Below the pieces are notes generated by a model, which was not told where the DNA came from, did not search any database, and saw only the letters and a program-made list of their open reading frames with translations. From Clostridiales bacterium (GTDB lineage Bacteria; Bacillota; Clostridia; Christensenellales; DTU072), in the NCBI GenBank assembly GCA_012800525.1, contig JAAZJD010000021.1, positions 15,402-79,401 of the forward strand: a DNA stretch of 64,000 nt, given 5' to 3'. Below, one piece after another: positions 1-64,000 of this stretch. How positions within the stretch are numbered: the first letter of the stretch is position 1; the number at the start of each line of letters is the position of its first letter. Both the position numbers and the translations under genes were made by a program.

Positions 1-538
1 AGGACTAGTTGAACATTATAAAGCAGTTTCTAATAGCGTTAAAATTCCAATAATTATGTATAATGTTCCGGGAAGAACTGGTGTAAATATAAACCCTGAT
101 ACTGCACTTGAAATTGCACAAAATTGTAAAAATGTTATTGCTATAAAAGAAGCTAGCGGTAATATTTCTCAAATTTCTGAAGTAGCTAGATTAACTAAAG
201 GACTATTAGATTTGTATAGTGGTGATGATGGCATCGTATTACCAATTTTATCTTTAGGGGGAATTGGGGTTATTAGTGTTGTTAGCAATGTTATACCACA
301 ATTAATGCATGACATTGTCGCAAACTTTCTTGCTGGTGATATTTTAAAATCTAGAGAACTCCAATTTAAAGTTAATCCGTTTGTTTCAGCTGCATTTTGT
401 GAGGTTAATCCTATACCTATCAAATGTGCAGCAAGTTTAATGAATTTATGCAAAAATGAACTAAGGCTTCCCTTAACTCCATGTTCAAAAGAACAATTTG
501 TTAGAGAAGAGATGATTAAACTTGGTTTAATAAAATAG
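1..538 (+). CDS. dapA: 4-hydroxy-tetrahydrodipicolinate synthase (DapA), C-terminal part; the 5' end lies outside the window
   Basis: Frame 2 is open from the window edge (GLVEHYKAVSNSVKIPIIMYNVPGRTGVNI...). YNVPGRTG and AIKEASG (catalytic Lys region) are DapA hallmarks. dapB follows 9 nt downstream. Confidence 0.9.
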   Translation, partial: GLVEHYKAVSNSVKIPIIMYNVPGRTGVNINPDTALEIAQNCKNVIAIKEASGNISQISEVARLTKGLLDLYSGDDGIVLPILSLGGIGVISVVSNVIPQLMHDIVANFLAGDILKSRELQFKVNPFVSAAFCEVNPIPIKCAASLMNLCKNELRLPLTPCSKEQFVREEMIKLGLIK

Positions 539-547
539 AGGTATTTT

Positions 548-1303
548 ATGAGATTACTTATTAATGGTGCGGCTGGGAAAATGGGTTTACATGTCATTAA
601 AGCAGCTCAAAAAAGCGGACATTTTGACCATATTATTGGAGTTGATAAATATGCACATCAAGTCAAGTTAGATATACCTGTGTATGTTTCTATTTCAGAC
701 ATACCTACATACGAAAAATTTGACTGTATTATTGATTTTTCGACAAAAGAAGCTCTATATGATATTTTACCTTATGCATTAAAAACAAAAACACCTATTG
801 TAATTGCAACAACGGGCTTTGATCAAAATGACGAAAAAAACATTGAAAAAGCTTCAAAATCAATTCCTATTTTCAAATCAGGGAATATGTCTATAGGTAT
901 TAATACTCTAATTTCCGTAATTGAAAAAGTTGCGAAAACGATTGGAGCTATTTCTGACATAGAAATCATTGAGCAACATCACAATCAAAAAATAGATGCC
1001 CCTTCTGGAACTGCCCTAATGCTTGCAAATGCAGTTAAAGACAACACTAAAATTAGCAGTACAGTAAATGGTAGAGAAGGAATCTTAGGCAAACGCCCTA
1101 AAAACGAACTTGGAATCCATGCAATACGTGGAGGCTCTATTATAGGAAAGCATGAAGTTCTATTTATTCTCGATAAAGAAGTTTTAACCTTTAAACATGA
1201 AGCTGAAGATAGAGCTGTTTTTGCAAATGGAAGTGTAGAAGCTGCCCTATTTTTATCTAAACAAAAACCAGGCCTTTACAATATGAAAGACATGTTTAAG
1301 TAA
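548..1303 (+). CDS. dapB: 4-hydroxy-tetrahydrodipicolinate reductase (DapB)
   Basis: 251 aa. N-terminal Rossmann motif INGAAGKMG, and EQHHNQKIDAPSGTA (the E-x-HH-x-K-x-DAPSGTA DapB signature). A-rich, GAGG-containing stretch (taaaatagaggtatttt) upstream of the ATG. Adjacent to dapA. Confidence 0.92.
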   Translation: MRLLINGAAGKMGLHVIKAAQKSGHFDHIIGVDKYAHQVKLDIPVYVSISDIPTYEKFDCIIDFSTKEALYDILPYALKTKTPIVIATTGFDQNDEKNIEKASKSIPIFKSGNMSIGINTLISVIEKVAKTIGAISDIEIIEQHHNQKIDAPSGTALMLANAVKDNTKISSTVNGREGILGKRPKNELGIHAIRGGSIIGKHEVLFILDKEVLTFKHEAEDRAVFANGSVEAALFLSKQKPGLYNMKDMFK

Positions 1304-1361
1304 AGATAAAACTATTAAACTATAAAGACATGTTTAAGTAAAAATAAAATTATTAAACTAT
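1286..1361 (+). repeat. 38-bp tandem duplication spanning the dapB stop codon (2 copies, 36/38 identical)
   Basis: aaagacatgtttaagtaaagataaaactattaaactat (1286-1323) is followed directly by aaagacatgtttaagtaaaaataaaattattaaactat (1324-1361). Copy 1 contains the last five dapB codons plus TAA. Confidence 0.9.
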
Positions 1362-1364
1362 TTT

Positions 1365-1400
1365 AAAAGCTGACACTCTCTAAAAAGCATCAGCTTTTTT
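1365..1400 (+). terminator. Rho-independent terminator candidate after dapB
   Basis: Stem aaaagctga (1365-1373) pairs with tcagctttt (1390-1398), with a 16-nt loop, then a T-run to 1400. The stem is AT-rich and the loop large, so strength is uncertain. Confidence 0.5.
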
Positions 1401-1459
1401 AATACAATGACTAAAATTATAAAATTCTATAGCTATATCATTAATAGCCTTATCTTAAA

Positions 1460-1930
1460 TCAAGGAGTTGGCATAACCAATATGCTAAGGTCAGCCCCAT
1501 CATCTAAAATCTTGTACTTGCCCGCTTCAACGCTTTCAACCACTTGAATCATATCAGATATCTTAGAACTATAAACTTCAAATGTTGCTTTTTCGTCAAA
1601 GAAAAATCCATCTACAAATCCTTGTGCAACAAATTTCCCCTGCTTAATGCTCTCTGGATCTGAACCTAACTGCATACTCCACATTGCAAACAAATCATCG
1701 TGTAAAAAAGTTGGTTTATCTGCAAAGGGATTTTTGTGAAAAACTGTTTGTGCTATTAATGGAATATTTATATAAGCACTAAGTGAATCATTAGCAATCG
1801 TGCTGTTTGCATAAAAATATGTCAAAAACTTTGAAATTAATGTCATTTCGCTAGAAGCAATTACTCCATCTCTATTTTCTGGCTCCACTAAATTAAATAA
1901 TTTGTTTTTATAATAATTGTTAAATTCCAC
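1460..1930 (-). CDS. Hypothetical cytoplasmic protein (156 aa), no recognisable family
   Basis: ORF with a GTG start (first start codon in the frame), 42 nt downstream of the preceding lipoprotein gene on the same strand. No signal peptide and no motifs I recognise. The start codon is uncertain. Confidence 0.5.
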   Translation of the reverse strand: MEFNNYYKNKLFNLVEPENRDGVIASSEMTLISKFLTYFYANSTIANDSLSAYINIPLIAQTVFHKNPFADKPTFLHDDLFAMWSMQLGSDPESIKQGKFVAQGFVDGFFFDEKATFEVYSSKISDMIQVVESVEAGKYKILDDGADLSILVMPTP

Positions 1931-1972
1931 AAGAAAATCATCAATAAAATTTTTACCAGCATCAACACTCCA

Positions 1973-3451
1973 CTATGTGCTTTTTGCCTCATTATCCCCC
2001 ACGAGAGCATTGATATACAATGTTCCTTCTTTAATATAAAAACTAAAAAGCTCTTCTATTTCTTCATTTTCTACAAGTGGATTTTTATTGTATAATCTCA
2101 TTGAAAAAAGTGGGCAAGGACAACTTTCACGATGTGATGCAGGTGTATATTGAGAAACAACTTCGATCATAGTTATAGTTGCTGAATTGTTAATTTTTTC
2201 ATTTAAAATAGGAAATTGCGGTGAATTGAAGTTTTTAATTTCAGCTTCCATAATTATATAATTATCATTAAAAAGCACTGGTGTTGAATTATTTAAATCT
2301 AAGTCTATTTCTTTTAGAACATATGTGTTTTCAAAAGTTTCCATGGTAAAAGAAGCATTGTACTCCTTTCCTTTAAACCTAAAATTAGTATCTTTAGTGG
2401 CCTCATCAGCTTCAACATGGAAATCTGCTTGAAATGACTTTAATATCACATCATTTCCGCCAAAAACAGTTGCTTTAGCAATGTTTTTCACTTCAAACTG
2501 CAACCTTAAAGTAGCTGGAGGCATCGCATTTTCAACCACATTAGTTGCTATTTCAAATTCAGTTCTTCCTTCAGTTAAATTAATTCCAATAATACTTGAA
2601 ATCGCATCTTCGAAATCAATTATTTGTTGTTTTTGCGCTGGAGTAATGGGATAGTTAGTTGGATTTTGCTTAGCTAGACGAGAGTTTTGCGCAAGTTTTT
2701 TGAAAGTCTCTTTAATATCAAATGTGATATCATATGATCTAGTATAAAAATCATCGTTTTCCTCTCTATAGTATTCCCCTTTTCTATTTATTCCTCCAAC
2801 TAAATTTTCTGCCATAAACCTTGCAATATTATTAACGCTATCATTTATTTCATTTCGCATTGTTTTTGTGCTTGTGTTTTTATTTTTTAATGGAATAAAC
2901 TTTTTGTCACTCACAAATGGTATTACAAAAGAACTTTCTGAACCAAATTTAAAATCAAGCTTGTAATGATAATACAACACAGTTTTTTGATTGGGTTCCT
3001 CCCCTTCAATACGCTCTTCTATAAAAGGATTATCTTGAAAAAGAGTAAAAAACATTATTTCTTTAGAGTCTATGTATTCTGCTTTAAATGATATGTTGTT
3101 ATTTGTTGCATCATCTAAATCATTATTAAATATCAACGAAACTCGTAAATTTTTACCTTTAATATTTGCTTTAAAAGTTGCCTCAACTGAAACTTGCTTT
3201 TTTGTTGAAGAGACAGAATTAATTTTTTCTTCTGAAACATTATAAAATAAGTTGCCAAAACAAGCTGCTAGATCTTTTAAAATATTTTCATCTGTTAGAT
3301 GTGTTTGATTAATTTTTGTTTTAGGTATAGCATTTGATTTTGGTGGAACTTTAGGAGATGGTGCACTAGTAGCACAGCTAGCTGTAAAAATAGTTGATAA
3401 TAAAATCACTAAAACTAAAACAACAATAATTATTGGTTTTTGCTTTTTCAT
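1973..3451 (-). CDS. Putative lipoprotein (492 aa), unknown function
   Basis: N-terminus MKKQKPIIIVVLVLVILLSTIFTASCATSAPSPKVPPK: positive n-region, hydrophobic core, lipobox-like TASC, then a Pro/Lys-rich linker. No recognisable catalytic motif. Confidence 0.65.
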   Translation of the reverse strand: MKKQKPIIIVVLVLVILLSTIFTASCATSAPSPKVPPKSNAIPKTKINQTHLTDENILKDLAACFGNLFYNVSEEKINSVSSTKKQVSVEATFKANIKGKNLRVSLIFNNDLDDATNNNISFKAEYIDSKEIMFFTLFQDNPFIEERIEGEEPNQKTVLYYHYKLDFKFGSESSFVIPFVSDKKFIPLKNKNTSTKTMRNEINDSVNNIARFMAENLVGGINRKGEYYREENDDFYTRSYDITFDIKETFKKLAQNSRLAKQNPTNYPITPAQKQQIIDFEDAISSIIGINLTEGRTEFEIATNVVENAMPPATLRLQFEVKNIAKATVFGGNDVILKSFQADFHVEADEATKDTNFRFKGKEYNASFTMETFENTYVLKEIDLDLNNSTPVLFNDNYIIMEAEIKNFNSPQFPILNEKINNSATITMIEVVSQYTPASHRESCPCPLFSMRLYNKNPLVENEEIEELFSFYIKEGTLYINALVGDNEAKST

Positions 3452-3482
3452 AACATCAATCTCTCATCATTATAGGAAACTT

Positions 3483-5210
3483 TTAGCAATGACTTTTTAT
3501 AGCATGAGTTATAATTTTTTGTATCTCTAAAACTATATTGTCGATTGGAACATTAAATTTTTCTTTTGATTCTCTAAGTTGTATTTCTAGCTCATTTTTT
3601 TCTAAGAGCTTTTTGCTAACGACAACCCTAATAGGAATTCCCATTAAATCACAATCTGCAAACTTAAAACCAGGAGATACATCCCTATCATCAAGCAAAA
3701 CTTCAATCCCATGATCTTTTAAATTGTCATATATCTCTAAAGTTTTCGAATTAATATCCTCATCACTAAATCTAATTGGACATAAATATACATGCCAAGG
3801 AGCAATTGACATTGGCCAAATTAGTCCAAAATCATCGGATTTTTCTTCAGCTATTGAAGCTATTGCTCTGCCTACACCAATGCCATAGCACCCCATAATT
3901 GGATGGAATGTTTTCCCTGTTTTATCAAGAACATTCATATTCATGGTTTCGGTATATCTAGTACCTAATTGGAATATGTTGCCAATTTCAATACCATTTT
4001 CTATAGTTAATGGCGAGCCACATACAATGCATTTATCACCTTTTTGTACTTTTGCAATATCAAAAGTAGTATTGGCATAAAAATCCCTTCCCTCGCAAGC
4101 ATTTATCATATGATAAGCATCTTCATTTGCACCAACAACAACATTTGTAAGCCCTTTAACTGAATCGTCATACACCACAATTAAATTTTCATTTTCATTC
4201 AATCCAACAGGACCAATATTTCCAGCTACCAAAGCACTGTCTTGTAAAGATGCTGGTACAATGTCTTTTTTGACAACCTTCTTAAGCTTTGCTTCGTTAA
4301 TCTCTAAATCACCCCTAATAAAGCATAAAACATTTGTGTTTGCATCACCTTTTATATTAAAAACTACTGCCTTTAAAGTTTTTGTATTGTCTTTTAATTT
4401 TAAAAATTCAACAACTTCAGATATTTCTTTTGCTTCACCCGTATAAACTTTTTCAAGCGGCTTAAATTCTTCACTTCGAATTTTATCCCTTTTTGAAACT
4501 GCAACCTCCATATTAGATTTATATCCACAGTTTTTACATATAACAATACTATCTTCACCAATGGGAGTTAGCAACATATACTCATGAGCAACTTTTCCAC
4601 CCATCATTCCAGAGTCTGACTCAACGACAATAAAATTTTTCATTCCAATACGTTTAAATATTTTTATGTATGAATCATAGACTTTTTTATAATACTTTTC
4701 TAAATCTTCTTGAGTTTCATGAAATGAATAAGCATCTTTCATAGTAAACTCTCTTACTCTTATCAATCCACCTCTTGATCTAGCTTCATCTCTAAATTTT
4801 GTTTGTATTTGATAAATCATAAAAGGTAGTTGCTGATATGAAGAAACCGTATTTCGAGCCAAATGAACTGCAGCTTCTTCATGTGTCATTCCTAGAACAT
4901 TGTCTCTATTATTTCTATCTTTAAATCGCACAAGTTCAAGACCAATAGATTCATATCGTCCACTTTCATCTAGCAAATCTCTTGGAAGCACAACAGGAAA
5001 CAAGCATTCTTGTCCATCTATTAAATCCATTTCTTCTCTAATAATTGATTCAATTTTATTTGCAATTCTTTTAGCTGGCATAGCCAATGTCCAAATACCA
5101 TTTGAAACTTGCTTCATAAATCCAGCTCTAAGCATCAAAGCATGGCTTTTAAATTGAGCATCTGAAGGTGTTGTTTTCGATCTTTCGCCTACTAATCTTG
5201 AAATTAACAT
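3483..5210 (-). CDS. proS: Proline--tRNA ligase (bacterial type with INS editing domain)
   Basis: 575 aa. Class II aaRS motifs (FRDEARSRGGLIRVREFTMKDAYSFH; GCYGIGVGR). Length and layout match bacterial ProRS. The SD AAGGAG overlaps the stop codon of the upstream lipoprotein gene. Confidence 0.93.
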   Translation of the reverse strand: MLISRLVGERSKTTPSDAQFKSHALMLRAGFMKQVSNGIWTLAMPAKRIANKIESIIREEMDLIDGQECLFPVVLPRDLLDESGRYESIGLELVRFKDRNNRDNVLGMTHEEAAVHLARNTVSSYQQLPFMIYQIQTKFRDEARSRGGLIRVREFTMKDAYSFHETQEDLEKYYKKVYDSYIKIFKRIGMKNFIVVESDSGMMGGKVAHEYMLLTPIGEDSIVICKNCGYKSNMEVAVSKRDKIRSEEFKPLEKVYTGEAKEISEVVEFLKLKDNTKTLKAVVFNIKGDANTNVLCFIRGDLEINEAKLKKVVKKDIVPASLQDSALVAGNIGPVGLNENENLIVVYDDSVKGLTNVVVGANEDAYHMINACEGRDFYANTTFDIAKVQKGDKCIVCGSPLTIENGIEIGNIFQLGTRYTETMNMNVLDKTGKTFHPIMGCYGIGVGRAIASIAEEKSDDFGLIWPMSIAPWHVYLCPIRFSDEDINSKTLEIYDNLKDHGIEVLLDDRDVSPGFKFADCDLMGIPIRVVVSKKLLEKNELEIQLRESKEKFNVPIDNIVLEIQKIITHAIKSHC

Positions 5211-5219
5211 ACATGCTCC

Positions 5220-5642
5220 TTATTTCGCATAAACAGTCAAATCAAACTTTGTTTCAAAACCATTATAAGAAGCAGTTAATACAAATACTCCTTCAGTTGT
5301 AAACTTCATTTGCGAATCTAGCATATATATACCAGATTCATTAGGTTTAAACTTGTTATCACTTGTATCTAATTTAAACTTTACATTGTTATTGACACTA
5401 ACTGCTGCCATAGTATCAATTTTTCTAGAAGTTTTATCTGATAGATGTGCTGTTACTTCTATCTTAGAGATATCAAAGTTAGAGTCAACTTTAAACTTTG
5501 TGTCTGCAACTAATTTTGCTTCAATTCCAACTATAGTTGCTTTGCCTTCAATCTCATCTTTATTGTCAGTACAACCAACTAAAGCTATGGTCAAAAGTAT
5601 GATAATTAAAATGGTAAAAATTGTAATCTTTGTCTTTTTCAT
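5220..5642 (-). CDS. Small lipoprotein (140 aa), probably a single Ig-like beta-sandwich
   Basis: MKKTKITIFTILIIILLTIALVGCTDNK carries a canonical lipobox LVGC. The rest is beta-strand-patterned. SD AAAGGA lies upstream. Confidence 0.7.
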   Translation of the reverse strand: MKKTKITIFTILIIILLTIALVGCTDNKDEIEGKATIVGIEAKLVADTKFKVDSNFDISKIEVTAHLSDKTSRKIDTMAAVSVNNNVKFKLDTSDNKFKPNESGIYMLDSQMKFTTEGVFVLTASYNGFETKFDLTVYAK

Positions 5643-5795
5643 TTGTATGTCCTTTAAAATTTTATATTTATATGTCTAAATGTTATTACAGTTTTACTAA
5701 TATTGTCAATTTAAAGTGTATTAAGTCAAGAACTAGTTTTTATCAAAACCAATAAACTTTTTAAATTTACCCTACCTTCAAATTTATATGTAGTT

Positions 5796-7865
5796 TTATG
5801 AAAGCCAAGTTATATTTTTTTCCAAAACCCCAGTAAAACAATCCTCATCCCAGCCTATTGGCTTTTCAGTTTTTTTCCTATTTGTATTAATTTTCAACAA
5901 ATCACATCCTGAAAATGCATATCCGTCTATATGTGTTACTGTACTTGGGATCGAAAATCCATCCCCTTCTTCCATCGAAAATTTAATTGCTTTTAAGTTT
6001 CTACATCTACCAAAAGCCTCTGAGCCTATACTTGTAACAGTGGGTGGTAAAATTATAGTTTCCACTTCATTCACAATTTCCTTACCTTCAACTGAACCAA
6101 TAAATGCATCAGGAATTTCTGCTATGGTTACTTGTGATAAGTCTAAAGTGGCTCCACTAAAGCCCAAAAAAGCGCCAAAACCTATTTTGTTTACACTCGA
6201 AGGGAGAACTAGATTCGATGTTTTGTTATATGCAACTGATGTTGGACAAATTTCTTCAATCTCAACAGGAAAACTAGAATTAACCCCCAAATTTAACAAG
6301 CTTTTTCCTATAACTAAAGCATTGTTTGATATGGTATAATTAGCAGTACTCATGCCTTCTATGATAGCCAAATTTTTGCAATATGAAAAAATTGGGAAAT
6401 ATGAATCCCAACCCAATAATGTTTCGCCTTTTTGTGGGATATAACTTGAAGGAATATTTATTTTCTTTAAAGAATCACAATATGTAATAGCGCTCATTTC
6501 AATAGTAACAATACTGTTTGGTAAGAATAATTCTTCTAAATTTGAGCAATTCAAAATCGCAGTAGTTTTTAATGTCAAAGTATTCTTAGGTAAATATAAA
6601 GACACTAATGCAGTATTCTCATCAAATGTATTAGAATTGATAACTTTGACATTGGTTTCATTTAAATCTATTTTGGTTATAGATGAACATTTTGAAAATG
6701 CCCATTCGCCAATTGAATCTATACTACTTGGAAATTCTATCTCTTTAATTGCTCTATCTAATTCAAAGCAAGAATTCCCAATAGTTCTAACTCCTTCCTC
6801 AATTTTCACATTTTCTAAATATGACAAATTATAAAAAGCTCGAGCACCTATACTCTTTATTCCGCCATGTATGAGTATGTTTACTATCTCAATATCAACA
6901 CTATCAAAAGCACTTGCCGCTATTTCAACAACTGGTAAAGTTTCGCCATTTTGAGTATATTCATTTGGAAAAGATAGTGTTTGATATTTTTCTTTATTTG
7001 CCAATATATATGGTTTTGATTCTGGACGAAAACCTTTAACAATATATCCTGTTCCTTCAAAGTTTTTTTCATATTGAAGAGAATCTGTAACTGTTATCTC
7101 TTTTGCTTGAAGATTTATTATTATATCGCTTTGTATAACTATCCTAGCTTTGTTAGTAGTGTCATTGATTGTAATTTTCTCATTATTTGAAAAAGCATCA
7201 TGCAACCACATGCTATCCACTTGAGAAAAATCTAATGTAATTTCCGAGTAAGCAGTATATTCGCTTTGCTCTGGTTCAACATGAACAGCAGCAGCATTTT
7301 CTGTTTTACTGATTATAAAATTCCAATAAACATTGACATCTCTAAAAGCAAACTTAGACCAACTATTTGGCTTGTTTATCTCTCTACATCCCGTATACAA
7401 AACTAATTTTTCAGAAAATGCAAAGGCATCATTTTGAATATTGATATCTCTTTTTTCTAAATTTATTCTTTTTAATCCAGTGTTGGAAAAAGCTTTGTCG
7501 CCTATTTCTAAAAGTCCAATAGGTAAATTAATTGATTCTAATTTTTTACAACCACTAAAAGCTTCCTTTTCTATTGTTTTTATGTCATCTGGCAAATATA
7601 CTTTCTTAAGGTTCTTATATTCTTTAAATGCACCTTCCCCAATTCCTATTATTTTTCGATCTTTTTTGTTGTGATAAATTGTAATAGGAAAATTCAATTC
7701 TTCAATAGTCTTATACTTTTCACTCATTCCCATAATAATAAGTTCATCGCCTACTTCCTTGACAATAAAAATATCTTGTTTAGGTCTACAGCAAGCAGCT
7801 AAACTAATAATAAAAACTAAAATCAAAATACTAATTAAAATTATTAAACTTTTTTTTCTTAACAC
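5796..7865 (-). CDS. BspA-type leucine-rich-repeat surface lipoprotein (689 aa)
   Basis: GTG start. Signal plus lipobox (ISLAACC). Repeated units such as IGEGAFKEYKNLKKVYLPDDIKTIEKEAFSGCKKLESINLP, IGARAFYNLSYLENVKIEEGVRTIGNSCF and IGSEAFGRCRNLKAIKF are typical of the BspA-like LRR (LRR_5) family. Confidence 0.8.
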   Translation of the reverse strand: MLRKKSLIILISILILVFIISLAACCRPKQDIFIVKEVGDELIIMGMSEKYKTIEELNFPITIYHNKKDRKIIGIGEGAFKEYKNLKKVYLPDDIKTIEKEAFSGCKKLESINLPIGLLEIGDKAFSNTGLKRINLEKRDINIQNDAFAFSEKLVLYTGCREINKPNSWSKFAFRDVNVYWNFIISKTENAAAVHVEPEQSEYTAYSEITLDFSQVDSMWLHDAFSNNEKITINDTTNKARIVIQSDIIINLQAKEITVTDSLQYEKNFEGTGYIVKGFRPESKPYILANKEKYQTLSFPNEYTQNGETLPVVEIAASAFDSVDIEIVNILIHGGIKSIGARAFYNLSYLENVKIEEGVRTIGNSCFELDRAIKEIEFPSSIDSIGEWAFSKCSSITKIDLNETNVKVINSNTFDENTALVSLYLPKNTLTLKTTAILNCSNLEELFLPNSIVTIEMSAITYCDSLKKINIPSSYIPQKGETLLGWDSYFPIFSYCKNLAIIEGMSTANYTISNNALVIGKSLLNLGVNSSFPVEIEEICPTSVAYNKTSNLVLPSSVNKIGFGAFLGFSGATLDLSQVTIAEIPDAFIGSVEGKEIVNEVETIILPPTVTSIGSEAFGRCRNLKAIKFSMEEGDGFSIPSTVTHIDGYAFSGCDLLKINTNRKKTEKPIGWDEDCFTGVLEKNITWLS

Positions 7866-8014
7866 TTATCGACTCTTCTTATTTTGATACTCTTTACATT
7901 TTAACATTTTATAATACTTTTTACTCTATAATTTACTATACATTTAATTTTTATGCTAAATTAACCCAAAATGCTAAAAAAATCAACAAACAATGTAATT
8001 TACCCTTACATTAT

Positions 8015-8281
8015 AAAAAGGTGCACCCACTCTGACATGTTTTACCGAATCGACATGCATACAGCCAACTCCCTCAAAGCTTCCTTGTGGCACACTTGAA
8101 AAATAGCTTAGTGCTGCTGCGATCAAACCCTGACACGGTTCACTACATCAAGTTGCACAAGACCTTGGTATCAACATCGCTTATATACATCGGCTTTCCA
8201 TAACACAAGCCTCGGCGGGCGTTCTATCTTGCTAGAGCGGTTTGCAAGTTACAGGGCACCGCTAGCTCCCCATATAGCACC
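8015..8281 (-). ncRNA. ffs: Signal recognition particle RNA, large Bacillus type (scRNA, with Alu domain)
   Basis: The minus strand reads GGUGCUAUAUGGGGAGCUAGCGGUGCCCUGUAACUUGCAAACCGCUCUAGCAAG... It continues ...GAACCGUGUCAGGGUUUGAUCGCAGCAGCACUAAG... and ends ...GAGUGGGUGCACCUUUUU. The Alu-domain block (GCGGUGCCCUGUA..UGCAA.CCGCUCUAGCA) and the domain IV flanks (GAACC.UGUCAGG / GCAGCA..AAG) match what I remember of B. subtilis scRNA. 5' GGUGC pairs with 3' GCACC, followed by a U-tail. No ORF covers the region. Confidence 0.85.
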
Positions 8282-8288
8282 AAAAATA

Positions 8289-8317
8289 ATTATATAAAAT
8301 ACCAAAAGAAAAGGCAA
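8289..8317 (-). promoter_or_regulatory. Sigma-70-type promoter for the SRP RNA
   Basis: Minus strand: TTGCCT (8317-8312), 17-nt spacer, TATAAT (8294-8289). The G that starts the RNA lies 7 nt downstream. Confidence 0.6.
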
Positions 8318-8374
8318 GTATAAAAGTTTTATAAGGCATGAATGGGATATTAATTAATAATATCATTTAACACT

Positions 8375-9466
8375 TCACCCAAATAAAATTTCCGAAATTT
8401 TAGCTTTTAAAAGATCAATATTTTTGTTATGTTTAGCACTGATTGGAATGAATTTATTATAATCATCCATGAACAATGCATTTTGCCCTAAATCAATTTT
8501 ATTAACCACTGTTATAATTGGAATATTTTCGATTTCAAGAGATTTTAAAACATCTAAAACAACTTTATATTGGGTAGAGACATTATATGAATTTCCATCA
8601 AGCACATGAATTATCAAATCTGAATATCTTACCTCTTCTAATGTTGAACGAAAAGCCTTTACAAACTCATGAGGTAATCTTGAAATAAAGCCAACGGTAT
8701 CTGTTAATATAACATTTTTATTTAATCCTAAAAACAATTTTCGAGTTGTTGGATCAAGGGTTGCAAAAGGCTTATCTTCCTCTAAAACATTTGCATCAGT
8801 TAATGCATTCATAAGTGTAGATTTCCCCGAGTTAGTATATCCTACAAGAGTAATTGTTTTAACATTATTTTGTGTCCGTCTCTTTCGTCTAAGCTTTCTC
8901 TGTCTTGACAGCTGATCAATTTGTTCTTCTAGATTTTTAATCTCCCTTCGAATTGTTCTTTTATCAAGTTCAAGCTTTTGTTCCCCACCGCCTCTTCTAG
9001 CACCAGTTCCACCAGCTCCACCGCCTGCTTGTCTAGATAAAACCAGCCCTTGCCCTAAAATTCTTGGTAACATCTTTTGTTTATACATTAATTCAACCTG
9101 AAGTTTTCCCTCATTTGATGTCGCATGTCTAGAAAAAATTTCAATAATTAAATTAACCCTATCCATTACTTCAATATTAAGATATTTTTCTAAATTATAA
9201 AATTGCATGCTAGTCAATGTATTATCAAAAATTACAACATCACATTCTGTAGCTACTGCTACCTCTTTTAATTCTTTTAATTTTCCTTTGCCAATATAAT
9301 ATTTGAAATCTGGAAGTGCTCTTTGCTGAATAAGATATGACATTACCTCATAATCTGCACCTGTCGCCAGTTGAGAAAGCTCCTCTAAAAACTCAATATG
9401 TTCTGGCTCAGTTCCCACATAAACTAAAACAGCTCTTTTTTTGATGTCTTTCAAACTCATCTCCAT
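8375..9466 (-). CDS. hflX: GTPase HflX
   Basis: 363 aa. HflX N-terminal domain with a Gly-rich segment (RQAGGGAGGTGARRGGGEQKLELDKR), a coiled linker, then a G domain (GYTNSGKSTLMNALT, DTVGF, NKID). No good SD precedes the first ATG, so the exact start is uncertain. Confidence 0.88.
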   Translation of the reverse strand: MEMSLKDIKKRAVLVYVGTEPEHIEFLEELSQLATGADYEVMSYLIQQRALPDFKYYIGKGKLKELKEVAVATECDVVIFDNTLTSMQFYNLEKYLNIEVMDRVNLIIEIFSRHATSNEGKLQVELMYKQKMLPRILGQGLVLSRQAGGGAGGTGARRGGGEQKLELDKRTIRREIKNLEEQIDQLSRQRKLRRKRRTQNNVKTITLVGYTNSGKSTLMNALTDANVLEEDKPFATLDPTTRKLFLGLNKNVILTDTVGFISRLPHEFVKAFRSTLEEVRYSDLIIHVLDGNSYNVSTQYKVVLDVLKSLEIENIPIITVVNKIDLGQNALFMDDYNKFIPISAKHNKNIDLLKAKISEILFG

Positions 9467-9476
9467 AAACTTTATT

Positions 9477-9501
9477 AAAAAAAGAGGTAATAATGCCTCT
9501 T
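9477..9501 (-). terminator. Weak hairpin plus U-run between the alcohol dehydrogenase gene and hflX
   Basis: Minus strand: AAGAGG-cattatta-CCTCTT followed by TTTTT. The stem is only 6 bp and ends ~10 nt before the hflX ATG, so it is more likely a partial terminator or attenuator. Confidence 0.35.
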
Positions 9502-9548
9502 CTTTGCTTAATTATAACATAAAGCACTATAAATTAAACACATAATAC

Positions 9549-10754
9549 TTATGCTTTTAAATGCTTATACATTGCTATCATTTCCTTTTTACCCATTAAT
9601 TTAGGGACAGGGTAAAGCGGGTTAGCTTCTTTTAAAGAATATTTTGCCATTTGAGGTATGTCCTCATCCTTTATAATGTTTTCAAATTTTTCAGGAATAT
9701 CACAATACTCTTTAAGATTCTCTATTTCCTTAATAAATTTATTGCTAATTTCTTCATCAGTTTTTCCATCAATTCCTACTGCTCTACCTAAAACTACAAG
9801 TTTTTTATGAGCTTTTTTACCATACCACTTTAATATATGAGGTAATATAATAGCATTTGCTAAACCATGAGGAACCTTATATTGACCTCCAAGTGTGTGT
9901 GCAATTGAATGCACATAACCTACATACGAACGCGTAAATGCTTTTCCTGCAAGATTTGAAGCAATTAACATATTTTCTCTAGCAATCAAATCACTACCAT
10001 CATCATATGCCCTTTTAATGTTTTCAAAAATTAATTTTGTTGCATTTATAGCTTGAGCTTTTGTAGCTTTAGTTCTAGTATTACCAATAAATGCTTCAAC
10101 TGCATGAGTCAATGCATCAAGACCTGTCGTTGAAGTAATATGTTTAGGTAAGCCCACCGTCAAAACAGGATCTAAAACAACATAGCCTGGTATAAGATTG
10201 GTATCATTTATTACTAACTTATGATTTTTTTCTGCATCAGTTATTACAGCAGCTAAGGTCACCTCAGAGCCAGTACCAGCAGTTGTTGGAATTGCAAATA
10301 TTGGTGGAGTGTGTTTAGAAACTTTCAATAAACCTTCCATTTTCACAATATCTTTTTTAGGGCATGCCACTTTTGCAGCCACACCCTTTGCACAATCCAT
10401 TGGTGAACCACCACCAAAAGCAATTACACCTTGACTTTTACCCTCTTTATAGAGTTTATATGCATCCATAACATTCTCAACTGTTGGATTTGGTACAGTT
10501 TCATCATAAATGACATACTCAACATTATCTTTTTTTAATTGCTCTAACAATTGATTTATTAATCCCAACTTAACTAATGTTTTATCAGTCACAATTAAAA
10601 CTCTATCATAACCTTCGGATTTAATTAACTCTGGCAATAACAACAAAGAATTTGCTCCAATTAATGTTTTTGCCTTTCTCCAAGGTAATACATACATTGT
10701 AAGTTTAAACACAAACTGATATATCCTACACCAAATTTTCATAAAAATATTCAT
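9549..10754 (-). CDS. Iron-containing (group III) alcohol dehydrogenase
   Basis: 401 aa. GGGSPMDCAKG cofactor-binding motif and the metal-binding His cluster (HSIAHTLGGQYKVPHGLANAI). SD AGGAG lies 7 nt upstream of the ATG. Confidence 0.88.
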   Translation of the reverse strand: MNIFMKIWCRIYQFVFKLTMYVLPWRKAKTLIGANSLLLLPELIKSEGYDRVLIVTDKTLVKLGLINQLLEQLKKDNVEYVIYDETVPNPTVENVMDAYKLYKEGKSQGVIAFGGGSPMDCAKGVAAKVACPKKDIVKMEGLLKVSKHTPPIFAIPTTAGTGSEVTLAAVITDAEKNHKLVINDTNLIPGYVVLDPVLTVGLPKHITSTTGLDALTHAVEAFIGNTRTKATKAQAINATKLIFENIKRAYDDGSDLIARENMLIASNLAGKAFTRSYVGYVHSIAHTLGGQYKVPHGLANAIILPHILKWYGKKAHKKLVVLGRAVGIDGKTDEEISNKFIKEIENLKEYCDIPEKFENIIKDEDIPQMAKYSLKEANPLYPVPKLMGKKEMIAMYKHLKA

Positions 10755-10779
10755 TATATGTCTCCTAATCTATTGTTCA

Positions 10780-12222
10780 TTAATCAATATTATCTACTTT
10801 AGTTTCTTCTTTTGAGAAACTAGCAAGCTTGCCAGATCTTTTACTATCAATTTCAGCTTTGACATCTAGATAGAATTGCCCATAGAGTTTATACTTCTTT
10901 TTATAATAAATATACCCAATGGGAATCAATGGCAAAGGAACAATAAACATAAATGTACGCAAGATAACAAGCATTTTATTAGTAACTTCCCCACTAAATT
11001 CATTCGTCATTAAATCAATTTGAGGCAATTGTGCCACTGCCACACCTATTCCTATTATGAGCACTGCTATAGCTGCAGAAACTTTTAATAAAAGCGTTTG
11101 AACTGAAATCATAATACTATCTGATCTAATGCCTGTTTTGTATTCTCCATAGTCTACCACATCAGCAATCATTACAGTTGAGGTGATTTGATTCATCCCC
11201 ATTGCTATCATTAAAAAGGAACCACATAAAGACATTAGAATTACATTAGCAATTGCTGAATTAATATATGGGAATACAAAAGATATCGCATAAATACTTA
11301 TCATGCCAATACCTGCAAACAGATAAGTTAAGCCAAAAATTTTCTCTCTTGGTATTTTTTTAGTAATCATAGAATAAAATATCATAGCTATGCCTTGTCC
11401 AGTAGAAGCCACAACATTAAATACAATAAAGTAATTAAAGTCTAAATTTTTATCATAAATAAATAGATAAACAAGTTGTAATATTGCCGTGTTAGCAGCT
11501 ATGTTAAAAAACAAATAACTACCAGCAAAGGCTTGGACTTGATCATTTGTTTGATACATTTTCTTTATATCTTTAAAAGATATTTCTTGAAAAGGAAGAT
11601 CATAACGCTCTTTTAACGTAACTACTGATAAAATCATCATCGTTACGAAAATTACACCACCAACTCCAGCAACTAGCAAATAGCTTTTAGGATCTTTTGC
11701 ACCGAAGGTAGTACTAATGAGAACTTGTCCTCCAGAACCAATTATTAAGCCTCCGAATCCTCCAATTAATTTTGATAAACTAGAAATGGCTTCCCTTTCT
11801 TTTGTAGTGTCAGCGAGACTTGGCAACATGGACATAAAAGGAACATCCACAATTGTATAACTAATATTCCATATCAAATACATTGACAAATAATACACAT
11901 AGTTTACACCAGTGCTAAAATTAGGATTTTGTGCAAATGATACAAATAATAATAATAAAGTTACAGCATTAAAAATAGAACCAATTATCAGCCATGGTCT
12001 ATATTTGCCAAGCTTACTTTTAGTATTGTTTACAATTGTTGCCATAAATGGATCAAAGATTGCAGATATTAATCTTACCGCACAAAAAGCAAAGCCAACC
12101 ACAACACCATTTAACCCAACAAATGTCGTCATAAATAACATTGCATACACGTTTATCATTCCAAAACTTATCTCTTTGCCTAAATTGCCAAGTGAATAAA
12201 AAATATTATCTGTTTTCTTCAT
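10780..12222 (-). CDS. Glycoside-pentoside-hexuronide (GPH) family sugar:cation symporter (MFS fold)
   Basis: About 12 hydrophobic segments. N-terminal GPH signature region (FYSLGNLGKEISFGMINVYAMLF...IFDPFMATIVNNTKSKLGKYRPWLIIGS). I start it at the ATG at 12222 (MKKTDNIF), preceded by GGAGCGAGG, rather than at the ORF-track start 12264. Confidence 0.82.
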   Translation of the reverse strand: MKKTDNIFYSLGNLGKEISFGMINVYAMLFMTTFVGLNGVVVGFAFCAVRLISAIFDPFMATIVNNTKSKLGKYRPWLIIGSIFNAVTLLLLFVSFAQNPNFSTGVNYVYYLSMYLIWNISYTIVDVPFMSMLPSLADTTKEREAISSLSKLIGGFGGLIIGSGGQVLISTTFGAKDPKSYLLVAGVGGVIFVTMMILSVVTLKERYDLPFQEISFKDIKKMYQTNDQVQAFAGSYLFFNIAANTAILQLVYLFIYDKNLDFNYFIVFNVVASTGQGIAMIFYSMITKKIPREKIFGLTYLFAGIGMISIYAISFVFPYINSAIANVILMSLCGSFLMIAMGMNQITSTVMIADVVDYGEYKTGIRSDSIMISVQTLLLKVSAAIAVLIIGIGVAVAQLPQIDLMTNEFSGEVTNKMLVILRTFMFIVPLPLIPIGYIYYKKKYKLYGQFYLDVKAEIDSKRSGKLASFSKEETKVDNID

Positions 12223-12421
12223 ATTTAAACCTCGCTCCATATCAAAACAATATGCTATCAGCATCTCATATAATTGTATGCTTTAGCTCTTAGATTTGTC
12301 AATATGAAAAGAGTTTTAATATCATATAAACTGGCTAAGGTAGCCTTAATTTATATCAGTGAAACTGTTTTTGGTTTGTCATTTATTTGAAAATATCTTC
12401 GTTTTAAAATATAATATTTTT

Positions 12422-13393
12422 ATGAGTTCATCGATTTATATTTCAAATTCCCTAGATGTATATAAAAACCTAGCATTAGAGACTTATCTACTAAAAAAGA
12501 GCACCCTAGAGGCTATACTGTTTTTGTGGAAAAACTCAAATACTGTTGTTATTGGAAAAAATCAAAACGCATACAAAGAATGTTTACTTCAAAACATGGA
12601 AAAAGATGGAGTTAAGCTTGCAAGAAGACCCACAGGAGGTGGAGCAGTTTATCATCATTTAGGCAACCTAAATTTTACGTTTATTTCACCAAGCAATCCA
12701 TTTTCTATCGACAATAATTTTAAAACGATTATCTCAGCTCTAAATAATCTCAACATTGATGCAAAATTAAATGGAAGAAATGATATAACCGTAAACAACA
12801 AAAAATTTAGTGGTAATGCCTTTTTAAAAACAAAAACTCGTGATTTGCATCATGGAACCATATTAATAAATGAGGATCTCTCCATATTGTCAAAATATTT
12901 AAATGTTAATCCAATCAAATTTAAAAGTAAGGGAGTTGATAGCATAAAATCTAGAGTCATAAATCTTACAACTATTAATCAAAACATCACTGCTGAAAAA
13001 ATTGTTGATGAACTTATAAAAGAACATCAAAAAAAATATGGCCTTGCAATATATAAAAACCTTCCTAAAGAAAGCGAATATTTAGATATCTATTCTAAAT
13101 ATTCTTCAAGAGAATGGATCTTTGGGCAAAACCCCAATACCAATATAAGTTTTACAACATTTTTAAGTTCTGGCGAATTTTCAATTAATATTGACATTAA
13201 AAATGACAAAATCACATATATTAAAGTTTACTCAGATACTCTAGATACCATATTACCAAATACAATTGAATCCTCACTAAAAGGTCAAAAGTTTTTGCTT
13301 TCTGATATCAAAAAAATATTAACTTCTATATTGGGTAATATAAGCGATGCCAATTTAATTGCTACTGAGCTAGAAAATTATTTGAAAGCATAG
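12422..13393 (+). CDS. lplA: Lipoate--protein ligase
   Basis: RRPTGGGAVYHHLGNLNFTF and KFSGNAF (lipoyl-AMP Lys) motifs. Homologues begin near MSSSIYISNSLDVYKNLALETYLL, so I prefer the ATG at 12422 to the GTG at 12359. No clear SD precedes either start. Confidence 0.88.
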   Translation: MSSSIYISNSLDVYKNLALETYLLKKSTLEAILFLWKNSNTVVIGKNQNAYKECLLQNMEKDGVKLARRPTGGGAVYHHLGNLNFTFISPSNPFSIDNNFKTIISALNNLNIDAKLNGRNDITVNNKKFSGNAFLKTKTRDLHHGTILINEDLSILSKYLNVNPIKFKSKGVDSIKSRVINLTTINQNITAEKIVDELIKEHQKKYGLAIYKNLPKESEYLDIYSKYSSREWIFGQNPNTNISFTTFLSSGEFSINIDIKNDKITYIKVYSDTLDTILPNTIESSLKGQKFLLSDIKKILTSILGNISDANLIATELENYLKA

Positions 13394-13496
13394 TTAAAAA
13401 CCACTAGAACAAGTATTTTATCATCTTTATTTAATTTATAGCCTACAATAAGCCTTAATTTCGAGAAACATCCCCAATAATTTATAGATTTTTTAT

Positions 13497-13526
13497 TTGA
13501 CAAAGGAGCTACCTATTTCGTATAAT
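13497..13526 (+). promoter_or_regulatory. Consensus sigma-70 promoter of the tRNA operon
   Basis: TTGACA (13497-13502), 18-nt spacer, TATAAT (13521-13526), about 50 nt upstream of the first tRNA. Confidence 0.7.
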
Positions 13527-13578
13527 AAACTAGCTTGATTTAAAGCAAGCTTAGGCCTTGAAGTAATGGGCTCTGATT

Positions 13579-13652
13579 GTGGGTGTAGTTCAATGGTAGA
13601 ATGACAGCCTTCCAAGCTGTATACGTGGGTTCGATTCCCATCACCCGCTCCA
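13579..13652 (+). tRNA. tRNA-Gly (anticodon UCC)
   Basis: 74-nt cloverleaf. Acceptor GTGGGTG/CACCCGC, anticodon stem ACAGC/GCTGT with loop CT-TCC-AA, T-loop TTCGATT, encoded CCA. Confidence 0.93.
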
Positions 13653-13657
13653 ACCAT

Positions 13658-13734
13658 GGACCAGTAGCTCAGTAGGATAGAGCGACGGCCTTCTAAGCCG
13701 TAGGTCAGGGGTTCGAATCCCTTCTGGTTCGCCA
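13658..13734 (+). tRNA. tRNA-Arg (anticodon UCU)
   Basis: 77 nt. Acceptor GGACCAG/CTGGTTC, TAGCTCAGTAGGATAGAGC D-arm, anticodon loop CT-TCT-AA, GGTTCGAATCC T-arm, encoded CCA. Confidence 0.93.
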
Positions 13735-13766
13735 AAATGAAACTTTATAATTTAAACATATAATAC

Positions 13767-13843
13767 GGTGGGTATAGCTCAGTTGGAAGAGCGCAAGATT
13801 GTGGCTCTTGAGGCCATGGGTTCAAGCCCCATTACTCACCCCA
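13767..13843 (+). tRNA. tRNA-His (anticodon GUG)
   Basis: 77 nt including the His-specific extra G(-1) opposite C73. Anticodon loop TT-GTG-GC, GGTTCAAGCCC T-arm, encoded CCA. Confidence 0.92.
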
Positions 13844-13849
13844 ATATGC

Positions 13850-13924
13850 AGGGGTGTCGCCAAGCGGTAAGGCATCAGACTTTGACTCTGACATTCGTAG
13901 GTTCAAATCCTGCCGCCCCTGCCA
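13850..13924 (+). tRNA. tRNA-Gln (anticodon UUG)
   Basis: 75 nt. Acceptor AGGGGTG/CGCCCCT, TCGCCAAGCGGTAAGGC D-arm typical of Gln, anticodon stem TCAGA/TCTGA with loop CT-TTG-AC, encoded CCA. Confidence 0.92.
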
Positions 13925-13934
13925 TATTATTTAT

Positions 13935-14010
13935 GACTCATTAGCTCAGTAGGTAGAGCACCTGACTTTTAATCAGGTTGTCCGGCGTTCGATCCGCCGA
14001 TGGGTCACCA
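13935..14010 (+). tRNA. tRNA-Lys (anticodon UUU)
   Basis: 76 nt. Acceptor GACTCAT/ATGGGTC, anticodon stem CCTGA/TCAGG with loop CT-TTT-AA, GTTCGATCC T-arm, encoded CCA. Confidence 0.93.
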
Positions 14011-14017
14011 AAACTTT

Positions 14018-14101
14018 GCGGCCGTGGCGGAACTGGCAGACGCGCTAGACTTAGGATCTAGTCTCTTAGAGGTGGGAGTTCAAGTCTCTTCGGCCGCACC
14101 A
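14018..14101 (+). tRNA. tRNA-Leu (anticodon UAG), class II with long variable arm
   Basis: 84 nt. Acceptor GCGGCCG/CGGCCGC, anticodon stem CTAGA/TCTAG with loop CT-TAG-GA, long variable arm, GTTCAAGTC T-loop, encoded CCA. Confidence 0.92.
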
Positions 14102-14168
14102 GCTATGGGAAATAGCATAAAGCCAAATCATTACTTTAAGGTAATGGTGCGAAAACAAATTAAAATTT

Positions 14169-14244
<76 letters not shown>

Positions 14245-14248
14245 ATGC

Positions 14249-14324
14249 GCACCATTAGCTCAGATGGTAGAGCAATTGACTCTTAATCAATGGGTCCAGG
14301 GTTCGAGTCCCTGATGGTGTACCA
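14249..14324 (+). tRNA. tRNA-Lys (anticodon CUU)
   Basis: 76 nt. Acceptor GCACCAT/ATGGTGT, anticodon stem ATTGA/TCAAT with loop CT-CTT-AA, GGTTCGAGTCC T-arm, encoded CCA. Confidence 0.92.
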
Positions 14325-14376
14325 CACAAAATATAAGATCAAATTGCTATATTAAATTTTGTTTGGCATTTTGAAT

Positions 14377-14404
14377 TAAAAAAACTCCACTTGGGAGTTT
14401 TTTG
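14377..14404. terminator. Bidirectional rho-independent terminator (end of the tRNA operon and end of the giant-gene operon)
   Basis: An A-tract, then stem ACTCC/GGAGT extended by A:T pairs (14379-14388 / 14394-14403) with a 5-nt loop, then a T-tract. It lies between convergent transcription units. Confidence 0.7.
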
Positions 14405-14425
14405 CATTATCTTTAGCTCTTATAG

Positions 14426-15115
14426 TTATGGGTCAGGTTCAGTGACTAAAATTCCAGATAAATCCAGATTATCACAATTCATAAATATGCTTGGTAAAAT
14501 GGCTGGCGTCCCCCTAATTTTTCGCTCAGTATCTATTTCTTCTAATTTTTCACAGGCGGCAAAAGCTAATTCACCAAACTCTATATCATTAATTCCTTTT
14601 GCTGTAATTTTCTTTAAATGTATACAACCACTAAATACACCACCTTCAATTCTTTCAAGGCTTGAATTTAGTATCAACTCCTCAATTATCAAATTGTTCT
14701 TTAAAAGTTGCTTGCTTATATCTCCAGTATATTCAACTCCATTTTGAAACATTAAGGCATTTGCTCCAGTGGGTGGCGCCATGATTTTAATAACATCACC
14801 TAGATATTCTACTTCATTTACAGTTACTGAATATTGTGCTGGAATTTCAAGCTCATCAACAATGTGATCATAGCCAACTGCAGCAAAATCTTCAATACTT
14901 TCCACATCATTAGTTTGCTCTCCAGTTGCATCTAAGCCAACAAAAATTATCCCTTTTAGAGATTCATTCCAATATTCGACATGATCTGGTGGACTAATCT
15001 CAACACTTAAGCTTGCTTGAGATTGTTGTTGCCAATAAGCATAGCTAGCAGAAATTGATAAAGAAACCGCAAATATAAATATTATAATAAAAATAACTGG
15101 TAATATTTTTTTCAT
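14426..15115 (-). CDS. Small exported BspA-type LRR protein with a TasA/SipW-like N-terminal signal (4th gene of the giant operon)
   Basis: N-terminus MKKILPVIFIIIFIFAVSLSISASYAYWQQQSQASLSV. The C-terminal half has LRR_5-like units (IEGGVFSGCIHLKKITAKGINDIEFGELAFAACEKLEEI). Start is either the ATG at 15115 or the GTG at 15127, which overlaps the upstream stop (TAGTG). Confidence 0.7.
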   Translation of the reverse strand: MKKILPVIFIIIFIFAVSLSISASYAYWQQQSQASLSVEISPPDHVEYWNESLKGIIFVGLDATGEQTNDVESIEDFAAVGYDHIVDELEIPAQYSVTVNEVEYLGDVIKIMAPPTGANALMFQNGVEYTGDISKQLLKNNLIIEELILNSSLERIEGGVFSGCIHLKKITAKGINDIEFGELAFAACEKLEEIDTERKIRGTPAILPSIFMNCDNLDLSGILVTEPDP

Positions 15116-15126
15116 AAGGCACACCA

Positions 15127-17280
15127 CTATGGAATATCTTCAAATGTTGCATCAAGAGACAAAACAAAAGTTTCTCCCTTTAAGGTTGGGTCAAAATCCT
15201 CATCAAACACAGCAATGTACATCGCAATATCTAATAAAAATGTAGAGTCCCTACCCATTATTAATTTTTCCCTAAATACAATTGGCTTTTTGTTTGCATC
15301 ACTTGGCAAAACTTCTGCTGAGATTACATGATCTTTATACGTTGTTAAGTCTTTATAGGCATATTCACCTATATACAAAAAAACATTTTCAACATAATCT
15401 CCCCCAGAGTCATTTTTTATATAACTTGCTGCTAACGGATGTGCCGTGGCACTGCCATTTTGGTATAGAACAATGTCACCATCTGCAGGAGTATATGCCG
15501 TAAAAACTCTAAGCCTATTATTTCGAAGAACAACAATATTTTCTAACAATAAATATACTTTTGTTAATAAATACTTGCCTTTATAAGTCTCAAGACTTGT
15601 TATGTCAGTATCATAAGATAAAAAATCTCCATCCATAAATATAATATGATTCCCTGGATTTGAAGCATCAAAATCAATGGACTTATCTATAAATCTAGTT
15701 AAAATTCCATCTCTTTTGTATACAATATGATCAAGATCAACAATAATATCTGATATCGCTGCCCTATCATTATCAACAATTGGATCTCCATTTGCATCAA
15801 CGCCTTCTCCTGGAGAAATTTCATCAGTTTGATTATGTAAAAACAATAACTCATCCCCCACTACAGGAGTATATTTGTTAAAAGAACTATGTAAAAAATG
15901 ACCATTTCTAAAATAACCAATTGTCGAATTTTTTACAAAAAATGTATTCAATAACGACTGTGATACTGGCAAATCTCTTTGAGTTCCATCATTAAAAATA
16001 TAACAAAAGTTCAACTGCTCACTAACAACATTTGTACTTGATTTATCAAAATATTCATGAGTTAACACAGATGTTTCTATACCTGAAGCGGGTGTTACAG
16101 TCTCACCATTATCATATAAAACATTTCTTTGTGTAAGTTGCACATCTTTTTTAATATATATATCATTACCAATTTCTTCAAGATACTCAGAATAAAGTGT
16201 TTGTGGTGCACCAGGGTAATAAATTGCATCCCAGTCGGAAAGGCTAGGAGTATCTCCAACTTTAGTTATCATTAAATCACCGCTGTTTTTATGTTTATAT
16301 ACCCTTTCAGTTGCAAGGGGGGCTGCTGCACCTGGTACCAAAACATTTCTAACTCTATAAGTATCTCCATCAAAACTTATAGGGCTATCTTTTTTTACAA
16401 ACCTAAATGCATGAACGGTTATTCCATTTAAAGTTTGTTGAGTCAGGCAATCGGGGTTATCAAAGTAATCTTTACCGCTTGTGCTATCTCTATAACACAT
16501 AAAATTTTCGGTATATGCCATAAGATTAATACCGCCAGATACATTATGATAGGCCGAAGCGGAAGCTAAATTTACTCTATACTCATTTCCAACTAATGAA
16601 TAACAACTTTTGTGATGAGCGCCGAAATTTATTGTTTTATTCTCTTCACTAAATATTAATTGATCTGTAATTTTATAATGACGATTCCTCCCTAAGCTAT
16701 CAGCAATCAACACCGAATCCTCTCTTAAAAACTGCCCTCTTCTTAAAACTGGTTCGCTTTCTGAAATAAATATACCTTTATCATGCTCCTTAAAACCTAT
16801 ACTTAAGGCCATTTCACCTGTTTTACTGAAATCTCTATTAGTTTTACCACCTACTCCAGCCTCTTTTAGCTTAATACTTTGTTCAATTTTTATAGATTGG
16901 TATGCATTTTCATAAGATTCCAAACCACTCCAATAACTCAAGTCAACTTTGAAATTAACTTGGCCAGCAGCCTTTTCAACATACTCAGGTAATATTCCAT
17001 CTCTTGGAATCACATCATAATTGTAATAATCTAAATCAAAGCCATCTTGAAAATATGATCTTTTTAGTGTAGCTGGATAAAGCTTTCCTTCTTGAGCACT
17101 TTGAGAAACTTCCGATTCAAACTGCAAAATTTCAAAACCAGTAGCGGGGAAAATATGACTCCTTTCAAGCACAACTTGTTGAACAAACCAAGAATATGAA
17201 AGTGCACTAAGAGATAGTGCCACAGTTAAGACTGTTGCAATTATAATTACTACTAATTTTTTCTTGCTTGTGTTTAACAT
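15127..17280 (-). CDS. Exported or membrane-anchored protein of unknown function (717 aa) with a TasA/SipW-like N-terminus (3rd gene of the operon)
   Basis: N-terminus MLNTSKKKLVVIIIATVLTVALSLSALSYSWFVQQVVLERS. SD AGGTGA precedes the ATG. No motif I recognise in the remaining ~680 aa. Confidence 0.7.
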   Translation of the reverse strand: MLNTSKKKLVVIIIATVLTVALSLSALSYSWFVQQVVLERSHIFPATGFEILQFESEVSQSAQEGKLYPATLKRSYFQDGFDLDYYNYDVIPRDGILPEYVEKAAGQVNFKVDLSYWSGLESYENAYQSIKIEQSIKLKEAGVGGKTNRDFSKTGEMALSIGFKEHDKGIFISESEPVLRRGQFLREDSVLIADSLGRNRHYKITDQLIFSEENKTINFGAHHKSCYSLVGNEYRVNLASASAYHNVSGGINLMAYTENFMCYRDSTSGKDYFDNPDCLTQQTLNGITVHAFRFVKKDSPISFDGDTYRVRNVLVPGAAAPLATERVYKHKNSGDLMITKVGDTPSLSDWDAIYYPGAPQTLYSEYLEEIGNDIYIKKDVQLTQRNVLYDNGETVTPASGIETSVLTHEYFDKSSTNVVSEQLNFCYIFNDGTQRDLPVSQSLLNTFFVKNSTIGYFRNGHFLHSSFNKYTPVVGDELLFLHNQTDEISPGEGVDANGDPIVDNDRAAISDIIVDLDHIVYKRDGILTRFIDKSIDFDASNPGNHIIFMDGDFLSYDTDITSLETYKGKYLLTKVYLLLENIVVLRNNRLRVFTAYTPADGDIVLYQNGSATAHPLAASYIKNDSGGDYVENVFLYIGEYAYKDLTTYKDHVISAEVLPSDANKKPIVFREKLIMGRDSTFLLDIAMYIAVFDEDFDPTLKGETFVLSLDATFEDIP

Positions 17281-17332
17281 ATATCACCTAGTTTGTATTT
17301 TTATATTCTACCACAATATCAACCAACTTTCA

Positions 17333-18130
17333 TTACTCTTCAATAACTGTATAGATAAACGCGATATGGAAATTAGTATGCATATATTGAGGATGGCTAT
17401 ACGTAAAATCATTATAATTAAAATATTTGGGAGTATGATCTGGGTTTTTTTGCATAGGTATCCAAGATTCAATGCTTACATTTGGGTCACCCCCATCTGC
17501 AAGATACTCCGTATAATCTTCTAGAGCCCTAACATTATCTTCTTGCCATATGCAATAATGTGACTCTCGCAAGAAAATAATAGACATATTTAGTGTATTG
17601 TCTCCATTTTCTAACGGCAACAAAACTTCTGGAGACCCACTAGGGACAAAAACTCCATTTTCCGATTCTAAAACAAATACTCCTTCACTATTTCTTTTGT
17701 AAACTTTTGTGGGATCAGAAGGAAGAGTAATCCTAATAGTAAAATTCTGATCTACATCTGAAGTCGTTACTAAATATTTATCTTCTTCGCTTAATTCATG
17801 TCTTGTTATTATAAGGTGCGTTAAATCAATTTTTAGTTTTGGTGTACCTGCTGAAGCTGATATATTAATGCTAATTTGAATTTCAGCACTATATGGAGCA
17901 TCAGGTTCAGTTACATAAGCATTCCCCGTTTCTCCTGAATAATCCGTATCAGTAATGCTTTCCCAGGTTGCTGTGGCCTGAGTGTCCATAGCTGACACTA
18001 GTGTAGCATTTTGAGCGGTAGCAATAGCATTATTTGCGTACCAAGACAAGGTAAACGCTGTCGTAGCGATTACAATTATCATCAACACGTAAATTAATGT
18101 TAAAAATTTAAACCTTAATGACTTTTTCAC
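17333..18130 (-). CDS. Exported protein of unknown function (265 aa) with a TasA/SipW-like N-terminus (2nd gene of the operon)
   Basis: GTG start 8 nt after AAGGAG and 24 nt after the giant ORF stop. N-terminus MKKSLRFKFLTLIYVLMIIVIATTAFTLSWYANNAIATAQNATLVSA. Size is similar to TasA-family subunits, but no further similarity is visible by eye. Confidence 0.7.
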   Translation of the reverse strand: MKKSLRFKFLTLIYVLMIIVIATTAFTLSWYANNAIATAQNATLVSAMDTQATATWESITDTDYSGETGNAYVTEPDAPYSAEIQISINISASAGTPKLKIDLTHLIITRHELSEEDKYLVTTSDVDQNFTIRITLPSDPTKVYKRNSEGVFVLESENGVFVPSGSPEVLLPLENGDNTLNMSIIFLRESHYCIWQEDNVRALEDYTEYLADGGDPNVSIESWIPMQKNPDHTPKYFNYNDFTYSHPQYMHTNFHIAFIYTVIEE

Positions 18131-18154
18131 TTCTATTGCTCCTTAGTTGTAAAG

Positions 18155-21100
18155 TTAAATTGATGGCACTTCATCTCCTATAGGCTCTACGGTCGGATTT
18201 TTACTATATGCAGTATTAGGATAGATATACTTAAATAGGTTTGTATTTATAGATAAGGTTCTACTATAGATATTCTTTCCATTAGAATCAAATCCTGCAC
18301 CATAAAACTCTAAATCTAATTGCACTTCGCTCGCTTTAATGTGATGTGGTATTATAAAGGTCCTTGCTAGTTTAAAGCTTGCATATGGATATGCTCTTAT
18401 TAGTGAAAATTGTGTATAGAAAGATAGAATAAATGGCTCCATCAAAGTTCCTTTTCTTGTTCCAGCACCTTCACTTGGACCTGTATATGCTCTATTTAAT
18501 ACCCAATTATAAATTATTGAGGAAACCACAGTATCGACATTCATAATTGCATCATAGGTTTGTGCACTATCAATTTCAATTCTAGCACCATTGACAACAA
18601 CGCCATCTTTGAATATAACATTAGAAGTAATACTGGTGTTGCCTTTTCCAACAACTTCATTAAATATTGGATTAACTACCTCACCGCTAGGCACATTGTC
18701 AAGTTTTGCTTCAATAAAGCTACCCACGCTTGTGATTGTTTGTTCTGCTTGATTTTCAATTATTGTTTCTCCAATTAGCGCTCCTACAGTAATATTACCC
18801 TCTGTTTTTGCAAATATTTTTGATACTGAATAACTATTAGTAATATCTCCTCTTATTAATAAAGCAACTAAACCACCTACTGTTACTGCCTTGGTCTCTG
18901 CATGAGCACTAATTACACCTTCAAAGCTTGAATTTTCAATAATACCGCCATCTACTTGTACTGCAATTGGAGCAACATATGAACTATTGTTAGCTACTAC
19001 CGTTGTTTTTCTTAAATTCATTCCTGAAATTTTACCAGTTAATATATTAAACATCGCAGTATTTTGATTAGTTCCACTTGCTATAATGGTAAGACCGATT
19101 ATGTTAAATCCATTTCCGTAACAATTACCAGCAAAGCTTGAAATAGTACGTAACACTATGGGTCTACCTTTATATGAAGCGATTATATCAGATAATTGAT
19201 AATATGAAGGATGTCTACCAACTTGATAGTTATCCAATGTTGCTTTTAGGTTTTCGATATCATAAGAAAGATGATACAAATCTTCGCTCGAATCTAATTT
19301 GAACAAATAATTTTTATCTGCATCTTCAACATCTTGTAATCTAACTCCTGTTATTTGCAACACAGGTGCACGATACATATAATTGTGTTTATTTCTAGCA
19401 TTAGTTATTCTTATCCCTAATTTTGTTGAATCATTATTTTCATAATCTTTTGTACCTGCAAATCTCGTGTAAACATTAGAACTCATAGCATCATCAAGCC
19501 ATGCATTTTTCATTTCGAATGATGACGCAGATAAACTATCTGCAGCTAGTAGAGCTAAAAATTCAGCATTTGTCATTGGATACTCATCATCTGCTATCAT
19601 ACCAATACTGTTAATAGTTACATTTTTAGCATTTCCATTCTTTATAGAATATAAGTCTTGTAAAGCATAATTATACTCTAAAGAAAGCCATCTCTCATGA
19701 ATTGTATACGTTGCATCAGCTGTATCAACCGATACAATATAGTTAGTTACATTTTCCGCATCATAGGTTTTTAGTCCAGCTGCCACCATAATTTGATACT
19801 CCCCAGCATCTCTAGCATATTCACCTTCAACTGGATTAAGTTGGTAATCATTACCTCTAATATATATTCTTCCACTAAAATAATCATCTTCATAAATACC
19901 ATTAATTATTGCATTATCATTTGCTCCATCTTTTATAGATGCAATTACTTGAAGTCCCTCTGTTGTATTTATATGATTAGCCGAATTTAGCACTAAATCA
20001 AACCCCTCTCCATCATATCCTTTTACAATATTATCTTTAGTCAAAGTTATTGGTCTAGGTTTAACAACAAGAGGATTATTTTGATTTGAAGTAGGCTCAT
20101 ATATCTCGAAATTTTGCACTTCAGATTCATCATCAATGTCAAACAAATAATAATTTTGATGTGTGAATGCATTAAATACTATTTTTGAAAGATTTGCAGT
20201 AATATTTTTCTTTAATGTATCAACATAATCAGGATCGGTTCCTGTTCTTAAATATGAATTGATTGTTTCAATGCTAATTGTTACATTCTCTACATCACTT
20301 TCTATGATGTTATCAATTTCCCATAAATAACTTGAACCACCTTGTATTTGTGTGCTTCTATAAACATGTGCAATGCTTATTGGCATACCTTCAGCAGAAC
20401 CTGCTGTAGTAGTTGTTAATGTTGTTGATGTTGACACCAATGAGAATAAAGTAGAGCCATTATAGTATTTGTATAAATCTTGTGTTGTACCTTGTATAAT
20501 AGTTAATTGACGCTTAATTATTTCCCAATCTCTAAACCTGCTTGTATCTAATGAAGAATCTCCTGGTAATTTATAATTATAGTCGAACAAGTAACCACTT
20601 TGAGGTGTACCGCTAGACCAAATATTTCCATCTGTTAAAATGCCATCCTCTTCGACATCTCCACCTTTAATTCTTGTGATAGTTGATCTATATGTACCTG
20701 CATTTTTTTCTAAGTTTGCAGTTAAAACAATAGGAACTGTAACATCTAATAACCCATATCCTTGTGGTTGTACACCATGTTCATTTCCATCATAAACAAA
20801 AGGGTTTGTATCAATATACTCAACAGTTTGACCATTCCTAAACCACTTAACTAATAAATTTAATTTTTCAATTCTCGTTTGAACTGGAGAAAGTCTTAAT
20901 GTATAGTTTGTTGAATAATAATATAAATTGTCTTCATCTGCATCAAACTCTGCACTTATGCTATAATTACCAGCCATTCTAAACTCACCAGCAACTCCAC
21001 CATTAAATACATAGTCATTTACTGTTGTACTATAAGTATATTCACTTGAGCTTTTAGTTGTATCTTCATGAATTAACTTATTAGGGTCGATAAATAGATT

Positions 21101-24100
21101 AATCTTGTTAACTAGCACTCCTTCAACGAATATTCCATCTGTTCCAACAGAATTGATTTCTGCTTCTAAAGCACTATATTTATTTGTGCCATCAAAAATA
21201 ATGGAAGCTTGGTCTAGTGCTTTTTTACCTTGAACAGGAAGAGTAATATACCAAAGGACATCTCTAGTAATTTTCTTAATTTGAAGTTGTGCGATATCGC
21301 TAAATGAAGTATAATTTCCAGTTGCAGGTATTGTTGCTCTTAAGAAATAAAAGCCTGCATTACGAGCTGTTGTGCTTGTAAATGTATCATAATCATACCT
21401 ATCAGAATTTTCATGTACCCCACTATCATATACTACAACCTCATAAGTTATTACACCGCCTTCACCAGTATGAGTTAAAACTTTCCAATAACCCGTAGTC
21501 GATGGTACTAAATACTCATAAACAACGCTTGGAGTAGTTGAGTCAGGATAATAAATATTTTGGAATATATCATTAGGAGTTTCCTCATCTTGAGTTAAAT
21601 ACAAAAATACATATTCGCCTTTATAATCCATAGTTTTATCATAATATACAAACTCATCTGAAATGTCTCCCTTAGTAATAGTAACTGTTATAAAGCCCGA
21701 AATGCCATTGTAGTTGTCCGTTGCTAAAACAGTTGCTGTAATCGTATATTCACCCACATTCTTAACAGTATTACCACCTGCAAATTGAGAATCTCCTCCA
21801 CTATAAATTACTTGAATTTCTATAGTGGTATCATATTGATAATATATTGCTGTTTTTGTCGAACTAAATGCATTATCAGCACTTGTTGCAACTACATAAT
21901 ATGAATGCTCTTCGCCTTCCCAATAGCTAAATGTATCAGAACCATTAAAGAAAATATTATTAATATCAGCCTTTTCAACAATAATCTCTTTTACGGCATC
22001 ATTTAACGAATAGTTAAGCCTCATTTCAAAACCATCGCCATACACATGTGTAATTGAAGCAGTTAATGTATAAGTTCCTGCATTTTTAATTTGAGCTACT
22101 ACTTCACCACCAGTTCTTATAGTTATAGTTAGTGTCATTTTATTGTCAACGACTCCAGAAATAGCTGTATCTGTTCCAACAACTACAATTTTTGCATTAA
22201 TATTAGCACCTTGTTGAGCACCTATATAAACATACTTTAATACTTCCTCAACTGGAATTGGTAAATTAGCCCATTCAACATTTACTGATTTTGCAATAAT
22301 CTCTAAATCCTTTTCACTTTCAGCAAGTATAATATTATAATTGTTAACATATGGTTCGCCACCAGCATCAGTTGATGCACTGTTTATTGTTGCTTTTCCA
22401 GTATATTTTCCAACATTCCTAAATGCCAATTCATCACTGGTTCCATATTCATAATATTTAACAATTAAGCTTTCTTTTCCTTCATTTTCATCTGTTCTAT
22501 CATCACCAACTAACTCAAAATATGCTGTAGTAACATTTGTTGTTCCTGAATATACAATTTGAGTTTCGCCCCAAGTTACTGAAGCTGATCTTTTTGTTAT
22601 AGATACATTTGTTGTTACATTATCTATTGCGTAGTTTCCTGCATCATCTCCAGACAATGTAAACGTGATATAATTTGCAGCATTTACATTTTTGCTATTG
22701 AAGTAAGCATCAACATACAATGTGTCACCTGTATATATTCCAGCAAATGGCGTTGTAACAAAGCTTGTAATTCTATCATAGAAATCATTTCCGTTATATA
22801 CTTTTGTCCAAGTTGTTAAAGTTGGTTGTAGCTTATGAGCAGTAATTACCCCAGTCGTAACTTGAGATACGGTATAGTTAATGGAAGTCTCTGATGTTAC
22901 CTTGTCTAAGACTGCAAATGAAATTGTCTTATTAGTACCAACATTTTTATTTTGATATGTCGCAATTACATCAAACAATGTAGACTCATTAACATTGCTT
23001 TCATTGGTTACAAAACCTGAAACTGTAAAGGCATCATATTCAGTTGTTGAATCATAAACCTTTGTCCAATTAGAAGGTGAAGATGTTGATGTTACAGTAA
23101 GAGCTTTTTTAGTAATTACTAAATTTGCCTTATTTGCATTAGGACTTGTTGTATTAGGCCATGCGTTATAATTATCTCCACTACCGTGTGCATTTGTATC
23201 AACAGCAATTGAAGCTGTAATTGTATATGTGCCAGCATCTTTTTGTCCATTAAATGCACTTGGAGTTGGATTTTCAGGCGTGATAAAGGTATAAGTTACT
23301 TTAGCCGTATCTGTGCCTAATAGATTTATTGAGGTTGCATTGTTAGTATTTGAGACCGTACTACTTTCTGATACACCAATATATTGTGTATATCCATTAT
23401 ATTCATGTGTTCTCCCAACCATATACATGTTAATATCTGCTTTATCCATAAAGAGATATTGTATTTGCTCACTGCCAGTAAAGTCATAGTTGCTATGAGC
23501 AGCATCATTAACCCTAGCTTCGAATTTATAATATCCAGCAGAGAAGAAATCTCCAATTAAAATATATTGACTTGGATCACTACCACGAGAAATATCAAAA
23601 TCAATATTTCTCGTAGTTTGATCTACGGTTTGTTCATATTGAGCCATTTCATAATATGCATTCAGTTGATTTTTCTGACTAGCTCCGTTATATGTATAGT
23701 CTATTGGATCTCCATTTATATCATCAAACCCTACCCAAACTATTGTTGCTGTATAAGCTTTAATAGTTAAAATTGCTGTATATTCTTGAGTTATGTAGTT
23801 TTTGTTTTCAAGAGTTGCTTTAATATAGTATGTTCCTTTATTTCTAGCGCCATTAAATGCGACATTGTACACATCAGGTGTATTGGAATACATATATGTT
23901 ATGGCAGCGCTGTCTATTGTTGCAGCATTTTTGTATGGTCTAATGTCTAAAGAAGTTACTTTAGATGTTCCTAAAGAAGTTTCAGTACTTGTTGTTACTA
24001 CATTTAAGAAGTGTGTTGCACCATCGAAAGTTAATGAATCATTACCAGTTAAGCTATGCAAGTAAAATACTGTAGACTCATCAATATTGTTGTACATTGT

Positions 24101-27100
24101 AGCCTTGTTAATTGTCAATGTTGCTTGCAATGTAAGTTTTGTGTAGTTAGGATTGTATCCAGTTTTATCTGGGTCATTTAGTGTTGCTGTTATAACATAT
24201 TCTCCAGCTGATTTTGCCCTATTTTTATCTAAGTCACCAGTATATGTAATAGCCAAATCTTGTGGTGAAATTGTGTAATACAATGTAACCACAACACCAT
24301 GTTGAGTTGTATTTACAGGTTCAGCACTTTCCGCATTTACTAGCTCTACTATTTTTACTAGCCCATCATATGTATATGTGCCTTGTCCATCAAGTGATAG
24401 TCCAAGTATAGAAGAAACTGTTATAGTTAAAATTGCTTCTCCTACCCATGTGGTTTTACCAGAAGTTACATTATAGTTCAAATAACCATCTGTAATGTCA
24501 GTACTATCAATAACAGCTCTGATGTAATATGTACCAGCAGCAACCCCGCCTGTGAAAGCTACCCAACCACCAATATATGCAAAGCCTGCTTCATCTTGAG
24601 TAAAGGTATAAGTCACAGTAGCTGTATCGGAGCCTAAAAGTTGATACTCTGTTTGATTTGTTGAATTTGCAACTAAAGAAGATGTAGATGCACTTAAATA
24701 ATGTGTTTCAGTGTCATATGTCACGCTGTTATTTAACATATATAAAGCGATATCAGCTTTACTCATAGTTAGCTCTTTTTGGATTGCAATGAATATGTAG
24801 TTTGATGCAGCATCATTATTGAATGCAAACCTGTATCGCCCAGCATTTTTGAATATAAGAACGCTAACATAAGTGCCATCGTTATTTTGAGAATATGAAA
24901 TTTGTGGTGTTACAGTAACAACATAACCTCCATAAAGCACATCATCACCTATAGGAGTATAATATGACGTCAAAGATGATAATTGGTTTCCTCCATTATA
25001 TGTATAGCTTGCTTCAACATTAGGTTCAACCTCATATCCACTTAAAACTAGAGTAACTTGTTTAGGATTAATCGTTAAACTTGATGTATACACTTGCGAA
25101 ATATAGTTAGAGTTAGTTAGAGTTGCTTCAATATAATATGTACCTTTATTTTTTACACCATTGAAATCCATATTATAAAGTCCAGCAGTTGTGGAATATT
25201 TATAAGTAACGGTCGCTATATCCGTATGAACTTCTCCAACAGGAGAAATATTTAAACTTGTAACTTTTGAACTACCTAAACTGCTAGCACTTGAAGATGT
25301 AACAACATTGAGATACTGCAAATAGCTGTTGTAATCTGTTACTACAGCACCAAAATAGAATGTGCTAGATGTCCCATCTACATTATACATAGTAGCCTTA
25401 TTTATCACTAAATCTGCTGTAAGCGATAAAGTATTATAGTTTGCGGCATCTGCTCCTGTAGCATTCACGGTTGCTGAAACAACATAGTTACCAGCACTAA
25501 TAGCCCCTTTATCAGATGTTGTAGCTGAGTCCGTTGGATTAATTGAATATGAAACTGATACTGAAATTCCATGTTGTGTTTGATTAGCTGTAATTTCAAT
25601 CTCATGTAAATTACCATTGTATGTAACCGTTTTATCTTCTAAATCAATGTTCGTTATAGTTGCCTTATTAATTGTTAATGTAGCTTGCTTGTTCCATGGG
25701 ATGTAGTTAATCGCTAAACTTACACTTAAAGATATTTCTGCCTTAATATAATAAATTCCTGCATTTTTCCCACCATTAAATTCTAGCCAAGAACCACCAT
25801 AACTAAAGCCTTGTTCGTCTACAGTATATTTATAATCAATAGTTCCAGTATCACTGCCTAATAAATCTATTGACATAGGTCTAGTTGTATAAGGATCTGT
25901 ACATGGAAGTGTTGTAGATGTTCCAGCACTAATATAGTGGGTCGTGTTATCAAACGTTACACTACTATTTATAAAGGTGTAATCAATGCTTGCTTTTGCC
26001 ATTGTCTTTGTTCTTTGAATATCTCCTGCATCGAAAGTATAGTTTGCATTTGGTGGAGCTATGATAAATTGATAGTAACCAGCATTTTTAAATTCAGTAG
26101 CAGCGGACCACTCAAGCTCGGGTGACACTTTATAATTTATAGTTACAGATAATTGAATATTTGCACCACCATCGCCTGCGGCTTGCAAATATGTTGCAGA
26201 AATTTGGCTAGCTTGATTATATGCATTATATGTATACACGATATCATTTAAATCTCCATCAACAATACCTGACCAAGTTACTGTTGTCTTAAATGGCTTA
26301 ATTTCTAGTATTGCAGTTAACTCTAAGTCATTATAATTGCTGTTTCCTAACACCGCCTTAATTGAATAAGTACCGGCATTTTTTGCACCAGTAAAAGTAA
26401 TGTTGCTAACGGTGTATGTAATAGTTGCCGTATCTGCAGTAGCTAGAAGATTTGTGCTCGGATGAATGTTAATTGAAGTAACTTGAGAAGTAGATAAACT
26501 GCTTGCAGTACTTGTGGTGACAACATTTAAGAAATATGTATATCCATCATAAGTTTTTGCATCAGTGTTGTTTTTGCTGTGTAAATAATAATCACCAAGA
26601 CTTTGGTCATCATTGACATTATACATTGTAGCTTTTGCAATACCTAGAGTTGCATCTAAAACCAAATTGTTGTAGTTTGCGCCAGCTGTTATAGTAGCTG
26701 TAACTGTATAACTTCCAGCAGACATTGCCCTATTTTTTGTAAGTGCACTATAATCTAGAGCACTATCAAGAGGATTCATATTATATGAAACATTAATTGA
26801 TTCACCATATTGTGTTTCATTTGGATTATTAGTGTTTGTTATTTCAATTGAATGTATGGTTTTATCATAAACAGGTGTTGTATCATTTAAGAAAGTAATA
26901 TTTGCTATATCTGCTTTGCTAATAGTTAATATACCTTGTTTCTTCCAAAGATTATAGTTTTTGCTTTCTTCCCTAATTGCAATTATATTGTATATTCCTG
27001 CATTTTTGTTACCCATAAACTGATCTGCTCTATCGCCAGTTAGTCCCGATGAATATGGCTCTACTGTATCTCCAATAATATAACTACCAGTTGCGGATAA

Positions 27101-30100
27101 TACATAATATTGTATGGTCCAAGTATCACTTCCTAACCCTGTATGCTCGGTTGTATTTGTTGAAGAAATATATGCACCACTATAGTCAGCTATTGTATTT
27201 GCTGATAAATAATATGTTGTGTTTGTATAACCAACTGACCTATTACCAAATAATAAACTTACATTTGCTTTTAGCATTCTTAATGCTTTAACATCATTTG
27301 TCAATGTATAGTTGGGATTTGGTGTTGCAACATTGAAATTATAATAACCTGCATCTTTAAACTCTGATGCTGAGAGATACGTTCCCCCCAAAGTCTCTGA
27401 ATATGTATATGAAATTGTTAAATTAGTAGTTCCACCATCTGCAGCCAGTGCATCAAAACTAGCAGTTACACTACTACTTTGAGAGAATCCATTATAAGTA
27501 TATGTGCTTCCTAAACCTGTCCAATTTACTGCTCTTTCTAGCTTATTGATAGTTAATATAGCATTTAATTCATAATCATTGTAGTTTGAATTTTGAATTA
27601 TTGCCTTAATATTATAACTTCCTGCATCAGTTACTCCAGCAAAAGCAGTATATGTGCTACCAGTCGTTAATTTATATGTATAAGTTGCAATACCTGTTTC
27701 AGTAGGAGTCAAAGATGTGTTGTTTGCTGGAACTATATTATAGCTAGTTACTTGACTATTTGATAGGCCTGAAATATTTTGAGCTTGGATATTTAAATAA
27801 TGCTTTGTTGCACTATAATCTGTTGTAGCATCTAACAAATAAAATGTACTGGAGTTTCCGGTTATGTTATACATAGTGGCTTTAGTTATTTTCAATGTCC
27901 CTTCAATGTAAGTCTCATTGTAGTTAATATCAGTGCCACCCAAATTAAATGTTGCCCTAATTGTATATGTTCCTACATTTTTTGCTCCATTTGCTGGTAC
28001 ACCTACACCAACATCTGGTGGTGTCGTTGTATAATTTACTGTTGTTACCTCATTAAATTGAGTGGTATTTTTTGTAACAGTAACTAATTGATATGCACCA
28101 TTATAAGTATATGTACCTGTGCCTTGTAAAGTAATGCCCGTGATATCTACTTTATTTATAACAACTGTCGCATTTTTATTGTCCGAAACATAGTTTGAAC
28201 CACCACTTATTGCAGCAAAAATTTGATATGATCCAGCATTTTTAATTGTTGTTGAAGTAAATGGGGAGGCATTTGCTGGATATCCACTTCCAGAGTTATA
28301 TTTATATGTATATGTAACTGTTCCCGTATCTGAACCTAGTAAAGCTACAGATGTATTTAAAGTATAGCTTACTTCGTCTACTGTGTTTATACCAATTGCA
28401 TGATATGCAGCATCATAATATTGTATATAACCTACAAAGTATAAGCTTAAATCACTAATGTTTTTCTTATTTATAGTTAACACAGCAGTTAGCACTAAAT
28501 CATTATAGTTTTGATTAGTTAATGTCGCTTGTAAATAATAAGTGTTCGCATCCTTAACACCGTTAAAGTTAGTATCATAAACGCCAGCAGTTGTTGAATA
28601 TTTATATGAAATATTAGCAACATCACCAGAATAAGGTGGGTTTAATACTACACCTGTAGGTTTAATGTCTAAAGTTACTTTCTTAGAGGAACCAATGGTA
28701 GTAGATTCAACATTTAAGTACATTAGATTTGATGAATATGTTTCAGTTTGATTTGCATAAGTAATAGTGCTACCATCAGCTTTGTTTACCATATTAGCTT
28801 TATTAATTGTTAAAGTTCTAGAAACTACAAAATCTTTATAATTTGTATTTACTGTTGCAGTAGTTACAATTGTATAAATACCAGCATTTGTGGCGCTATT
28901 TCCAGATACTCCATTTATTGTCTGAGTAACACTAATTGCATCTCCTAAACCAGTATTTCCTGGTGGACTAGGAGTATATCCAATACTGTGTGCACTTCCA
29001 TTGTATGTCACTGTTTTATTTGCCTCTACAGTAATTTCAGTAATATCTTTTTGTAGGATCTTTAAGTTTGCTTCAGATTGATATGCATTATAGTTAGCGC
29101 TTGCAGCAATCTCACCTTTTACAATGTAGTAAGAAACATCTCCGCCGCTAATATGTACAGTCGTTGCACTATTTCCAGATGTAAATGATGCTTCGCCATA
29201 TCCTTTAATCTCATAGTTGATGGTAGCTGAATCACCAAATTGAGTGTTAAATGTATAACTTGTTCCAACCGATTTAATTTCAGTTCCATTTACAACTAAT
29301 GTGATAGGATGTGCATTTTTATCATATGTATACTCTTCACCTTTTAGTGAAATATTGGTGACACTTGCTTTGTTGATTGTCCAATCAAAGTATACGTTTA
29401 AAGAACCTACTATTGTATAGTCAGTATTTGAAACTGAAGCAATTTCCGCCCTATATTCGCCAGCATTTTTTGCACTAACAGCATATACTCTACTATTTGG
29501 AGCAGGTGAACTACCAGTAGTTATATATGTTATATTAACTACATCGCCACTAACAACATTTGTAAAACTAGCAGATATATTTCTCGTAGTATTATTATAG
29601 GTATAACTTGCTAAGCCATTCCAGCTAATTACTAAAACACGAGGTTTAATTTCCCACTCAAAATCTCTACCTGAACTTGAAAGCACATAGTTGCCTGATT
29701 TAGATCCAGCTATACTTAAAGCTCTAGATAAATATTGATTTGCACTTGTTGCTTTACTATATAAATATCTTCCGGTAGCTAATGTGCCACTATTATCAAA
29801 CACGATATATACATCAGAAGCATCACCAGTTAACACACCTACTAATGTACCCTCTACAGTTTTTTGGGTTTTGTCATAATTATAGCTTGAGGTTTGTGAC
29901 GACCAATCGATTGTTAATGTTATAGGTGTAATTTCAAAAGTTTGTTGTAGCGTGCCTACTAATTTATAGTTAGTATTATCTAATGATAAAATTCTTACTA
30001 TGTACGTATCTACATTTACACCTGTTGCATAATAACTAGTTGAATTATTTAATGAAACCGTGCTATCTAATTGTTTTTTAACAAACGCACCTTGATAGTT

Positions 30101-33100
30101 AGTTTGCGCTTTGACAGTATCAGTTCCAATAACATCATCTGTAGATACTGTAAATCCATGCTCGCTTGCATCATACATAGCCTTGTTTGTCGCATCCAAT
30201 GACACTTTTACCCAATCAAATTCAATAGAAGCTTGATTGATTTGTAAAATAGCACTTAAAGGTAATACATTGTAGTTATCTCCAGCATCAACTGTTGCTT
30301 CAACAGTATAATATGAAACAGCGTTGTTATAAATATGAACATTTTTAGCACTATTGCCAGTTTGTTTCAAGCCACCATATGGAGTAATTTCATATGTTAC
30401 TGATATTGGATCACCATACTGAGTTACTGTTTCTACAACAGCAATAGAGTGATTATTTCCATCGTATGTTACTGTTTTGTTAGATAGAGTAACATTTGTA
30501 ATATCTGCGACTCTTATTTCCCAATCAAATGTTAAATTAGAAAGTGTCCCCGTTAAAGTATAGTTGGGATTAGTTACGCTTAAAACTTTTGCTCTATACA
30601 CACCAGCAATGGTAGCTGCATTATATAATTCTCTACTATTTTCTATATTTCCTGTATTGTCATATGTAAATGTCAACACATCACCACTTTCCAAATTGCT
30701 AATTTGAGCTACAACAGATTTTTGTGTCTTATCATAGAAATAAATAGTTTGCCCTACCCATGTAAATTCAGCAACTTTTGCTTTGATTTCCCAATTGGTA
30801 TTCATAACTGTTGCACTTGCTAACTTATAGTTTGCACTATCAGCACCCGTTAAAGAAACAATTCTTGAAGTATATAAGCCTGCATTTGTTGCTCTACTCT
30901 TAGACATTCTTCCGCTCAAAACATTTCCCGAATTATCAAAAGTTATTGAAACTGTATCAGGAGTTCCGCTCTTTGTGACAATATTGCTTAAAGTTCCTTC
31001 TACTTTTTCTTCAGTTTTTGAATATGTAAATTGAGTTTGAGCATCCCAAGTAAATGTAAGCTCTCTTCTACTAATAGTTAAAGATTTTAATGTGTTGCTT
31101 AATGGTAAAGCGTAGTTATCGTTATCGTCTACAGAAAGAATTGAAATTGTATACCCTGAGTCAAGGGCTAAATTAGATTTAAATGTAATCGCAGTAGCAT
31201 TTCCAAATAATGTTCCTGCACTTAAATTGGATTGAATGTTTGTACTATTTAATGAATAATTTAAACTTACTTGATCTGCACCGATTATTCCAGTAACTGT
31301 TAAAACCTTGCCATAATAATCTTTATCATATGAGACACTGATTGCAGCATCTGCTGTAAGCTGAGTAGAGCCAGTTACATAGTCTTCAAAATAATTTTGC
31401 CAAGCAAAGCTTAGTGTTTTTGCTATTATTGACCAATCTTGTGTTAAAGCTCCCGATATAACATAGTTAGCTGCGTCGTCTCCTGTAAGAGTGCTTGAAA
31501 TTCCTGCTGTATAATTACCTTTATTTGTTGCAGTATTAGTATAGTTTGTATCCCAACTTATAGCTACATCATCTCCAGTGATTGTATTATTGATTGTAGG
31601 TAAAGCTGGCCCTTGGGAAGCACCGTTATATGTAAAGGTGGTTGTGCTCCATTGTAGAGTAACTTCTCTTTGTAAAATATCCCAATCTTGTGTAAATCCA
31701 GTTGGATTTGATGTTAAATCTAAATGATAATTACTATTTCCAGAAATCTGATCTATTGTAACAGAATAATGACCTGCTAACGTAGCTGTTATTCTATATT
31801 TTCCACTGACAAATTCAAGTAGCATGGAAGGACTTCCGAGCGTTGGGTTTATAGTAACAACATCACCAGTAATTATATTTACAAATGTAACTATTACACC
31901 ATGTTTATTTGTATCATAAATGTCTTCATAGCCACTAGCTGTTGTTGTAGGAGCAAATGAAATAGTTAATCCTCTTGTATTAATTTTGAAACCTTTGGAT
32001 TGATGTGCACTATTTATAGTGTAATTATTTGCAGCAGTAGTTCCATTTAATGATATTAGTGATGCGCTAGCAGTATAACTATCAGCATTGACCTTTGAAT
32101 TATTTAGATAGGCTATTCCAACATCGTTATAATCGACAGCGTATATTTTACCATCACCAGTTGTTAACCCACCACTTGCAAGTGTTCCATATATTGTTTT
32201 TGTTGTTTTATCATATGTTGTTTCAAAATTAGAATCAAAACCATGACCTGCAGTTGTATGCCACGTTAAATCTACTGTCTTAGGAGTAATCTCGAAACTT
32301 GAAGATGTTGAAGTTAGTGTATAATTTGCATTGTCAGTTGAAGTATCAATAGCTAATCCATTAATAGCTATTGTTCTAATCCCAACATTTCTTCCGAAAA
32401 AGTCATATGAGCCTTCTCCTGAAGCATCACCTACAACGGGAGTACTTAATACATTAGCATTGACAAATTCACCTGTTAAAACACCTGTCAACTTGATGGT
32501 GTCACCAGTGATAATATTTGATATAGTCAAAATCTTTCCAATATTGTTTGCTGATGAATATATTGCCTTGCTACTTGCATCTAAATTGTTTGATGTCCAT
32601 GCTAACACTAATTGTCTTTGTGTAATATTCCAGTTAACTGAATAAGTTGTTGACCCAAGAGTATAGTTAGAAGCAGCACTGCCACCCAATGAATCTATCT
32701 CAACGGAATAATTACCTACATCGGCTGCTGATGAAACACTGCTTCCAGTATATGTAGCTGTTACATCATTAGAATCTGAGGTATAAACACCAATTAAGTT
32801 TGCTTTTACATGATGAGTAGTCCCATCATATGTAAATGTTTGCGGAGTCGACCATGTTGCAGTTATTGCTTTAGGGGTTATTCCAAGATCAGTGATATCT
32901 GAAGTCGTAAGAATTGTTTTGACATCATCAACAGCTCCCTCAATGTCATCTGGATTCCTGTAATCATTAAAGTATGTGAAATCGCCAAGATGTACAATAT
33001 AATTTGCTGCAGACGTTCCAGTCAAGATAAATTCGATTTCATCAGCGGATACCACATCTTTTGAGTTATATGCTGCAGAATAATTAACAGTATCTCCTGT

Positions 33101-36100
33101 AATTTTTAATCCATCATACCAAAGTGCACTTGCAGGAGCAACACTGCCTGTAGGTGCCGTGAATCCTTGATATGTTGTAGTTGTATCATATTCCTTTTTG
33201 CCATTCCCGTATGTATCTAATATTATTATTTTGGGTAGAATTAAAACAGTTAATGCTATACTGCTGACCGTTCCAAATTCATTATCACAGTCTGAACCAC
33301 CACTTCCTCCAGACGTATCATAAAAATGAATTTCATAATCCCCCACATCTTTAACATTATTTGGTTGATTTCTGTATTGTGTCAATGTATATGTTCCTAA
33401 ACTTGTATATCCGGAAGATGGGTCAAGTCTTTTTGTTACATCTACTAAAACGCTTGCAGGTGGAAGACTTGAATAAGGCTCATGCCTATAGTATTTTCCT
33501 AAATAAGATTCTGTATAATCAAGAACTGAGGAACCTGGATTAAATCCTTGCACTTTTTTATTGATAGTGAAAGTTAAAACATACTTAGTCTTAATTTCGC
33601 CAAAAGTTGAACTATTTTGAGTCAAATCTGTCAATGCAATATCATGAACAAATGTAGTCGGAGTGATTTGAGGATATTTTAGCTTTATAGGTCCTACCCC
33701 TGAATTATCATCAAAATAGGTGGCATTAGAATATCCATCATCAAGAGCATCAAAGACATAGTTAGCAGCATTAGAGCCAGATATATTCAAAGTTAACCAA
33801 TATTTTCCTGCATGCATAGGACCACTATTTGGCAAATCTACATATTTGGGATTTGTAGGCAATTGATTAGGATCTGGCCATTGATGATTTATATGTACAT
33901 TGCTAATATTAGTTGCCTCTAAACCACAAGTACACAATCCATAATAAGTTTCTGTTGAAATCGTAACATTTTGAACTAAAGTATCATCTACGCTTGTAAC
34001 ATTGAAATTATGATATGAAGTCGAATCGACAAAAGTAACAGGAGTTCCCCATGTATGTGCTTTAACTGCAGGTGGTAGCCCTGCTTTCGTTATAACATAT
34101 TCCCATTCTAGCGAAGAACCACTGATTACATATGGATAGATCTTGAAACCTAATTTATTTGATGCACCTGAAGCCCAAACATAATTTGTTCCTAAAGTTA
34201 AACCAATTGTCGCAGTATATTCGCCTGCATTTGTTGGAGAAAGAACTGGAAGACCTCCAGCATTTTCATAAGTAACACTTTCTGGGAGCGTTTCGCCAGT
34301 AACTATATTGTTAATTACTACTTTTATATCCCCAGCTTGCCCTGCAGTATATCCGGTGGTTTTATATCTCACATTTCCATCAACATAATCAAACCAAGAA
34401 ATTGTTATCTCTCTTGGATTTATTTTCCATGATCTAGCTTGTTGAGCTGATACAGATAATTCATAATTATTGGCACTTGCACCTGTTATTTGAGTAATTG
34501 AAGCTTGATAAGCGGTGCTGCTTGCATTTGTATAAGTATTGTTTTGATATAAAAAGCCAATTGTGTCTCCAGCTACTTTGTTTGTTGGGTCAGCATACAC
34601 ATATCTTTCAATACCAGAGTAAGTAGTTTCAAAGTTCGAATCAAATGATGGTGCTCCAGCTTTTGTATCACCATACCAAGTTACATTAAGTGACAATGGT
34701 ACAATGTCTAATGTTGACTGCGCTGGCAATGTTGCTTTATAGTTATCTTTTGCTGCACCGCCTATAGCAGTAATACTTAATGTATATCCACCCGATAAAA
34801 CATTTTTAGCATAGAATGTGTAAGTAGTATTTGATATTAGAGTTGTGCCTGACACAAGTGTAGTGCAAGTAAGTCCTGAGCTTGCAGTATAAGTTAAAGT
34901 TAATTCATCATATACACTGCTACTATTAGCTTGAATATTAAACACTGTTAAAATAATTCCATGATTTGAGCCATCATAAGTGACTTGCTGTGTCGATGTA
35001 TAAGTAAAGCCTAAGCCTAATGTTTTCTTAACTATAGCCCAAGATTTTGTTTTAGTGCTTAAAGGATTAATGTGATAGTTAGAATTGTTTAGACTAGTAG
35101 CCTTAATTGCATAGTATGATGGAGTTGAACCTTCGCTTGCATTAATTGAAGCAAAATAGTGTTTACTAATGCTACTTAAATTAGGTGTTGTGCCAGAACC
35201 ACTAGCATAATTTGAAGTAGAGCTAACTAATCCATCGTTTGTATAATTAACACCTACACTTTCTCCAGTAATTAAGCCAGTTACAGATAATTCAACACCA
35301 ATCAGTTTTGCCGTATATGTATATGAGAAATTATCAGGTAACAGTGTTTCATTTGGGTCATCACCCCAAACTAAATCCAAAGCTTTTGTAGCAATTTGCC
35401 AACTAAGTTGTGAGCCAGTAAATGTATAATTATTTGCATCAGCACCAGTAAGTGTAGTAGAAACCTTTGCTATATATGTACCAGCATTTGTTGCTTTATG
35501 AACAGAATCTGCAGTAAAGACAAAATCAACAGTATCCCCTGCAATTTTACCATTTACTTGTGGAAGAGAAACGGCTTGTTCTAACCCATTATACACATAA
35601 TTATATGTGCCCCAAGTTGCAGTGACAGTCTTAGGATTTATCTTAAATGAACCATCTGTTTTAGATAGAGTATAGTTGCAATCACTGCCTGTTGTGGAAT
35701 TTCCATTGCTGTCTGTCAATGAATTAATTGTTATAGTATATGATTTAACAGTGCCTCCATCTATATAAACAGTTTTACCTTTGAAATGATATGTGGTATT
35801 TTGGGCAAGACTCTCACCACTATTAAATCCTTTAGTAGTAAATGGACCCTCAAAATCTACATCAAGTGATATGGTATCACTATTTGCAATTCCTGTAATT
35901 GCATAAGATATTCCTTGTTCTTGTCCATCGTATGTATAAGTTGGGGGAGAGCTTGGAGATATAGTTAAAGTTACAGTAGACTTATTAATCTTCCATGTCA
36001 AAGCTGCAGGATTAGATGCATTAGATACTACTACATAGTTAGCACTAACACCTGTAGATATTGTTTTTGGAATGGTTTCATATGTTCCTGCATTTTTTTG

Positions 36101-39100
36101 TATATTCAAATCTTTATCTGCTTGATATTCAAAACTTATTGGTGAATCTGAAGTATATACTTTTTTATCAGTACCATTTGCTGCACCAATATCATAGCCA
36201 GGAGTTACTTTCCTAGATGTGTTATTATATATGAATTGAGAGTGATCGGCTAAATATGCAGTATTTGACCCCCCTGGCACAAAATCGCCGACATACCAAC
36301 CAGCAATATAGATCTCTTTAGCTGAAATTGTAAATGATTTAACTTTTACATTTGAAGAATCTAATTCATAGTTATGTCCATCTTTTCCACTAATCAAATC
36401 GAGTACGGTTATAGTATAACTAGATGCATTTTTAGCTTGATATGGATAGCTCGTATTATTTGCCACGTTAACTATTGTGGTGTTACCAACAGTGAAATTA
36501 CCAAGCAATGAAAGATTTAATGTTACTTCATCCAAACCACCAGGATTTGAAGTATTTTGATATATCGAATCTGTTGATGTCTTCAAACTGATACCTTGAT
36601 TTGCTGTGTTATAAATAAACGAAGTGTTACCTTCCCAAGTAAAGACAATCTTTTTCTTTCCAATAGTCCATTCAAAATCATCAACATCTAATGTATAATT
36701 TGTAGAACCTGCAGCACTTACAAGAGTAACATCTTTCATTTTGTATGTGCCGTATGCTTTTGCTTCAAATTTTGCAGAAAATGTTGCTGTTGAAGTAGCA
36801 GCAACCCTGAATGTTTGTGGATCTCCTGGAGCTGAAGTTTGCGTAATTGAACAATTTGCAACTGCAGTTTCAACTATGGTATCACTACTATTAGAAATTA
36901 CTGTGGCTACATCATACGAAACTGTATCAGTACCAACTAAACCTGATACCGTCAAAGTTGGTCCATACAAAGTATTTGCATATACATACTGCAAAGACCC
37001 TGTCCAATTACCAATTAAAGCTTTTGGTGTTATCTTCCATGGCTGAGTTAAATTAGCGACACCTGTAAGTGTGTAATTAGCGTTACCTACACCTGTGAGT
37101 GTTCTTGAATAAGTTCCTGATACATTTGCATTGGTTTGCGAAGTATTTCCTGTATATGTAAAGGTAAAGGTGTCCCCAGCAATTGCATTAGAAACAACAG
37201 CAACTATGTTATGAGCGGTAGAGTCATATACGACTTCTGGCATTGTTAAATATGACCAACTACCTGCACTGTTTTCACCTACCCATGATATTGTTGCAGT
37301 TCTTTGATTAATTTTCCATGTAACACTTTGATTTACAGAATAATTTGTTGATGGAGAGGTTGAAGCCATATTAACAGTAACATTGTATGTGTTAGCATTG
37401 ACCGCTTGTTGTGTACCACTATATGCAAAACTTACTGTATCTCCTGAATAAACACCAGGGTTACTTGTGTTTGCAGTAACATTAGTAATTTCAGGTAAAG
37501 CTTTCACACCTTTTGTCGTTCCATCATATGTAAATTGATTATGGCTCGTGTTATATAATACATCATCTAGTGTATAAATTAAGATAGTTATTCCTTTTGG
37601 TACGATTTTCCAAGATTTTGAATTTGTTAAAATATTTAAAGCATAATTTTGATGATTAATTTGGAAGTTTGCAGTATATTGACCTGTAATTACATTTATA
37701 GCGGTGATACTACCAGTAATTTCATCATTAACACTATTAAATGAATGACTTCCACCTGGAGCATTACTTGTTGCTGTTAGAGTAACAGCATCATAATTTG
37801 GTGATGCACCTCTCTTTACAATTCCAGTTATTTCTAACCCAATTCCTTGATTACCTTTCGAATAAGTATATTCATAACTTCCTGGGGCGCCTACTCTCAT
37901 TCCAGTCGTAAATACTTCTGAAAATGCTAGTGTTAGTGTCTTTTTATTGATGACAAAAGAGGCTTGTTGAGTAAGATCAATACTATAGTTATCATTGCTC
38001 ATAGAAACTAAAGAAACTGTATAAGTTGCTGCATCTATTTCTCTAACACCTTGATAAATAAAGCTAGTGACACTTCCTGATGTAACAATTGAAACATTAT
38101 TATGAGTAGTACCATCTGAAACCTTTATCACTATGCCAAGCAAATTATTAGCACAATCACTTGCAATTAAATTTGAAAAAGTAACATCAATTCCATGAGC
38201 AGTTCCATCGTATGTAAATGTTGAACTACCACTGAAACTAACAGTAATTTGACGCTTTGTGATTTCCCATTGCTTTGATAATTTTGCATAAAGTGTAGTC
38301 TCACTTGATAGTGGTAATCTATAGTTTAAATCTGTATTGTTATTTAGACCTGTAACTTTTGAGAGATACTTTCCAACATTTGTAGCAGAAGTTGCATAGG
38401 TATATATTACTCCATCAATATTAGTGGTACCAGTCGTTTCATATACTAAACTAACAGTGTCTCCAGATACTATATTAGATATCGTTCCATTCACACTCTT
38501 TTGAGTTCCATCATAAACAAATGACACAGTAGATGGCCATGTAATATCAACAACTCTTTGATCTATTTGCCAATCTTTATATAATCCACTCGTTGGTAGC
38601 TTGTAGTTAGTATTTGATCCTGCAGTAAGCCCTACTATGAGCGAACGATACAAGCCATAGTTTATAGCAGAAGATTTAAGCTTTCTTCCTTCTTGAAGTT
38701 CTCCAGTTTCAGAATATACAAATGAAGCAGTATCAGGACTAATCAATCCACCAGCAACAGCTGTTACAGACTTAGTTGTTTTGTCATATGTATAAGTTGT
38801 AGTACTTTGCCAATCAATTGTTAACTCTTTCTTTTCAATATCAAAACTTTGAGACTTAGTTGTAGGTAAACTATAATTTCCTCCAGTTGCACTAGAATTG
38901 CCATTTGTATCAATTACATGAGAAATTGCCGCACTATAATTTCCATAATTAACACCCGTCAAACCAATGTCAAAACTTGTTCCTCCACTTGTATATACAT
39001 TTGTAGCTGAACCGAGATCATTAGTAAAAGTATTTGTGCCTGAATTATAAACAGTGTAAATCTTTATTGGTGTACCACCAGTGACACCTATGTACACATA

Positions 39101-42100
39101 TATTTGCTCACTTGAAACAATATTTCCAACTTGCACACGCACTCCTTGATATGTAGTGTCATATTCATAACTATAAGCAGCTAATTTTGTGTGATAGTAT
39201 TCAAAGAAAGTTAAAGTTAATGCCCTTCTTTGCATTGTAAAAGTTTGTGAATATGTAGTATCTATCTCATAGTTACTATTTGGTGCATGAGTTGCAATTA
39301 GTGAGCTTGTATTTATAGTGAATGTATAAGCACCAGCATCTTTTACTAATACACCATAAGTAACACCTGAACTTAATCCATGGGTTGGAGTTACCCCACC
39401 TGTGCTTATTCCACCTGTTACATCAAAATACTCATTTGAGCTATATGTTAATCTAACGCCTGCTGTAACATTGACATTTAACTTGACTGTATCACCCGCA
39501 AACACACCAACAACTTGAAGTGTCCCTATTTGTGAATAACTTCCAGAATAAGTTAAACTTGAAGCAGTGAATGTAAATGATATTTTCTTTGCAACAATTT
39601 TCCAATCTTTGGTTAGAGTCACACCTGTTAGCGTATAGTTTCCTGCATCTAATCCAGTGAGAGTGCTTGAAATTCTTGCATCATAATTACCTTTATTTGT
39701 TTGCAAATGAGAATAAGTTGTGCCACCATCAACACCATCATTCCAACTTAAAATTACATCATCAGGATTAATTTTATTGGAAATTGTTGGTAAAAGTGGT
39801 CCTTGTTGACCAGCATTATACTCAAAAGTTGTTGTGCCCCAAGATAATTGAATTGTTAATTGTGAAATAGTAAAGCTCGAATTTATTGGAGGATTATTTA
39901 ATTTATAATTTGTATCATTAACGCCTGTCACTGAAACACTATAACTTCCTGCATTTTTACTATAAAAGTTAAATGTTCCGTTTGATATCAATGTGTTAGA
40001 ATCAAAGCCTTTTGACGTTACATTCGTTGTTGTTGTTAATTTTACTTGCTCTGAGCCAATAATTCCGCTAACTGTAGCTGTGACACCTTGATTTTGCCCA
40101 TTATATGTAAATGAAGAACTGCCAGAAAATGACACTGTAATTGTTTGTTGACTTATCAACCAATTTAATGTAGCTCCTGCTGAAATTACATAATTTGCAT
40201 ATAAATCTGAACTCGATGATATCTCAGCTTGGGTTGTATATGAACCTGCATTAGTTTGAGTGTTGGTATCCCCTTGATATGAAAAAGTAGGAGTTGATGA
40301 TAAATCTGATGTATAAAATCTTCCGTCTGTCGCTAAAGTTGCACCATCTAAATATCCTGGAACAACTGTTCTTGCAGTACCGTTATATGTAAATGATGAA
40401 TTCGTATATTGAGTATTACTTCCACCAATGGTGTATGAGTTTACATACCAGTTTTGAATAGTTATATTCTTCTTTGCGATAGTAAATGCACCTGTTAATG
40501 AAGGTGATGCACTTATCGAATAGTTTGCACCACTAGTTCCAGAAGGATTAGCTCCAATTTGAACAGAATACGCTCCAGCATTTGTTGCAACAAAACTATG
40601 TGATCCATTAGCTAGCTTTCTTTGTCCTGTAGTGATTATACCTACACCAATTAAGGTAACTTGACCTGCTATTGTCAACATAAATTCAACTAAATTAGCA
40701 TCACTACCCAAAATACCAGAAACGGTTAAAGTTAGACCTTGATTTTGTGTGTTATATGTAAACGAACTTGCACCAGACCATGTTAAAGAAATAACTTTTT
40801 TAGTTATGGCAAAAATCTTTTGTACTGTTCCACTTAAAGTGTAGTTATCTGTAAAAGCAGCACCTAAACTAACATTTGCTTGATAGGAACCAGCATTTTT
40901 ACCTTGAACATTTGCAAGTAACGAAGCCTGTGACGAAGCAAGGGTGAAGTTTGGATCTGCACCACCAACAGTAGAGTTTGATGAGGTCACAGTAACTGGA
41001 TTTGAGCTAGTCATTGCTAAAAGCAATGTAACAGCTTCAGTTGTAACAAAATTTGAAGCCGATAACTGTACCCCTTGAAGAGCTGCATTATATTCAAAAG
41101 AATCAGCACCACTCCAACTAATAGTAATTATTCTCTTTGTTATTTTCCAATTTTTAGAAGTATTTGATGCGCCAGTCAAAGTATAGTTACTATTATCAAT
41201 TGATGCAACAGAGCTAGAATAACTTCCAGCATCAGTTTTATTTCTATCCCCACCATATGTAACGGTAATGGAGTCTGAGCCAACTTTATTGCTAATTTCA
41301 GCATAAATGTTATGCTGAGCAGCATCATATACCCTACTTAAAGTTCCAGAATCATCGGTCCAACTACTTGTAGGAGCGTCGCCAACCCAATTAATGGTTA
41401 TTATTCTTGGAGAAATTTGCCATGATAAAGTTAGCTTAGGATCAGAAGTAGATATAGTATAATTTGAGCTTGGTGTAGTATTTGCTAAGCTGACCTTTGT
41501 GCTATATGCTCCAGCATTAATTTGAGTATTTAAATTTGTTCCTGTGTTATACAAGAAAGAAATTGAATTTTTATCACTATTATAAACTTTTTTATCACCT
41601 GCAGTTGCTGCTCCAATGTTGTATCCTGCTGTTACCTTCTTAGTTGTTCCATCATAGACAAAGGCATTTGAAGTATATGCTGTATTTCCACCATCTGGAT
41701 TAAAGTCCCCAACATACCAATCAATGATTTCTATGAGTTTTTTATTGATAACAAAAGCAAAAGTTCTTGAAGCTACTGCTGCGGGAAGTTCATAGTTTGA
41801 TGCAGAAGTTCCCGTAATTGTAGTAGAAACAACTGTTGAATAATTTCCAGCATCAATTGCTTTTAAATTATAATTTGAGCTAGAATTAACGGCTACACCA
41901 TTTAACTCATTTGTGGTTAATGTACCACCTGTTGTATTAGTTGATAAAATTATATTATCACCTGCAACTATACCATTAACTTTAACAACGACACCTTGCT
42001 CTGTTTGAGCAATATACGTAAATGGACTACTTGATGTAAGTGTAAAGGTTATTTGTTTCTTTCCTATTGTCCATGACTTTGAAAGTGTTTGACCAGTTAA

Positions 42101-45100
42101 ATTATAGTTAGCAGCTTTTGCTCCAGATATACCAGTGCTTGAATTAATTGACACAGTATATGTCCCATAATTTATGGCCTCAAAAGCAACACTTAGACTT
42201 ACAGCAGTATTAGTAACAGTTACTTTGTTATTGGCAGAATCATTAGATACTGTACAATTTCCTATGCTAGTTCCCTCAACACCTGCAGTAGTATTGAAAA
42301 CAAAAGATAAAACATCTGTTCCAGCAATATTGCTAATAGCTAACTCAATTCCTTGTAGAGAACCATTATATGTAATAGTTGAAACTGAACCCCAAACAAA
42401 GGTTATTGTGCGCTGCAAAATATTCCACTCTTGATTAAGATTTGTAACGCCATTTAAGGTGTAATTATTTTTTGCAGTGCCCGATAGTCCTGTAACAGTT
42501 CTAGAATATGGAGTCGATGAAACATCAGTATAGGTAGTACTCGTATTGTAAGTAAGAGCAACATCATCTAATGCAACCTTATTTGTGATATTTGCAAATA
42601 TATAGTGAGCACTACTATCATATGTAACAACTAACAATGAACCTTGTGTAGACCATGTTGCAGAAGTATCACCTTGCCAACTTAATACAATTTTTCTTTG
42701 TGCAATCACCCAATTTGTTAATGTAGTACTACCTGTCAATTTATAGCTAGCACTAACTAAATCTGTGCCTAGAGTAACTGTTGTAGTATAAGTGCCAGCA
42801 TTTATTTGTGAATTGGAATCTCCAGTATAAGTGATGGTAACGGAATCGCCTGCATAAAAGGCTAATGCTGCACCATTTGTATCTTTAGGATATACAACTT
42901 TTGAACTACCATCATATGTAAATGAAGAAGAACTATATTGTGTTGTACCTGAACTATCTATATACCAACCAGCAACATTAACTGATTTTTGAGCTACATA
43001 AAAGTTAAATGAAACTTGACTTATTTCATAGTTGCTTGCTTGTGCGCCATCTAAACTTAAAACTGTAACTTGATATATGGCTGTTCTTCCATATTTTGCT
43101 TGCACAGCTAATAATTGCCCTGAACTTGTAGTAGCATCTGAAGAAAGAGAAGATATCATCGTGTAATCATCAAGTGTTGGAGTTACATAATCGCCTGCAC
43201 CAATTACAGATGAACCGATTACTGGTGGAACTTGATCAGTATAGTTGTTAACTTTTAAGTAAGCAGATAATCTAAATTTAAGTTTAATGTCATCGCTTGC
43301 ATTTTGTAACCCTGTAACTTTCAAAATCTTTGCAATTTGGAAATTGGTATTGTATGTTAAGTCGTTTGATGCAAATTGTGTAACTTGAATAACGCGTTTT
43401 ACTATTTTCCACTGTTTTATCATTTTGCCATAATTAGGATCAGTTGAAATTGGCATTCTATAATCATGCAATCCTGTTGATCCTACGACACCAACATTTG
43501 ATGATAAATGTGCATAATATGTTCCTACATTAACTGCTGACCATACATCTGGAGAAGTAAGAGTTTCATCTTTAATGAGATATATTCTAGCTTGATCACC
43601 AGTAATTAAATTGTCAATTGTAGGCAATGGATAGTTAATTGTACTTCCAGTATATGTAATATCAGTGGCTCCCCATGTAAAATCTAATAAGATTTGTTGT
43701 ATTGTGAATTCTTTTTCAACAGGGAAACTACCTCCATATGTATAGTTTGATGCATTGCCAGTATCGCCTTTTGAATCAGCGACTTGAGTAATACTTACTT
43801 TATATGATATGACACCCGAATTATAATTAACATGTTTTGCGGAAAACTCATAATTTACATTGTTTTCAACTTGCGTTACTCCACTAGTAATTTCGCTAAC
43901 AGCAAAAGTACCAGTTAAAGTAATTGCTGCCTTTACATAGTCACTAGATGCAATGCCTGTAAACTTTACATATAAACCTTGATTTCCACCACAATATCTA
44001 TAATTATAATTAGAAATTTTGTCACCAGCTTTTTCTGAAAATTGGATTTGAATAGTCGCTTGATTAATTTTCCATTGTAAAGTTAGATTGCTATTCTTAA
44101 GTTGATAGTTTGTATTTAAAGTTTGAACTATAGCATTGTATGTTCCTGCATTTTTTTGAATATTAGCTTGATACCCAGATGATGGTGTGTATGAAAGATT
44201 AATACTATCGCCATAATATACTTTTTCGTCATTAGGATAGATTGCGCCAGATGCTGCAACTTCATAGCCAGCTGTTACTTTCTTATTTGTATTATCATAT
44301 GTAAATTGATTATGAGCGGATGAATATGCGGTGTTTGATCCCCCTGGTACAAAATCTCCAGTATACCACCCAATAATTGCTACAATTTTTTTATTAATTG
44401 AGAAAGTTTTTCCATATGTTGCATCAATTCTATAGTTTGCTGCAGAAGTTCCAGCTAATGATGTTGTATTAATGGTGATACTATATGACCCAGCATTTTG
44501 TGCAAGAAGCTTATATGTTGTATCAGCAGCTACCAATTGATTGGTCAAAGTAGTTCCGCCAGTAGTTATTGCAGGATTGAAATAATCCATACTATTATAC
44601 TGCATTTTTACTCCAGCGGTAACAGTCATATTTAACCATATTACGTCACCTGTACAAATCCCATTAATTCCTAAGTTTGCAGCTTCGATGAAACTTTTCG
44701 CATAAGTTGGAGAAGAAGAACTAAATGTAAAAGTTAAAAGTTTTGCAACAATTTCCCAATCTTTAGTTAAATCAGCACTGTCTAAATAATAATTTAGAGC
44801 ATGTGTTCCTGATAATGTACTTGAAATTCGCGCAACATAATTACCTTTATTTTTTTCAGCATGAGTATAACCTGTTCCATCGTTCCAGGCTGTATTGACC
44901 GTATCGCCCGAAACTTTATTATTGACCGTTGGAAGGGTTAATGTATGCGTTGTACCATTGTAAGTGAATATTAATGTGCCCCAAGTTAAGCCTGCTTTTA
45001 ATTGATTAATTACAAAATCACGAGTATATGGATTAGTAGAGCTTATTACTCCATTTGCATTTTCAAAATAATAATTAGGATTTGCTGAACCATAAATTAC

Positions 45101-48100
45101 AACTCGGTAACCTACAGTTGAAAGATATGCATTTGCATAAACACCTTTGAAACTATGCACATTTAGTGAAACCGTATAATCAGGCTTAGAAACAGCACCA
45201 CCTGATGCCCCACTATAATTATATTGATTGCTACCAGTACCTTGAGAAGGAACAATAAATGTTACTGTATCACCAGCATATAAATCACTAGAGGTAACTG
45301 TTAGAGTTACACCTTGGCTTTGACCGTTATATGTCAATGTTTCGGTAGCACTTGGAGTTACATTAAACTTCTTAGGATTAATTGTAAATTCTTTTGAAAG
45401 ATTTGATGCACCAGTAAGTGTATAGTTAGTTGCATGTGTGCCAGATATCTCAACAATTGTTGCTTTGTATGTTGAACCACTTGGAAGAACATTCATTGCT
45501 AAAAATCTATAAAAACTATTAGTAGTCGAATTTGTAACATTTGCGGTTGTTTCATAGTCTGCTACTGCATTTGTTGGGACAGGTGAAACAATATCAGTGT
45601 TGACAAAAGGATCTGAACCAGATGCTCTAATTTGAGTTTGAAACTTAACACCAATAGGTAGTCTTACTTTAAGTTTTATAGAATCTAAAGTGCCACTTTG
45701 GCTTTGAATATTGCCAATACTTAACTTGGGACCAATATAATCTTTACAGTAAATATATGTACTAGTTCCATTGAACATATCATTCCAAGTGAAAGAAAGA
45801 ACTTTTTTAGATATGGTAGCTTCTTTAGAATCCGTTGAAAAGTCATAGTTATCCTTATGTGTTCCTTCCAATTGAAGTACAGTCACAGTATATGTTTTGG
45901 CATCTCTTGCCCTAATAGAATATGAACTAGATGATGCTATATTTTTGTTCATTATATGATCTTTTGTTAAATTTGGAGGAGTAACTGTAGTAGGATTTTC
46001 TACAACATGTGCTTCGCCACCCCCTGACATTTCTTCAACCATCTGCATTCCTGCTGGGAATCTAATCTTTAATTTCACTTCATCAAGACCTTGAAGCCCC
46101 AAAACACTAAAAGCTAAAATTTCTTGATATGCCCCATTATATGTCTTTGCTGCTACAGTTTCCCAAGTCAAAGTCAATGCTTTTTTTGTTATCATAAAGG
46201 TTTGTTGAGTATAATCATCGGTATATTGACCTATGTAATAGTTTGTTCCAACTGGTGTTGCAGTAGTAAATTTAGGTGAAGATGTAGCATTTTTTAAATT
46301 TGACTTACTACCTGAAATTCTAAAATAATAACTTCCCACATTATGAGCTAAGAAATAATAAGGAGTTGCATTTGTAGCAGCAGTGATTGTTGTATAATTT
46401 GATGGATTAGAATTACAATTATAACCAGTCAAGTAGCTTGTCATTAGTTTAATGTTTGATGGACTAACACCTGGAAAGGCTTCATTTCCTGTATGGGCAA
46501 AAGAAGTATTATTATATCTTGTAAGTTGGAAATATACAGAATCGCCTGAATAAATTCCAGATATATTCCATCTATATCCATAATCTAAGCCTGCTCCATA
46601 TATGTTGTCAGTTGTGAAATCTTTTTGAGTAAAGGTACCCGTCAACATCTTGCCATGTGTATTATATGTACCATTTGTAACATATCCCGATGCTGAAGAA
46701 AAACTAATCTGAGCTTTTTTAATCTCCCAATTCACCTCATCACCACTTGCTAATACATAATTATGATCGGTGATTTTTAACTTTGCATAATATGTACCAG
46801 CATCAGTGCTTGTTAAATCAGTGATTTTCAAAGCACCATTACCAGCTATAGGTGTTAAAGCAAGATCGCCACCTACTTTTTCAACATAGAAAGTTACTGT
46901 TTGACTTGTTAGTATACCTGTAACTGAACCAGTTTTACCTTGTGCTGTACCATTATATGTAAAGTTTGTAGTTGTCCAGTTAATATTTATTTCAAGTTGC
47001 ACCATCTCAAGCCAAACTCCTTTATTTGAACCAGCTCCAGTTGCTGTCGGATCATAGTCTCCAACAAAACAAGTTTCACTTGTACCTTGATAGTTTATAG
47101 TTTGAGAAACGGTATCTTGATCTGCATAAATGTTAAAAGCATTGAGCATATTTGCTAAAGCTGGGTCTGTAATGCTTGAATAATCTAAAGCGCCTGCAGA
47201 AAAATTATAATTATTCGCTAAATTTCTATACTGGGCATTGAATGGATCGCTTGTATTGTTAACATAAGTACTCTTCAAAAGTTTACCTGCTCTTAGTGCT
47301 ATTTCATAATACAAAGTATTGCCGTTTGGATCCTTAACTGGGTCGGTATCATCTGCTGGAGTCTTTTGCCAGCTTGTTTGATTTGTGCTTGTATCATAAC
47401 CTTGTCTTACTAAGAGTAACTTAAGTGCATCAATGATATTTGCAGTTTGCATATCAGCTGTGGTCATGCCATCTAAGAACATTAGCCAATGGCTTGTTTC
47501 TTGAGAAAGGTCATAAAGATGAGATAAATCATCAATAATTACTTTTGTATTGTCAAAAGCCGCACCATATGATTTTTTAGCATACAATAAGATAACATCT
47601 AAGTTCTTTGCCTGCATATTAAACACAGTTGTATCTTTTAAATCTCTTGCTAATGTAGAAAAACCAGATTTTGGAATATATGACTCACCTGAATTTGCAG
47701 ATTGATTAGTTGGTCCTATTTTGAAAGCATAGTTGTAGTTTCTTTTCTCCGCATTTGGATCTGATTCATTGTAAGCTGGTCTAAGTGATATAAGCGAATA
47801 TGCACCTGCATTTTTGAACTCCCTTACCCCATCTACTGGAGGATTTGCCGACTCAGAGGCAATAAGATTTTTATATTGATAAGATGTAATAAATTTGAGT
47901 CCCCTGTTTGTATGTGCAAAAATATTCTCCAAGTCTCCCAATTCATTTTCATAAACATTTGCAACATTTACACCAGGCGTAACCACTTGATTCGCAGTCT
48001 TCGCTTCAATGTCAAAATAAGGACTTTGTGCTGTTCCATCATATGTTTTTGTAGAAGACATATCTATAGATACCTCTAAAACAATTGGATAAATAAAGAC

Positions 48101-51100
48101 TTTAAGCCCGCCACTTGCACCGGTTATTGCATTTGACTTAACACTAGTCAATACAATATTATTACCCATATTTCTTTGGTAATAAACTGTAGCTTGAAAA
48201 ATATTTGCTGCAAGATAAGCAGTACTTTCAACATGCTCAAAAATTACACCCCTATTATTTGTAGGATCTCTCCAATAATTTTGATGATCTGAACTAGGCG
48301 TATCACCAATCAAATTACTATTTCGTGTCCATCCAGTTCCTTCAGCAGCGTCCTTACCGTTTGCAACCTTATATGTTGTATTGCTAGAAAGTTGCACAGC
48401 AGGAATACTTGCAAAATTTAAACAATCTTTTAAGTTTACCGATGTACCGTATACCACCTCTTTATCGGTTGCACTAACACCTGGAGCAAACAACTCCCAA
48501 ACATAACAATAAATCATATTGTGTGTTATATTTGTGGTACTAGAAGGAATCGGATTGGGATAAGGATATGCTATGGGAACCCCACTTGAGTTTTTATATT
48601 TGTACTCGGCGGTATAGTCAGATGTAGTGTCATCAATTAGTATTAAACTATTATATGTCAAATGGTAAACACCACTCTGGCTTGTACTTCTAACAAAACC
48701 ATTATAGTTGAAATTTTCTCCAGTTTGTGGATTTGAAGGCAAGCTATAATCACCTGTTCTAACCTTTGGCATTCTTGGTCTATAATATATTCCACCACCC
48801 TCACTTAAATTTCCGATAAACACGTCATACGAAGCTATAACACGGCCAATCTGTTGCCAAACTGCGTATAATGTAATTGGTGTTGCAGACCTACTTATCG
48901 CTCCACCGCTACCAATTGAATAAGACTGTCCATGGGTATTTAAATATGATGATCCAACCGTATATGTGGCATCAGGGGATGTTGCGTCGGATAAAGTACT
49001 CCAACCTAAAAATTCATAACCTGATCTTTCAAATACATTTCCTGCCACTGGAACTTGCACCGTGCTTCTAATTGCATTCACTCTATTTATAGCACTTTGA
49101 TCACCAGGATAATGACTTGCATTGTCTACTGTAGTTCCAAAGGTTTGGGAATATTCAGTTAATGATGTACCTTTAATTAAACCACCGTTTCCTTTATAAG
49201 TTACTGTATTAGTTTCAACAAGTCCTTGTGAAAATCTAACATACACTTTCATATTTCTAGCTCTAGCAAAATTTCCATACCATAATGATGAGTGTTCATC
49301 ATACAGCCTTGCAAAAAGACTAAGAGTCACACCAACACAATTTTCGTCAATGATTAAAGGAGAATCCGAAGTCCCAGCACTTCCTGTAGCATTTGAATAT
49401 CTCCAATGATTACTGTTCCAGTGCCAGCCAGCACTTAAAGTATCTACCCTTCCAGTCATTAAATAATTGCCCGCACCATTGTAATAATCATAATTTTCTT
49501 TACTATTATTCCAATTGAATAGACCTTCGTATGTTGTAGGTTTCCCTTTAATTATACCCATTCGCATCGCAGTTGAGCCTTGACCACCAGAAGTAGCATG
49601 GCCACCTCTACCTGCACCTATATCTAAATATGCTGTAGCATAAATTTCAACTTTGGCCCCCATACGAATGTATTGTAGAGCTTTCCCTGAAAATGCAATA
49701 AAATAATCTGCTCTTAAAGAAGCTGAAGTGTTGTTCCCCATTCTTCTAGACTTCCAACCATATCCAGGAGCATCTCCCCACTCCCCTGCATCTGTGTTAT
49801 ACACGCCATCTTGAGTAGAGGTTTGATAGTTAGGACCAGATATGCGCTCAGGATATTTTACATTAGTGTGTTTTTGGGAACTATAGTGTGAAACACTGTT
49901 ATTTGGAATGGAGTATTCTATATATTGATTAAAGGTATTAACATTTGAAATTGTTAAGGCTGTAGTGCTGACACTTTCACCATCAACATAAAGAGTGATA
50001 TTACCAGTAACATTTTTTAATTGATCATGGGTTTTTATAAGCGTGCCACTTGTAGAATTTAAACGCCAACCTGTAAATGTATAACCAGAACGTGTAGGAA
50101 CAGGCAAATCAGCTGAACTTAATCCAATACCCTCAATATATCTTTTTTGATTATCGTTTGGTTGTCCGCTTGGGAAAGACCACCCAGATGCATTATATGT
50201 AATTGTATACATAGTTTTAGTAACACTTGCCATTATTAAAAAGTTTCCCGAAGCATATGGAACAATATATCCATCTGGGTGAGCCGGATCGGGATCTTTA
50301 TCCATCATTACATATTGTCCTGCCAAATCACCAGACGAAAATTTAACAAACACTTTATCGACTGTCATTCCTGGAATACTGATGCTAATGTCATAATACA
50401 TATCAACATATTTATCATGAAAAATTCGCTTATACGGTGTTGCAGTAATTCCTGTAACCGAATCGCCTGATACTAAGGCCCATTTGGCAATCAATATATA
50501 TTGAGTTGTAGAGCGAATATATCCACTAACAAATGTGTTTGTTTGTGGTTCAACGGGAAGAACGTATGCGGTTTGTGGAGCATAATATGAGGGTGGCACG
50601 AGAGTGTCTTCCCAGCCTAATAATGCGCTAGAAGCACCTGGAAAAATATCATTTCCTCCTGTCGTATATTGAGCATAAGGTAAAGCATATTTCGTAACGT
50701 TACTAAACGAACCCCCATCCCCAGGTCTATATTGAACTTCAAAAAATACCGGTGAATAGACTGCATATATATGAGACCCTTCTAGTGGCTCAGTATATCC
50801 GGTTCCAGAACTTCTCCGAAGATTAACAGTATTTGTACTTGTCGCATTTGTACCAAGAATCCATTGAGCTAATCCAGATAATGCTGTTCCTGTTTTGTTT
50901 TTTATATTTGTTAGCAAAAGATCGTTCTGATTATTAACATTAACACCTGTCACATTTATCACTGGCCTTGATGTTAGAATTGAACTGAATATCGCCCAAC
51001 CTAAAAATCTATACCCTTTAACATCTAGAGTTGCTTCTAAATTTAAAACCTCTGTTTTGCTAGAAAAATTCAATGTGCTAGATTCAGTATTCCCCGAAAT

Positions 51101-51994
51101 AGTTGTAAAGGCACCTGTACTATTCCACCTATATTTTATTTCACCACCAATATTTGCAAGAGGTATTTGGCTACCATCAATACTTATTGCGTTGTTTGCT
51201 AATTTATATCCTCTACCTTGAGTATAACTTAGTGTAATTTTAAATTGACCATGTGCTGCCGCAATTTTCCCAGAAGGATCAATAATCGCAAACAAATAAA
51301 AATATCTATCCGCATCGTTATTAAATCCAGAAGATTGCATTGTAACCGTGTTTATGTATAAATTACTCTCACCCGAAGAAGAGGTTCCAGAACCTTGAGT
51401 TTGGAAAAATGTATTAGGTTGTCCTAGTATAAAATTTGAATAAGTAATCTCAGATTCACTTAGACCAGCTCTTCCTAGTGCAAGATATCCATAGTCAGTG
51501 CTCCAACCAGTCCAATATCGACTATGAACATAAATTCTTAAAGAACCCATTCTTCTTAAAGCAAGCATTTCATCACTAAGTTCAAACTTTAACCAGGTAT
51601 AAAAACTCTTGTCTTTTGTTTCACTGTCAACTCTATAACCCATTTTGTCAGTAGTAATTCTATAATTAGTACCGAAATCTTCTTCACCAACCGTGGCCGC
51701 AGTACTAATGTATCCGATTCTTGTTACATCTTCGCCTGCATTATGCTTATAAAACTCATATGAGGTGTCTAAATCAGAAGAATAAAATTTCTTAAATATT
51801 TGTGAATTGCGCCCCGTTCCTGGAGGACCAGCAGCCTCCACTACTGATATGTCACTATTGAGAATTGAATGAGATGTTAACCCTGAAGAAAATATTGCCA
51901 AAAAAACAACAAAAAACAAAGTTATGAAAAGCATCATAACATTTATGCGTTTTACATTTGACTTATTAACTTTAAAATTCGTAAATGTGTTCAA
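18155..51994 (-). CDS. Giant surface protein (11,279 aa): N-terminal anchor or signal, Listeria-Bacteroides repeats and paired unknown domains, a long MBG/YDG-like module array, and a C-terminal GLUG-type beta-helix
   Basis: 33,840 nt with no stop codon in AT-rich DNA. TTG start (51994-51992) lies 5 nt after AAGGAA (52005-52000). Hydrophobic segment MMLFITLFFVVFLAIFSSGL at aa 20-39. GY(T/E/R)F(T/L)GW motifs at about aa 327, 637 and 991. From aa ~1,305 to ~10,770 an 80-140-aa module recurs, with landmarks K-x-(L/I)-T-x-(T/S)-W, Y-(N/D)-G, G-D-x-V, N-A-G-x-Y and N-Y-x-L. The end is ...NPTVEPIGDEVPSI, with no LPXTG and no C-terminal TM segment. Confidence 0.9.
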   Translation of the reverse strand: MNTFTNFKVNKSNVKRINVMMLFITLFFVVFLAIFSSGLTSHSILNSDISVVEAAGPPGTGRNSQIFKKFYSSDLDTSYEFYKHNAGEDVTRIGYISTAATVGEEDFGTNYRITTDKMGYRVDSETKDKSFYTWLKFELSDEMLALRRMGSLRIYVHSRYWTGWSTDYGYLALGRAGLSESEITYSNFILGQPNTFFQTQGSGTSSSGESNLYINTVTMQSSGFNNDADRYFYLFAIIDPSGKIAAAHGQFKITLSYTQGRGYKLANNAISIDGSQIPLANIGGEIKYRWNSTGAFTTISGNTESSTLNFSSKTEVLNLEATLDVKGYRFLGWAIFSSILTSRPVINVTGVNVNNQNDLLLTNIKNKTGTALSGLAQWILGTNATSTNTVNLRRSSGTGYTEPLEGSHIYAVYSPVFFEVQYRPGDGGSFSNVTKYALPYAQYTTGGNDIFPGASSALLGWEDTLVPPSYYAPQTAYVLPVEPQTNTFVSGYIRSTTQYILIAKWALVSGDSVTGITATPYKRIFHDKYVDMYYDISISIPGMTVDKVFVKFSSGDLAGQYVMMDKDPDPAHPDGYIVPYASGNFLIMASVTKTMYTITYNASGWSFPSGQPNDNQKRYIEGIGLSSADLPVPTRSGYTFTGWRLNSTSGTLIKTHDQLKNVTGNITLYVDGESVSTTALTISNVNTFNQYIEYSIPNNSVSHYSSQKHTNVKYPERISGPNYQTSTQDGVYNTDAGEWGDAPGYGWKSRRMGNNTSASLRADYFIAFSGKALQYIRMGAKVEIYATAYLDIGAGRGGHATSGGQGSTAMRMGIIKGKPTTYEGLFNWNNSKENYDYYNGAGNYLMTGRVDTLSAGWHWNSNHWRYSNATGSAGTSDSPLIIDENCVGVTLSLFARLYDEHSSLWYGNFARARNMKVYVRFSQGLVETNTVTYKGNGGLIKGTSLTEYSQTFGTTVDNASHYPGDQSAINRVNAIRSTVQVPVAGNVFERSGYEFLGWSTLSDATSPDATYTVGSSYLNTHGQSYSIGSGGAISRSATPITLYAVWQQIGRVIASYDVFIGNLSEGGGIYYRPRMPKVRTGDYSLPSNPQTGENFNYNGFVRSTSQSGVYHLTYNSLILIDDTTSDYTAEYKYKNSSGVPIAYPYPNPIPSSTTNITHNMIYCYVWELFAPGVSATDKEVVYGTSVNLKDCLNFASIPAVQLSSNTTYKVANGKDAAEGTGWTRNSNLIGDTPSSDHQNYWRDPTNNRGVIFEHVESTAYLAANIFQATVYYQRNMGNNIVLTSVKSNAITGASGGLKVFIYPIVLEVSIDMSSTKTYDGTAQSPYFDIEAKTANQVVTPGVNVANVYENELGDLENIFAHTNRGLKFITSYQYKNLIASESANPPVDGVREFKNAGAYSLISLRPAYNESDPNAEKRNYNYAFKIGPTNQSANSGESYIPKSGFSTLARDLKDTTVFNMQAKNLDVILLYAKKSYGAAFDNTKVIIDDLSHLYDLSQETSHWLMFLDGMTTADMQTANIIDALKLLLVRQGYDTSTNQTSWQKTPADDTDPVKDPNGNTLYYEIALRAGKLLKSTYVNNTSDPFNAQYRNLANNYNFSAGALDYSSITDPALANMLNAFNIYADQDTVSQTINYQGTSETCFVGDYDPTATGAGSNKGVWLEMVQLEININWTTTNFTYNGTAQGKTGSVTGILTSQTVTFYVEKVGGDLALTPIAGNGALKITDLTSTDAGTYYAKLKITDHNYVLASGDEVNWEIKKAQISFSSASGYVTNGTYNTHGKMLTGTFTQKDFTTDNIYGAGLDYGYRWNISGIYSGDSVYFQLTRYNNTSFAHTGNEAFPGVSPSNIKLMTSYLTGYNCNSNPSNYTTITAATNATPYYFLAHNVGSYYFRISGSKSNLKNATSSPKFTTATPVGTNYYIGQYTDDYTQQTFMITKKALTLTWETVAAKTYNGAYQEILAFSVLGLQGLDEVKLKIRFPAGMQMVEEMSGGGEAHVVENPTTVTPPNLTKDHIMNKNIASSSSYSIRARDAKTYTVTVLQLEGTHKDNYDFSTDSKEATISKKVLSFTWNDMFNGTSTYIYCKDYIGPKLSIGNIQSQSGTLDSIKLKVRLPIGVKFQTQIRASGSDPFVNTDIVSPVPTNAVADYETTANVTNSTTNSFYRFLAMNVLPSGSTYKATIVEISGTHATNYTLTGASNLSKEFTINPKKFNVTPSATETLTYNGQSQGVTLTVTSSDLYAGDTVTFIVPSQGTGSNQYNYSGASGGAVSKPDYTVSLNVHSFKGVYANAYLSTVGYRVVIYGSANPNYYFENANGVISSTNPYTRDFVINQLKAGLTWGTLIFTYNGTTHTLTLPTVNNKVSGDTVNTAWNDGTGYTHAEKNKGNYVARISSTLSGTHALNYYLDSADLTKDWEIVAKLLTFTFSSSSPTYAKSFIEAANLGINGICTGDVIWLNMTVTAGVKMQYNSMDYFNPAITTGGTTLTNQLVAADTTYKLLAQNAGSYSITINTTSLAGTSAANYRIDATYGKTFSINKKIVAIIGWYTGDFVPGGSNTAYSSAHNQFTYDNTNKKVTAGYEVAASGAIYPNDEKVYYGDSINLSYTPSSGYQANIQKNAGTYNAIVQTLNTNYQLKNSNLTLQWKINQATIQIQFSEKAGDKISNYNYRYCGGNQGLYVKFTGIASSDYVKAAITLTGTFAVSEITSGVTQVENNVNYEFSAKHVNYNSGVISYKVSITQVADSKGDTGNASNYTYGGSFPVEKEFTIQQILLDFTWGATDITYTGSTINYPLPTIDNLITGDQARIYLIKDETLTSPDVWSAVNVGTYYAHLSSNVGVVGSTGLHDYRMPISTDPNYGKMIKQWKIVKRVIQVTQFASNDLTYNTNFQIAKILKVTGLQNASDDIKLKFRLSAYLKVNNYTDQVPPVIGSSVIGAGDYVTPTLDDYTMISSLSSDATTSSGQLLAVQAKYGRTAIYQVTVLSLDGAQASNYEISQVSFNFYVAQKSVNVAGWYIDSSGTTQYSSSSFTYDGSSKVVYPKDTNGAALAFYAGDSVTITYTGDSNSQINAGTYTTTVTLGTDLVSASYKLTGSTTLTNWVIAQRKIVLSWQGDTSATWSTQGSLLVVTYDSSAHYIFANITNKVALDDVALTYNTSTTYTDVSSTPYSRTVTGLSGTAKNNYTLNGVTNLNQEWNILQRTITFVWGSVSTITYNGSLQGIELAISNIAGTDVLSFVFNTTAGVEGTSIGNCTVSNDSANNKVTVTNTAVSLSVAFEAINYGTYTVSINSSTGISGAKAANYNLTGQTLSKSWTIGKKQITFTLTSSSPFTYIAQTEQGVVVKVNGIVAGDNIILSTNTTGGTLTTNELNGVAVNSSSNYNLKAIDAGNYSTVVSTTITGTSASNYELPAAVASRTFAFVINKKLIEIIDWYVGDFNPDGGNTAYTSNAFVYDGTTKKVTAGYNIGAATAGDKKVYNSDKNSISFLYNTGTNLNTQINAGAYSTKVSLANTTPSSNYTISTSDPKLTLSWQISPRIITINWVGDAPTSSWTDDSGTLSRVYDAAQHNIYAEISNKVGSDSITVTYGGDRNKTDAGSYSSSVASIDNSNYTLTGASNTSKNWKITKRIITISWSGADSFEYNAALQGVQLSASNFVTTEAVTLLLAMTSSNPVTVTSSNSTVGGADPNFTLASSQASLLANVQGKNAGSYQANVSLGAAFTDNYTLSGTVQKIFAITKKVISLTWSGASSFTYNTQNQGLTLTVSGILGSDANLVEFMLTIAGQVTLIGVGIITTGQRKLANGSHSFVATNAGAYSVQIGANPSGTSGANYSISASPSLTGAFTIAKKNITIQNWYVNSYTIGGSNTQYTNSSFTYNGTARTVVPGYLDGATLATDGRFYTSDLSSTPTFSYQGDTNTQTNAGSYTTQAEISSSSDLYANYVISAGATLNWLISQQTITVSFSGSSSFTYNGQNQGVTATVSGIIGSEQVKLTTTTNVTSKGFDSNTLISNGTFNFYSKNAGSYSVSVTGVNDTNYKLNNPPINSSFTISQLTIQLSWGTTTFEYNAGQQGPLLPTISNKINPDDVILSWNDGVDGGTTYSHLQTNKGNYDARISSTLTGLDAGNYTLTGVTLTKDWKIVAKKISFTFTASSLTYSGSYSQIGTLQVVGVFAGDTVKLNVNVTAGVRLTYSSNEYFDVTGGISTGGVTPTHGLSSGVTYGVLVKDAGAYTFTINTSSLIATHAPNSNYEIDTTYSQTFTMQRRALTLTFFEYYHTKLAAYSYEYDTTYQGVRVQVGNIVSSEQIYVYIGVTGGTPIKIYTVYNSGTNTFTNDLGSATNVYTSGGTSFDIGLTGVNYGNYSAAISHVIDTNGNSSATGGNYSLPTTKSQSFDIEKKELTIDWQSTTTYTYDKTTKSVTAVAGGLISPDTASFVYSETGELQEGRKLKSSAINYGLYRSLIVGLTAGSNTNYKLPTSGLYKDWQIDQRVVDITWPSTVSFVYDGTQKSVNGTISNIVSGDTVSLVYETTGTTNIDGVIYTYATSATNVGKYLSKVTGLNNNTDLNYRLPLSSETTLYAKLSKQWEITKRQITVSFSGSSTFTYDGTAHGIDVTFSNLIASDCANNLLGIVIKVSDGTTHNNVSIVTSGSVTSFIYQGVREIDAATYTVSLVSMSNDNYSIDLTQQASFVINKKTLTLAFSEVFTTGMRVGAPGSYEYTYSKGNQGIGLEITGIVKRGASPNYDAVTLTATSNAPGGSHSFNSVNDEITGSITAINVITGQYTANFQINHQNYALNILTNSKSWKIVPKGITILIYTLDDVLYNTSHNQFTYDGTTKGVKALPEITNVTANTSNPGVYSGDTVSFAYSGTQQAVNANTYNVTVNMASTSPSTNYSVNQSVTWKINQRTATISWVGENSAGSWSYLTMPEVVYDSTAHNIVAVVSNAIAGDTFTFTYTGNTSQTNANVSGTYSRTLTGVGNANYTLTGVANLTQPWKITPKALIGNWTGSLQYVYANTLYGPTLTVSGLVGTDTVSYDVATVISNSSDTIVETAVANCSITQTSAPGDPQTFRVAATSTATFSAKFEAKAYGTYKMKDVTLVSAAGSTNYTLDVDDFEWTIGKKKIVFTWEGNTSFIYNTANQGISLKTSTDSIYQNTSNPGGLDEVTLNLSLLGNFTVGNTTIVNVANNTSYPYQAKNASSYTITVLDLISGKDGHNYELDSSNVKVKSFTISAKEIYIAGWYVGDFVPGGSNTAYLADHSQFIYNNTSRKVTPGYDIGAANGTDKKVYTSDSPISFEYQADKDLNIQKNAGTYETIPKTISTGVSANYVVVSNASNPAALTWKINKSTVTLTISPSSPPTYTYDGQEQGISYAITGIANSDTISLDVDFEGPFTTKGFNSGESLAQNTTYHFKGKTVYIDGGTVKSYTITINSLTDSNGNSTTGSDCNYTLSKTDGSFKINPKTVTATWGTYNYVYNGLEQAVSLPQVNGKIAGDTVDFVFTADSVHKATNAGTYIAKVSTTLTGADANNYTFTGSQLSWQIATKALDLVWGDDPNETLLPDNFSYTYTAKLIGVELSVTGLITGESVGVNYTNDGLVSSTSNYASGSGTTPNLSSISKHYFASINASEGSTPSYYAIKATSLNNSNYHINPLSTKTKSWAIVKKTLGLGFTYTSTQQVTYDGSNHGIILTVFNIQANSSSVYDELTLTYTASSGLTCTTLVSGTTLISNTTYTFYAKNVLSGGYTLSITAIGGAAKDNYKATLPAQSTLDIVPLSLNVTWYGDTKAGAPSFDSNFETTYSGIERYVYADPTNKVAGDTIGFLYQNNTYTNASSTAYQASITQITGASANNYELSVSAQQARSWKINPREITISWFDYVDGNVRYKTTGYTAGQAGDIKVVINNIVTGETLPESVTYENAGGLPVLSPTNAGEYTATIGLTLGTNYVWASGASNKLGFKIYPYVISGSSLEWEYVITKAGLPPAVKAHTWGTPVTFVDSTSYHNFNVTSVDDTLVQNVTISTETYYGLCTCGLEATNISNVHINHQWPDPNQLPTNPKYVDLPNSGPMHAGKYWLTLNISGSNAANYVFDALDDGYSNATYFDDNSGVGPIKLKYPQITPTTFVHDIALTDLTQNSSTFGEIKTKYVLTFTINKKVQGFNPGSSVLDYTESYLGKYYRHEPYSSLPPASVLVDVTKRLDPSSGYTSLGTYTLTQYRNQPNNVKDVGDYEIHFYDTSGGSGGSDCDNEFGTVSSIALTVLILPKIIILDTYGNGKKEYDTTTTYQGFTAPTGSVAPASALWYDGLKITGDTVNYSAAYNSKDVVSADEIEFILTGTSAANYIVHLGDFTYFNDYRNPDDIEGAVDDVKTILTTSDITDLGITPKAITATWSTPQTFTYDGTTHHVKANLIGVYTSDSNDVTATYTGSSVSSAADVGNYSVEIDSLGGSAASNYTLGSTTYSVNWNITQRQLVLAWTSNNLDASSKAIYSSANNIGKILTISNIITGDTIKLTGVLTGEFVNANVLSTPVVGDASGEGSYDFFGRNVGIRTIAINGLAIDTSTDNANYTLTSTSSSFEITPKTVDLTWHTTAGHGFDSNFETTYDKTTKTIYGTLASGGLTTGDGKIYAVDYNDVGIAYLNNSKVNADSYTASASLISLNGTTAANNYTINSAHQSKGFKINTRGLTISFAPTTTASGYEDIYDTNKHGVIVTFVNIITGDVVTINPTLGSPSMLLEFVSGKYRITATLAGHYSVTIDQISGNSNYHLDLTSNPTGFTQDWDILQREVTLQWSTTTFTYNGASQGPALPTINNTITGDDVAISWDTNYTNTATNKGNYTAGISSTLTGDDAANYVISGALTQDWSIIAKTLSFAWQNYFEDYVTGSTQLTADAAISVSYDKDYYGKVLTVTGIIGADQVSLNYSLNSTNIQSNLSAGTLFGNATAITFKSNLALDSGYTISILSVDDNDNYALPLSNTLKSLTISRRELTFTWDAQTQFTYSKTEEKVEGTLSNIVTKSGTPDTVSITFDNSGNVLSGRMSKSRATNAGLYTSRIVSLTGADSANYKLASATVMNTNWEIKAKVAEFTWVGQTIYFYDKTQKSVVAQISNLESGDVLTFTYDNTGNIENSRELYNAATIAGVYRAKVLSVTNPNYTLTGTLSNLTFDWEIRVADITNVTLSNKTVTYDGNNHSIAVVETVTQYGDPISVTYEITPYGGLKQTGNSAKNVHIYNNAVSYYTVEATVDAGDNYNVLPLSAILQINQASIEFDWVKVSLDATNKAMYDASEHGFTVSTDDVIGTDTVKAQTNYQGAFVKKQLDSTVSLNNSTSYYATGVNVDTYIVRILSLDNTNYKLVGTLQQTFEITPITLTIDWSSQTSSYNYDKTQKTVEGTLVGVLTGDASDVYIVFDNSGTLATGRYLYSKATSANQYLSRALSIAGSKSGNYVLSSSGRDFEWEIKPRVLVISWNGLASYTYNNTTRNISASFTNVVSGDVVNITYITTGSSPAPNSRVYAVSAKNAGEYRAEIASVSNTDYTIVGSLNVYFDWTINKASVTNISLKGEEYTYDKNAHPITLVVNGTEIKSVGTSYTFNTQFGDSATINYEIKGYGEASFTSGNSATTVHISGGDVSYYIVKGEIAASANYNAYQSEANLKILQKDITEITVEANKTVTYNGSAHSIGYTPSPPGNTGLGDAISVTQTINGVSGNSATNAGIYTIVTTATVNTNYKDFVVSRTLTINKANMVNKADGSTITYANQTETYSSNLMYLNVESTTIGSSKKVTLDIKPTGVVLNPPYSGDVANISYKYSTTAGVYDTNFNGVKDANTYYLQATLTNQNYNDLVLTAVLTINKKNISDLSLYFVGYIQYYDAAYHAIGINTVDEVSYTLNTSVALLGSDTGTVTYTYKYNSGSGYPANASPFTSTTIKNAGSYQIFAAISGGSNYVSDNKNATVVINKVDITGITLQGTGTYTYNGAYQLVTVTKNTTQFNEVTTVNYTTTPPDVGVGVPANGAKNVGTYTIRATFNLGGTDINYNETYIEGTLKITKATMYNITGNSSTFYLLDATTDYSATKHYLNIQAQNISGLSNSQVTSYNIVPANNTSLTPTETGIATYTYKLTTGSTYTAFAGVTDAGSYNIKAIIQNSNYNDYELNAILTINKLERAVNWTGLGSTYTYNGFSQSSSVTASFDALAADGGTTNLTISYTYSETLGGTYLSASEFKDAGYYNFNVATPNPNYTLTNDVKALRMLKANVSLLFGNRSVGYTNTTYYLSANTIADYSGAYISSTNTTEHTGLGSDTWTIQYYVLSATGSYIIGDTVEPYSSGLTGDRADQFMGNKNAGIYNIIAIREESKNYNLWKKQGILTISKADIANITFLNDTTPVYDKTIHSIEITNTNNPNETQYGESINVSYNMNPLDSALDYSALTKNRAMSAGSYTVTATITAGANYNNLVLDATLGIAKATMYNVNDDQSLGDYYLHSKNNTDAKTYDGYTYFLNVVTTSTASSLSTSQVTSINIHPSTNLLATADTATITYTVSNITFTGAKNAGTYSIKAVLGNSNYNDLELTAILEIKPFKTTVTWSGIVDGDLNDIVYTYNAYNQASQISATYLQAAGDGGANIQLSVTINYKVSPELEWSAATEFKNAGYYQFIIAPPNANYTFDAGDIQRTKTMAKASIDYTFINSSVTFDNTTHYISAGTSTTLPCTDPYTTRPMSIDLLGSDTGTIDYKYTVDEQGFSYGGSWLEFNGGKNAGIYYIKAEISLSVSLAINYIPWNKQATLTINKATITNIDLEDKTVTYNGNLHEIEITANQTQHGISVSVSYSINPTDSATTSDKGAISAGNYVVSATVNATGADAANYNTLSLTADLVINKATMYNVDGTSSTFYFGAVVTDYNSYLQYLNVVTSSSASSLGSSKVTSLNISPVGEVHTDIATVTYKYSTTAGLYNMDFNGVKNKGTYYIEATLTNSNYISQVYTSSLTINPKQVTLVLSGYEVEPNVEASYTYNGGNQLSSLTSYYTPIGDDVLYGGYVVTVTPQISYSQNNDGTYVSVLIFKNAGRYRFAFNNDAASNYIFIAIQKELTMSKADIALYMLNNSVTYDTETHYLSASTSSLVANSTNQTEYQLLGSDTATVTYTFTQDEAGFAYIGGWVAFTGGVAAGTYYIRAVIDSTDITDGYLNYNVTSGKTTWVGEAILTITVSSILGLSLDGQGTYTYDGLVKIVELVNAESAEPVNTTQHGVVVTLYYTISPQDLAITYTGDLDKNRAKSAGEYVITATLNDPDKTGYNPNYTKLTLQATLTINKATMYNNIDESTVFYLHSLTGNDSLTFDGATHFLNVVTTSTETSLGTSKVTSLDIRPYKNAATIDSAAITYMYSNTPDVYNVAFNGARNKGTYYIKATLENKNYITQEYTAILTIKAYTATIVWVGFDDINGDPIDYTYNGASQKNQLNAYYEMAQYEQTVDQTTRNIDFDISRGSDPSQYILIGDFFSAGYYKFEARVNDAAHSNYDFTGSEQIQYLFMDKADINMYMVGRTHEYNGYTQYIGVSESSTVSNTNNATSINLLGTDTAKVTYTFITPENPTPSAFNGQKDAGTYTITASIAVDTNAHGSGDNYNAWPNTTSPNANKANLVITKKALTVTSTSSPSNWTKVYDSTTEYDAFTVSGFVTNESNVNESTLFDVIATYQNKNVGTNKTISFAVLDKVTSETSINYTVSQVTTGVITAHKLQPTLTTWTKVYNGNDFYDRITSFVTTPFAGIYTGDTLYVDAYFNSKNVNAANYITFTLSGDDAGNYAIDNVTTNVSITKRSASVTWGETQIVYSGTTNVTTAYFELVGDDRTDENEGKESLIVKYYEYGTSDELAFRNVGKYTGKATINSASTDAGGEPYVNNYNIILAESEKDLEIIAKSVNVEWANLPIPVEEVLKYVYIGAQQGANINAKIVVVGTDTAISGVVDNKMTLTITIRTGGEVVAQIKNAGTYTLTASITHVYGDGFEMRLNYSLNDAVKEIIVEKADINNIFFNGSDTFSYWEGEEHSYYVVATSADNAFSSTKTAIYYQYDTTIEIQVIYSGGDSQFAGGNTVKNVGEYTITATVLATDNYNGISGFITVTITKGDISDEFVYYDKTMDYKGEYVFLYLTQDEETPNDIFQNIYYPDSTTPSVVYEYLVPSTTGYWKVLTHTGEGGVITYEVVVYDSGVHENSDRYDYDTFTSTTARNAGFYFLRATIPATGNYTSFSDIAQLQIKKITRDVLWYITLPVQGKKALDQASIIFDGTNKYSALEAEINSVGTDGIFVEGVLVNKINLFIDPNKLIHEDTTKSSSEYTYSTTVNDYVFNGGVAGEFRMAGNYSISAEFDADEDNLYYYSTNYTLRLSPVQTRIEKLNLLVKWFRNGQTVEYIDTNPFVYDGNEHGVQPQGYGLLDVTVPIVLTANLEKNAGTYRSTITRIKGGDVEEDGILTDGNIWSSGTPQSGYLFDYNYKLPGDSSLDTSRFRDWEIIKRQLTIIQGTTQDLYKYYNGSTLFSLVSTSTTLTTTTAGSAEGMPISIAHVYRSTQIQGGSSYLWEIDNIIESDVENVTISIETINSYLRTGTDPDYVDTLKKNITANLSKIVFNAFTHQNYYLFDIDDESEVQNFEIYEPTSNQNNPLVVKPRPITLTKDNIVKGYDGEGFDLVLNSANHINTTEGLQVIASIKDGANDNAIINGIYEDDYFSGRIYIRGNDYQLNPVEGEYARDAGEYQIMVAAGLKTYDAENVTNYIVSVDTADATYTIHERWLSLEYNYALQDLYSIKNGNAKNVTINSIGMIADDEYPMTNAEFLALLAADSLSASSFEMKNAWLDDAMSSNVYTRFAGTKDYENNDSTKLGIRITNARNKHNYMYRAPVLQITGVRLQDVEDADKNYLFKLDSSEDLYHLSYDIENLKATLDNYQVGRHPSYYQLSDIIASYKGRPIVLRTISSFAGNCYGNGFNIIGLTIIASGTNQNTAMFNILTGKISGMNLRKTTVVANNSSYVAPIAVQVDGGIIENSSFEGVISAHAETKAVTVGGLVALLIRGDITNSYSVSKIFAKTEGNITVGALIGETIIENQAEQTITSVGSFIEAKLDNVPSGEVVNPIFNEVVGKGNTSITSNVIFKDGVVVNGARIEIDSAQTYDAIMNVDTVVSSIIYNWVLNRAYTGPSEGAGTRKGTLMEPFILSFYTQFSLIRAYPYASFKLARTFIIPHHIKASEVQLDLEFYGAGFDSNGKNIYSRTLSINTNLFKYIYPNTAYSKNPTVEPIGDEVPSI
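18752..19141 (-). other. GLUG-motif / right-handed beta-helix-like domain of the giant protein (aa ~10,952-11,081)
   Basis: YYQLSDIIASYKGRPIVLRTISSFAGNCYGNGFNIIGLTII resembles the usual Y-x-L-x-x-DIDL...PIG..F-x-G-x-(F/Y)-x-GNG-x-x-I-x-(N/G)-L cap. It is followed by VGGLVALLIRGDITNSYSVSKI and VGALIGETIIEN, which are GLUG-like turns. Confidence 0.55.
23110..29060 (-). repeat. Super-repeat family 2: five tandem copies of a 3-4-module cassette
   Basis: The marker K-A-(T/N)-M-(Y/V)-N has its Lys codon at 28801, 27883, 26635, 25399 and 24106. That gives periods of 918, 1248, 1236 and 1293 nt (306, 416, 412 and 431 codons). Module order inside a cassette: ITNI..TVTYNG..H | KATMYN..YLNV..SSLG.SKVTS | ..VTW.G..YTYNG..Q | KA.I.... 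Confidence 0.8.
39230..44400 (-). repeat. Super-repeat family 1: four tandem copies of a four-module cassette headed by a GWY...GG(S/G)NT(A/Q)Y module
   Basis: The Trp codon of the W-Y marker lies at 44368, 42967, 41719 and 40450, giving periods of 1401, 1248 and 1269 nt. A fifth, dispersed copy lies at 36298. Examples: IIGWYTGDFVPGGSNTAYSS, VAGWYIDSSGTTQYSS, IIDWYVGDFNPDGGNTAYTS, IQNWYVNSYTIGGSNTQYTN, IAGWYVGDFVPGGSNTAYLA. Confidence 0.8.
49220..49897 (-). other. Unknown N-terminal head domain, copy 2 (aa ~700-925)
   Basis: DYFIAFSGKALQYIRMGAKVEIYATAYL...VTLSLFARL...ARNMKVYVRFSQG aligns by eye with copy 1. It is followed by a Listeria-Bacteroides-type repeat (ERSGYEFLGWST...ITLYAVW). Confidence 0.45.
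51209..51787 (-). other. Unknown N-terminal head domain, copy 1 (aa ~70-262)
   Basis: FYTWLKFELSDEMLALRRMGSLRIYVHSRYW...RYFYLFAII...GQFKITLSYTQG. It shares the F-x-(F/L)-S-...-L-x-x-x-RMG-x-x-x-IY and K-(I/V)-x-(L/V)-x-(Y/F)-(T/S)-QG landmarks with copy 2. Confidence 0.45.
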
Positions 51995-52038
51995 CAGCGT
52001 TCCTTGGAAAATTGATTATTCTTCTCTTTATAGTTAAT

Positions 52039-52067
52039 ATTATAATATATTAATAAAGAGTATGCAA
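52039..52067 (-). promoter_or_regulatory. Candidate sigma-70 promoter of the giant-gene operon
   Basis: Minus strand: TTGCAT (52067-52062), 17-nt spacer, TATAAT (52044-52039), about 45 nt upstream of the TTG start. AT-rich DNA produces such matches by chance, so confidence is moderate. Confidence 0.5.
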
Positions 52068-52719
52068 AAACTTTCTACCAATTTAATAACCATTTGAAGC
52101 AAAATTCATAATATTTCACAAATAAAACACATTGGAGCAAAAAAGCTAAATAAATTAAAAGTTTATCTTAGAAAATCAATACTTTTGAACACATAAACAA
52201 GCGATGTGAACTTTAGTAACTCTTAGATTAAGTGTAACTTTTGAGTCAGCCCTCGGAAAGTTTGTCAAAGTAAATGCAACTTTCAAAGTTTTTTATTTTT
52301 GTGATGAAAAAAAAATGAGAAAATGTAAGATTCGACAAAAATAAATTTCAAGACTGATATTGATAAAACAAAAGAAAAACATTCGATAACACATTTTAAA
52401 TATCAGGTTGGCAACTAAAATTTTCTAGCGGTTAATACGTTTTTACGATAAGAAAGAGCATGTAAATAGTAAATAGGAAACTGGTGATCTTTTTTATGTT
52501 ATGAATAATATATAGGAAAGTAAACCGTAAAATTTAAATTTATTCATTGTTAGTCATTTCAAAAGATTAAATTGAAAATAAACACATTGATTCTTTTTTA
52601 GATTTAAAACTGCTATGTGGCAGTATATGACAGAATTTGTAGCTATAGATACATAATTTGTAAGAATTATATAAATCCAATTAAAAGTAAGGCTTAAAGG
52701 CAAAAACTTGTATCTTGTG

Positions 52720-53316
52720 TTACAAATTGTTTAGGTTCTTTATTTTTAAAAACAAAGACCTTAAGGCCCTAGCCCTATGACTTACAGAGTTTTTTTCTTC
52801 ACAGCTTGCCTCGCCAAAAGCTTTTTGAAGCTCACTTGAATAAAAGATTGGATCATAACCAAAACCAAAATTGCCTTTAGGAGATTTTAAGATTGAGCCT
52901 TCGACTTCGCCAACTGAATGTATTACTTTATTGTTGGGGAATAATAAAACTAGCTCACAAACAAACTTAGCTTTCCTGTCGTCATGATTTTTTAATAAAG
53001 CAAGAAGCTTTTCATTGTTTTCTTCATCTGTAGCATTTAATCTTGCAAATCTCGCAGAATGTATGCCAGGTGCACCATCTAAAGAGGCGACAACCAAACC
53101 ACTATCGTCAGCTAAAACTGGCTTATTGATAAACTTAGAAACAGCTTTTGCTTTAATGAGTGCATTTTCATAAAAAATGCTACCATTTTCTTCAATATCA
53201 TCATCAAAACCGATTGAACTTAAAGAAAAAAACTTAATTTCATCGCCCATTATCTGCTTGATTTCATTAAGTTTATTTATATTGTTACTTGCTACTACTA
53301 TCTCTTTAACAACCAT
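52720..53316 (-). CDS. rdgB: Non-canonical purine NTP pyrophosphatase (RdgB/HAM1 family)
   Basis: 198 aa. VASNNINKLNEIK, ENGSIFYENALIKA, LADDSGL, FGYDPIF and SHRARAL motifs follow the RdgB/ITPase pattern. Confidence 0.9.
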   Translation of the reverse strand: MVVKEIVVASNNINKLNEIKQIMGDEIKFFSLSSIGFDDDIEENGSIFYENALIKAKAVSKFINKPVLADDSGLVVASLDGAPGIHSARFARLNATDEENNEKLLALLKNHDDRKAKFVCELVLLFPNNKVIHSVGEVEGSILKSPKGNFGFGYDPIFYSSELQKAFGEASCEEKNSVSHRARALRSLFLKIKNLNNL

Positions 53317-53336
53317 TTTTTAAGTGCTTTTCTATA

Positions 53337-55817
53337 TTAATCATTATCTACTAATTCAGGAGCATCACCATATGTTTCTTTTTTATCTGCTCTTTTTTCC
53401 ATCAACCCCGATATCGTTTTTGCAAGCCCTTTAAAGAATCTCCCATTTAACATAAACAACAGTCCTTCAACAGTTCTTTTTGAAACTCTACCCATTGATT
53501 GTGCATATAAATTACGCATCGGGATATTCAATGTGCCCTCATACAACATTTTCTTTTTAGCTTTTGTTTGTTTCCCAGCAGAACCTAAGCGTTGTCCTCC
53601 AATTTTTGCTATCCAACGGAAAAATCTAGCAAAGCCTTTCGGATGTAATTCTCCTATACAGGTGTTCATTGTATATTTTTTATGGGTTGGTCTTATATAT
53701 GGGTTAACATTTCTTCCTAAAAGATGTTCAAAGTCAGCTAAAGGAATCGACTCAACTTTTTCTAAATTAAAGTATGAAGGTGCAATCAAAGTATAATCTG
53801 CGACATTTTTTTCATTTCCTTTGTGAAAAACGGTTTCTTTTAATAAAATATGCCTTGAAGAACTTCCAACTAAAACATCAAACTCCCCACCTTCAATTTG
53901 CCACTCTTTTTCATCCACATTATAAAAAGAAAATGAACGATCGTCTAATTCAATTTTTATTGTTTTCTCTTCGCCAGGGGATAAAAATACCTTTTCAAAG
54001 CCTTTTAATTCTTTTAGTGGCATGATTTGTTTTGACTCTTTATTACTTATATATAATTGAGCAACTTCAGCTCCAAAATAATGTCCTATATTTTTCACAT
54101 TAAAAGATACCGTTAATTTTTCACCATATTTCAATGATTTGTGAGACACTTCAATATTAGAATATTCAAATTTTGTATATGATAAACCAAAACCAAAAGG
54201 AAACATAACATCTTTTTTTGCTTTATCAAAATATCTATACCCTACAAATATGCTCTCCCTATATTCTGCAAAAGGTAATCCAAAATATTGATTTGAAAGC
54301 TCATCATCCAAATCAATTGCAAAAGTTTCAGCAAGCTTACCAGATGGATTGACTTTACCAGTCAATAATTCATAATTTGATTCGCCCCCAGATTCTCCAG
54401 TTAAACCTATATACAAAATAGCTCTAGCTTTGTCATAATAACTAACTTTAGAAGGAGAACCACCAGTTAAAACAATAATGATATTTTTATTTACTTTATA
54501 GACTTCTTCTATCAATTTTGTATGTGCCTTAGGGATTTCTAAATGCTCTCTATCAAAACTTTCTGATTCAAAGTCATCAGTTAAGCCAACATACACTAAA
54601 ACAACATCTTTACCAATCGTAGAATTTGCAGCATCTTTAATCATTGACTCAGATATCTTGTCGCATTCTATGGTATAACCAGGCGAATAGCTGTACTTTA
54701 CACCCAAAGTATCTAAATAACTTAAAAAGCTAACTTCATGTTTTGGAACAACATTACTACTGCCACCACCTTGATAGCGCATGTGCTCTGCAAGTTTACC
54801 GACTACTGCTAAATCAACACCTTCTTTTAGTGGAAGTATTCCATCATTTTTTAGTAAAACTGCACCCTCATTTGCAACCTCTTTTGCTAAAATGTGATTA
54901 GATGCATAATCAGCTTTAAACCCTTTGTTTTTAGCTAGATTAGCATCGCATTTAAAAATAAAACTCAAAAGATCAGCAAGCAAATCGTCTAAAACATCTT
55001 CAGAAAGAGCACCTTCCTTTACTGCTCTCACTATTTCCGCATCTCTTTCACCACCAGATGTTGGCATTTCCAAATGCAGGCCAGCTTTTACTCCCTCTAC
55101 TCTATCAGTAACTGCACCCCAGTCAGAAACAACTACACCTTTATAACCCCATTCTTCTTTTAAGATATCTTTTAGCAAAAGTTTGTTTTCTGATGCATAC
55201 ACACCATTGACTTGATTATATGCACTCATAATCGTATATGGATTTGATCTTTTTACTATTTGTTCAAAAGCATATAAATATATTTCTCTAAGTGCACGCT
55301 CATCTATTTCACTACTTGAAATCAATCGTCTAAATTCTTGAGAATTAACTGCATAGTGCTTAACAGAGGTTCCGACATTTTCACTTTGAACACCATCAAC
55401 ATAAGCAATGCCAAGCTCAGCAGTAAGATACGGATCTTCTGAAAGATATTCAAAATTTCTACCACATAAAGGAGATCTTTTGATATTAATCCCAGGACCA
55501 AGGACAACTGCAACTTCTTGATCTTTTGCTTCATTAGCTAGAGCCTTGCCCATTTTATAAACCAAATCTCTATTCCACGTAGAAGCTACTGTTGCAGCAG
55601 GAGGGAAGCATGTTGCCGGATAAGATTTATCAAATAAATTAGTAAAACTAGCCTCATAGACCTCTTTTCTCATACCATGAGGACCATCTGCCATATTTAT
55701 AGATGGTATACCCAGTCTTTTAATGGGAGTTGTCTCCCAAGAAGAAACACCAGAACATAATGCTGCCTTTTCTTCTAAGGTTAGTTTAGCTATAATATCT
55801 TTTATTTTATTATCCAT
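53337..55817 (-). CDS. Glycoside hydrolase family 3 beta-glucosidase (cytoplasmic, with Fn3-like domain and a basic C-terminal extension)
   Basis: 826 aa. LTLEEKAALCSG...GIPSINMADGPHGMRK N-terminus and GVVVSDWGA (nucleophile Asp region) are typical of GH3 BglX-like enzymes. No signal peptide. Confidence 0.88.
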   Translation of the reverse strand: MDNKIKDIIAKLTLEEKAALCSGVSSWETTPIKRLGIPSINMADGPHGMRKEVYEASFTNLFDKSYPATCFPPAATVASTWNRDLVYKMGKALANEAKDQEVAVVLGPGINIKRSPLCGRNFEYLSEDPYLTAELGIAYVDGVQSENVGTSVKHYAVNSQEFRRLISSSEIDERALREIYLYAFEQIVKRSNPYTIMSAYNQVNGVYASENKLLLKDILKEEWGYKGVVVSDWGAVTDRVEGVKAGLHLEMPTSGGERDAEIVRAVKEGALSEDVLDDLLADLLSFIFKCDANLAKNKGFKADYASNHILAKEVANEGAVLLKNDGILPLKEGVDLAVVGKLAEHMRYQGGGSSNVVPKHEVSFLSYLDTLGVKYSYSPGYTIECDKISESMIKDAANSTIGKDVVLVYVGLTDDFESESFDREHLEIPKAHTKLIEEVYKVNKNIIIVLTGGSPSKVSYYDKARAILYIGLTGESGGESNYELLTGKVNPSGKLAETFAIDLDDELSNQYFGLPFAEYRESIFVGYRYFDKAKKDVMFPFGFGLSYTKFEYSNIEVSHKSLKYGEKLTVSFNVKNIGHYFGAEVAQLYISNKESKQIMPLKELKGFEKVFLSPGEEKTIKIELDDRSFSFYNVDEKEWQIEGGEFDVLVGSSSRHILLKETVFHKGNEKNVADYTLIAPSYFNLEKVESIPLADFEHLLGRNVNPYIRPTHKKYTMNTCIGELHPKGFARFFRWIAKIGGQRLGSAGKQTKAKKKMLYEGTLNIPMRNLYAQSMGRVSKRTVEGLLFMLNGRFFKGLAKTISGLMEKRADKKETYGDAPELVDND

Positions 55818-55861
55818 TTTTCCTCAAAAAATGCTCAATTTTATAATATTATATATTAATA

Positions 55862-55899
55862 AAGGTTAAGTCGCAATGAGATTAACCGCGCTTAACCTT
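55862..55899 (-). terminator. Hairpin after the CofE-like gene (possible terminator)
   Basis: 9-bp stem AAGGTTAAG / CTTAACCTT with a 20-nt loop. On the minus strand it is followed by U/A-rich sequence, not a clean U-run. Confidence 0.4.
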
Positions 55900-55941
55900 A
55901 ATTTTGATTACATAGCTTATATGTGTGCTAACATAGTAAAA

Positions 55942-57117
55942 TTAACTGGCGTAATTGTTAAAATAGCCTTGTATAAGTACAATTGGTGTTCCCTTGTCGC
56001 CACTTCCGCTTAAAAGATCACACAATGAGCCTATTAAATCACTAATCTGTCTTGGGGTAGTTCCAAGTGTTACATTCGAATCTTTTATATCGGATTTATT
56101 TTTGATAATCTCTTTAATTTTTTCTTCAGCCTCTTCTTCACTAACATTTGATAGAGTATTATCAGCAACATACTTTAACTTTATTTCATTAGGTGTTCCC
56201 TGTAGACCTTGAGTAAATGCAGGCGCAACCACTGGATCTGCTAACTCCCAAATTCCACCAACTGGATCTTTAAAGGCTCCATCTCCATAGACCAAAACTT
56301 CAATATTTTTTCCTATGCGTTTTTTGAAAATATTTTGTACTTCCGTGACAAATTTTTTACAATCACGTGGAAATAATTTAACTGAATTGTCTGTTGCTAG
56401 ATTACTTCCTAACAATCCATATTTGTCGTTATATCCACTTCCATCTATACTGCTAGTCAAAATTTCATCAAGTGAAACCACTTGCTCCGCCCCTGCAGAC
56501 ACTAGTTTCTTTTTCGTCTTATTTCTAGTATGGATATCTCCGCATATTACCTTTTTTGTATATTTAAGAATTTCTTCTGCTTTATTTCCCAAAATTATTT
56601 CACAAGTATTGCCTGTCGCTTCTTTATATAGATAAATATAATCTACCCCTGTAAATGGATGGGATAATTTTGGAAAAATTTTTCTAAATTCTGACTCTGT
56701 TACAACATCCGTATATGGGTTTAATTTTGATTGCTCTAGTTGATCAATAGTAATTAGAGGATTTCCCACTTCATCACTAGGATATGAAAGCATAATATAA
56801 AGTTTTTTGACACCTTTAGACAAAGCTTTTAAAATTGGTAAAAATCGATTTCTTGACAAAATTGGAAAAACTAAACCAACTTCCTCATTTCCAAATATTT
56901 GATTAACTGCTTTAGAAATCTGCTCAATAGTAGCATAATTACCTTGTGTTCTTGCTAATATAGCTTCAGTCACTCCTACTATATCTCTATCATTTAATTC
57001 AAACTTTTCATTTTCCGATGCTTTAATTACGCAATCAACTACCATTTCTGGCAAATTATCACCCTCTCTAAAGATTGGGGCTTTAATTCCTCTACCTACT
57101 GTTCCTACTAAACTCAT
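55942..57117 (-). CDS. F420-0:gamma-glutamyl ligase (CofE)-like family protein; function in this organism unknown
   Basis: 391 aa. The N-terminal pattern (GIKAPIFREGDNLPEMVV...IVGVTEAILARTQGNY) and YGLLGSNLA / VYGDGAFKDP resemble the CofE-type ligase fold as I remember it. SD AGGAG lies 8 nt upstream. The family call is tentative. Confidence 0.45.
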   Translation of the reverse strand: MSLVGTVGRGIKAPIFREGDNLPEMVVDCVIKASENEKFELNDRDIVGVTEAILARTQGNYATIEQISKAVNQIFGNEEVGLVFPILSRNRFLPILKALSKGVKKLYIMLSYPSDEVGNPLITIDQLEQSKLNPYTDVVTESEFRKIFPKLSHPFTGVDYIYLYKEATGNTCEIILGNKAEEILKYTKKVICGDIHTRNKTKKKLVSAGAEQVVSLDEILTSSIDGSGYNDKYGLLGSNLATDNSVKLFPRDCKKFVTEVQNIFKKRIGKNIEVLVYGDGAFKDPVGGIWELADPVVAPAFTQGLQGTPNEIKLKYVADNTLSNVSEEEAEEKIKEIIKNKSDIKDSNVTLGTTPRQISDLIGSLCDLLSGSGDKGTPIVLIQGYFNNYAS

Positions 57118-57361
57118 TTTTAGACTCCTAAAAAATTCACATATTGATTATCTTATACGCAATTTCTTTTGTCAAGAAAAGCAGACTAAACAAAAAAATA
57201 TATCGCTTAAAAGTTTAATAAATTTTAAAATTGTATAACCGTCTAATCTAAAAAACATTGAATAATATACCTATAGGTTAAACTTTTTTAACAAATGTGC
57301 AAGTCTTTTAAATGACAAATTTAAGTTTACATATACCACAACATAATACAATTTATATCAA

Positions 57362-57390
57362 TTGACTATTGATTTTATATTTTTTATAAT
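57362..57390 (+). promoter_or_regulatory. Sigma-70-type promoter of guaB
   Basis: TTGACT (57362-57367), 17-nt spacer, TATAAT (57385-57390). SD GGAG at 57407-57410. Confidence 0.55.
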
Positions 57391-57405
57391 TAAAAAAAGC
57401 AATAA

Positions 57406-58893
<1,488 letters not shown>

Positions 58894-58912
58894 TTATACA
58901 AGTTTATAATAC

Positions 58913-59047
58913 AAGGGGCTGTTAAGAAACTCAAAAAAATCTTAACAGCTTTTTTGTTGTTGGAAAACAAACACATTTAAAGAAGTGCTATTTTGACATT
59001 AGCTATTTATATGTTGTAGTTATTTAAACGTTTCTTAACAGCCCCTT
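58913..59047. repeat. 18-bp perfect inverted repeat flanking a 99-nt spacer; its left arm overlaps the guaB terminator stem
   Basis: AAGGGGCTGTTAAGAAAC (58913-58930) and its exact reverse complement GTTTCTTAACAGCCCCTT (59030-59047). A third, 10-nt partial copy (58940-49) forms the terminator. Confidence 0.85.
58918..58955 (+). terminator. Rho-independent terminator of guaB
   Basis: Stem GCTGTTAAGA (58918-58927) pairs with TCTTAACAGC (58940-58949), with a 12-nt loop, then TTTTTT. Confidence 0.75.
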
Positions 59048-59064
59048 ATTTGTGTAATATGTTT

Positions 59065-60330
59065 TTATACTCTTTGCCCTAACTCTTTTTCTAAATATGC
59101 AAGCTTTGCAGAATTACAAAACACTTGCATTGCAATACCTAAATCTTTGTATGATGGAAAAGATGGCGCAATTCTTAAACTACTATCTTCAGGGTCTCTT
59201 TTATATGGGTACGTTGCCCCAGAATCAGTAAATATTACTCCTGCAAATTTTGATAATTCTACAGTTCTTTTAGCAGTACCCGGATACAGATTACAAGCTA
59301 CAAAATATCCACCTCTAGGATTTAGCCAGGTAGCAATACCACTATTCCCAAGTTCTTCATTTAAGACTTCTAGCACTCTTTCAAACTTTGGTCTCAATAT
59401 ATCTGCATGTTTTCCCATGATTTTTTGTATATTATCTTTATCTTTTAAAAATTTAAAATGAGCTAATTGAACTAATTTATTGGGACCAATAGATTGGATA
59501 CTCATTAATGACTTTAAAGATTTAATATTTTCTTTACTTGCAACCATAAATGCAACACCTGCTCCTGCAAAAGTAATTTTTGAGGTTGAGCCAAATATAT
59601 ATACGATATTTTCATTACCATATTTTTTTGCTTGAGCCAAAATATCAAGAAGATTATCATCTTCATATAGCCAATGAACCATATATGCATTATCCCAAAA
59701 AATTCTAAAATCCTTTGCAGCAGGTTTAAGCTTAGCAAATCTATCTACAATTTCATCGCTATATACCACACCTGATGGATTGCTATATTTAGGAACACAC
59801 CAAATACCTTTAACTTGTGGATCTTTTGCGAGTTCTTCAACCATATTCATATCTGGGCCATTTTCATCCATAGGTATATTTATCATTTCAATCCCAAAAA
59901 GTTCTGTAATTGCAAAATGCCTATCATAGCCAGGAACAGGACATAACCATTTTATTTTACCTTGCTGATTCCACGGTTTTTCTCCTAAAACGCCAAACTG
60001 CATTGCTCTTTGCAATGAATCATACATTAATATTAAACTGGCATTTTCATTTACAATAATTTCATCTTTTTCAACATTTAAAAAATCACAAAAAAGAGTT
60101 TTCATCTCTGGAATACCATCTAAAATTCCATAGTTTCTATAATCATCACCAGTAAATTTTATTGAAGAGTTTAGCTCGTCTAACAAACCATTAGAGATGT
60201 CTAATTGTTCAGGAGCTGGCTTACCTCTTGCCATATTTAAAGATAAATTCATTCCGCAAAATGCTTTATGTTTCTTTACTTCTATATCAAAAACCTTTCT
60301 TTTTTCTTCTAAACTTAAATTTATAAGCAT
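59065..60330 (-). CDS. PLP-dependent aminotransferase (class I/II fold), substrate not assignable
   Basis: 421 aa. NMARGKPAPEQLD N-terminal motif, FGSTSKITFAGAGVAF (PLP-Lys context), and N/Y/R residues spaced as in fold type I aminotransferases. Confidence 0.75.
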   Translation of the reverse strand: MLINLSLEEKRKVFDIEVKKHKAFCGMNLSLNMARGKPAPEQLDISNGLLDELNSSIKFTGDDYRNYGILDGIPEMKTLFCDFLNVEKDEIIVNENASLILMYDSLQRAMQFGVLGEKPWNQQGKIKWLCPVPGYDRHFAITELFGIEMINIPMDENGPDMNMVEELAKDPQVKGIWCVPKYSNPSGVVYSDEIVDRFAKLKPAAKDFRIFWDNAYMVHWLYEDDNLLDILAQAKKYGNENIVYIFGSTSKITFAGAGVAFMVASKENIKSLKSLMSIQSIGPNKLVQLAHFKFLKDKDNIQKIMGKHADILRPKFERVLEVLNEELGNSGIATWLNPRGGYFVACNLYPGTAKRTVELSKFAGVIFTDSGATYPYKRDPEDSSLRIAPSFPSYKDLGIAMQVFCNSAKLAYLEKELGQRV

Positions 60331-60455
60331 AGTATTCTCATATAATAATGTTGTTTGAATTTAACCAGCAAAAATGGTTAGCAACATTACTTTGTATTTA
60401 TATTAGCTTAATTATATACTTAAAACACCATTTTTAATAATGTTTTAACATGCAT

Positions 60456-61781
60456 TTAAAGCTCTTTACCCTCTCGTGCCCTTGTTACTAACTTTATCGG
60501 AGTTCCTTCAAAAACAAAAGAATCTCTAATATGATTTTCTAAAAATCTCAAATATGAAAAATGAATTAAAGAAGTATCATTTACAAAAAACACAAAAGTT
60601 GGAGGATTTGTGCCACCTTGCACAGCATAATATATTTTTAATCTGCGTCCACTTCTTAACGGTGGTTCATTAGTTAATATTGCATTCCCTATAATTTCGT
60701 TTAGTAATCCTGTAGATATGTGTCTTGATGCATTTTCATAAACTTCTAGTGCTACTTTTAAAACTTGATTAACTCTTCGACCAGTTAAAGCACTAATATA
60801 TAATGGCTTGAAATAACTCATAAACTTTAATTGTTCTTTCAGTTTATTTGTAAATTCATATGCTGTATTTGTATTTTTCTCTATCAAATCCCACTTATTC
60901 ATTAAAATTACACTAGGTTTCCCTGCTTCATGAACTAATCCGCAAATTTTCACATCTTGCTCTGTTAACATTTCTTCAGAATCAACAACAATTAAAACAA
61001 TATCTGCCCTTCTAATGGCTGCAATGCTTCTAACTACACTATAATATTCAACGTCTTCGTCAACTTTTGCTTTTTTTCTAATTCCAGCTGTATCAATTAA
61101 TAAAAACTTTTGACCTTCATATTCGATTGGAGTGTCAATTGCATCTCGTGTTGTCCCAGCGATATTAGTAACAATACTCCTTTCATAACCTAAAAGATAA
61201 TTGACTAATGAAGATTTACCAGAGTTTGGCTTGCCAACAACTGCAATTTTTAAGACATCACTCTCTTCTTCAATATCCTTTCTTTCAAATCCTGAAATTA
61301 CATCATCAAGCAAATCTCCGATACCTAAACCTTGCGCTGCTGAAATTGGATGAGGATGGCCTAAGCCTAGCGAATAAAAATCAAAAACTAAAGACTCATC
61401 TTGCCCATCAATTTTATTTACGGCTAAAACGACACGCTTATTAGCCTTCCTTAATAAATTTGCAACCTCTAAATCATCAGATGTTACACCAGTTTTTACG
61501 TCGACTAAAAATATAATAACATCGCTTATGTCTATGGCAAGCTCTGCTTGAGTTCGTATATGTTTCCACATTAAATCATCACTTTTAAGTTCAAGCCCAC
61601 CTGTATCAATTAAAGTAAAATGATAGCCCAACCAATCAACATCTACATAGATTCTATCTCTTGTCACACCTGGCATATCATCTACAATAGAAATTCGCCT
61701 TCCTGCAACTTTGTTGAAAAAGGTCGATTTCCCAACATTGGGTCTTCCAACTACTGCAACTAAAGGCTTTTTAGTACTCAT
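60456..61781 (-). CDS. der: Ribosome-associated GTPase Der (EngA)
   Basis: Two tandem G domains (GRPNVGKSTFFN...DTGG...NKID; GKPNSGKSSLVN...DTAG...NKWD) plus a KH-like C-terminus. The ATG at 61781 (after GGAGA) is preferred to the TTG at 61793. Confidence 0.95.
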   Translation of the reverse strand: MSTKKPLVAVVGRPNVGKSTFFNKVAGRRISIVDDMPGVTRDRIYVDVDWLGYHFTLIDTGGLELKSDDLMWKHIRTQAELAIDISDVIIFLVDVKTGVTSDDLEVANLLRKANKRVVLAVNKIDGQDESLVFDFYSLGLGHPHPISAAQGLGIGDLLDDVISGFERKDIEEESDVLKIAVVGKPNSGKSSLVNYLLGYERSIVTNIAGTTRDAIDTPIEYEGQKFLLIDTAGIRKKAKVDEDVEYYSVVRSIAAIRRADIVLIVVDSEEMLTEQDVKICGLVHEAGKPSVILMNKWDLIEKNTNTAYEFTNKLKEQLKFMSYFKPLYISALTGRRVNQVLKVALEVYENASRHISTGLLNEIIGNAILTNEPPLRSGRRLKIYYAVQGGTNPPTFVFFVNDTSLIHFSYLRFLENHIRDSFVFEGTPIKLVTRAREGKEL

Positions 61782-61800
61782 ACATATCTCCAAATAAAAC

Positions 61801-64000
61801 CTAACTCAAAATGCCATCATCAACATCAGAAACATGCTTTATTATTGTAATTATTTTACCTGGCTTTGCTATAATAGGCTTTCCTTTTGAATCTTTATTT
61901 TCAATTCGAATATCTTCTGTATTGACTACTTTAGTCTTATAATCATCTAGTACAAAAACAACATCAAACGGCTCTAAAACCTTTTTTGCAAACATTACCT
62001 TTGTTTTTTGATTATAAACATCCATTATTCTAATACCCTTTCGTGCTCTTCTCATCGGAGCAAATGTTGATGCTACAACTCTCTTGCCAATTCCTTTGTC
62101 GTTAATTATTACAATTTCACCAAGAGCTGAACACTCATCTTCAAGTAAAGAGTAATTTTCAACAGTTGCTTGTTCTGCATAGATAACTTCTTCTTCAGGA
62201 TTTAAGCTCATACCTTGAACGCCACCTGCAATTCTACCTTGTTGAGAAACATCATTAGTTAGCATATTAACACATTGTCCATCTGTAGATATGAAAAAGA
62301 CTGTGGCAGTTGGGTCAACAATTTCGCCATTAATGACCTCATCACCTTCATTAATTCTTCCATATTGAAAAATGTCTCTATTTACTATGTATTGTTTTAG
62401 TAAAGTTCTCTTAATTAGACCTCGTTTAGTGTAATAAAAAACTTCTTGATAATCATCTACCTTATCAGCATCAAAAGAAAGTAAAAATACAGCTTTTTCA
62501 TCTTTTTGCTCTATATTTTCAAATAAATTTTCAAGCGTCATCGCAGGCTCTTCCCAAGGTCTTTCAGGAGCGGTATTGGTGTCTAATTTATAGCAATTAC
62601 CTTTATTTCCAAAAATTAAAGTTAAGTGATTTGGCTCAACTTGCACCAAAGATGTAAGAAGAGATTTATATTCTGCAAATTCCGCTTCTCTATTTGCCCA
62701 TAAGTAATTTCTACTAGATAAGACCTTAACTCGTCCTTCAGCATCAATGCCAACAAAACATCTCTTTCCGGTACCTAATTGCTCTATATCTATAGGCCTA
62801 ACATCAATATCCTTAAAACTCTCAACAATAGTTGTCAAGCGTTTAATTTTATACTTATCCCTAATTTCTATTAGCTCTTTTTTTATGACTTTATCTTGTT
62901 CTCTAACCGAAGCAATAATTTTTGAAAGTTTGTCAATGGTATCTAAAAGTTCTGCAAGCTCTTGTGTATATTTATTAACGTCCAGTTTGTTTATATTACC
63001 AAGTTGCAATGACAAAACAGCCTCAGCTTGTGCTTCAGAAAGTTCAAAACGCTCTTTTAGTCGTGCTTTTGATTCTGTCCTAGAAGAACTATTTCGAATT
63101 ATTGAAATAACTTCATCAATATCTGCAATGATAATGTTATAGCCTTCTAATATATGTGCTCTAGCTTTTGCATTATTTATATCATGTAAGCTCCTTCTAT
63201 AAACAACCTTTCTTTGATATTCAAGATAATACTTTAATATTTGAATAAGACCCATTTGCCTTGGTTTCCCACCTGCTATTGCAACCATATTGATATTTAC
63301 TCTAGTTTGCAAATTAGTGTCTTTATATAATTTATTTAATAATTTAATAGAATCAACACCTTTTTTTAATTTAACAACAATTCTCATGCCATTTCGATCA
63401 GATTCATCGACAACATCAATAACATCAACATATAATGGCATTTTTTTATCTTTGTTTTGATAAATTTTTTCAATGATTCCTGTTTTTTTAGCATTATATG
63501 GTATTTCGGAAATTACAATATTTTGAGTTCCATTGGGTTCATTTTCAATATCAACTTTACCCCTAAGTTCTACTCGTCCTCTTCCAGTTTCATAGGCTTC
63601 TATAAGTTGATCACCACCATACATAAACCCACCTGATGGAAAATCTGGTCCTTTGATAATTGTCATAAGCTCATCAAGTTTAATACTAGGTTTATCTATC
63701 ATAGCAATACAACCGTCAATAACTTCTGTTAAATTATGGGTTGGAATATCTGTTGCAAATCCAATAGATATTCCAACTGAGCCATTTACTAATAAATTAG
63801 GAAATCTTGCAGGAAGCAATTCAGGTTCATCTAAAGTATCATCAAAATTCTTTCGCCAATCTATTATAGTTTTTTTATCAATATCTCTTAGCATTTCCAT
63901 ACTTAGTGGAGCAAGCCTTGCTTCAGTATATCGCATTGCTGCTGGACTATCTCCATCTATTGACCCGAAATTCCCTTGCCCTTCCACTAAAATATTTCTC
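61801..64000 (-). CDS. parC: Type IIA topoisomerase subunit A, most likely topoisomerase IV ParC; the N-terminus lies outside the window
   Basis: The frame stays open to the window edge (..[30 protein letters not shown]). [19 protein letters not shown] is ParC-like (GyrA usually has GIAVGMATNIPPHNL). No GyrA-box (Q-x-R-G-G-x-G) is seen at the start of the C-terminal domain. Confidence 0.7.
   Translation of the reverse strand, partial: [732 protein letters not shown]

Follow-up and report, generated by a model that had tools for sequence, protein, structure and literature searches.

In the window analysed here, a stretch of 64,000 nucleotides, the gene of a giant surface protein is followed by three genes, P1, P2 and P3, which together make up the conserved accessory part of a giant-adhesin cassette. 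As judged from their sequences, the three products have nothing in common but the first ~33 residues, and this segment is best read as a specialised signal, probably cut by a SipW-like peptidase encoded elsewhere. The explanation that best accommodates the whole, to which we would give a probability of about 40%, is that of an accessory module with a shared Sec signal, trimmed by such a peptidase, and destined for surface assembly. Under this scheme, P1, P2 and P3 would leave the cell through Sec, and an enzyme from elsewhere in the genome would cleave them behind the small P-1 residue, leaving similar aromatic N-termini (WYANN.., WFVQQ.. and YWQQQ..). At the cell surface, these ends would let the three proteins join each other and the giant protein's conserved C-terminal part, and P3 would add a leucine-rich repeat (LRR) binding surface.

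Table 1. Features of the giant-P1-P2-P3 block. Positions are those of the window; a slash marks the site between P-1 and P+1.
Feature	Position	Strand	Remarks
Giant surface protein gene	18155..51994	-	11,279 aa
AAGGAG ribosome-binding site of P1	18139..18144	-	8 nt before GTG, within the giant-P1 gap
P1	17333..18130	-	265 aa; GTG start
P1 signal-like segment	18044..18130	-	residues 1-29; motif TLS/WY, residues 27-31 (18038-18052)
P1-P2 intergenic gap	17281..17332	-	52 nt; promoter-like site and AGGTGA before the P2 ATG
P2	15127..17280	-	717 aa; ATG start after AGGTGA
P2 signal-like segment	17191..17280	-	residues 1-30; motif SYS/WF, residues 28-32 (17185-17199)
P3	14426..15127	-	233 aa from GTG, or 229 aa from ATG at 15115
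P3 signal-like segment	15038..15115	-	residues 1-26 (MKK numbering); motif SYA/YW, residues 24-28 (15032-15046)
LRR_5 (BspA-type leucine-rich repeat) of P3	14465..14719	-	PF13306, residues 137-221
Terminator-like hairpin, intrinsic type	14379..14403		10-bp stem, A-run on one side, T-run on the other

The coordinates (Table 1) confirm the arrangement described in the initial annotation, with the three genes on the same strand after the giant ORF and separated by 24 nt, 52 nt and an overlap or 11-nt gap. The first of these distances lies between the TAA of the giant gene and the GTG of P1. At the last junction, the GTG of P3 overlaps the TAG of P2, the 11-nt gap being obtained if the ATG start is used; this ATG appears the more likely start because the orthologues begin with MKK and a GGTG is placed 6 nt upstream. 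The P1-P2 gap contains a promoter-like site with an extended -10, TGGTAGAAT, kept as TGTGATAAT in the related loci L007/L017, and in distant relatives this gap is reduced to 1-8 nt. With junctions this close, and with overlaps or distances of 1-12 nt in relatives, the giant gene, P1, P2 and P3 are very likely co-transcribed, as had been claimed. Also, the claim that a terminator follows only after the last gene is borne out by the hairpin found there (-10.2 kcal/mol), which closes the block and could act in both directions. No convincing terminator is present inside the block, where the sole internal terminator-like match is weak and the count of such matches equals the shuffle expectation.

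About ten lineages preserve the order giant gene, P1, P2, P3, the genes being closely spaced or overlapping, and a rearranged yet still adjacent layout is also found. The most divergent homologues of the module share only some 21-26% identity with the proteins of the window, and in every locus with enough flank to judge, the trio adjoins a homologous giant gene, which answers the synteny check suggested with the initial annotation. All module loci come from Christensenellales or other Clostridia genomes of anaerobic-digester metagenomes, so that the cassette is confined to one small group of Christensenellales-like Clostridia, uncultured inhabitants of anaerobic digesters. The giant protein itself comprises an N-terminal signal or anchor, a Listeria-Bacteroides repeat, a long repetitive body and a conserved C-terminal part of ~1300 aa, which aligns to the C-termini of the module-adjacent giant proteins in L007, L011, L019, L022, L023 and L024 with identities from 68% down to 24%. 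A C-terminal LPXTG with hydrophobic tail, as in sortase substrates, is absent from the giant protein (ending in ...GDEVPSI) and from P1, P2 and P3 (C-termini ...FIYTVIEE, ...ATFEDIP and ...VTEPDP).

The N-termini of the three proteins read exactly as had been quoted and are indeed built alike. A Lys/Arg-rich start is followed by a very hydrophobic core of ~14 residues and by a Ser/Thr/Ala-rich stretch of 7-9 residues, in which small residues alternate and which ends in [ST]-hydrophobic-[ASG]; after the site come Trp or another aromatic residue and then always an aromatic one. Among 26 N-termini of the three families, taken from about ten related lineages, P-3 is Ser or Thr and P-1 is Ala, Ser or Gly without exception (26/26 each), P-2 is hydrophobic in 25/26, P+1 is Trp in 19/26, and P+2 is Trp, Tyr or Phe in all 26. 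Profile-profile comparison aligns the families only over the first ~33 residues (E of 5.5e-6 for P1-P2, 6e-4 for P1-P3 and 3e-3 for P3-P2), and a rule-based scan for this design in all ORFs of at least 100 aa from the window and 11 related loci retrieves module proteins alone, the other secreted proteins of the window lacking it too. For both reasons, the likeness evident in these sequences exceeds chance. A merely incidental likeness, arising from generic signal composition or old paralogy in a trio without joint function with the giant gene, would agree with the lack of significant pairwise BLAST matches among P1, P2 and P3 and with the inflation of profile scores by hydrophobic segments. 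However, it is already disfavoured and seems very improbable, considering that three non-homologous families have preserved the five-position pattern in about ten lineages, down to ~21-26% identity, that it is absent from all other ORFs scanned, and that the trio always lies beside a homologous giant gene. A class III, type IV pilin-like signal was also considered and ruled out, as the conserved motif is located after the hydrophobic segment and not before it, and G/[FM]xxxE is absent from the 26 N-termini.

The assignment of these segments to the SipW-dependent signals (TasA, TapA, CalY, BsaA) is supported by core motif, length and conservation. The pattern [ST]-hydrophobic-[ASG]/x-aromatic (T-Φ-A/x-Φ, which in TasA is T-W-A/A-F) characterises the 26 N-termini, and in SipW-dependent signals, too, P-3 is [ST], P-2 is bulky (hydrophobic or aromatic), P-1 is small and P+2 is aromatic. 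The uncharged run has 21-24 residues versus 21 in TasA, and the predicted cut falls at residue 25-31 versus 27, in a class whose segments have ~27-30 residues and a run of ~21. Moreover, in both cases the signal has changed less than the protein that follows it: that of P1 is 96% identical to its L007 orthologue versus 72% for the rest, with synonymous change at the usual rate, that of P2 82% versus 55%, and those of TasA proteins 61-93% versus 35-45%. On the other hand, the module core is much more hydrophobic (Kyte-Doolittle 3.05 versus 2.02 in TasA, p = 3e-9), and the GGG before the site and the F-[NST]-D after it, as in GGGTWAAFND, are absent from the 26 N-termini when compared with 22 TasA/CalY members. 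Instead of this Gly-rich turn and the [NST]-D, the module proteins have Trp at P+1 and then, after the aromatic pair, Asn, Gln, Ser or Arg.

The SipW class model gives a divided answer. With a curated cut-off of 19 bits in TIGR04088 and 41.6 bits for the TasA control, P3 lies about the cut-off (17.2 bits at full length in the 233- and 229-aa forms, 19.6 bits for the isolated N-terminus) and a P3 orthologue reaches 13.2 bits, whereas P1 and P2 give no match even at E<=10. TIGR04088 is the NCBIfam model that matches most N-termini (6/26 at E<=1, best E 7.7e-4), and FliL-type uncleaved-anchor models match equally many (6/26). The claim that the window holds no sipW-like gene is upheld, since the SGSMxP or SMxPT catalytic motif of ER- or P-type signal peptidases occurs in none of the ORFs of at least 100 aa of the window and loci L001-L035; also, no S24/S26 Pfam domain is found in the 10 kb beyond either window end (20 kb in total). 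In contrast, the peptidase is kept in the operon with its substrates in tapA-sipW-tasA and sipW-bsaABC (PMC7395162). BsaA/B/C and TapA/TasA are sets of co-transcribed substrates with a common signal and in this respect resemble the module. Thus, the trio signal resembles that of TasA and is not a proven member of the SipW class, an assignment only partly supported.

Regarding the cut itself, LepB is hindered in TasA by the aromatic P2' residue and by Trp at P2, and the processing of TasA falls to the ER-type SipW; moreover, aromatic P2' residues occur in 0/143 verified LepB substrates (PMC10269814). As aromatic residues at P2 and P2' are reported to block the LepB-type peptidase on TasA and go with SipW, a SipW-like cut would be the most likely. 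Ordinary Sec signals cut by the housekeeping P-type peptidase, with the aromatics belonging to the N-terminus of the mature protein, where they might form an assembly strand, would explain the tripartite n/h/c layout that obeys the -3/-1 rule, the absence of sipW in cis across about ten lineages and the failure of P1 and P2 to reach the TIGR04088 cut-off. Nonetheless, this seems rather unlikely given the hindrance of LepB by these residues, P+2 being aromatic in 26/26, and given a signal that outconserves the bodies, as generic signal peptides seldom do.

A membrane anchor that is never cleaved is almost as probable as SipW-like cleavage. In this case, the hydrophobic segment would stay in the membrane, the trio would be a membrane-proximal complex holding or presenting the giant protein, and the aromatic residues at P+1 and P+2 would prevent cleavage or simply be located at the membrane interface. 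The very hydrophobic uncharged run is long enough to span the membrane and, with the basic start, recalls FliL-like type II signal-anchor proteins, whose models give the weak HMM matches mentioned above, as many as TIGR04088; moreover, the peptidase gene is missing from all loci, aromatic P2' is known to block P-type signal peptidase (PMC10269814), and AlphaFold models, at low confidence, draw one continuous helix through the motif. However, the strict S/T at P-3 and A/S/G at P-1 (26/26), together with the alternating small residues, suit a peptidase groove and are needed by no plain anchor, the invariant aromatic pair is not an anchor feature either, and only ~14 residues of the core are strongly hydrophobic. 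The cysteines at the end of the signal bear on both readings. None of P1, P2 and P3 has a Cys suitably placed for a lipobox ([LVI][ASTVI][GAS]-C), and a lipobox-like Cys just before the motif is seen only in the P3 orthologues of L022 (duplicate L033) and L024, which still keep T-x-A-x-W. These proteins apparently swap the anchor for a lipobox, from which it can be argued that P3 is membrane-tethered, and their Cys would leave the motif in the mature protein, which counts against SipW-like cleavage; yet L034, though closely related to L022, lacks the lipobox, so the Cys may be incidental.

Beyond the signal, the bodies of P1 and P2 had been described as without known family, and this holds: searches of Pfam, NCBIfam and PDB returned no match for either, and both are rare families new to these databases. 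The P1 family (234-388 aa) has invariant W30, Y64, G66, G69, D77, P79 and Y80 and the conserved pattern Y-x-G-E-T-G ... D-A-P-Y; its database annotation is 'hypothetical protein'. The conserved core of P2 consists of the first ~180 and last ~45 aa, interrupted by an insertion of ~470 aa with G-D-x-[ILV]-x-[YF] repeats, and short homologues (217-281 aa) correspond to the core alone. AlphaFold models are of low confidence (pLDDT of 57 for P1 and 52 for a P2-core homologue), and with them Foldseek retrieved from PDB only generic beta-sandwich matches with TM-scores < 0.3. For P3, the BspA-type LRR domain recognised earlier reaches the Pfam gathering score (36 bits versus a cut-off of 27.7, E 7.6e-9), and its orthologues are likewise marked LRR_5. 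P3 thus has a bona fide region of the BspA-type LRR surface proteins, from which it differs in being short (about 200-245 aa), in its special module N-terminus and in being always paired with P1, P2 and the giant gene. It is named 'leucine-rich repeat protein' at NCBI and 'predicted ribosomally synthesized peptide with SipW-like signal peptide' at IMG.

Like the TasA/camelysin fibre subunits (PF12389), the module products would be small secreted proteins, probably rich in beta structure, and the signal is directly followed by a conserved stretch, which in TasA is the donor strand. Nonetheless, the module bodies have no PF12389 (Peptidase_M73) match at E<=10, their hhalign probabilities against the 22-member TasA/CalY alignment are 4.2% (P1), 3.8% (P2-core) and 0.2% (P3), and polymerisation is not indicated. 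The fibre, cap or tether role put forward for the trio is purely conjectural. A bolder and rather improbable idea is that of a new, sortase-independent assembly or tethering of the giant adhesin. Here, an ER-type peptidase would trim the three unrelated exported proteins at the TasA-like site, and the aromatic N-terminal strand exposed on each would insert into a partner, either another member of the trio or the giant protein's conserved C-terminal domain, strand complementation thereby building a base or a cap.

Other accessory systems of large adhesins are aSec/SecA2-Y2, which serves serine-rich repeat proteins, type 1 secretion, which serves giant RTX adhesins, and sortase, which serves LPXTG proteins. 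As in these, few genes are tied to one very large surface protein; however, the module has no ATPase, translocon, sortase or LPXTG, and its accessory proteins are themselves apparently exported and lack an enzyme signature. The cassette bears on the export, retention and display of Gram-positive surface proteins with >10,000 residues and without LPXTG or known anchors, a matter that is, to our knowledge, largely uncharted. In the present analysis it takes shape as a compact set of four genes met with in several lineages, which brings together a clear-cut common sorting signal and two protein families outside Pfam, NCBIfam and PDB. If the site is of SipW type, the substrates of ER-type bacterial peptidases would extend beyond TasA-like fibres and need not adjoin the peptidase gene; if the segment is an uncleaved anchor, it would be a natural cleavage-proof signal peptide. 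Under either reading the motif offers an easy means of finding the module by sequence search. The practical impact is modest for now because the hosts are uncultured digester organisms; an example of a module-bearing lineage is the MAG GCA_050951625.1, with a 1.7-Mb contig.

Pairwise BLAST of the three accessory proteins encoded after the giant surface protein (P1, P2 and P3 of the window) gives nothing significant. When the three family alignments are compared profile to profile, similarity appears and is restricted to the first ~33 residues (P1-P2, E = 5.5e-6, 86% probability; P1-P3, E = 6e-4; P3-P2, E = 3e-3). With residues numbered from a putative cleavage site between P-1 and P+1, an alignment of 26 N-termini from the three families shows Ser/Thr at P-3, Ala/Ser/Gly at P-1 and Trp/Tyr/Phe at P+2 in all 26 sequences, a hydrophobic residue at P-2 in 25 (aromatic in 19) and Trp at P+1 in 19, and the small residues upstream tend to alternate (P-5, 18/26; P-8, 20/26). 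A rule-based scan (basic start, hydrophobic run and motif) of all ORFs of at least 100 aa in the window and 11 related loci returns only the proteins of the P1-P2-P3 module, which it marks at six further loci too; the other secreted proteins of the window are lipoproteins or, as in the giant protein, carry no motif. The N-terminal strings quoted in the initial annotation are exact, and the common build it proposed is borne out by both the profile alignment and the position pattern, next to which mere coincidence seems very improbable. At the level of sequence, these comparisons show that three non-homologous proteins, predicted to be exported, have a single specialised N-terminal design in common and that purifying selection acts on it. 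Inspection of the three proteins ruled out a type IV pilin-like signal, a lipoprotein signal and an LPXTG (sortase) motif.

These N-termini resemble the signal of TasA (GGGTWA/AFND), which is processed by the ER-type signal peptidase SipW (PMC10269814), in the core site pattern, in the length of the uncharged run (21-24 residues versus 21) and in the position of the predicted cut (residue 25-31 versus 27). Moreover, the signal is more conserved than the body (96 versus 72% in P1, 82 versus 55% in P2), with normal synonymous divergence, as it is among TasA family members (61-93 versus 35-45% identity). This conservation of the hydrophobic segment was considered as a sign of a retained anchor and dropped, because the TasA signal has the same excess. 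However, the hydrophobic core of the module signals is far more hydrophobic than that of TasA (3.05 versus 2.02, p = 3e-9), and GGG and F-[NST]-D are both absent. On the SipW-signal HMM TIGR04088, P3 obtains 17.2 bits at full length and 19.6 bits as an isolated N-terminus (curated cut-off 19), its orthologue 13.2 bits and the TasA control 41.6 bits, and P1 and P2 give no score. This is the NCBIfam model with the most matches among the N-termini (6/26), and FliL-type anchor models match as often. The SipW-type signal originally proposed for all three proteins holds for core pattern, run length, cut position and conservation, but P1 and P2 are silent on the model and P3 falls on either side of its cut-off.

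Strict adherence to the -3/-1 rule, with small residues alternating upstream, is compatible with a strand lying extended in the groove of a peptidase, which favors cleavage after P-1, and the aromatic residues at P-2 and P+2 favor an ER-type enzyme encoded elsewhere in the genome; we place the probability of this processing step at roughly 0.4. For the P-type housekeeping peptidase LepB, an aromatic P2' residue and the Trp at the P2 position of TasA (P+2 and P-2 here) are a hindrance, and an aromatic P2' occurs in 0 of 143 verified substrates (PMC10269814); cleavage of the module proteins by a housekeeping signal peptidase is rather unlikely. On the other hand, an uncleaved N-terminal anchor would be nearly as likely as ER-type cleavage, given the strong hydrophobicity of the segment and the absence of a peptidase in cis. 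Motifs of ER-type or P-type signal peptidases were found neither in the window, in agreement with the earlier report of no sipW-like gene there, nor in 20 kb of DNA past its ends, nor at any of the related loci, whereas sipW-bsaABC and tapA-sipW-tasA contain sipW within the operon (PMC7395162). Also, P3 orthologues of two lineages (loci L022, with the same sequence on metagenome contig L033, and L024) carry a lipobox-like Cys immediately ahead of the motif (AVGC/ETYAVW, LFSC/KTRANW), which would leave T-x-A-x-W in the mature protein. Nonetheless, the lipobox is missing from P3 of L034, which is closely related to L022, and this sign of membrane tethering was down-weighted. The same L022/L033 and L024 orthologues end in Pro/Glu-rich tails (PEPEPEP). 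The three proteins would go through one common processing or sorting step and would function together with the giant protein on the cell surface, with the leucine-rich repeats (LRR) of P3 as a binding element.

The layout first described for the block, with three same-strand genes after the giant ORF, their gaps and a terminator after the last one, agrees with the coordinates in the table, and terminator-like or promoter-like hits inside it are not above shuffle expectation. In relatives, the module junctions are of 1-12 nt or overlapping, which makes co-transcription with translational coupling the simplest reading; together with the tight gaps of the window, they indicate that the conserved giant-P1-P2-P3 cassette is almost certainly co-transcribed, as had been claimed. 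The P1-P2 gap contains an extended -10-like element, TGGTAGAAT, kept as TGTGATAAT at L007, from a species with a P2 51% identical, that may be an internal promoter, its putative site being at 17305-17333; in more distant relatives this gap is of 1-8 nt. For P3, an ATG 12 nt past the GTG is the more likely start, since orthologues begin with MKK, a GGTG precedes it by 6 nt and the resulting 229-aa form is the one called in an NCBI record.

Coordinates of the gene block, its surroundings and selected features of related loci
Feature	Position	Strand	Description
Giant ORF	18155-51994	(-)	11,279 aa
Giant C-terminal part	18155-22000		~1300 aa
P1	17333-18130	(-)	265 aa; GTG start 8 nt after AAGGAG, 24 nt past giant gene TAA
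P1-P2 gap	17281-17332		extended -10-like element
P2	15127-17280	(-)	717 aa; ATG start after AGGTGA, 52 nt past P1
P3	14426-15127	(-)	233 aa from GTG, which overlaps the P2 TAG (TAGTG)
P3, more likely ATG	15115		
Hairpin	14379-14403		10-bp, A-run and T-run flanks; end of block
tRNA genes	13579-14324	(+)	eight: Gly, Arg, His, Gln, Lys, Leu, Gly, Lys
LRR_5 protein	5796-7865	(-)	689 aa; lipoprotein signal
Two small lipoproteins	5220-5642 and 1973-3451	(-)	no known family
Gap without long ORF	51995-52719		~725 nt; precedes the TTG listed as start of the giant gene
L007, region of the -10-like element	9935-10000		
L022, P3 orthologue	12579-13274		lipobox-like Cys
L024, P3 orthologue	10846-11580		lipobox-like Cys
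L023, rearranged block	9215-20693		

The tRNA genes converge on the block end and share the terminator hairpin region. A second LRR_5 protein and, near it, two small lipoproteins are also encoded in the window, all without the module motif.

Wherever the DNA around a related locus is long enough, the same partners are present. Giant, P1-like, P2-like and P3-like (LRR_5) genes follow one another in this order in L007 and L017 (P2 51% identical to that of the window), L011, L018-L020 with L030 and L031, L021 and L032, L022 and L033, L034 (L035 leaves its contig within P2) and L024, where P2 is of the short form. A different layout is seen in L023 and, apparently, L012: P1 and P2 converge on the giant gene, which is followed by an extra partner (1245 aa, with a membrane anchor at its C-terminus) and then P3, so the linkage survives rearrangement. 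The last 1300 residues of the window giant align to the giant C-termini of these loci with 68% down to 24% identity. The co-occurrence test thus comes out in favor of the first reading, and locus comparison shows the trio to be strictly linked to a homologous giant protein. This C-terminal part, conserved in all giants next to the module and without a Pfam match, has the look of a Gly-rich, repetitive region of beta-helix type and, as a docking site for the accessory proteins, would be the obvious candidate. In the giant protein, the Pfam scan gave one Flg_new repeat near the N-terminus and no match in one middle 1500-aa piece or the last 1500 aa. The giant gene is of an already known type; large Clostridia proteins with Listeria-Bacteroides repeats have been mentioned (10.1101/2023.11.21.568195).

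Regarding the protein bodies, P3 contains the BspA-type LRR predicted initially (LRR_5, 36 bits in Pfam), and P1 and P2 match no known family, as stated then: Pfam and NCBIfam give no match even at permissive thresholds, and the P1 and P2-core profiles have no significant match among PDB sequences. Unlike the signals, the bodies show no likeness to TasA/CalY (hhalign probability 0.2-4% against a 22-member alignment), and this homology was rejected. AlphaFold-type models were of low confidence (pLDDT 57 for P1, 52 for a P2-core homologue), and their Foldseek matches in the PDB, generic beta-sandwiches without TasA, were discarded. Word-indexed searches with P1 and P2 recovered close relatives only. 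An exhaustive HMMER search with the P2 profile in 1.84 billion cluster representatives found 11 proteins at E<=1e-3, none with a Pfam or NCBIfam assignment, including the short P2-core family that word-indexed searching had missed. These relatives comprise long (747-808 aa) and short, free-standing core-only forms (217-281 aa). The latter correspond to residues 1 to ~180 and the final ~45 residues of P2, which is therefore a small conserved core split by a ~470-residue insertion; within this insertion, 4-13 G-D-x-[ILV]-x-[YF] units recur ~55-65 aa apart (P0010-P0015). By these searches, the P1 and P2 families are rare and undescribed.

A literature search found no published description of this module. 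What appears to be new is that three unrelated proteins share one signal variant, that P1 and P2 define undescribed families and that a giant-adhesin cassette without a peptidase in cis has the trio as its fixed accessory module. The label of P3 in IMG, 'predicted ribosomally synthesized peptide with SipW-like signal peptide', already points to its weak resemblance to TIGR04088; NCBI lists P3 as 'leucine-rich repeat protein', and P1 and P2 are annotated as 'hypothetical protein'.

Identical proteins are encoded on anaerobic-digester and biogas metagenome contigs, as well as on one contig of 1.7 Mb in GCA_050951625.1, the NCBI organism name of the protein records being 'Christensenellales bacterium' (Bacillota, class Clostridia); the related loci are titled as Clostridiales, Clostridia, Christensenellaceae and Firmicutes MAGs. 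One 'Christensenellaceae' MAG (binchicken_co154_75) has two module copies on separate contigs, L018 and L021; the P1 ORF of L021 is cut to 111 aa, but metagenome contig L032, which is nearly identical, has it whole (243 aa). Finally, the digester sample of JGI metagenome 3300002174 (L005, L034, L035) contains, besides the window organism, another and divergent species that bears the module (P2 25% identical).

Follow-up and report, generated by a model that had tools for sequence, protein, structure and literature searches.

The stretch of DNA analysed here, 64,000 nt long and referred to as the window, contains a giant open reading frame (ORF) on the minus strand, identified from the ORF list and its translation (window 18155..51994; 11,279 aa). 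Its product begins with a hydrophobic segment, a candidate anchor or signal, and comprises ~1,300 aa of N-terminal region, ~80 modules and a C-terminal region of ~515 aa. The N-terminus carries a K/R-rich segment followed by ~20 hydrophobic residues, which is a candidate anchor, and no LPXTG, SLH or other known wall or surface anchor was found in the protein. Pfam, NCBIfam and PDB sequence searches with the N- and C-terminal regions yielded no adhesive, enzymatic or wall-anchoring domains, the sole match being one Flg_new repeat in the N-terminal region. PDB sequence searches with a cassette of the array described below and with both termini returned zero matches, and no close match to the protein exists among 5.8 billion proteins. 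Three uncharacterised downstream genes are conserved in synteny with the giant gene. Iterated HMM searches delineate 80 contiguous modules, which are divergent and MBG/YDG-like and span aa 1296-10763.

Modules 54-72 form a higher-order repeat (window 23135-29074), for which the initial annotation had given the nearly coincident interval 23110-29060. Independent UPGMA clustering recovers the module subtypes in the fixed order proposed there, namely A-B-D followed by four copies of A-B-C-D. A full unit measures ~415 aa or ~1.25 kb, with a length range of 412-435 aa. All units lie on the minus strand and are numbered from the N-terminal side of the protein. Cassette 0 (28175..29074; aa 7641-7940, 300 aa) comprises modules A0 (28823-29074), B0 (28490-28822), which holds the KANMVN marker, and D0 (28175-28489). 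Cassette 1 (26939..28174; aa 7941-8352, 412 aa) comprises A1 (27905-28174), B1 (27566-27904), C1 (27293-27565) and D1 (26939-27292), and cassette 2 (25688..26938; aa 8353-8769, 417 aa) comprises A2 (26657-26938), B2 (26318-26656), C2 (26018-26317) and D2 (25688-26017). Cassette 3 (24440..25687; aa 8770-9185, 416 aa) is built of A3 (25421-25687), B3 (25088-25420), C3 (24782-25087) and D3 (24440-24781), and cassette 4 (23135..24439; aa 9186-9620, 435 aa) of A4 (24128-24439), B4 (23780-24127), C4 (23465-23779) and D4 (23135-23464). The marker hexapeptides are located at ORF aa 7732 (KANMVN), 8038, 8454, 8866 and 9297 (KATMYN). Their Lys codons map to window positions 28801, 27883, 26635, 25399 and 24106, with spacings of 918, 1248, 1236 and 1293 nt, exactly as originally reported, and there is no further KA.M.N in the 11,279-aa protein. 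The first copy had been described as lacking one module; since the UPGMA order reads (A B D)(A B C D)x4, the absent module is the C type, characterised by VTW.G..YTYNG..Q. Cassette 0 is the most divergent copy, and in the alignment its B0/D0 junction falls cleanly on a module boundary.

The array is flanked by related elements. On its N-terminal side it adjoins another higher-order repeat, X-Y-A-Z-X-Y-A (modules 47-53; 29075..31090, minus strand), in which modules 47-49 match modules 51-53 at a four-module offset with a mean score of 0.36, and modules 49 and 53 are of the same A type as the cassette A modules, as judged by matches to the type-A HMM. Directly after the array follow two classical YDG domains (22616..23134, minus strand; aa 9621-9793; Pfam PF18657, 36.2 bits versus a cut-off of 25). 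Block duplications are also present elsewhere in the giant gene, at offsets of 13, 16, 17 and 25 modules and with no regular period.

The four-module period is evident from all-against-all Smith-Waterman comparison of the modules with normalised scores. The best partners of modules 54-72 sit at offsets of ±4, 8 or 12 modules, and the mean score is 0.30, 0.275 and 0.21 at offsets 4, 8 and 12, respectively, versus 0.08-0.12 at every other offset. When the module order is shuffled, the statistic drops to 0.136 ± 0.015 from the observed 0.277 (z = 9), a value reached in 0 of 20,000 shuffles. Similarity extends along contiguous multi-module diagonals, including a seven-module run at offset 8 and three-module runs at offset 4, and shifted blastp self-alignments cover ~2,100 aa at 33% identity (E = 0). 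Ungapped identity autocorrelation of the raw protein gives only weak peaks, at 412, 436 and 846 aa, because indels blur the register.

The modules share the motifs Y-[DN]-G, NAG.Y and NY...L.I.K with the Pfam MBG/YDG families (PF17883, PF18676, PF18887, PF18657), but an N-terminal elaboration of the B type (KATMYN...YLNVV) lies outside the Pfam models. At E<0.01, Pfam recognises YDG in 9, MBG_3 in 4, MBG_2 in 4 and MBG in 3 of the 80 modules, that is, at most ~20 of 80, and the cassette modules score below the gathering thresholds (e.g., A3 with 17.7 bits versus 25). In an AF2 model of cassette 3, modules A and B are predicted with a pLDDT of ~90 as mostly beta strands, and modules C and D are poorly modelled; for the single A3 module, AF2 supplied with 80 aligned modules gives a pLDDT of 96.8. 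With the A+B model as query, Foldseek retrieves tandem arrays of Ig-like or cadherin-like domains as well as the Sap S-layer protein and the adhesin SraP; for the single-module model, the PDB holds no significant neighbour. Arrays of near-identical copies of the same domain superfamily occur in other bacteria (P0004, P0013).

Divergence between the cassettes is extensive. The initial estimate of about half identical residues at the protein level is slightly too high, as measured cassette identity is 33-45%; DNA identity amounts to 48-53%, and to 39-45% when third codon positions are taken alone. No exact DNA repeat exceeds 17 nt, the same maximum that codon-shuffled controls reach, and blastn at sensitive settings aligns only patches of 26-140 nt with 70-92% identity. 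TRF and a repeat search detected no tandem or long direct DNA repeats in the array, where exact words are motif-sized, such as KNAGTY and YTYNG. Exact-word dot-plots (15 nt or 10 aa), which had been proposed as a means of displaying the repeat, would thus come out blank, the longest exact DNA repeat being at the chance level, and the periodicity is visible only through protein-level similarity scoring.

Pattern scans of contigs from genomes and metagenomes revealed orthologous arrays, a homologous-protein search with one cassette having returned only two weak partial matches. Seven distinct, independently assembled, Clostridia/Christensenellaceae-like genomes carry the array (the window, L001, L002 (=L015), L003, L004, L016 and L017), and the metagenome scan uncovered no genome nearer to the window than L001. 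Type-specific HMMs reveal the identical order, ABD followed by four ABCD units, in all seven, including the C-less cassette 0, and modules 41-79 match one-to-one between the window and its relatives. A comparison of copy number among relatives, suggested at the outset, therefore gives the same module count in seven distinct genomes, none of which are of the same species. Synonymous divergence from the window is substantial, with dS of ~0.8-2 relative to L001 and saturation relative to L002, and each type retains its own consensus motifs over 20-30 sequences. Every module is under purifying selection, with dN/dS of 0.12-0.42 in the comparison of the window with L001. Low DNA identity, the lack of long DNA repeats and the presence of a separate ortholog for each cassette position in diverged genomes bear out the proposal that the duplication is ancient rather than a product of recent slippage. 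More distant family members have only one or two units (aBcD in P0043, A.cDaBcD in P0005 and AAABd... in L005-L012), a distribution that puts the four-fold amplification at the base of the seven-genome clade. A restriction of the C type to this clade was rejected, since aBcD-like units occur in P0005, P0010 and P0043.

In per-type trees of modules from five genomes, modules group by cassette position and never by species. Monophyly of cassette positions was obtained for six of six positions in the A type, three of four in C, three of five in D and one of five in B; thus, the position-specific clades that such trees had been expected to reveal are present, and for B-type modules position clades across two lineages were not recovered. 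The four types in fixed order, together with position-wise clustering across genomes, support duplication of a four-module block as initially proposed. The closest cassette pairs vary by type (1-4 and 1-3 for A, 3-4 for B, 1-2 for C, 2-3 for D), and no single branching order of units is common to all module types. Given this type-dependent branching of cassettes 1-4 and the B type without position clades, the history is not a clean series of whole-unit duplications, and ancient events, either partial gene conversion or changes to part of a unit, may have contributed. An older two-module ancestry (A/C and B/D) was also considered and finds no firm support, because A-C similarity is not raised and that of B-D only slightly (0.137 vs ~0.09).

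We consider it probable, at about 0.78, that the array arose by old tandem block duplication in the stalk of a giant extracellular protein, followed by divergence and fixation of the copy number. A unit of four already distinct MBG/YDG-like modules occurs four times behind a more divergent A-B-D, the copies have diverged to the point where little DNA similarity is left, and the 19 modules now each evolve as their own ortholog. The modules are predicted to form a rod of small beta-rich domains, likened to the stalks of fibrillar adhesins, by which the C-terminal region would be held away from a putative N-terminal membrane anchor. Duplication may merely have added length, ~15 nm per cassette if each domain contributes ~4 nm. 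This stalk reading draws on the MBG/YDG kinship of the modules, on the confident, beta-rich A+B model with its Foldseek matches and on the hydrophobic N-terminus. Against it stand the poor models of C and D, the single-module model that lacks a significant PDB neighbour, and searches of the termini in which adhesive, enzymatic or wall-anchoring domains did not turn up, so that the role as a surface stalk is a probable inference. Copy number would have become static because no identical DNA stretch long enough for homologous recombination remains. The further suggestion that divergence protects the array from recombinational collapse is plausible and compatible with the lack of identical DNA runs >17 nt and with the constant module count in seven genomes, and plain ageing or selection against misfolding between neighbours would fit as well. 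Domains next to each other also differ in type, which is believed to curb misfolding between neighbours, and divergence of neighbouring domains has been tied to misfolding avoidance (PMC4660218, PMC8201768).

The same stasis could have a functional cause. Super-repeats of titin and nebulin match muscle-filament periodicity, and the four-module period might likewise be kept so that the protein fits a periodic partner, for instance a lattice of the wall or S-layer, a fibre formed by copies of the protein itself or the proteins encoded by the three conserved downstream genes. Such a molecular ruler agrees with a module count and order that are constant among seven genomes although synonymous sites are saturated, with type-specific motifs kept in all copies and species, with the constant cassette length (412-435 aa) and with the synteny of the three uncharacterised genes. 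Nevertheless, nothing in the data points to any periodic partner, the three syntenic downstream ORFs being the sole lead, other block duplications in the same gene (offsets 13, 16, 17 and 25) follow no regular period, and more remote family members have just one or two units. Moreover, purifying selection on each fold and the absence of recombination substrates suffice to explain the stasis without a ruler, which we therefore regard as unlikely. Slightly less likely still is a specific form of this idea, a ~15-nm A-B-C-D repeat of a bacterial ruler or scaffold aligned to its periodic partner, under which the module count would be fixed in the seven genomes because the period is functional.

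Old block duplication also accounts better for the order of the modules than do repeated independent insertions of single modules or convergence of the types. Cassette relationships that are incongruent among the four types and a cassette 0 without C would suit such shuffling, but the same ordered quartet recurs four times running with a permutation z of 9, the multi-module diagonals are contiguous (7 modules at offset 8; 3 at offset 4) and the shifted alignments are continuous over ~2,100 aa. Four independent assemblies of one order are far less parsimonious, which makes this origin very improbable. Recent slippage within an array of variable, 'periscope-like' length, or misassembly of a repetitive gene, has nothing in its favour beyond the repeat itself and the near-identical arrays that the related superfamily does build (P0004, P0013). 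It is refuted by the 48-53% DNA identity of the copies with a longest exact repeat no longer than in the codon-shuffled null, the negative TRF result, the same architecture in seven independent assemblies and dN/dS <1 throughout, and its probability is negligible.

Duplication units of several domains are an established route of repeat growth (Bjorklund, Ekman and Elofsson 2006, PMC1553488), with classic super-repeats of seven modules in nebulin and of seven and 11 domains in the titin A-band (PMC7754682, PMC10665226). As in these proteins, the autocorrelation of domain similarity is highest at a multi-domain unit, same-position domains are more alike than neighbours and position-specific orthologs are conserved between species. 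By contrast, the present array is bacterial, has no introns, uses MBG/YDG-like modules instead of Ig, Fn3 or nebulin repeats, and consists of four full units and one partial unit with no known periodic binding partner. Similarly to fibrillar adhesins (Monzon et al. 2021, PMC8286594), the protein is very long, is made mostly of small tandem domains, bears an anchor-like segment at one terminus and has non-repeat regions at its ends; unlike in fibrillar adhesins, neither a recognised adhesive domain nor LPXTG or any other known wall anchor was found, and the stalk modules fall mostly under Pfam thresholds. Its ~80 modules exceed 73, the maximum number of stalk domains in the fibrillar-adhesin survey (PMC8286594). 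Periscope proteins (Whelan et al. 2021, PMC8201768) are rod-like arrays of tandem domains in surface proteins of bacteria, with length set by repeat number, which the present array resembles, its rod being a prediction. Their repeats are near-identical in DNA and vary in number among strains (PMC8201768), whereas here DNA identity is 48-53% and the number is the same in seven genomes. Thus, neither of the features that define periscope proteins, high DNA identity and variation in repeat number, was observed, the latter among seven genomes with none of the same species.

The array clearly exemplifies, in a bacterium, a known mode of repeat-protein growth and involves no new mechanism. It provides a clean, unusually well-controlled bacterial case of multi-domain block duplication, a process recorded chiefly for proteins of eukaryotes. 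The event is dated by orthologs in seven genomes; thereafter the copies became individually conserved domains and their number ceased to change, the reverse of what is seen in the 'periscope' arrays of variable length made by related domains. If the period is functional, the protein would be a bacterial counterpart of the titin and nebulin rulers. The finding also points to a poorly annotated family of giant proteins (5,000-11,000 aa) in uncultured Clostridia of digesters and guts.

The five-cassette interval lies inside a single minus-strand ORF of 11,279 aa (18155-51994 in the ORF list) in an AT-rich window (GC ~0.30-0.37), and the genes around this giant gene are ordinary housekeeping genes of bacteria, encoding IMP dehydrogenase, a Ham1-family protein, a GH3 glycosidase and a lipoate-protein ligase. 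The hexapeptide marker KANMVN/KATMYN is found at aa 7732, 8038, 8454, 8866 and 9297 (Lys codons at 28801, 27883, 26635, 25399 and 24106), which reproduces exactly the spacings of 918, 1248, 1236 and 1293 nt reported in the initial annotation; the protein contains no further KA.M.N. An HMM iterated from one starting module converged at 80 modules of 82-144 aa, spanning aa 1296-10763. Common to all of them are the motifs Y-[DN]-G, NAG.Y and NY. In a blastp self-search, aa 7601-9700 aligned with shifts of +429 and -490 aa over ~2,100 aa (33% identity, E = 0). All-against-all Smith-Waterman comparison places the best partners of modules 54-72 at offsets of ±4, 8 or 12 modules; for modules 57-72, mean normalised scores are 0.30 (offset 4), 0.275 (offset 8) and 0.21 (offset 12), versus 0.08-0.12 elsewhere. 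When module order was shuffled 20,000 times, no shuffle reached the observed 0.277 (shuffled 0.136 ± 0.015, z = 9). The four-module periodicity is genuine and highly non-random, and its location is precise. The recurring order of module subtypes described from the sequence alone was recovered by unsupervised clustering as (A B D)(A B C D)(A B C D)(A B C D)(A B C D), where the types correspond to 'I.NI...TVTYNG..H' (A), 'KATMYN...YLNVV..S.VTS' (B), 'VTW.G..YTYNG..Q' (C) and 'KA.I' (D). The cassettes, all on the minus strand, occupy 28175-29074 (C0), 26939-28174 (C1), 25688-26938 (C2), 24440-25687 (C3) and 23135-24439 (C4). The first copy is indeed one module short: C0 is devoid of type C, with a clean junction at the module boundary.

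A search with a single cassette against 5.8 billion proteins returned only two weak partial matches, indicating that the giant protein and its close relatives are absent from this collection. Related giant ORFs came only from scans of raw contigs, one of GTDB species representatives, searched for the pattern of the cassette alignment, and one of metagenomes. The former yielded 14 loci, each of them a giant ORF from a MAG labelled Clostridia, Clostridiales, Christensenellaceae, Bacillota/Firmicutes or Candidatus Coproplasma; the latter added four. Two pairs of loci are duplicates (L002 and L015, L007 and L018, respectively). L003, L004 and L016 are mutually ~81-82% identical in DNA, and no megablast alignment was obtained for the pairs tested, L001-L002, L017-L003 and L017-L004. 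With the same HMM, modules of L001-L004 pair one to one and in order with modules 41-79 of the window, and their module string is identical to that of the window (A...AABD ABCD ABCD ABCD ABCD). Type-specific HMMs recover this string in seven distinct genomes: the window, L001, L002/L015, L003, L004, L016 and L017. In the test proposed in the initial annotation, modules cluster by cassette position in per-type neighbour-joining trees of five genomes (6/6 positions for A, 3/4 for C, 3/5 for D and 1/5 for B) and never by genome. The presence of position-wise orthologs in all these genomes shows that the cassette duplication is older than their divergence. Orthologous modules of the window are 53-79% identical to those of L001 and 38-58% to those of L002. 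Synonymous sites are saturated or close to it (dS 0.8-2.0 for the window against L001), and dN/dS is 0.12-0.42 in each of 20 modules. Judging from these comparisons, each cassette copy has been retained as a distinct domain under selection, and modules have been neither gained nor lost since these genomes diverged.

Pairs of cassettes share 33-45% identity in protein, a little below the 'about half' estimated initially, 48-53% in DNA and 39-45% at third codon positions. No tandem array was found with TRF, and the DNA repeat search returned motif-sized families alone, such as KNAGTY and YTYNG. Within 23135-29074, exact direct repeats reach at most 17 nt, which is also the maximum of 50 codon-shuffled controls, and sensitive blastn detected just 26-140-nt patches of 70-92% identity at offsets near 1.3 kb and multiples thereof. 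Thus, the literal-word dot-plots (15 nt or 10 aa) proposed for displaying the repeat would be blank, the periodicity being visible by similarity scoring only. Residual DNA similarity between cassettes resides mostly within B-type modules (23760-28606). The low DNA identity, the lack of a TRF array and the sharing of the copies by related genomes bear out the view of an ancient cassette duplication, not recent slippage. The suggestion that divergence may guard the array against recombinational collapse fits the identical runs of ≤17 nt and the fixed copy number. The same data may equally fit simple ageing of the copies or selection against misfolding. Low identity of neighbouring domains is thought to limit inter-domain misfolding (PMC4660218). 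An assembly artefact is ruled out by the absence of DNA repeats and by the same architecture in independent assemblies.

Block duplication of an ancient four-module unit is supported by the permutation result (z = 9) and by the same string in seven genomes. A profile search run exhaustively over 1.84 billion representatives gave 863 matches at E ≤ 1e-3. The four-fold array is absent from distant members (loci L005-L012 and, from this search, proteins P0005, P0010, P0043 and others). These carry A-B-(C)-D-like units once or twice only, as in P0043 ('aBcD'), P0005 ('A.cDaBcD') and L005 ('AAABdAbB'); the unit thus predates the clade, and the four-copy amplification is clade-specific. C0 stands apart from the other copies in each of its three modules; it may have lost type C or arisen before C was inserted, and the data fit both. 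The nearest cassette pairs vary by type (1-4 and 1-3 for A, 3-4 for B, 1-2 for C, 2-3 for D) and, for B2-B4, window paralogs (0.47) are closer than L002-lineage orthologs (0.36-0.41), so that the types do not agree on one order of duplications. The incongruence between types may stem from old partial conversion, from duplicated partial units or from lost signal. B is the sole type whose same-genome paralogs can exceed L002-lineage orthologs in similarity; its DNA similarity may go back to old gene conversion or reflect stronger constraint on B. In 25124-27643, a DNA motif family encoding F.G.KNAG.YYIKA (coding strand) returns at intervals of 615-624 nt, hence in every second module, and B-D cross-type similarity is slightly raised (0.137 vs ~0.09). 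There are hints, albeit not conclusive, of an older two-module period behind the cassettes.

Block duplications are also found elsewhere in the gene. Modules 11-15 resemble modules 15-19 (offset 4), forming a second stretch with a four-module period (modules 11-19, 40172-43012, minus strand), and have a distant five-module copy 17 modules downstream (modules 28-32, 36005-37621, minus strand). Similar relationships link modules 18-21 with 31-34 (offset 13), 5-6 with 21-22 (offset 16) and 47-49 with 51-53 (offset 4); a further block duplication lies at an offset of 25 modules. Directly upstream of the cassettes is an X-Y-A-Z-X-Y-A super-repeat (29075-31090), which has the A type in common with them; A-type modules 53 and 54 adjoin where it meets the first cassette. 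The giant gene as a whole grew by repeated multi-module duplications, and the five-cassette array is its most regular part.

Scanned singly against Pfam at E<0.01, the modules match YDG (9/80), MBG_3 (4/80), MBG_2 (4/80) and MBG (3/80), and the cassette modules fall below the gathering thresholds. Two classical YDG domains directly after the last cassette (22616-23134), missed by the generic module HMM, are the only above-threshold Pfam match in this part of the protein. In an AF2 model of cassette 3 built with the five-cassette alignment, A and B have pLDDT ~90 and are mostly beta strands, and C and D have pLDDT <50. Foldseek matches of this model include tandem Ig-like/cadherin-like arrays, the Bacillus anthracis S-layer protein Sap and the adhesin SraP, with E ~1e-5 but low TM-scores. 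One A module modelled with the 80-module alignment reached pLDDT 96.8, with no PDB structural neighbour at E<1; sequence searches with the cassette and both termini recovered no relative of solved structure. Both termini are conserved yet unrecognised, the C-terminal 515 aa sharing 70% identity with L001 and 28% with both L002 and L004. The N-terminus, a K/R-rich stretch followed by ~20 hydrophobic residues, has the appearance of a signal or membrane anchor. The listed start is a TTG at 51994 (51850-51994); an in-frame Met-Met 19 codons downstream, where the hydrophobic segment begins (MMLFITLFFVVFLAIF...), makes the true start codon uncertain. Directly downstream of the gene are three minus-strand ORFs (17333-18130, 15127-17280 and 14426-15127; together 14426-18130). 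In relatives they keep the same position next to the giant gene (72/51/68% identity in L001, weaker in L002, L004 and L017), and they may encode functional partners of the giant protein. Their family assignments are limited to a BspA-type LRR match (36 vs the Pfam cut-off of 27.7 bits) and a weak SipW-type signal match.

Based on the anchor-like N-terminus, the ~80 small domains and the conserved unrecognised termini, we infer that the giant protein is probably a surface filament resembling fibrillar adhesins (PMC8286594), with the array as a stalk or spacer. It has in common with them a long chain of small domains in a giant protein and would be a putative member of this class; searches of its terminal regions yielded neither an adhesive domain nor a wall anchor. 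Domain repeats are well documented to grow several domains at once, with units of seven modules in nebulin and typically four in Fn3, and the same autocorrelation approach served to reveal such multi-domain units (PMC1553488); titin and nebulin provide the classic examples of conserved super-repeats (PMC10665226, PMC7754682). Periscope proteins, bacterial surface proteins with near-identical DNA repeats and variable length, are a deliberate exception (PMC8201768), and the five-cassette array differs from them in both respects. Within the same domain superfamily, proteins from other bacteria carry ~35 near-identical single modules (P0004, 5306 aa) or a near-identical two-module unit many times over (P0013, 2777 aa). 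These arrays expanded recently, as opposed to the diverged cassettes, and the contrast is direct since the domains are related. Growth by multi-domain block duplication is already known, and the five-cassette array adds a case; its value lies in an architecture conserved exactly across seven genomes and in a family of unannotated giant proteins, and the four-module period would be of much greater interest only if it were functional.
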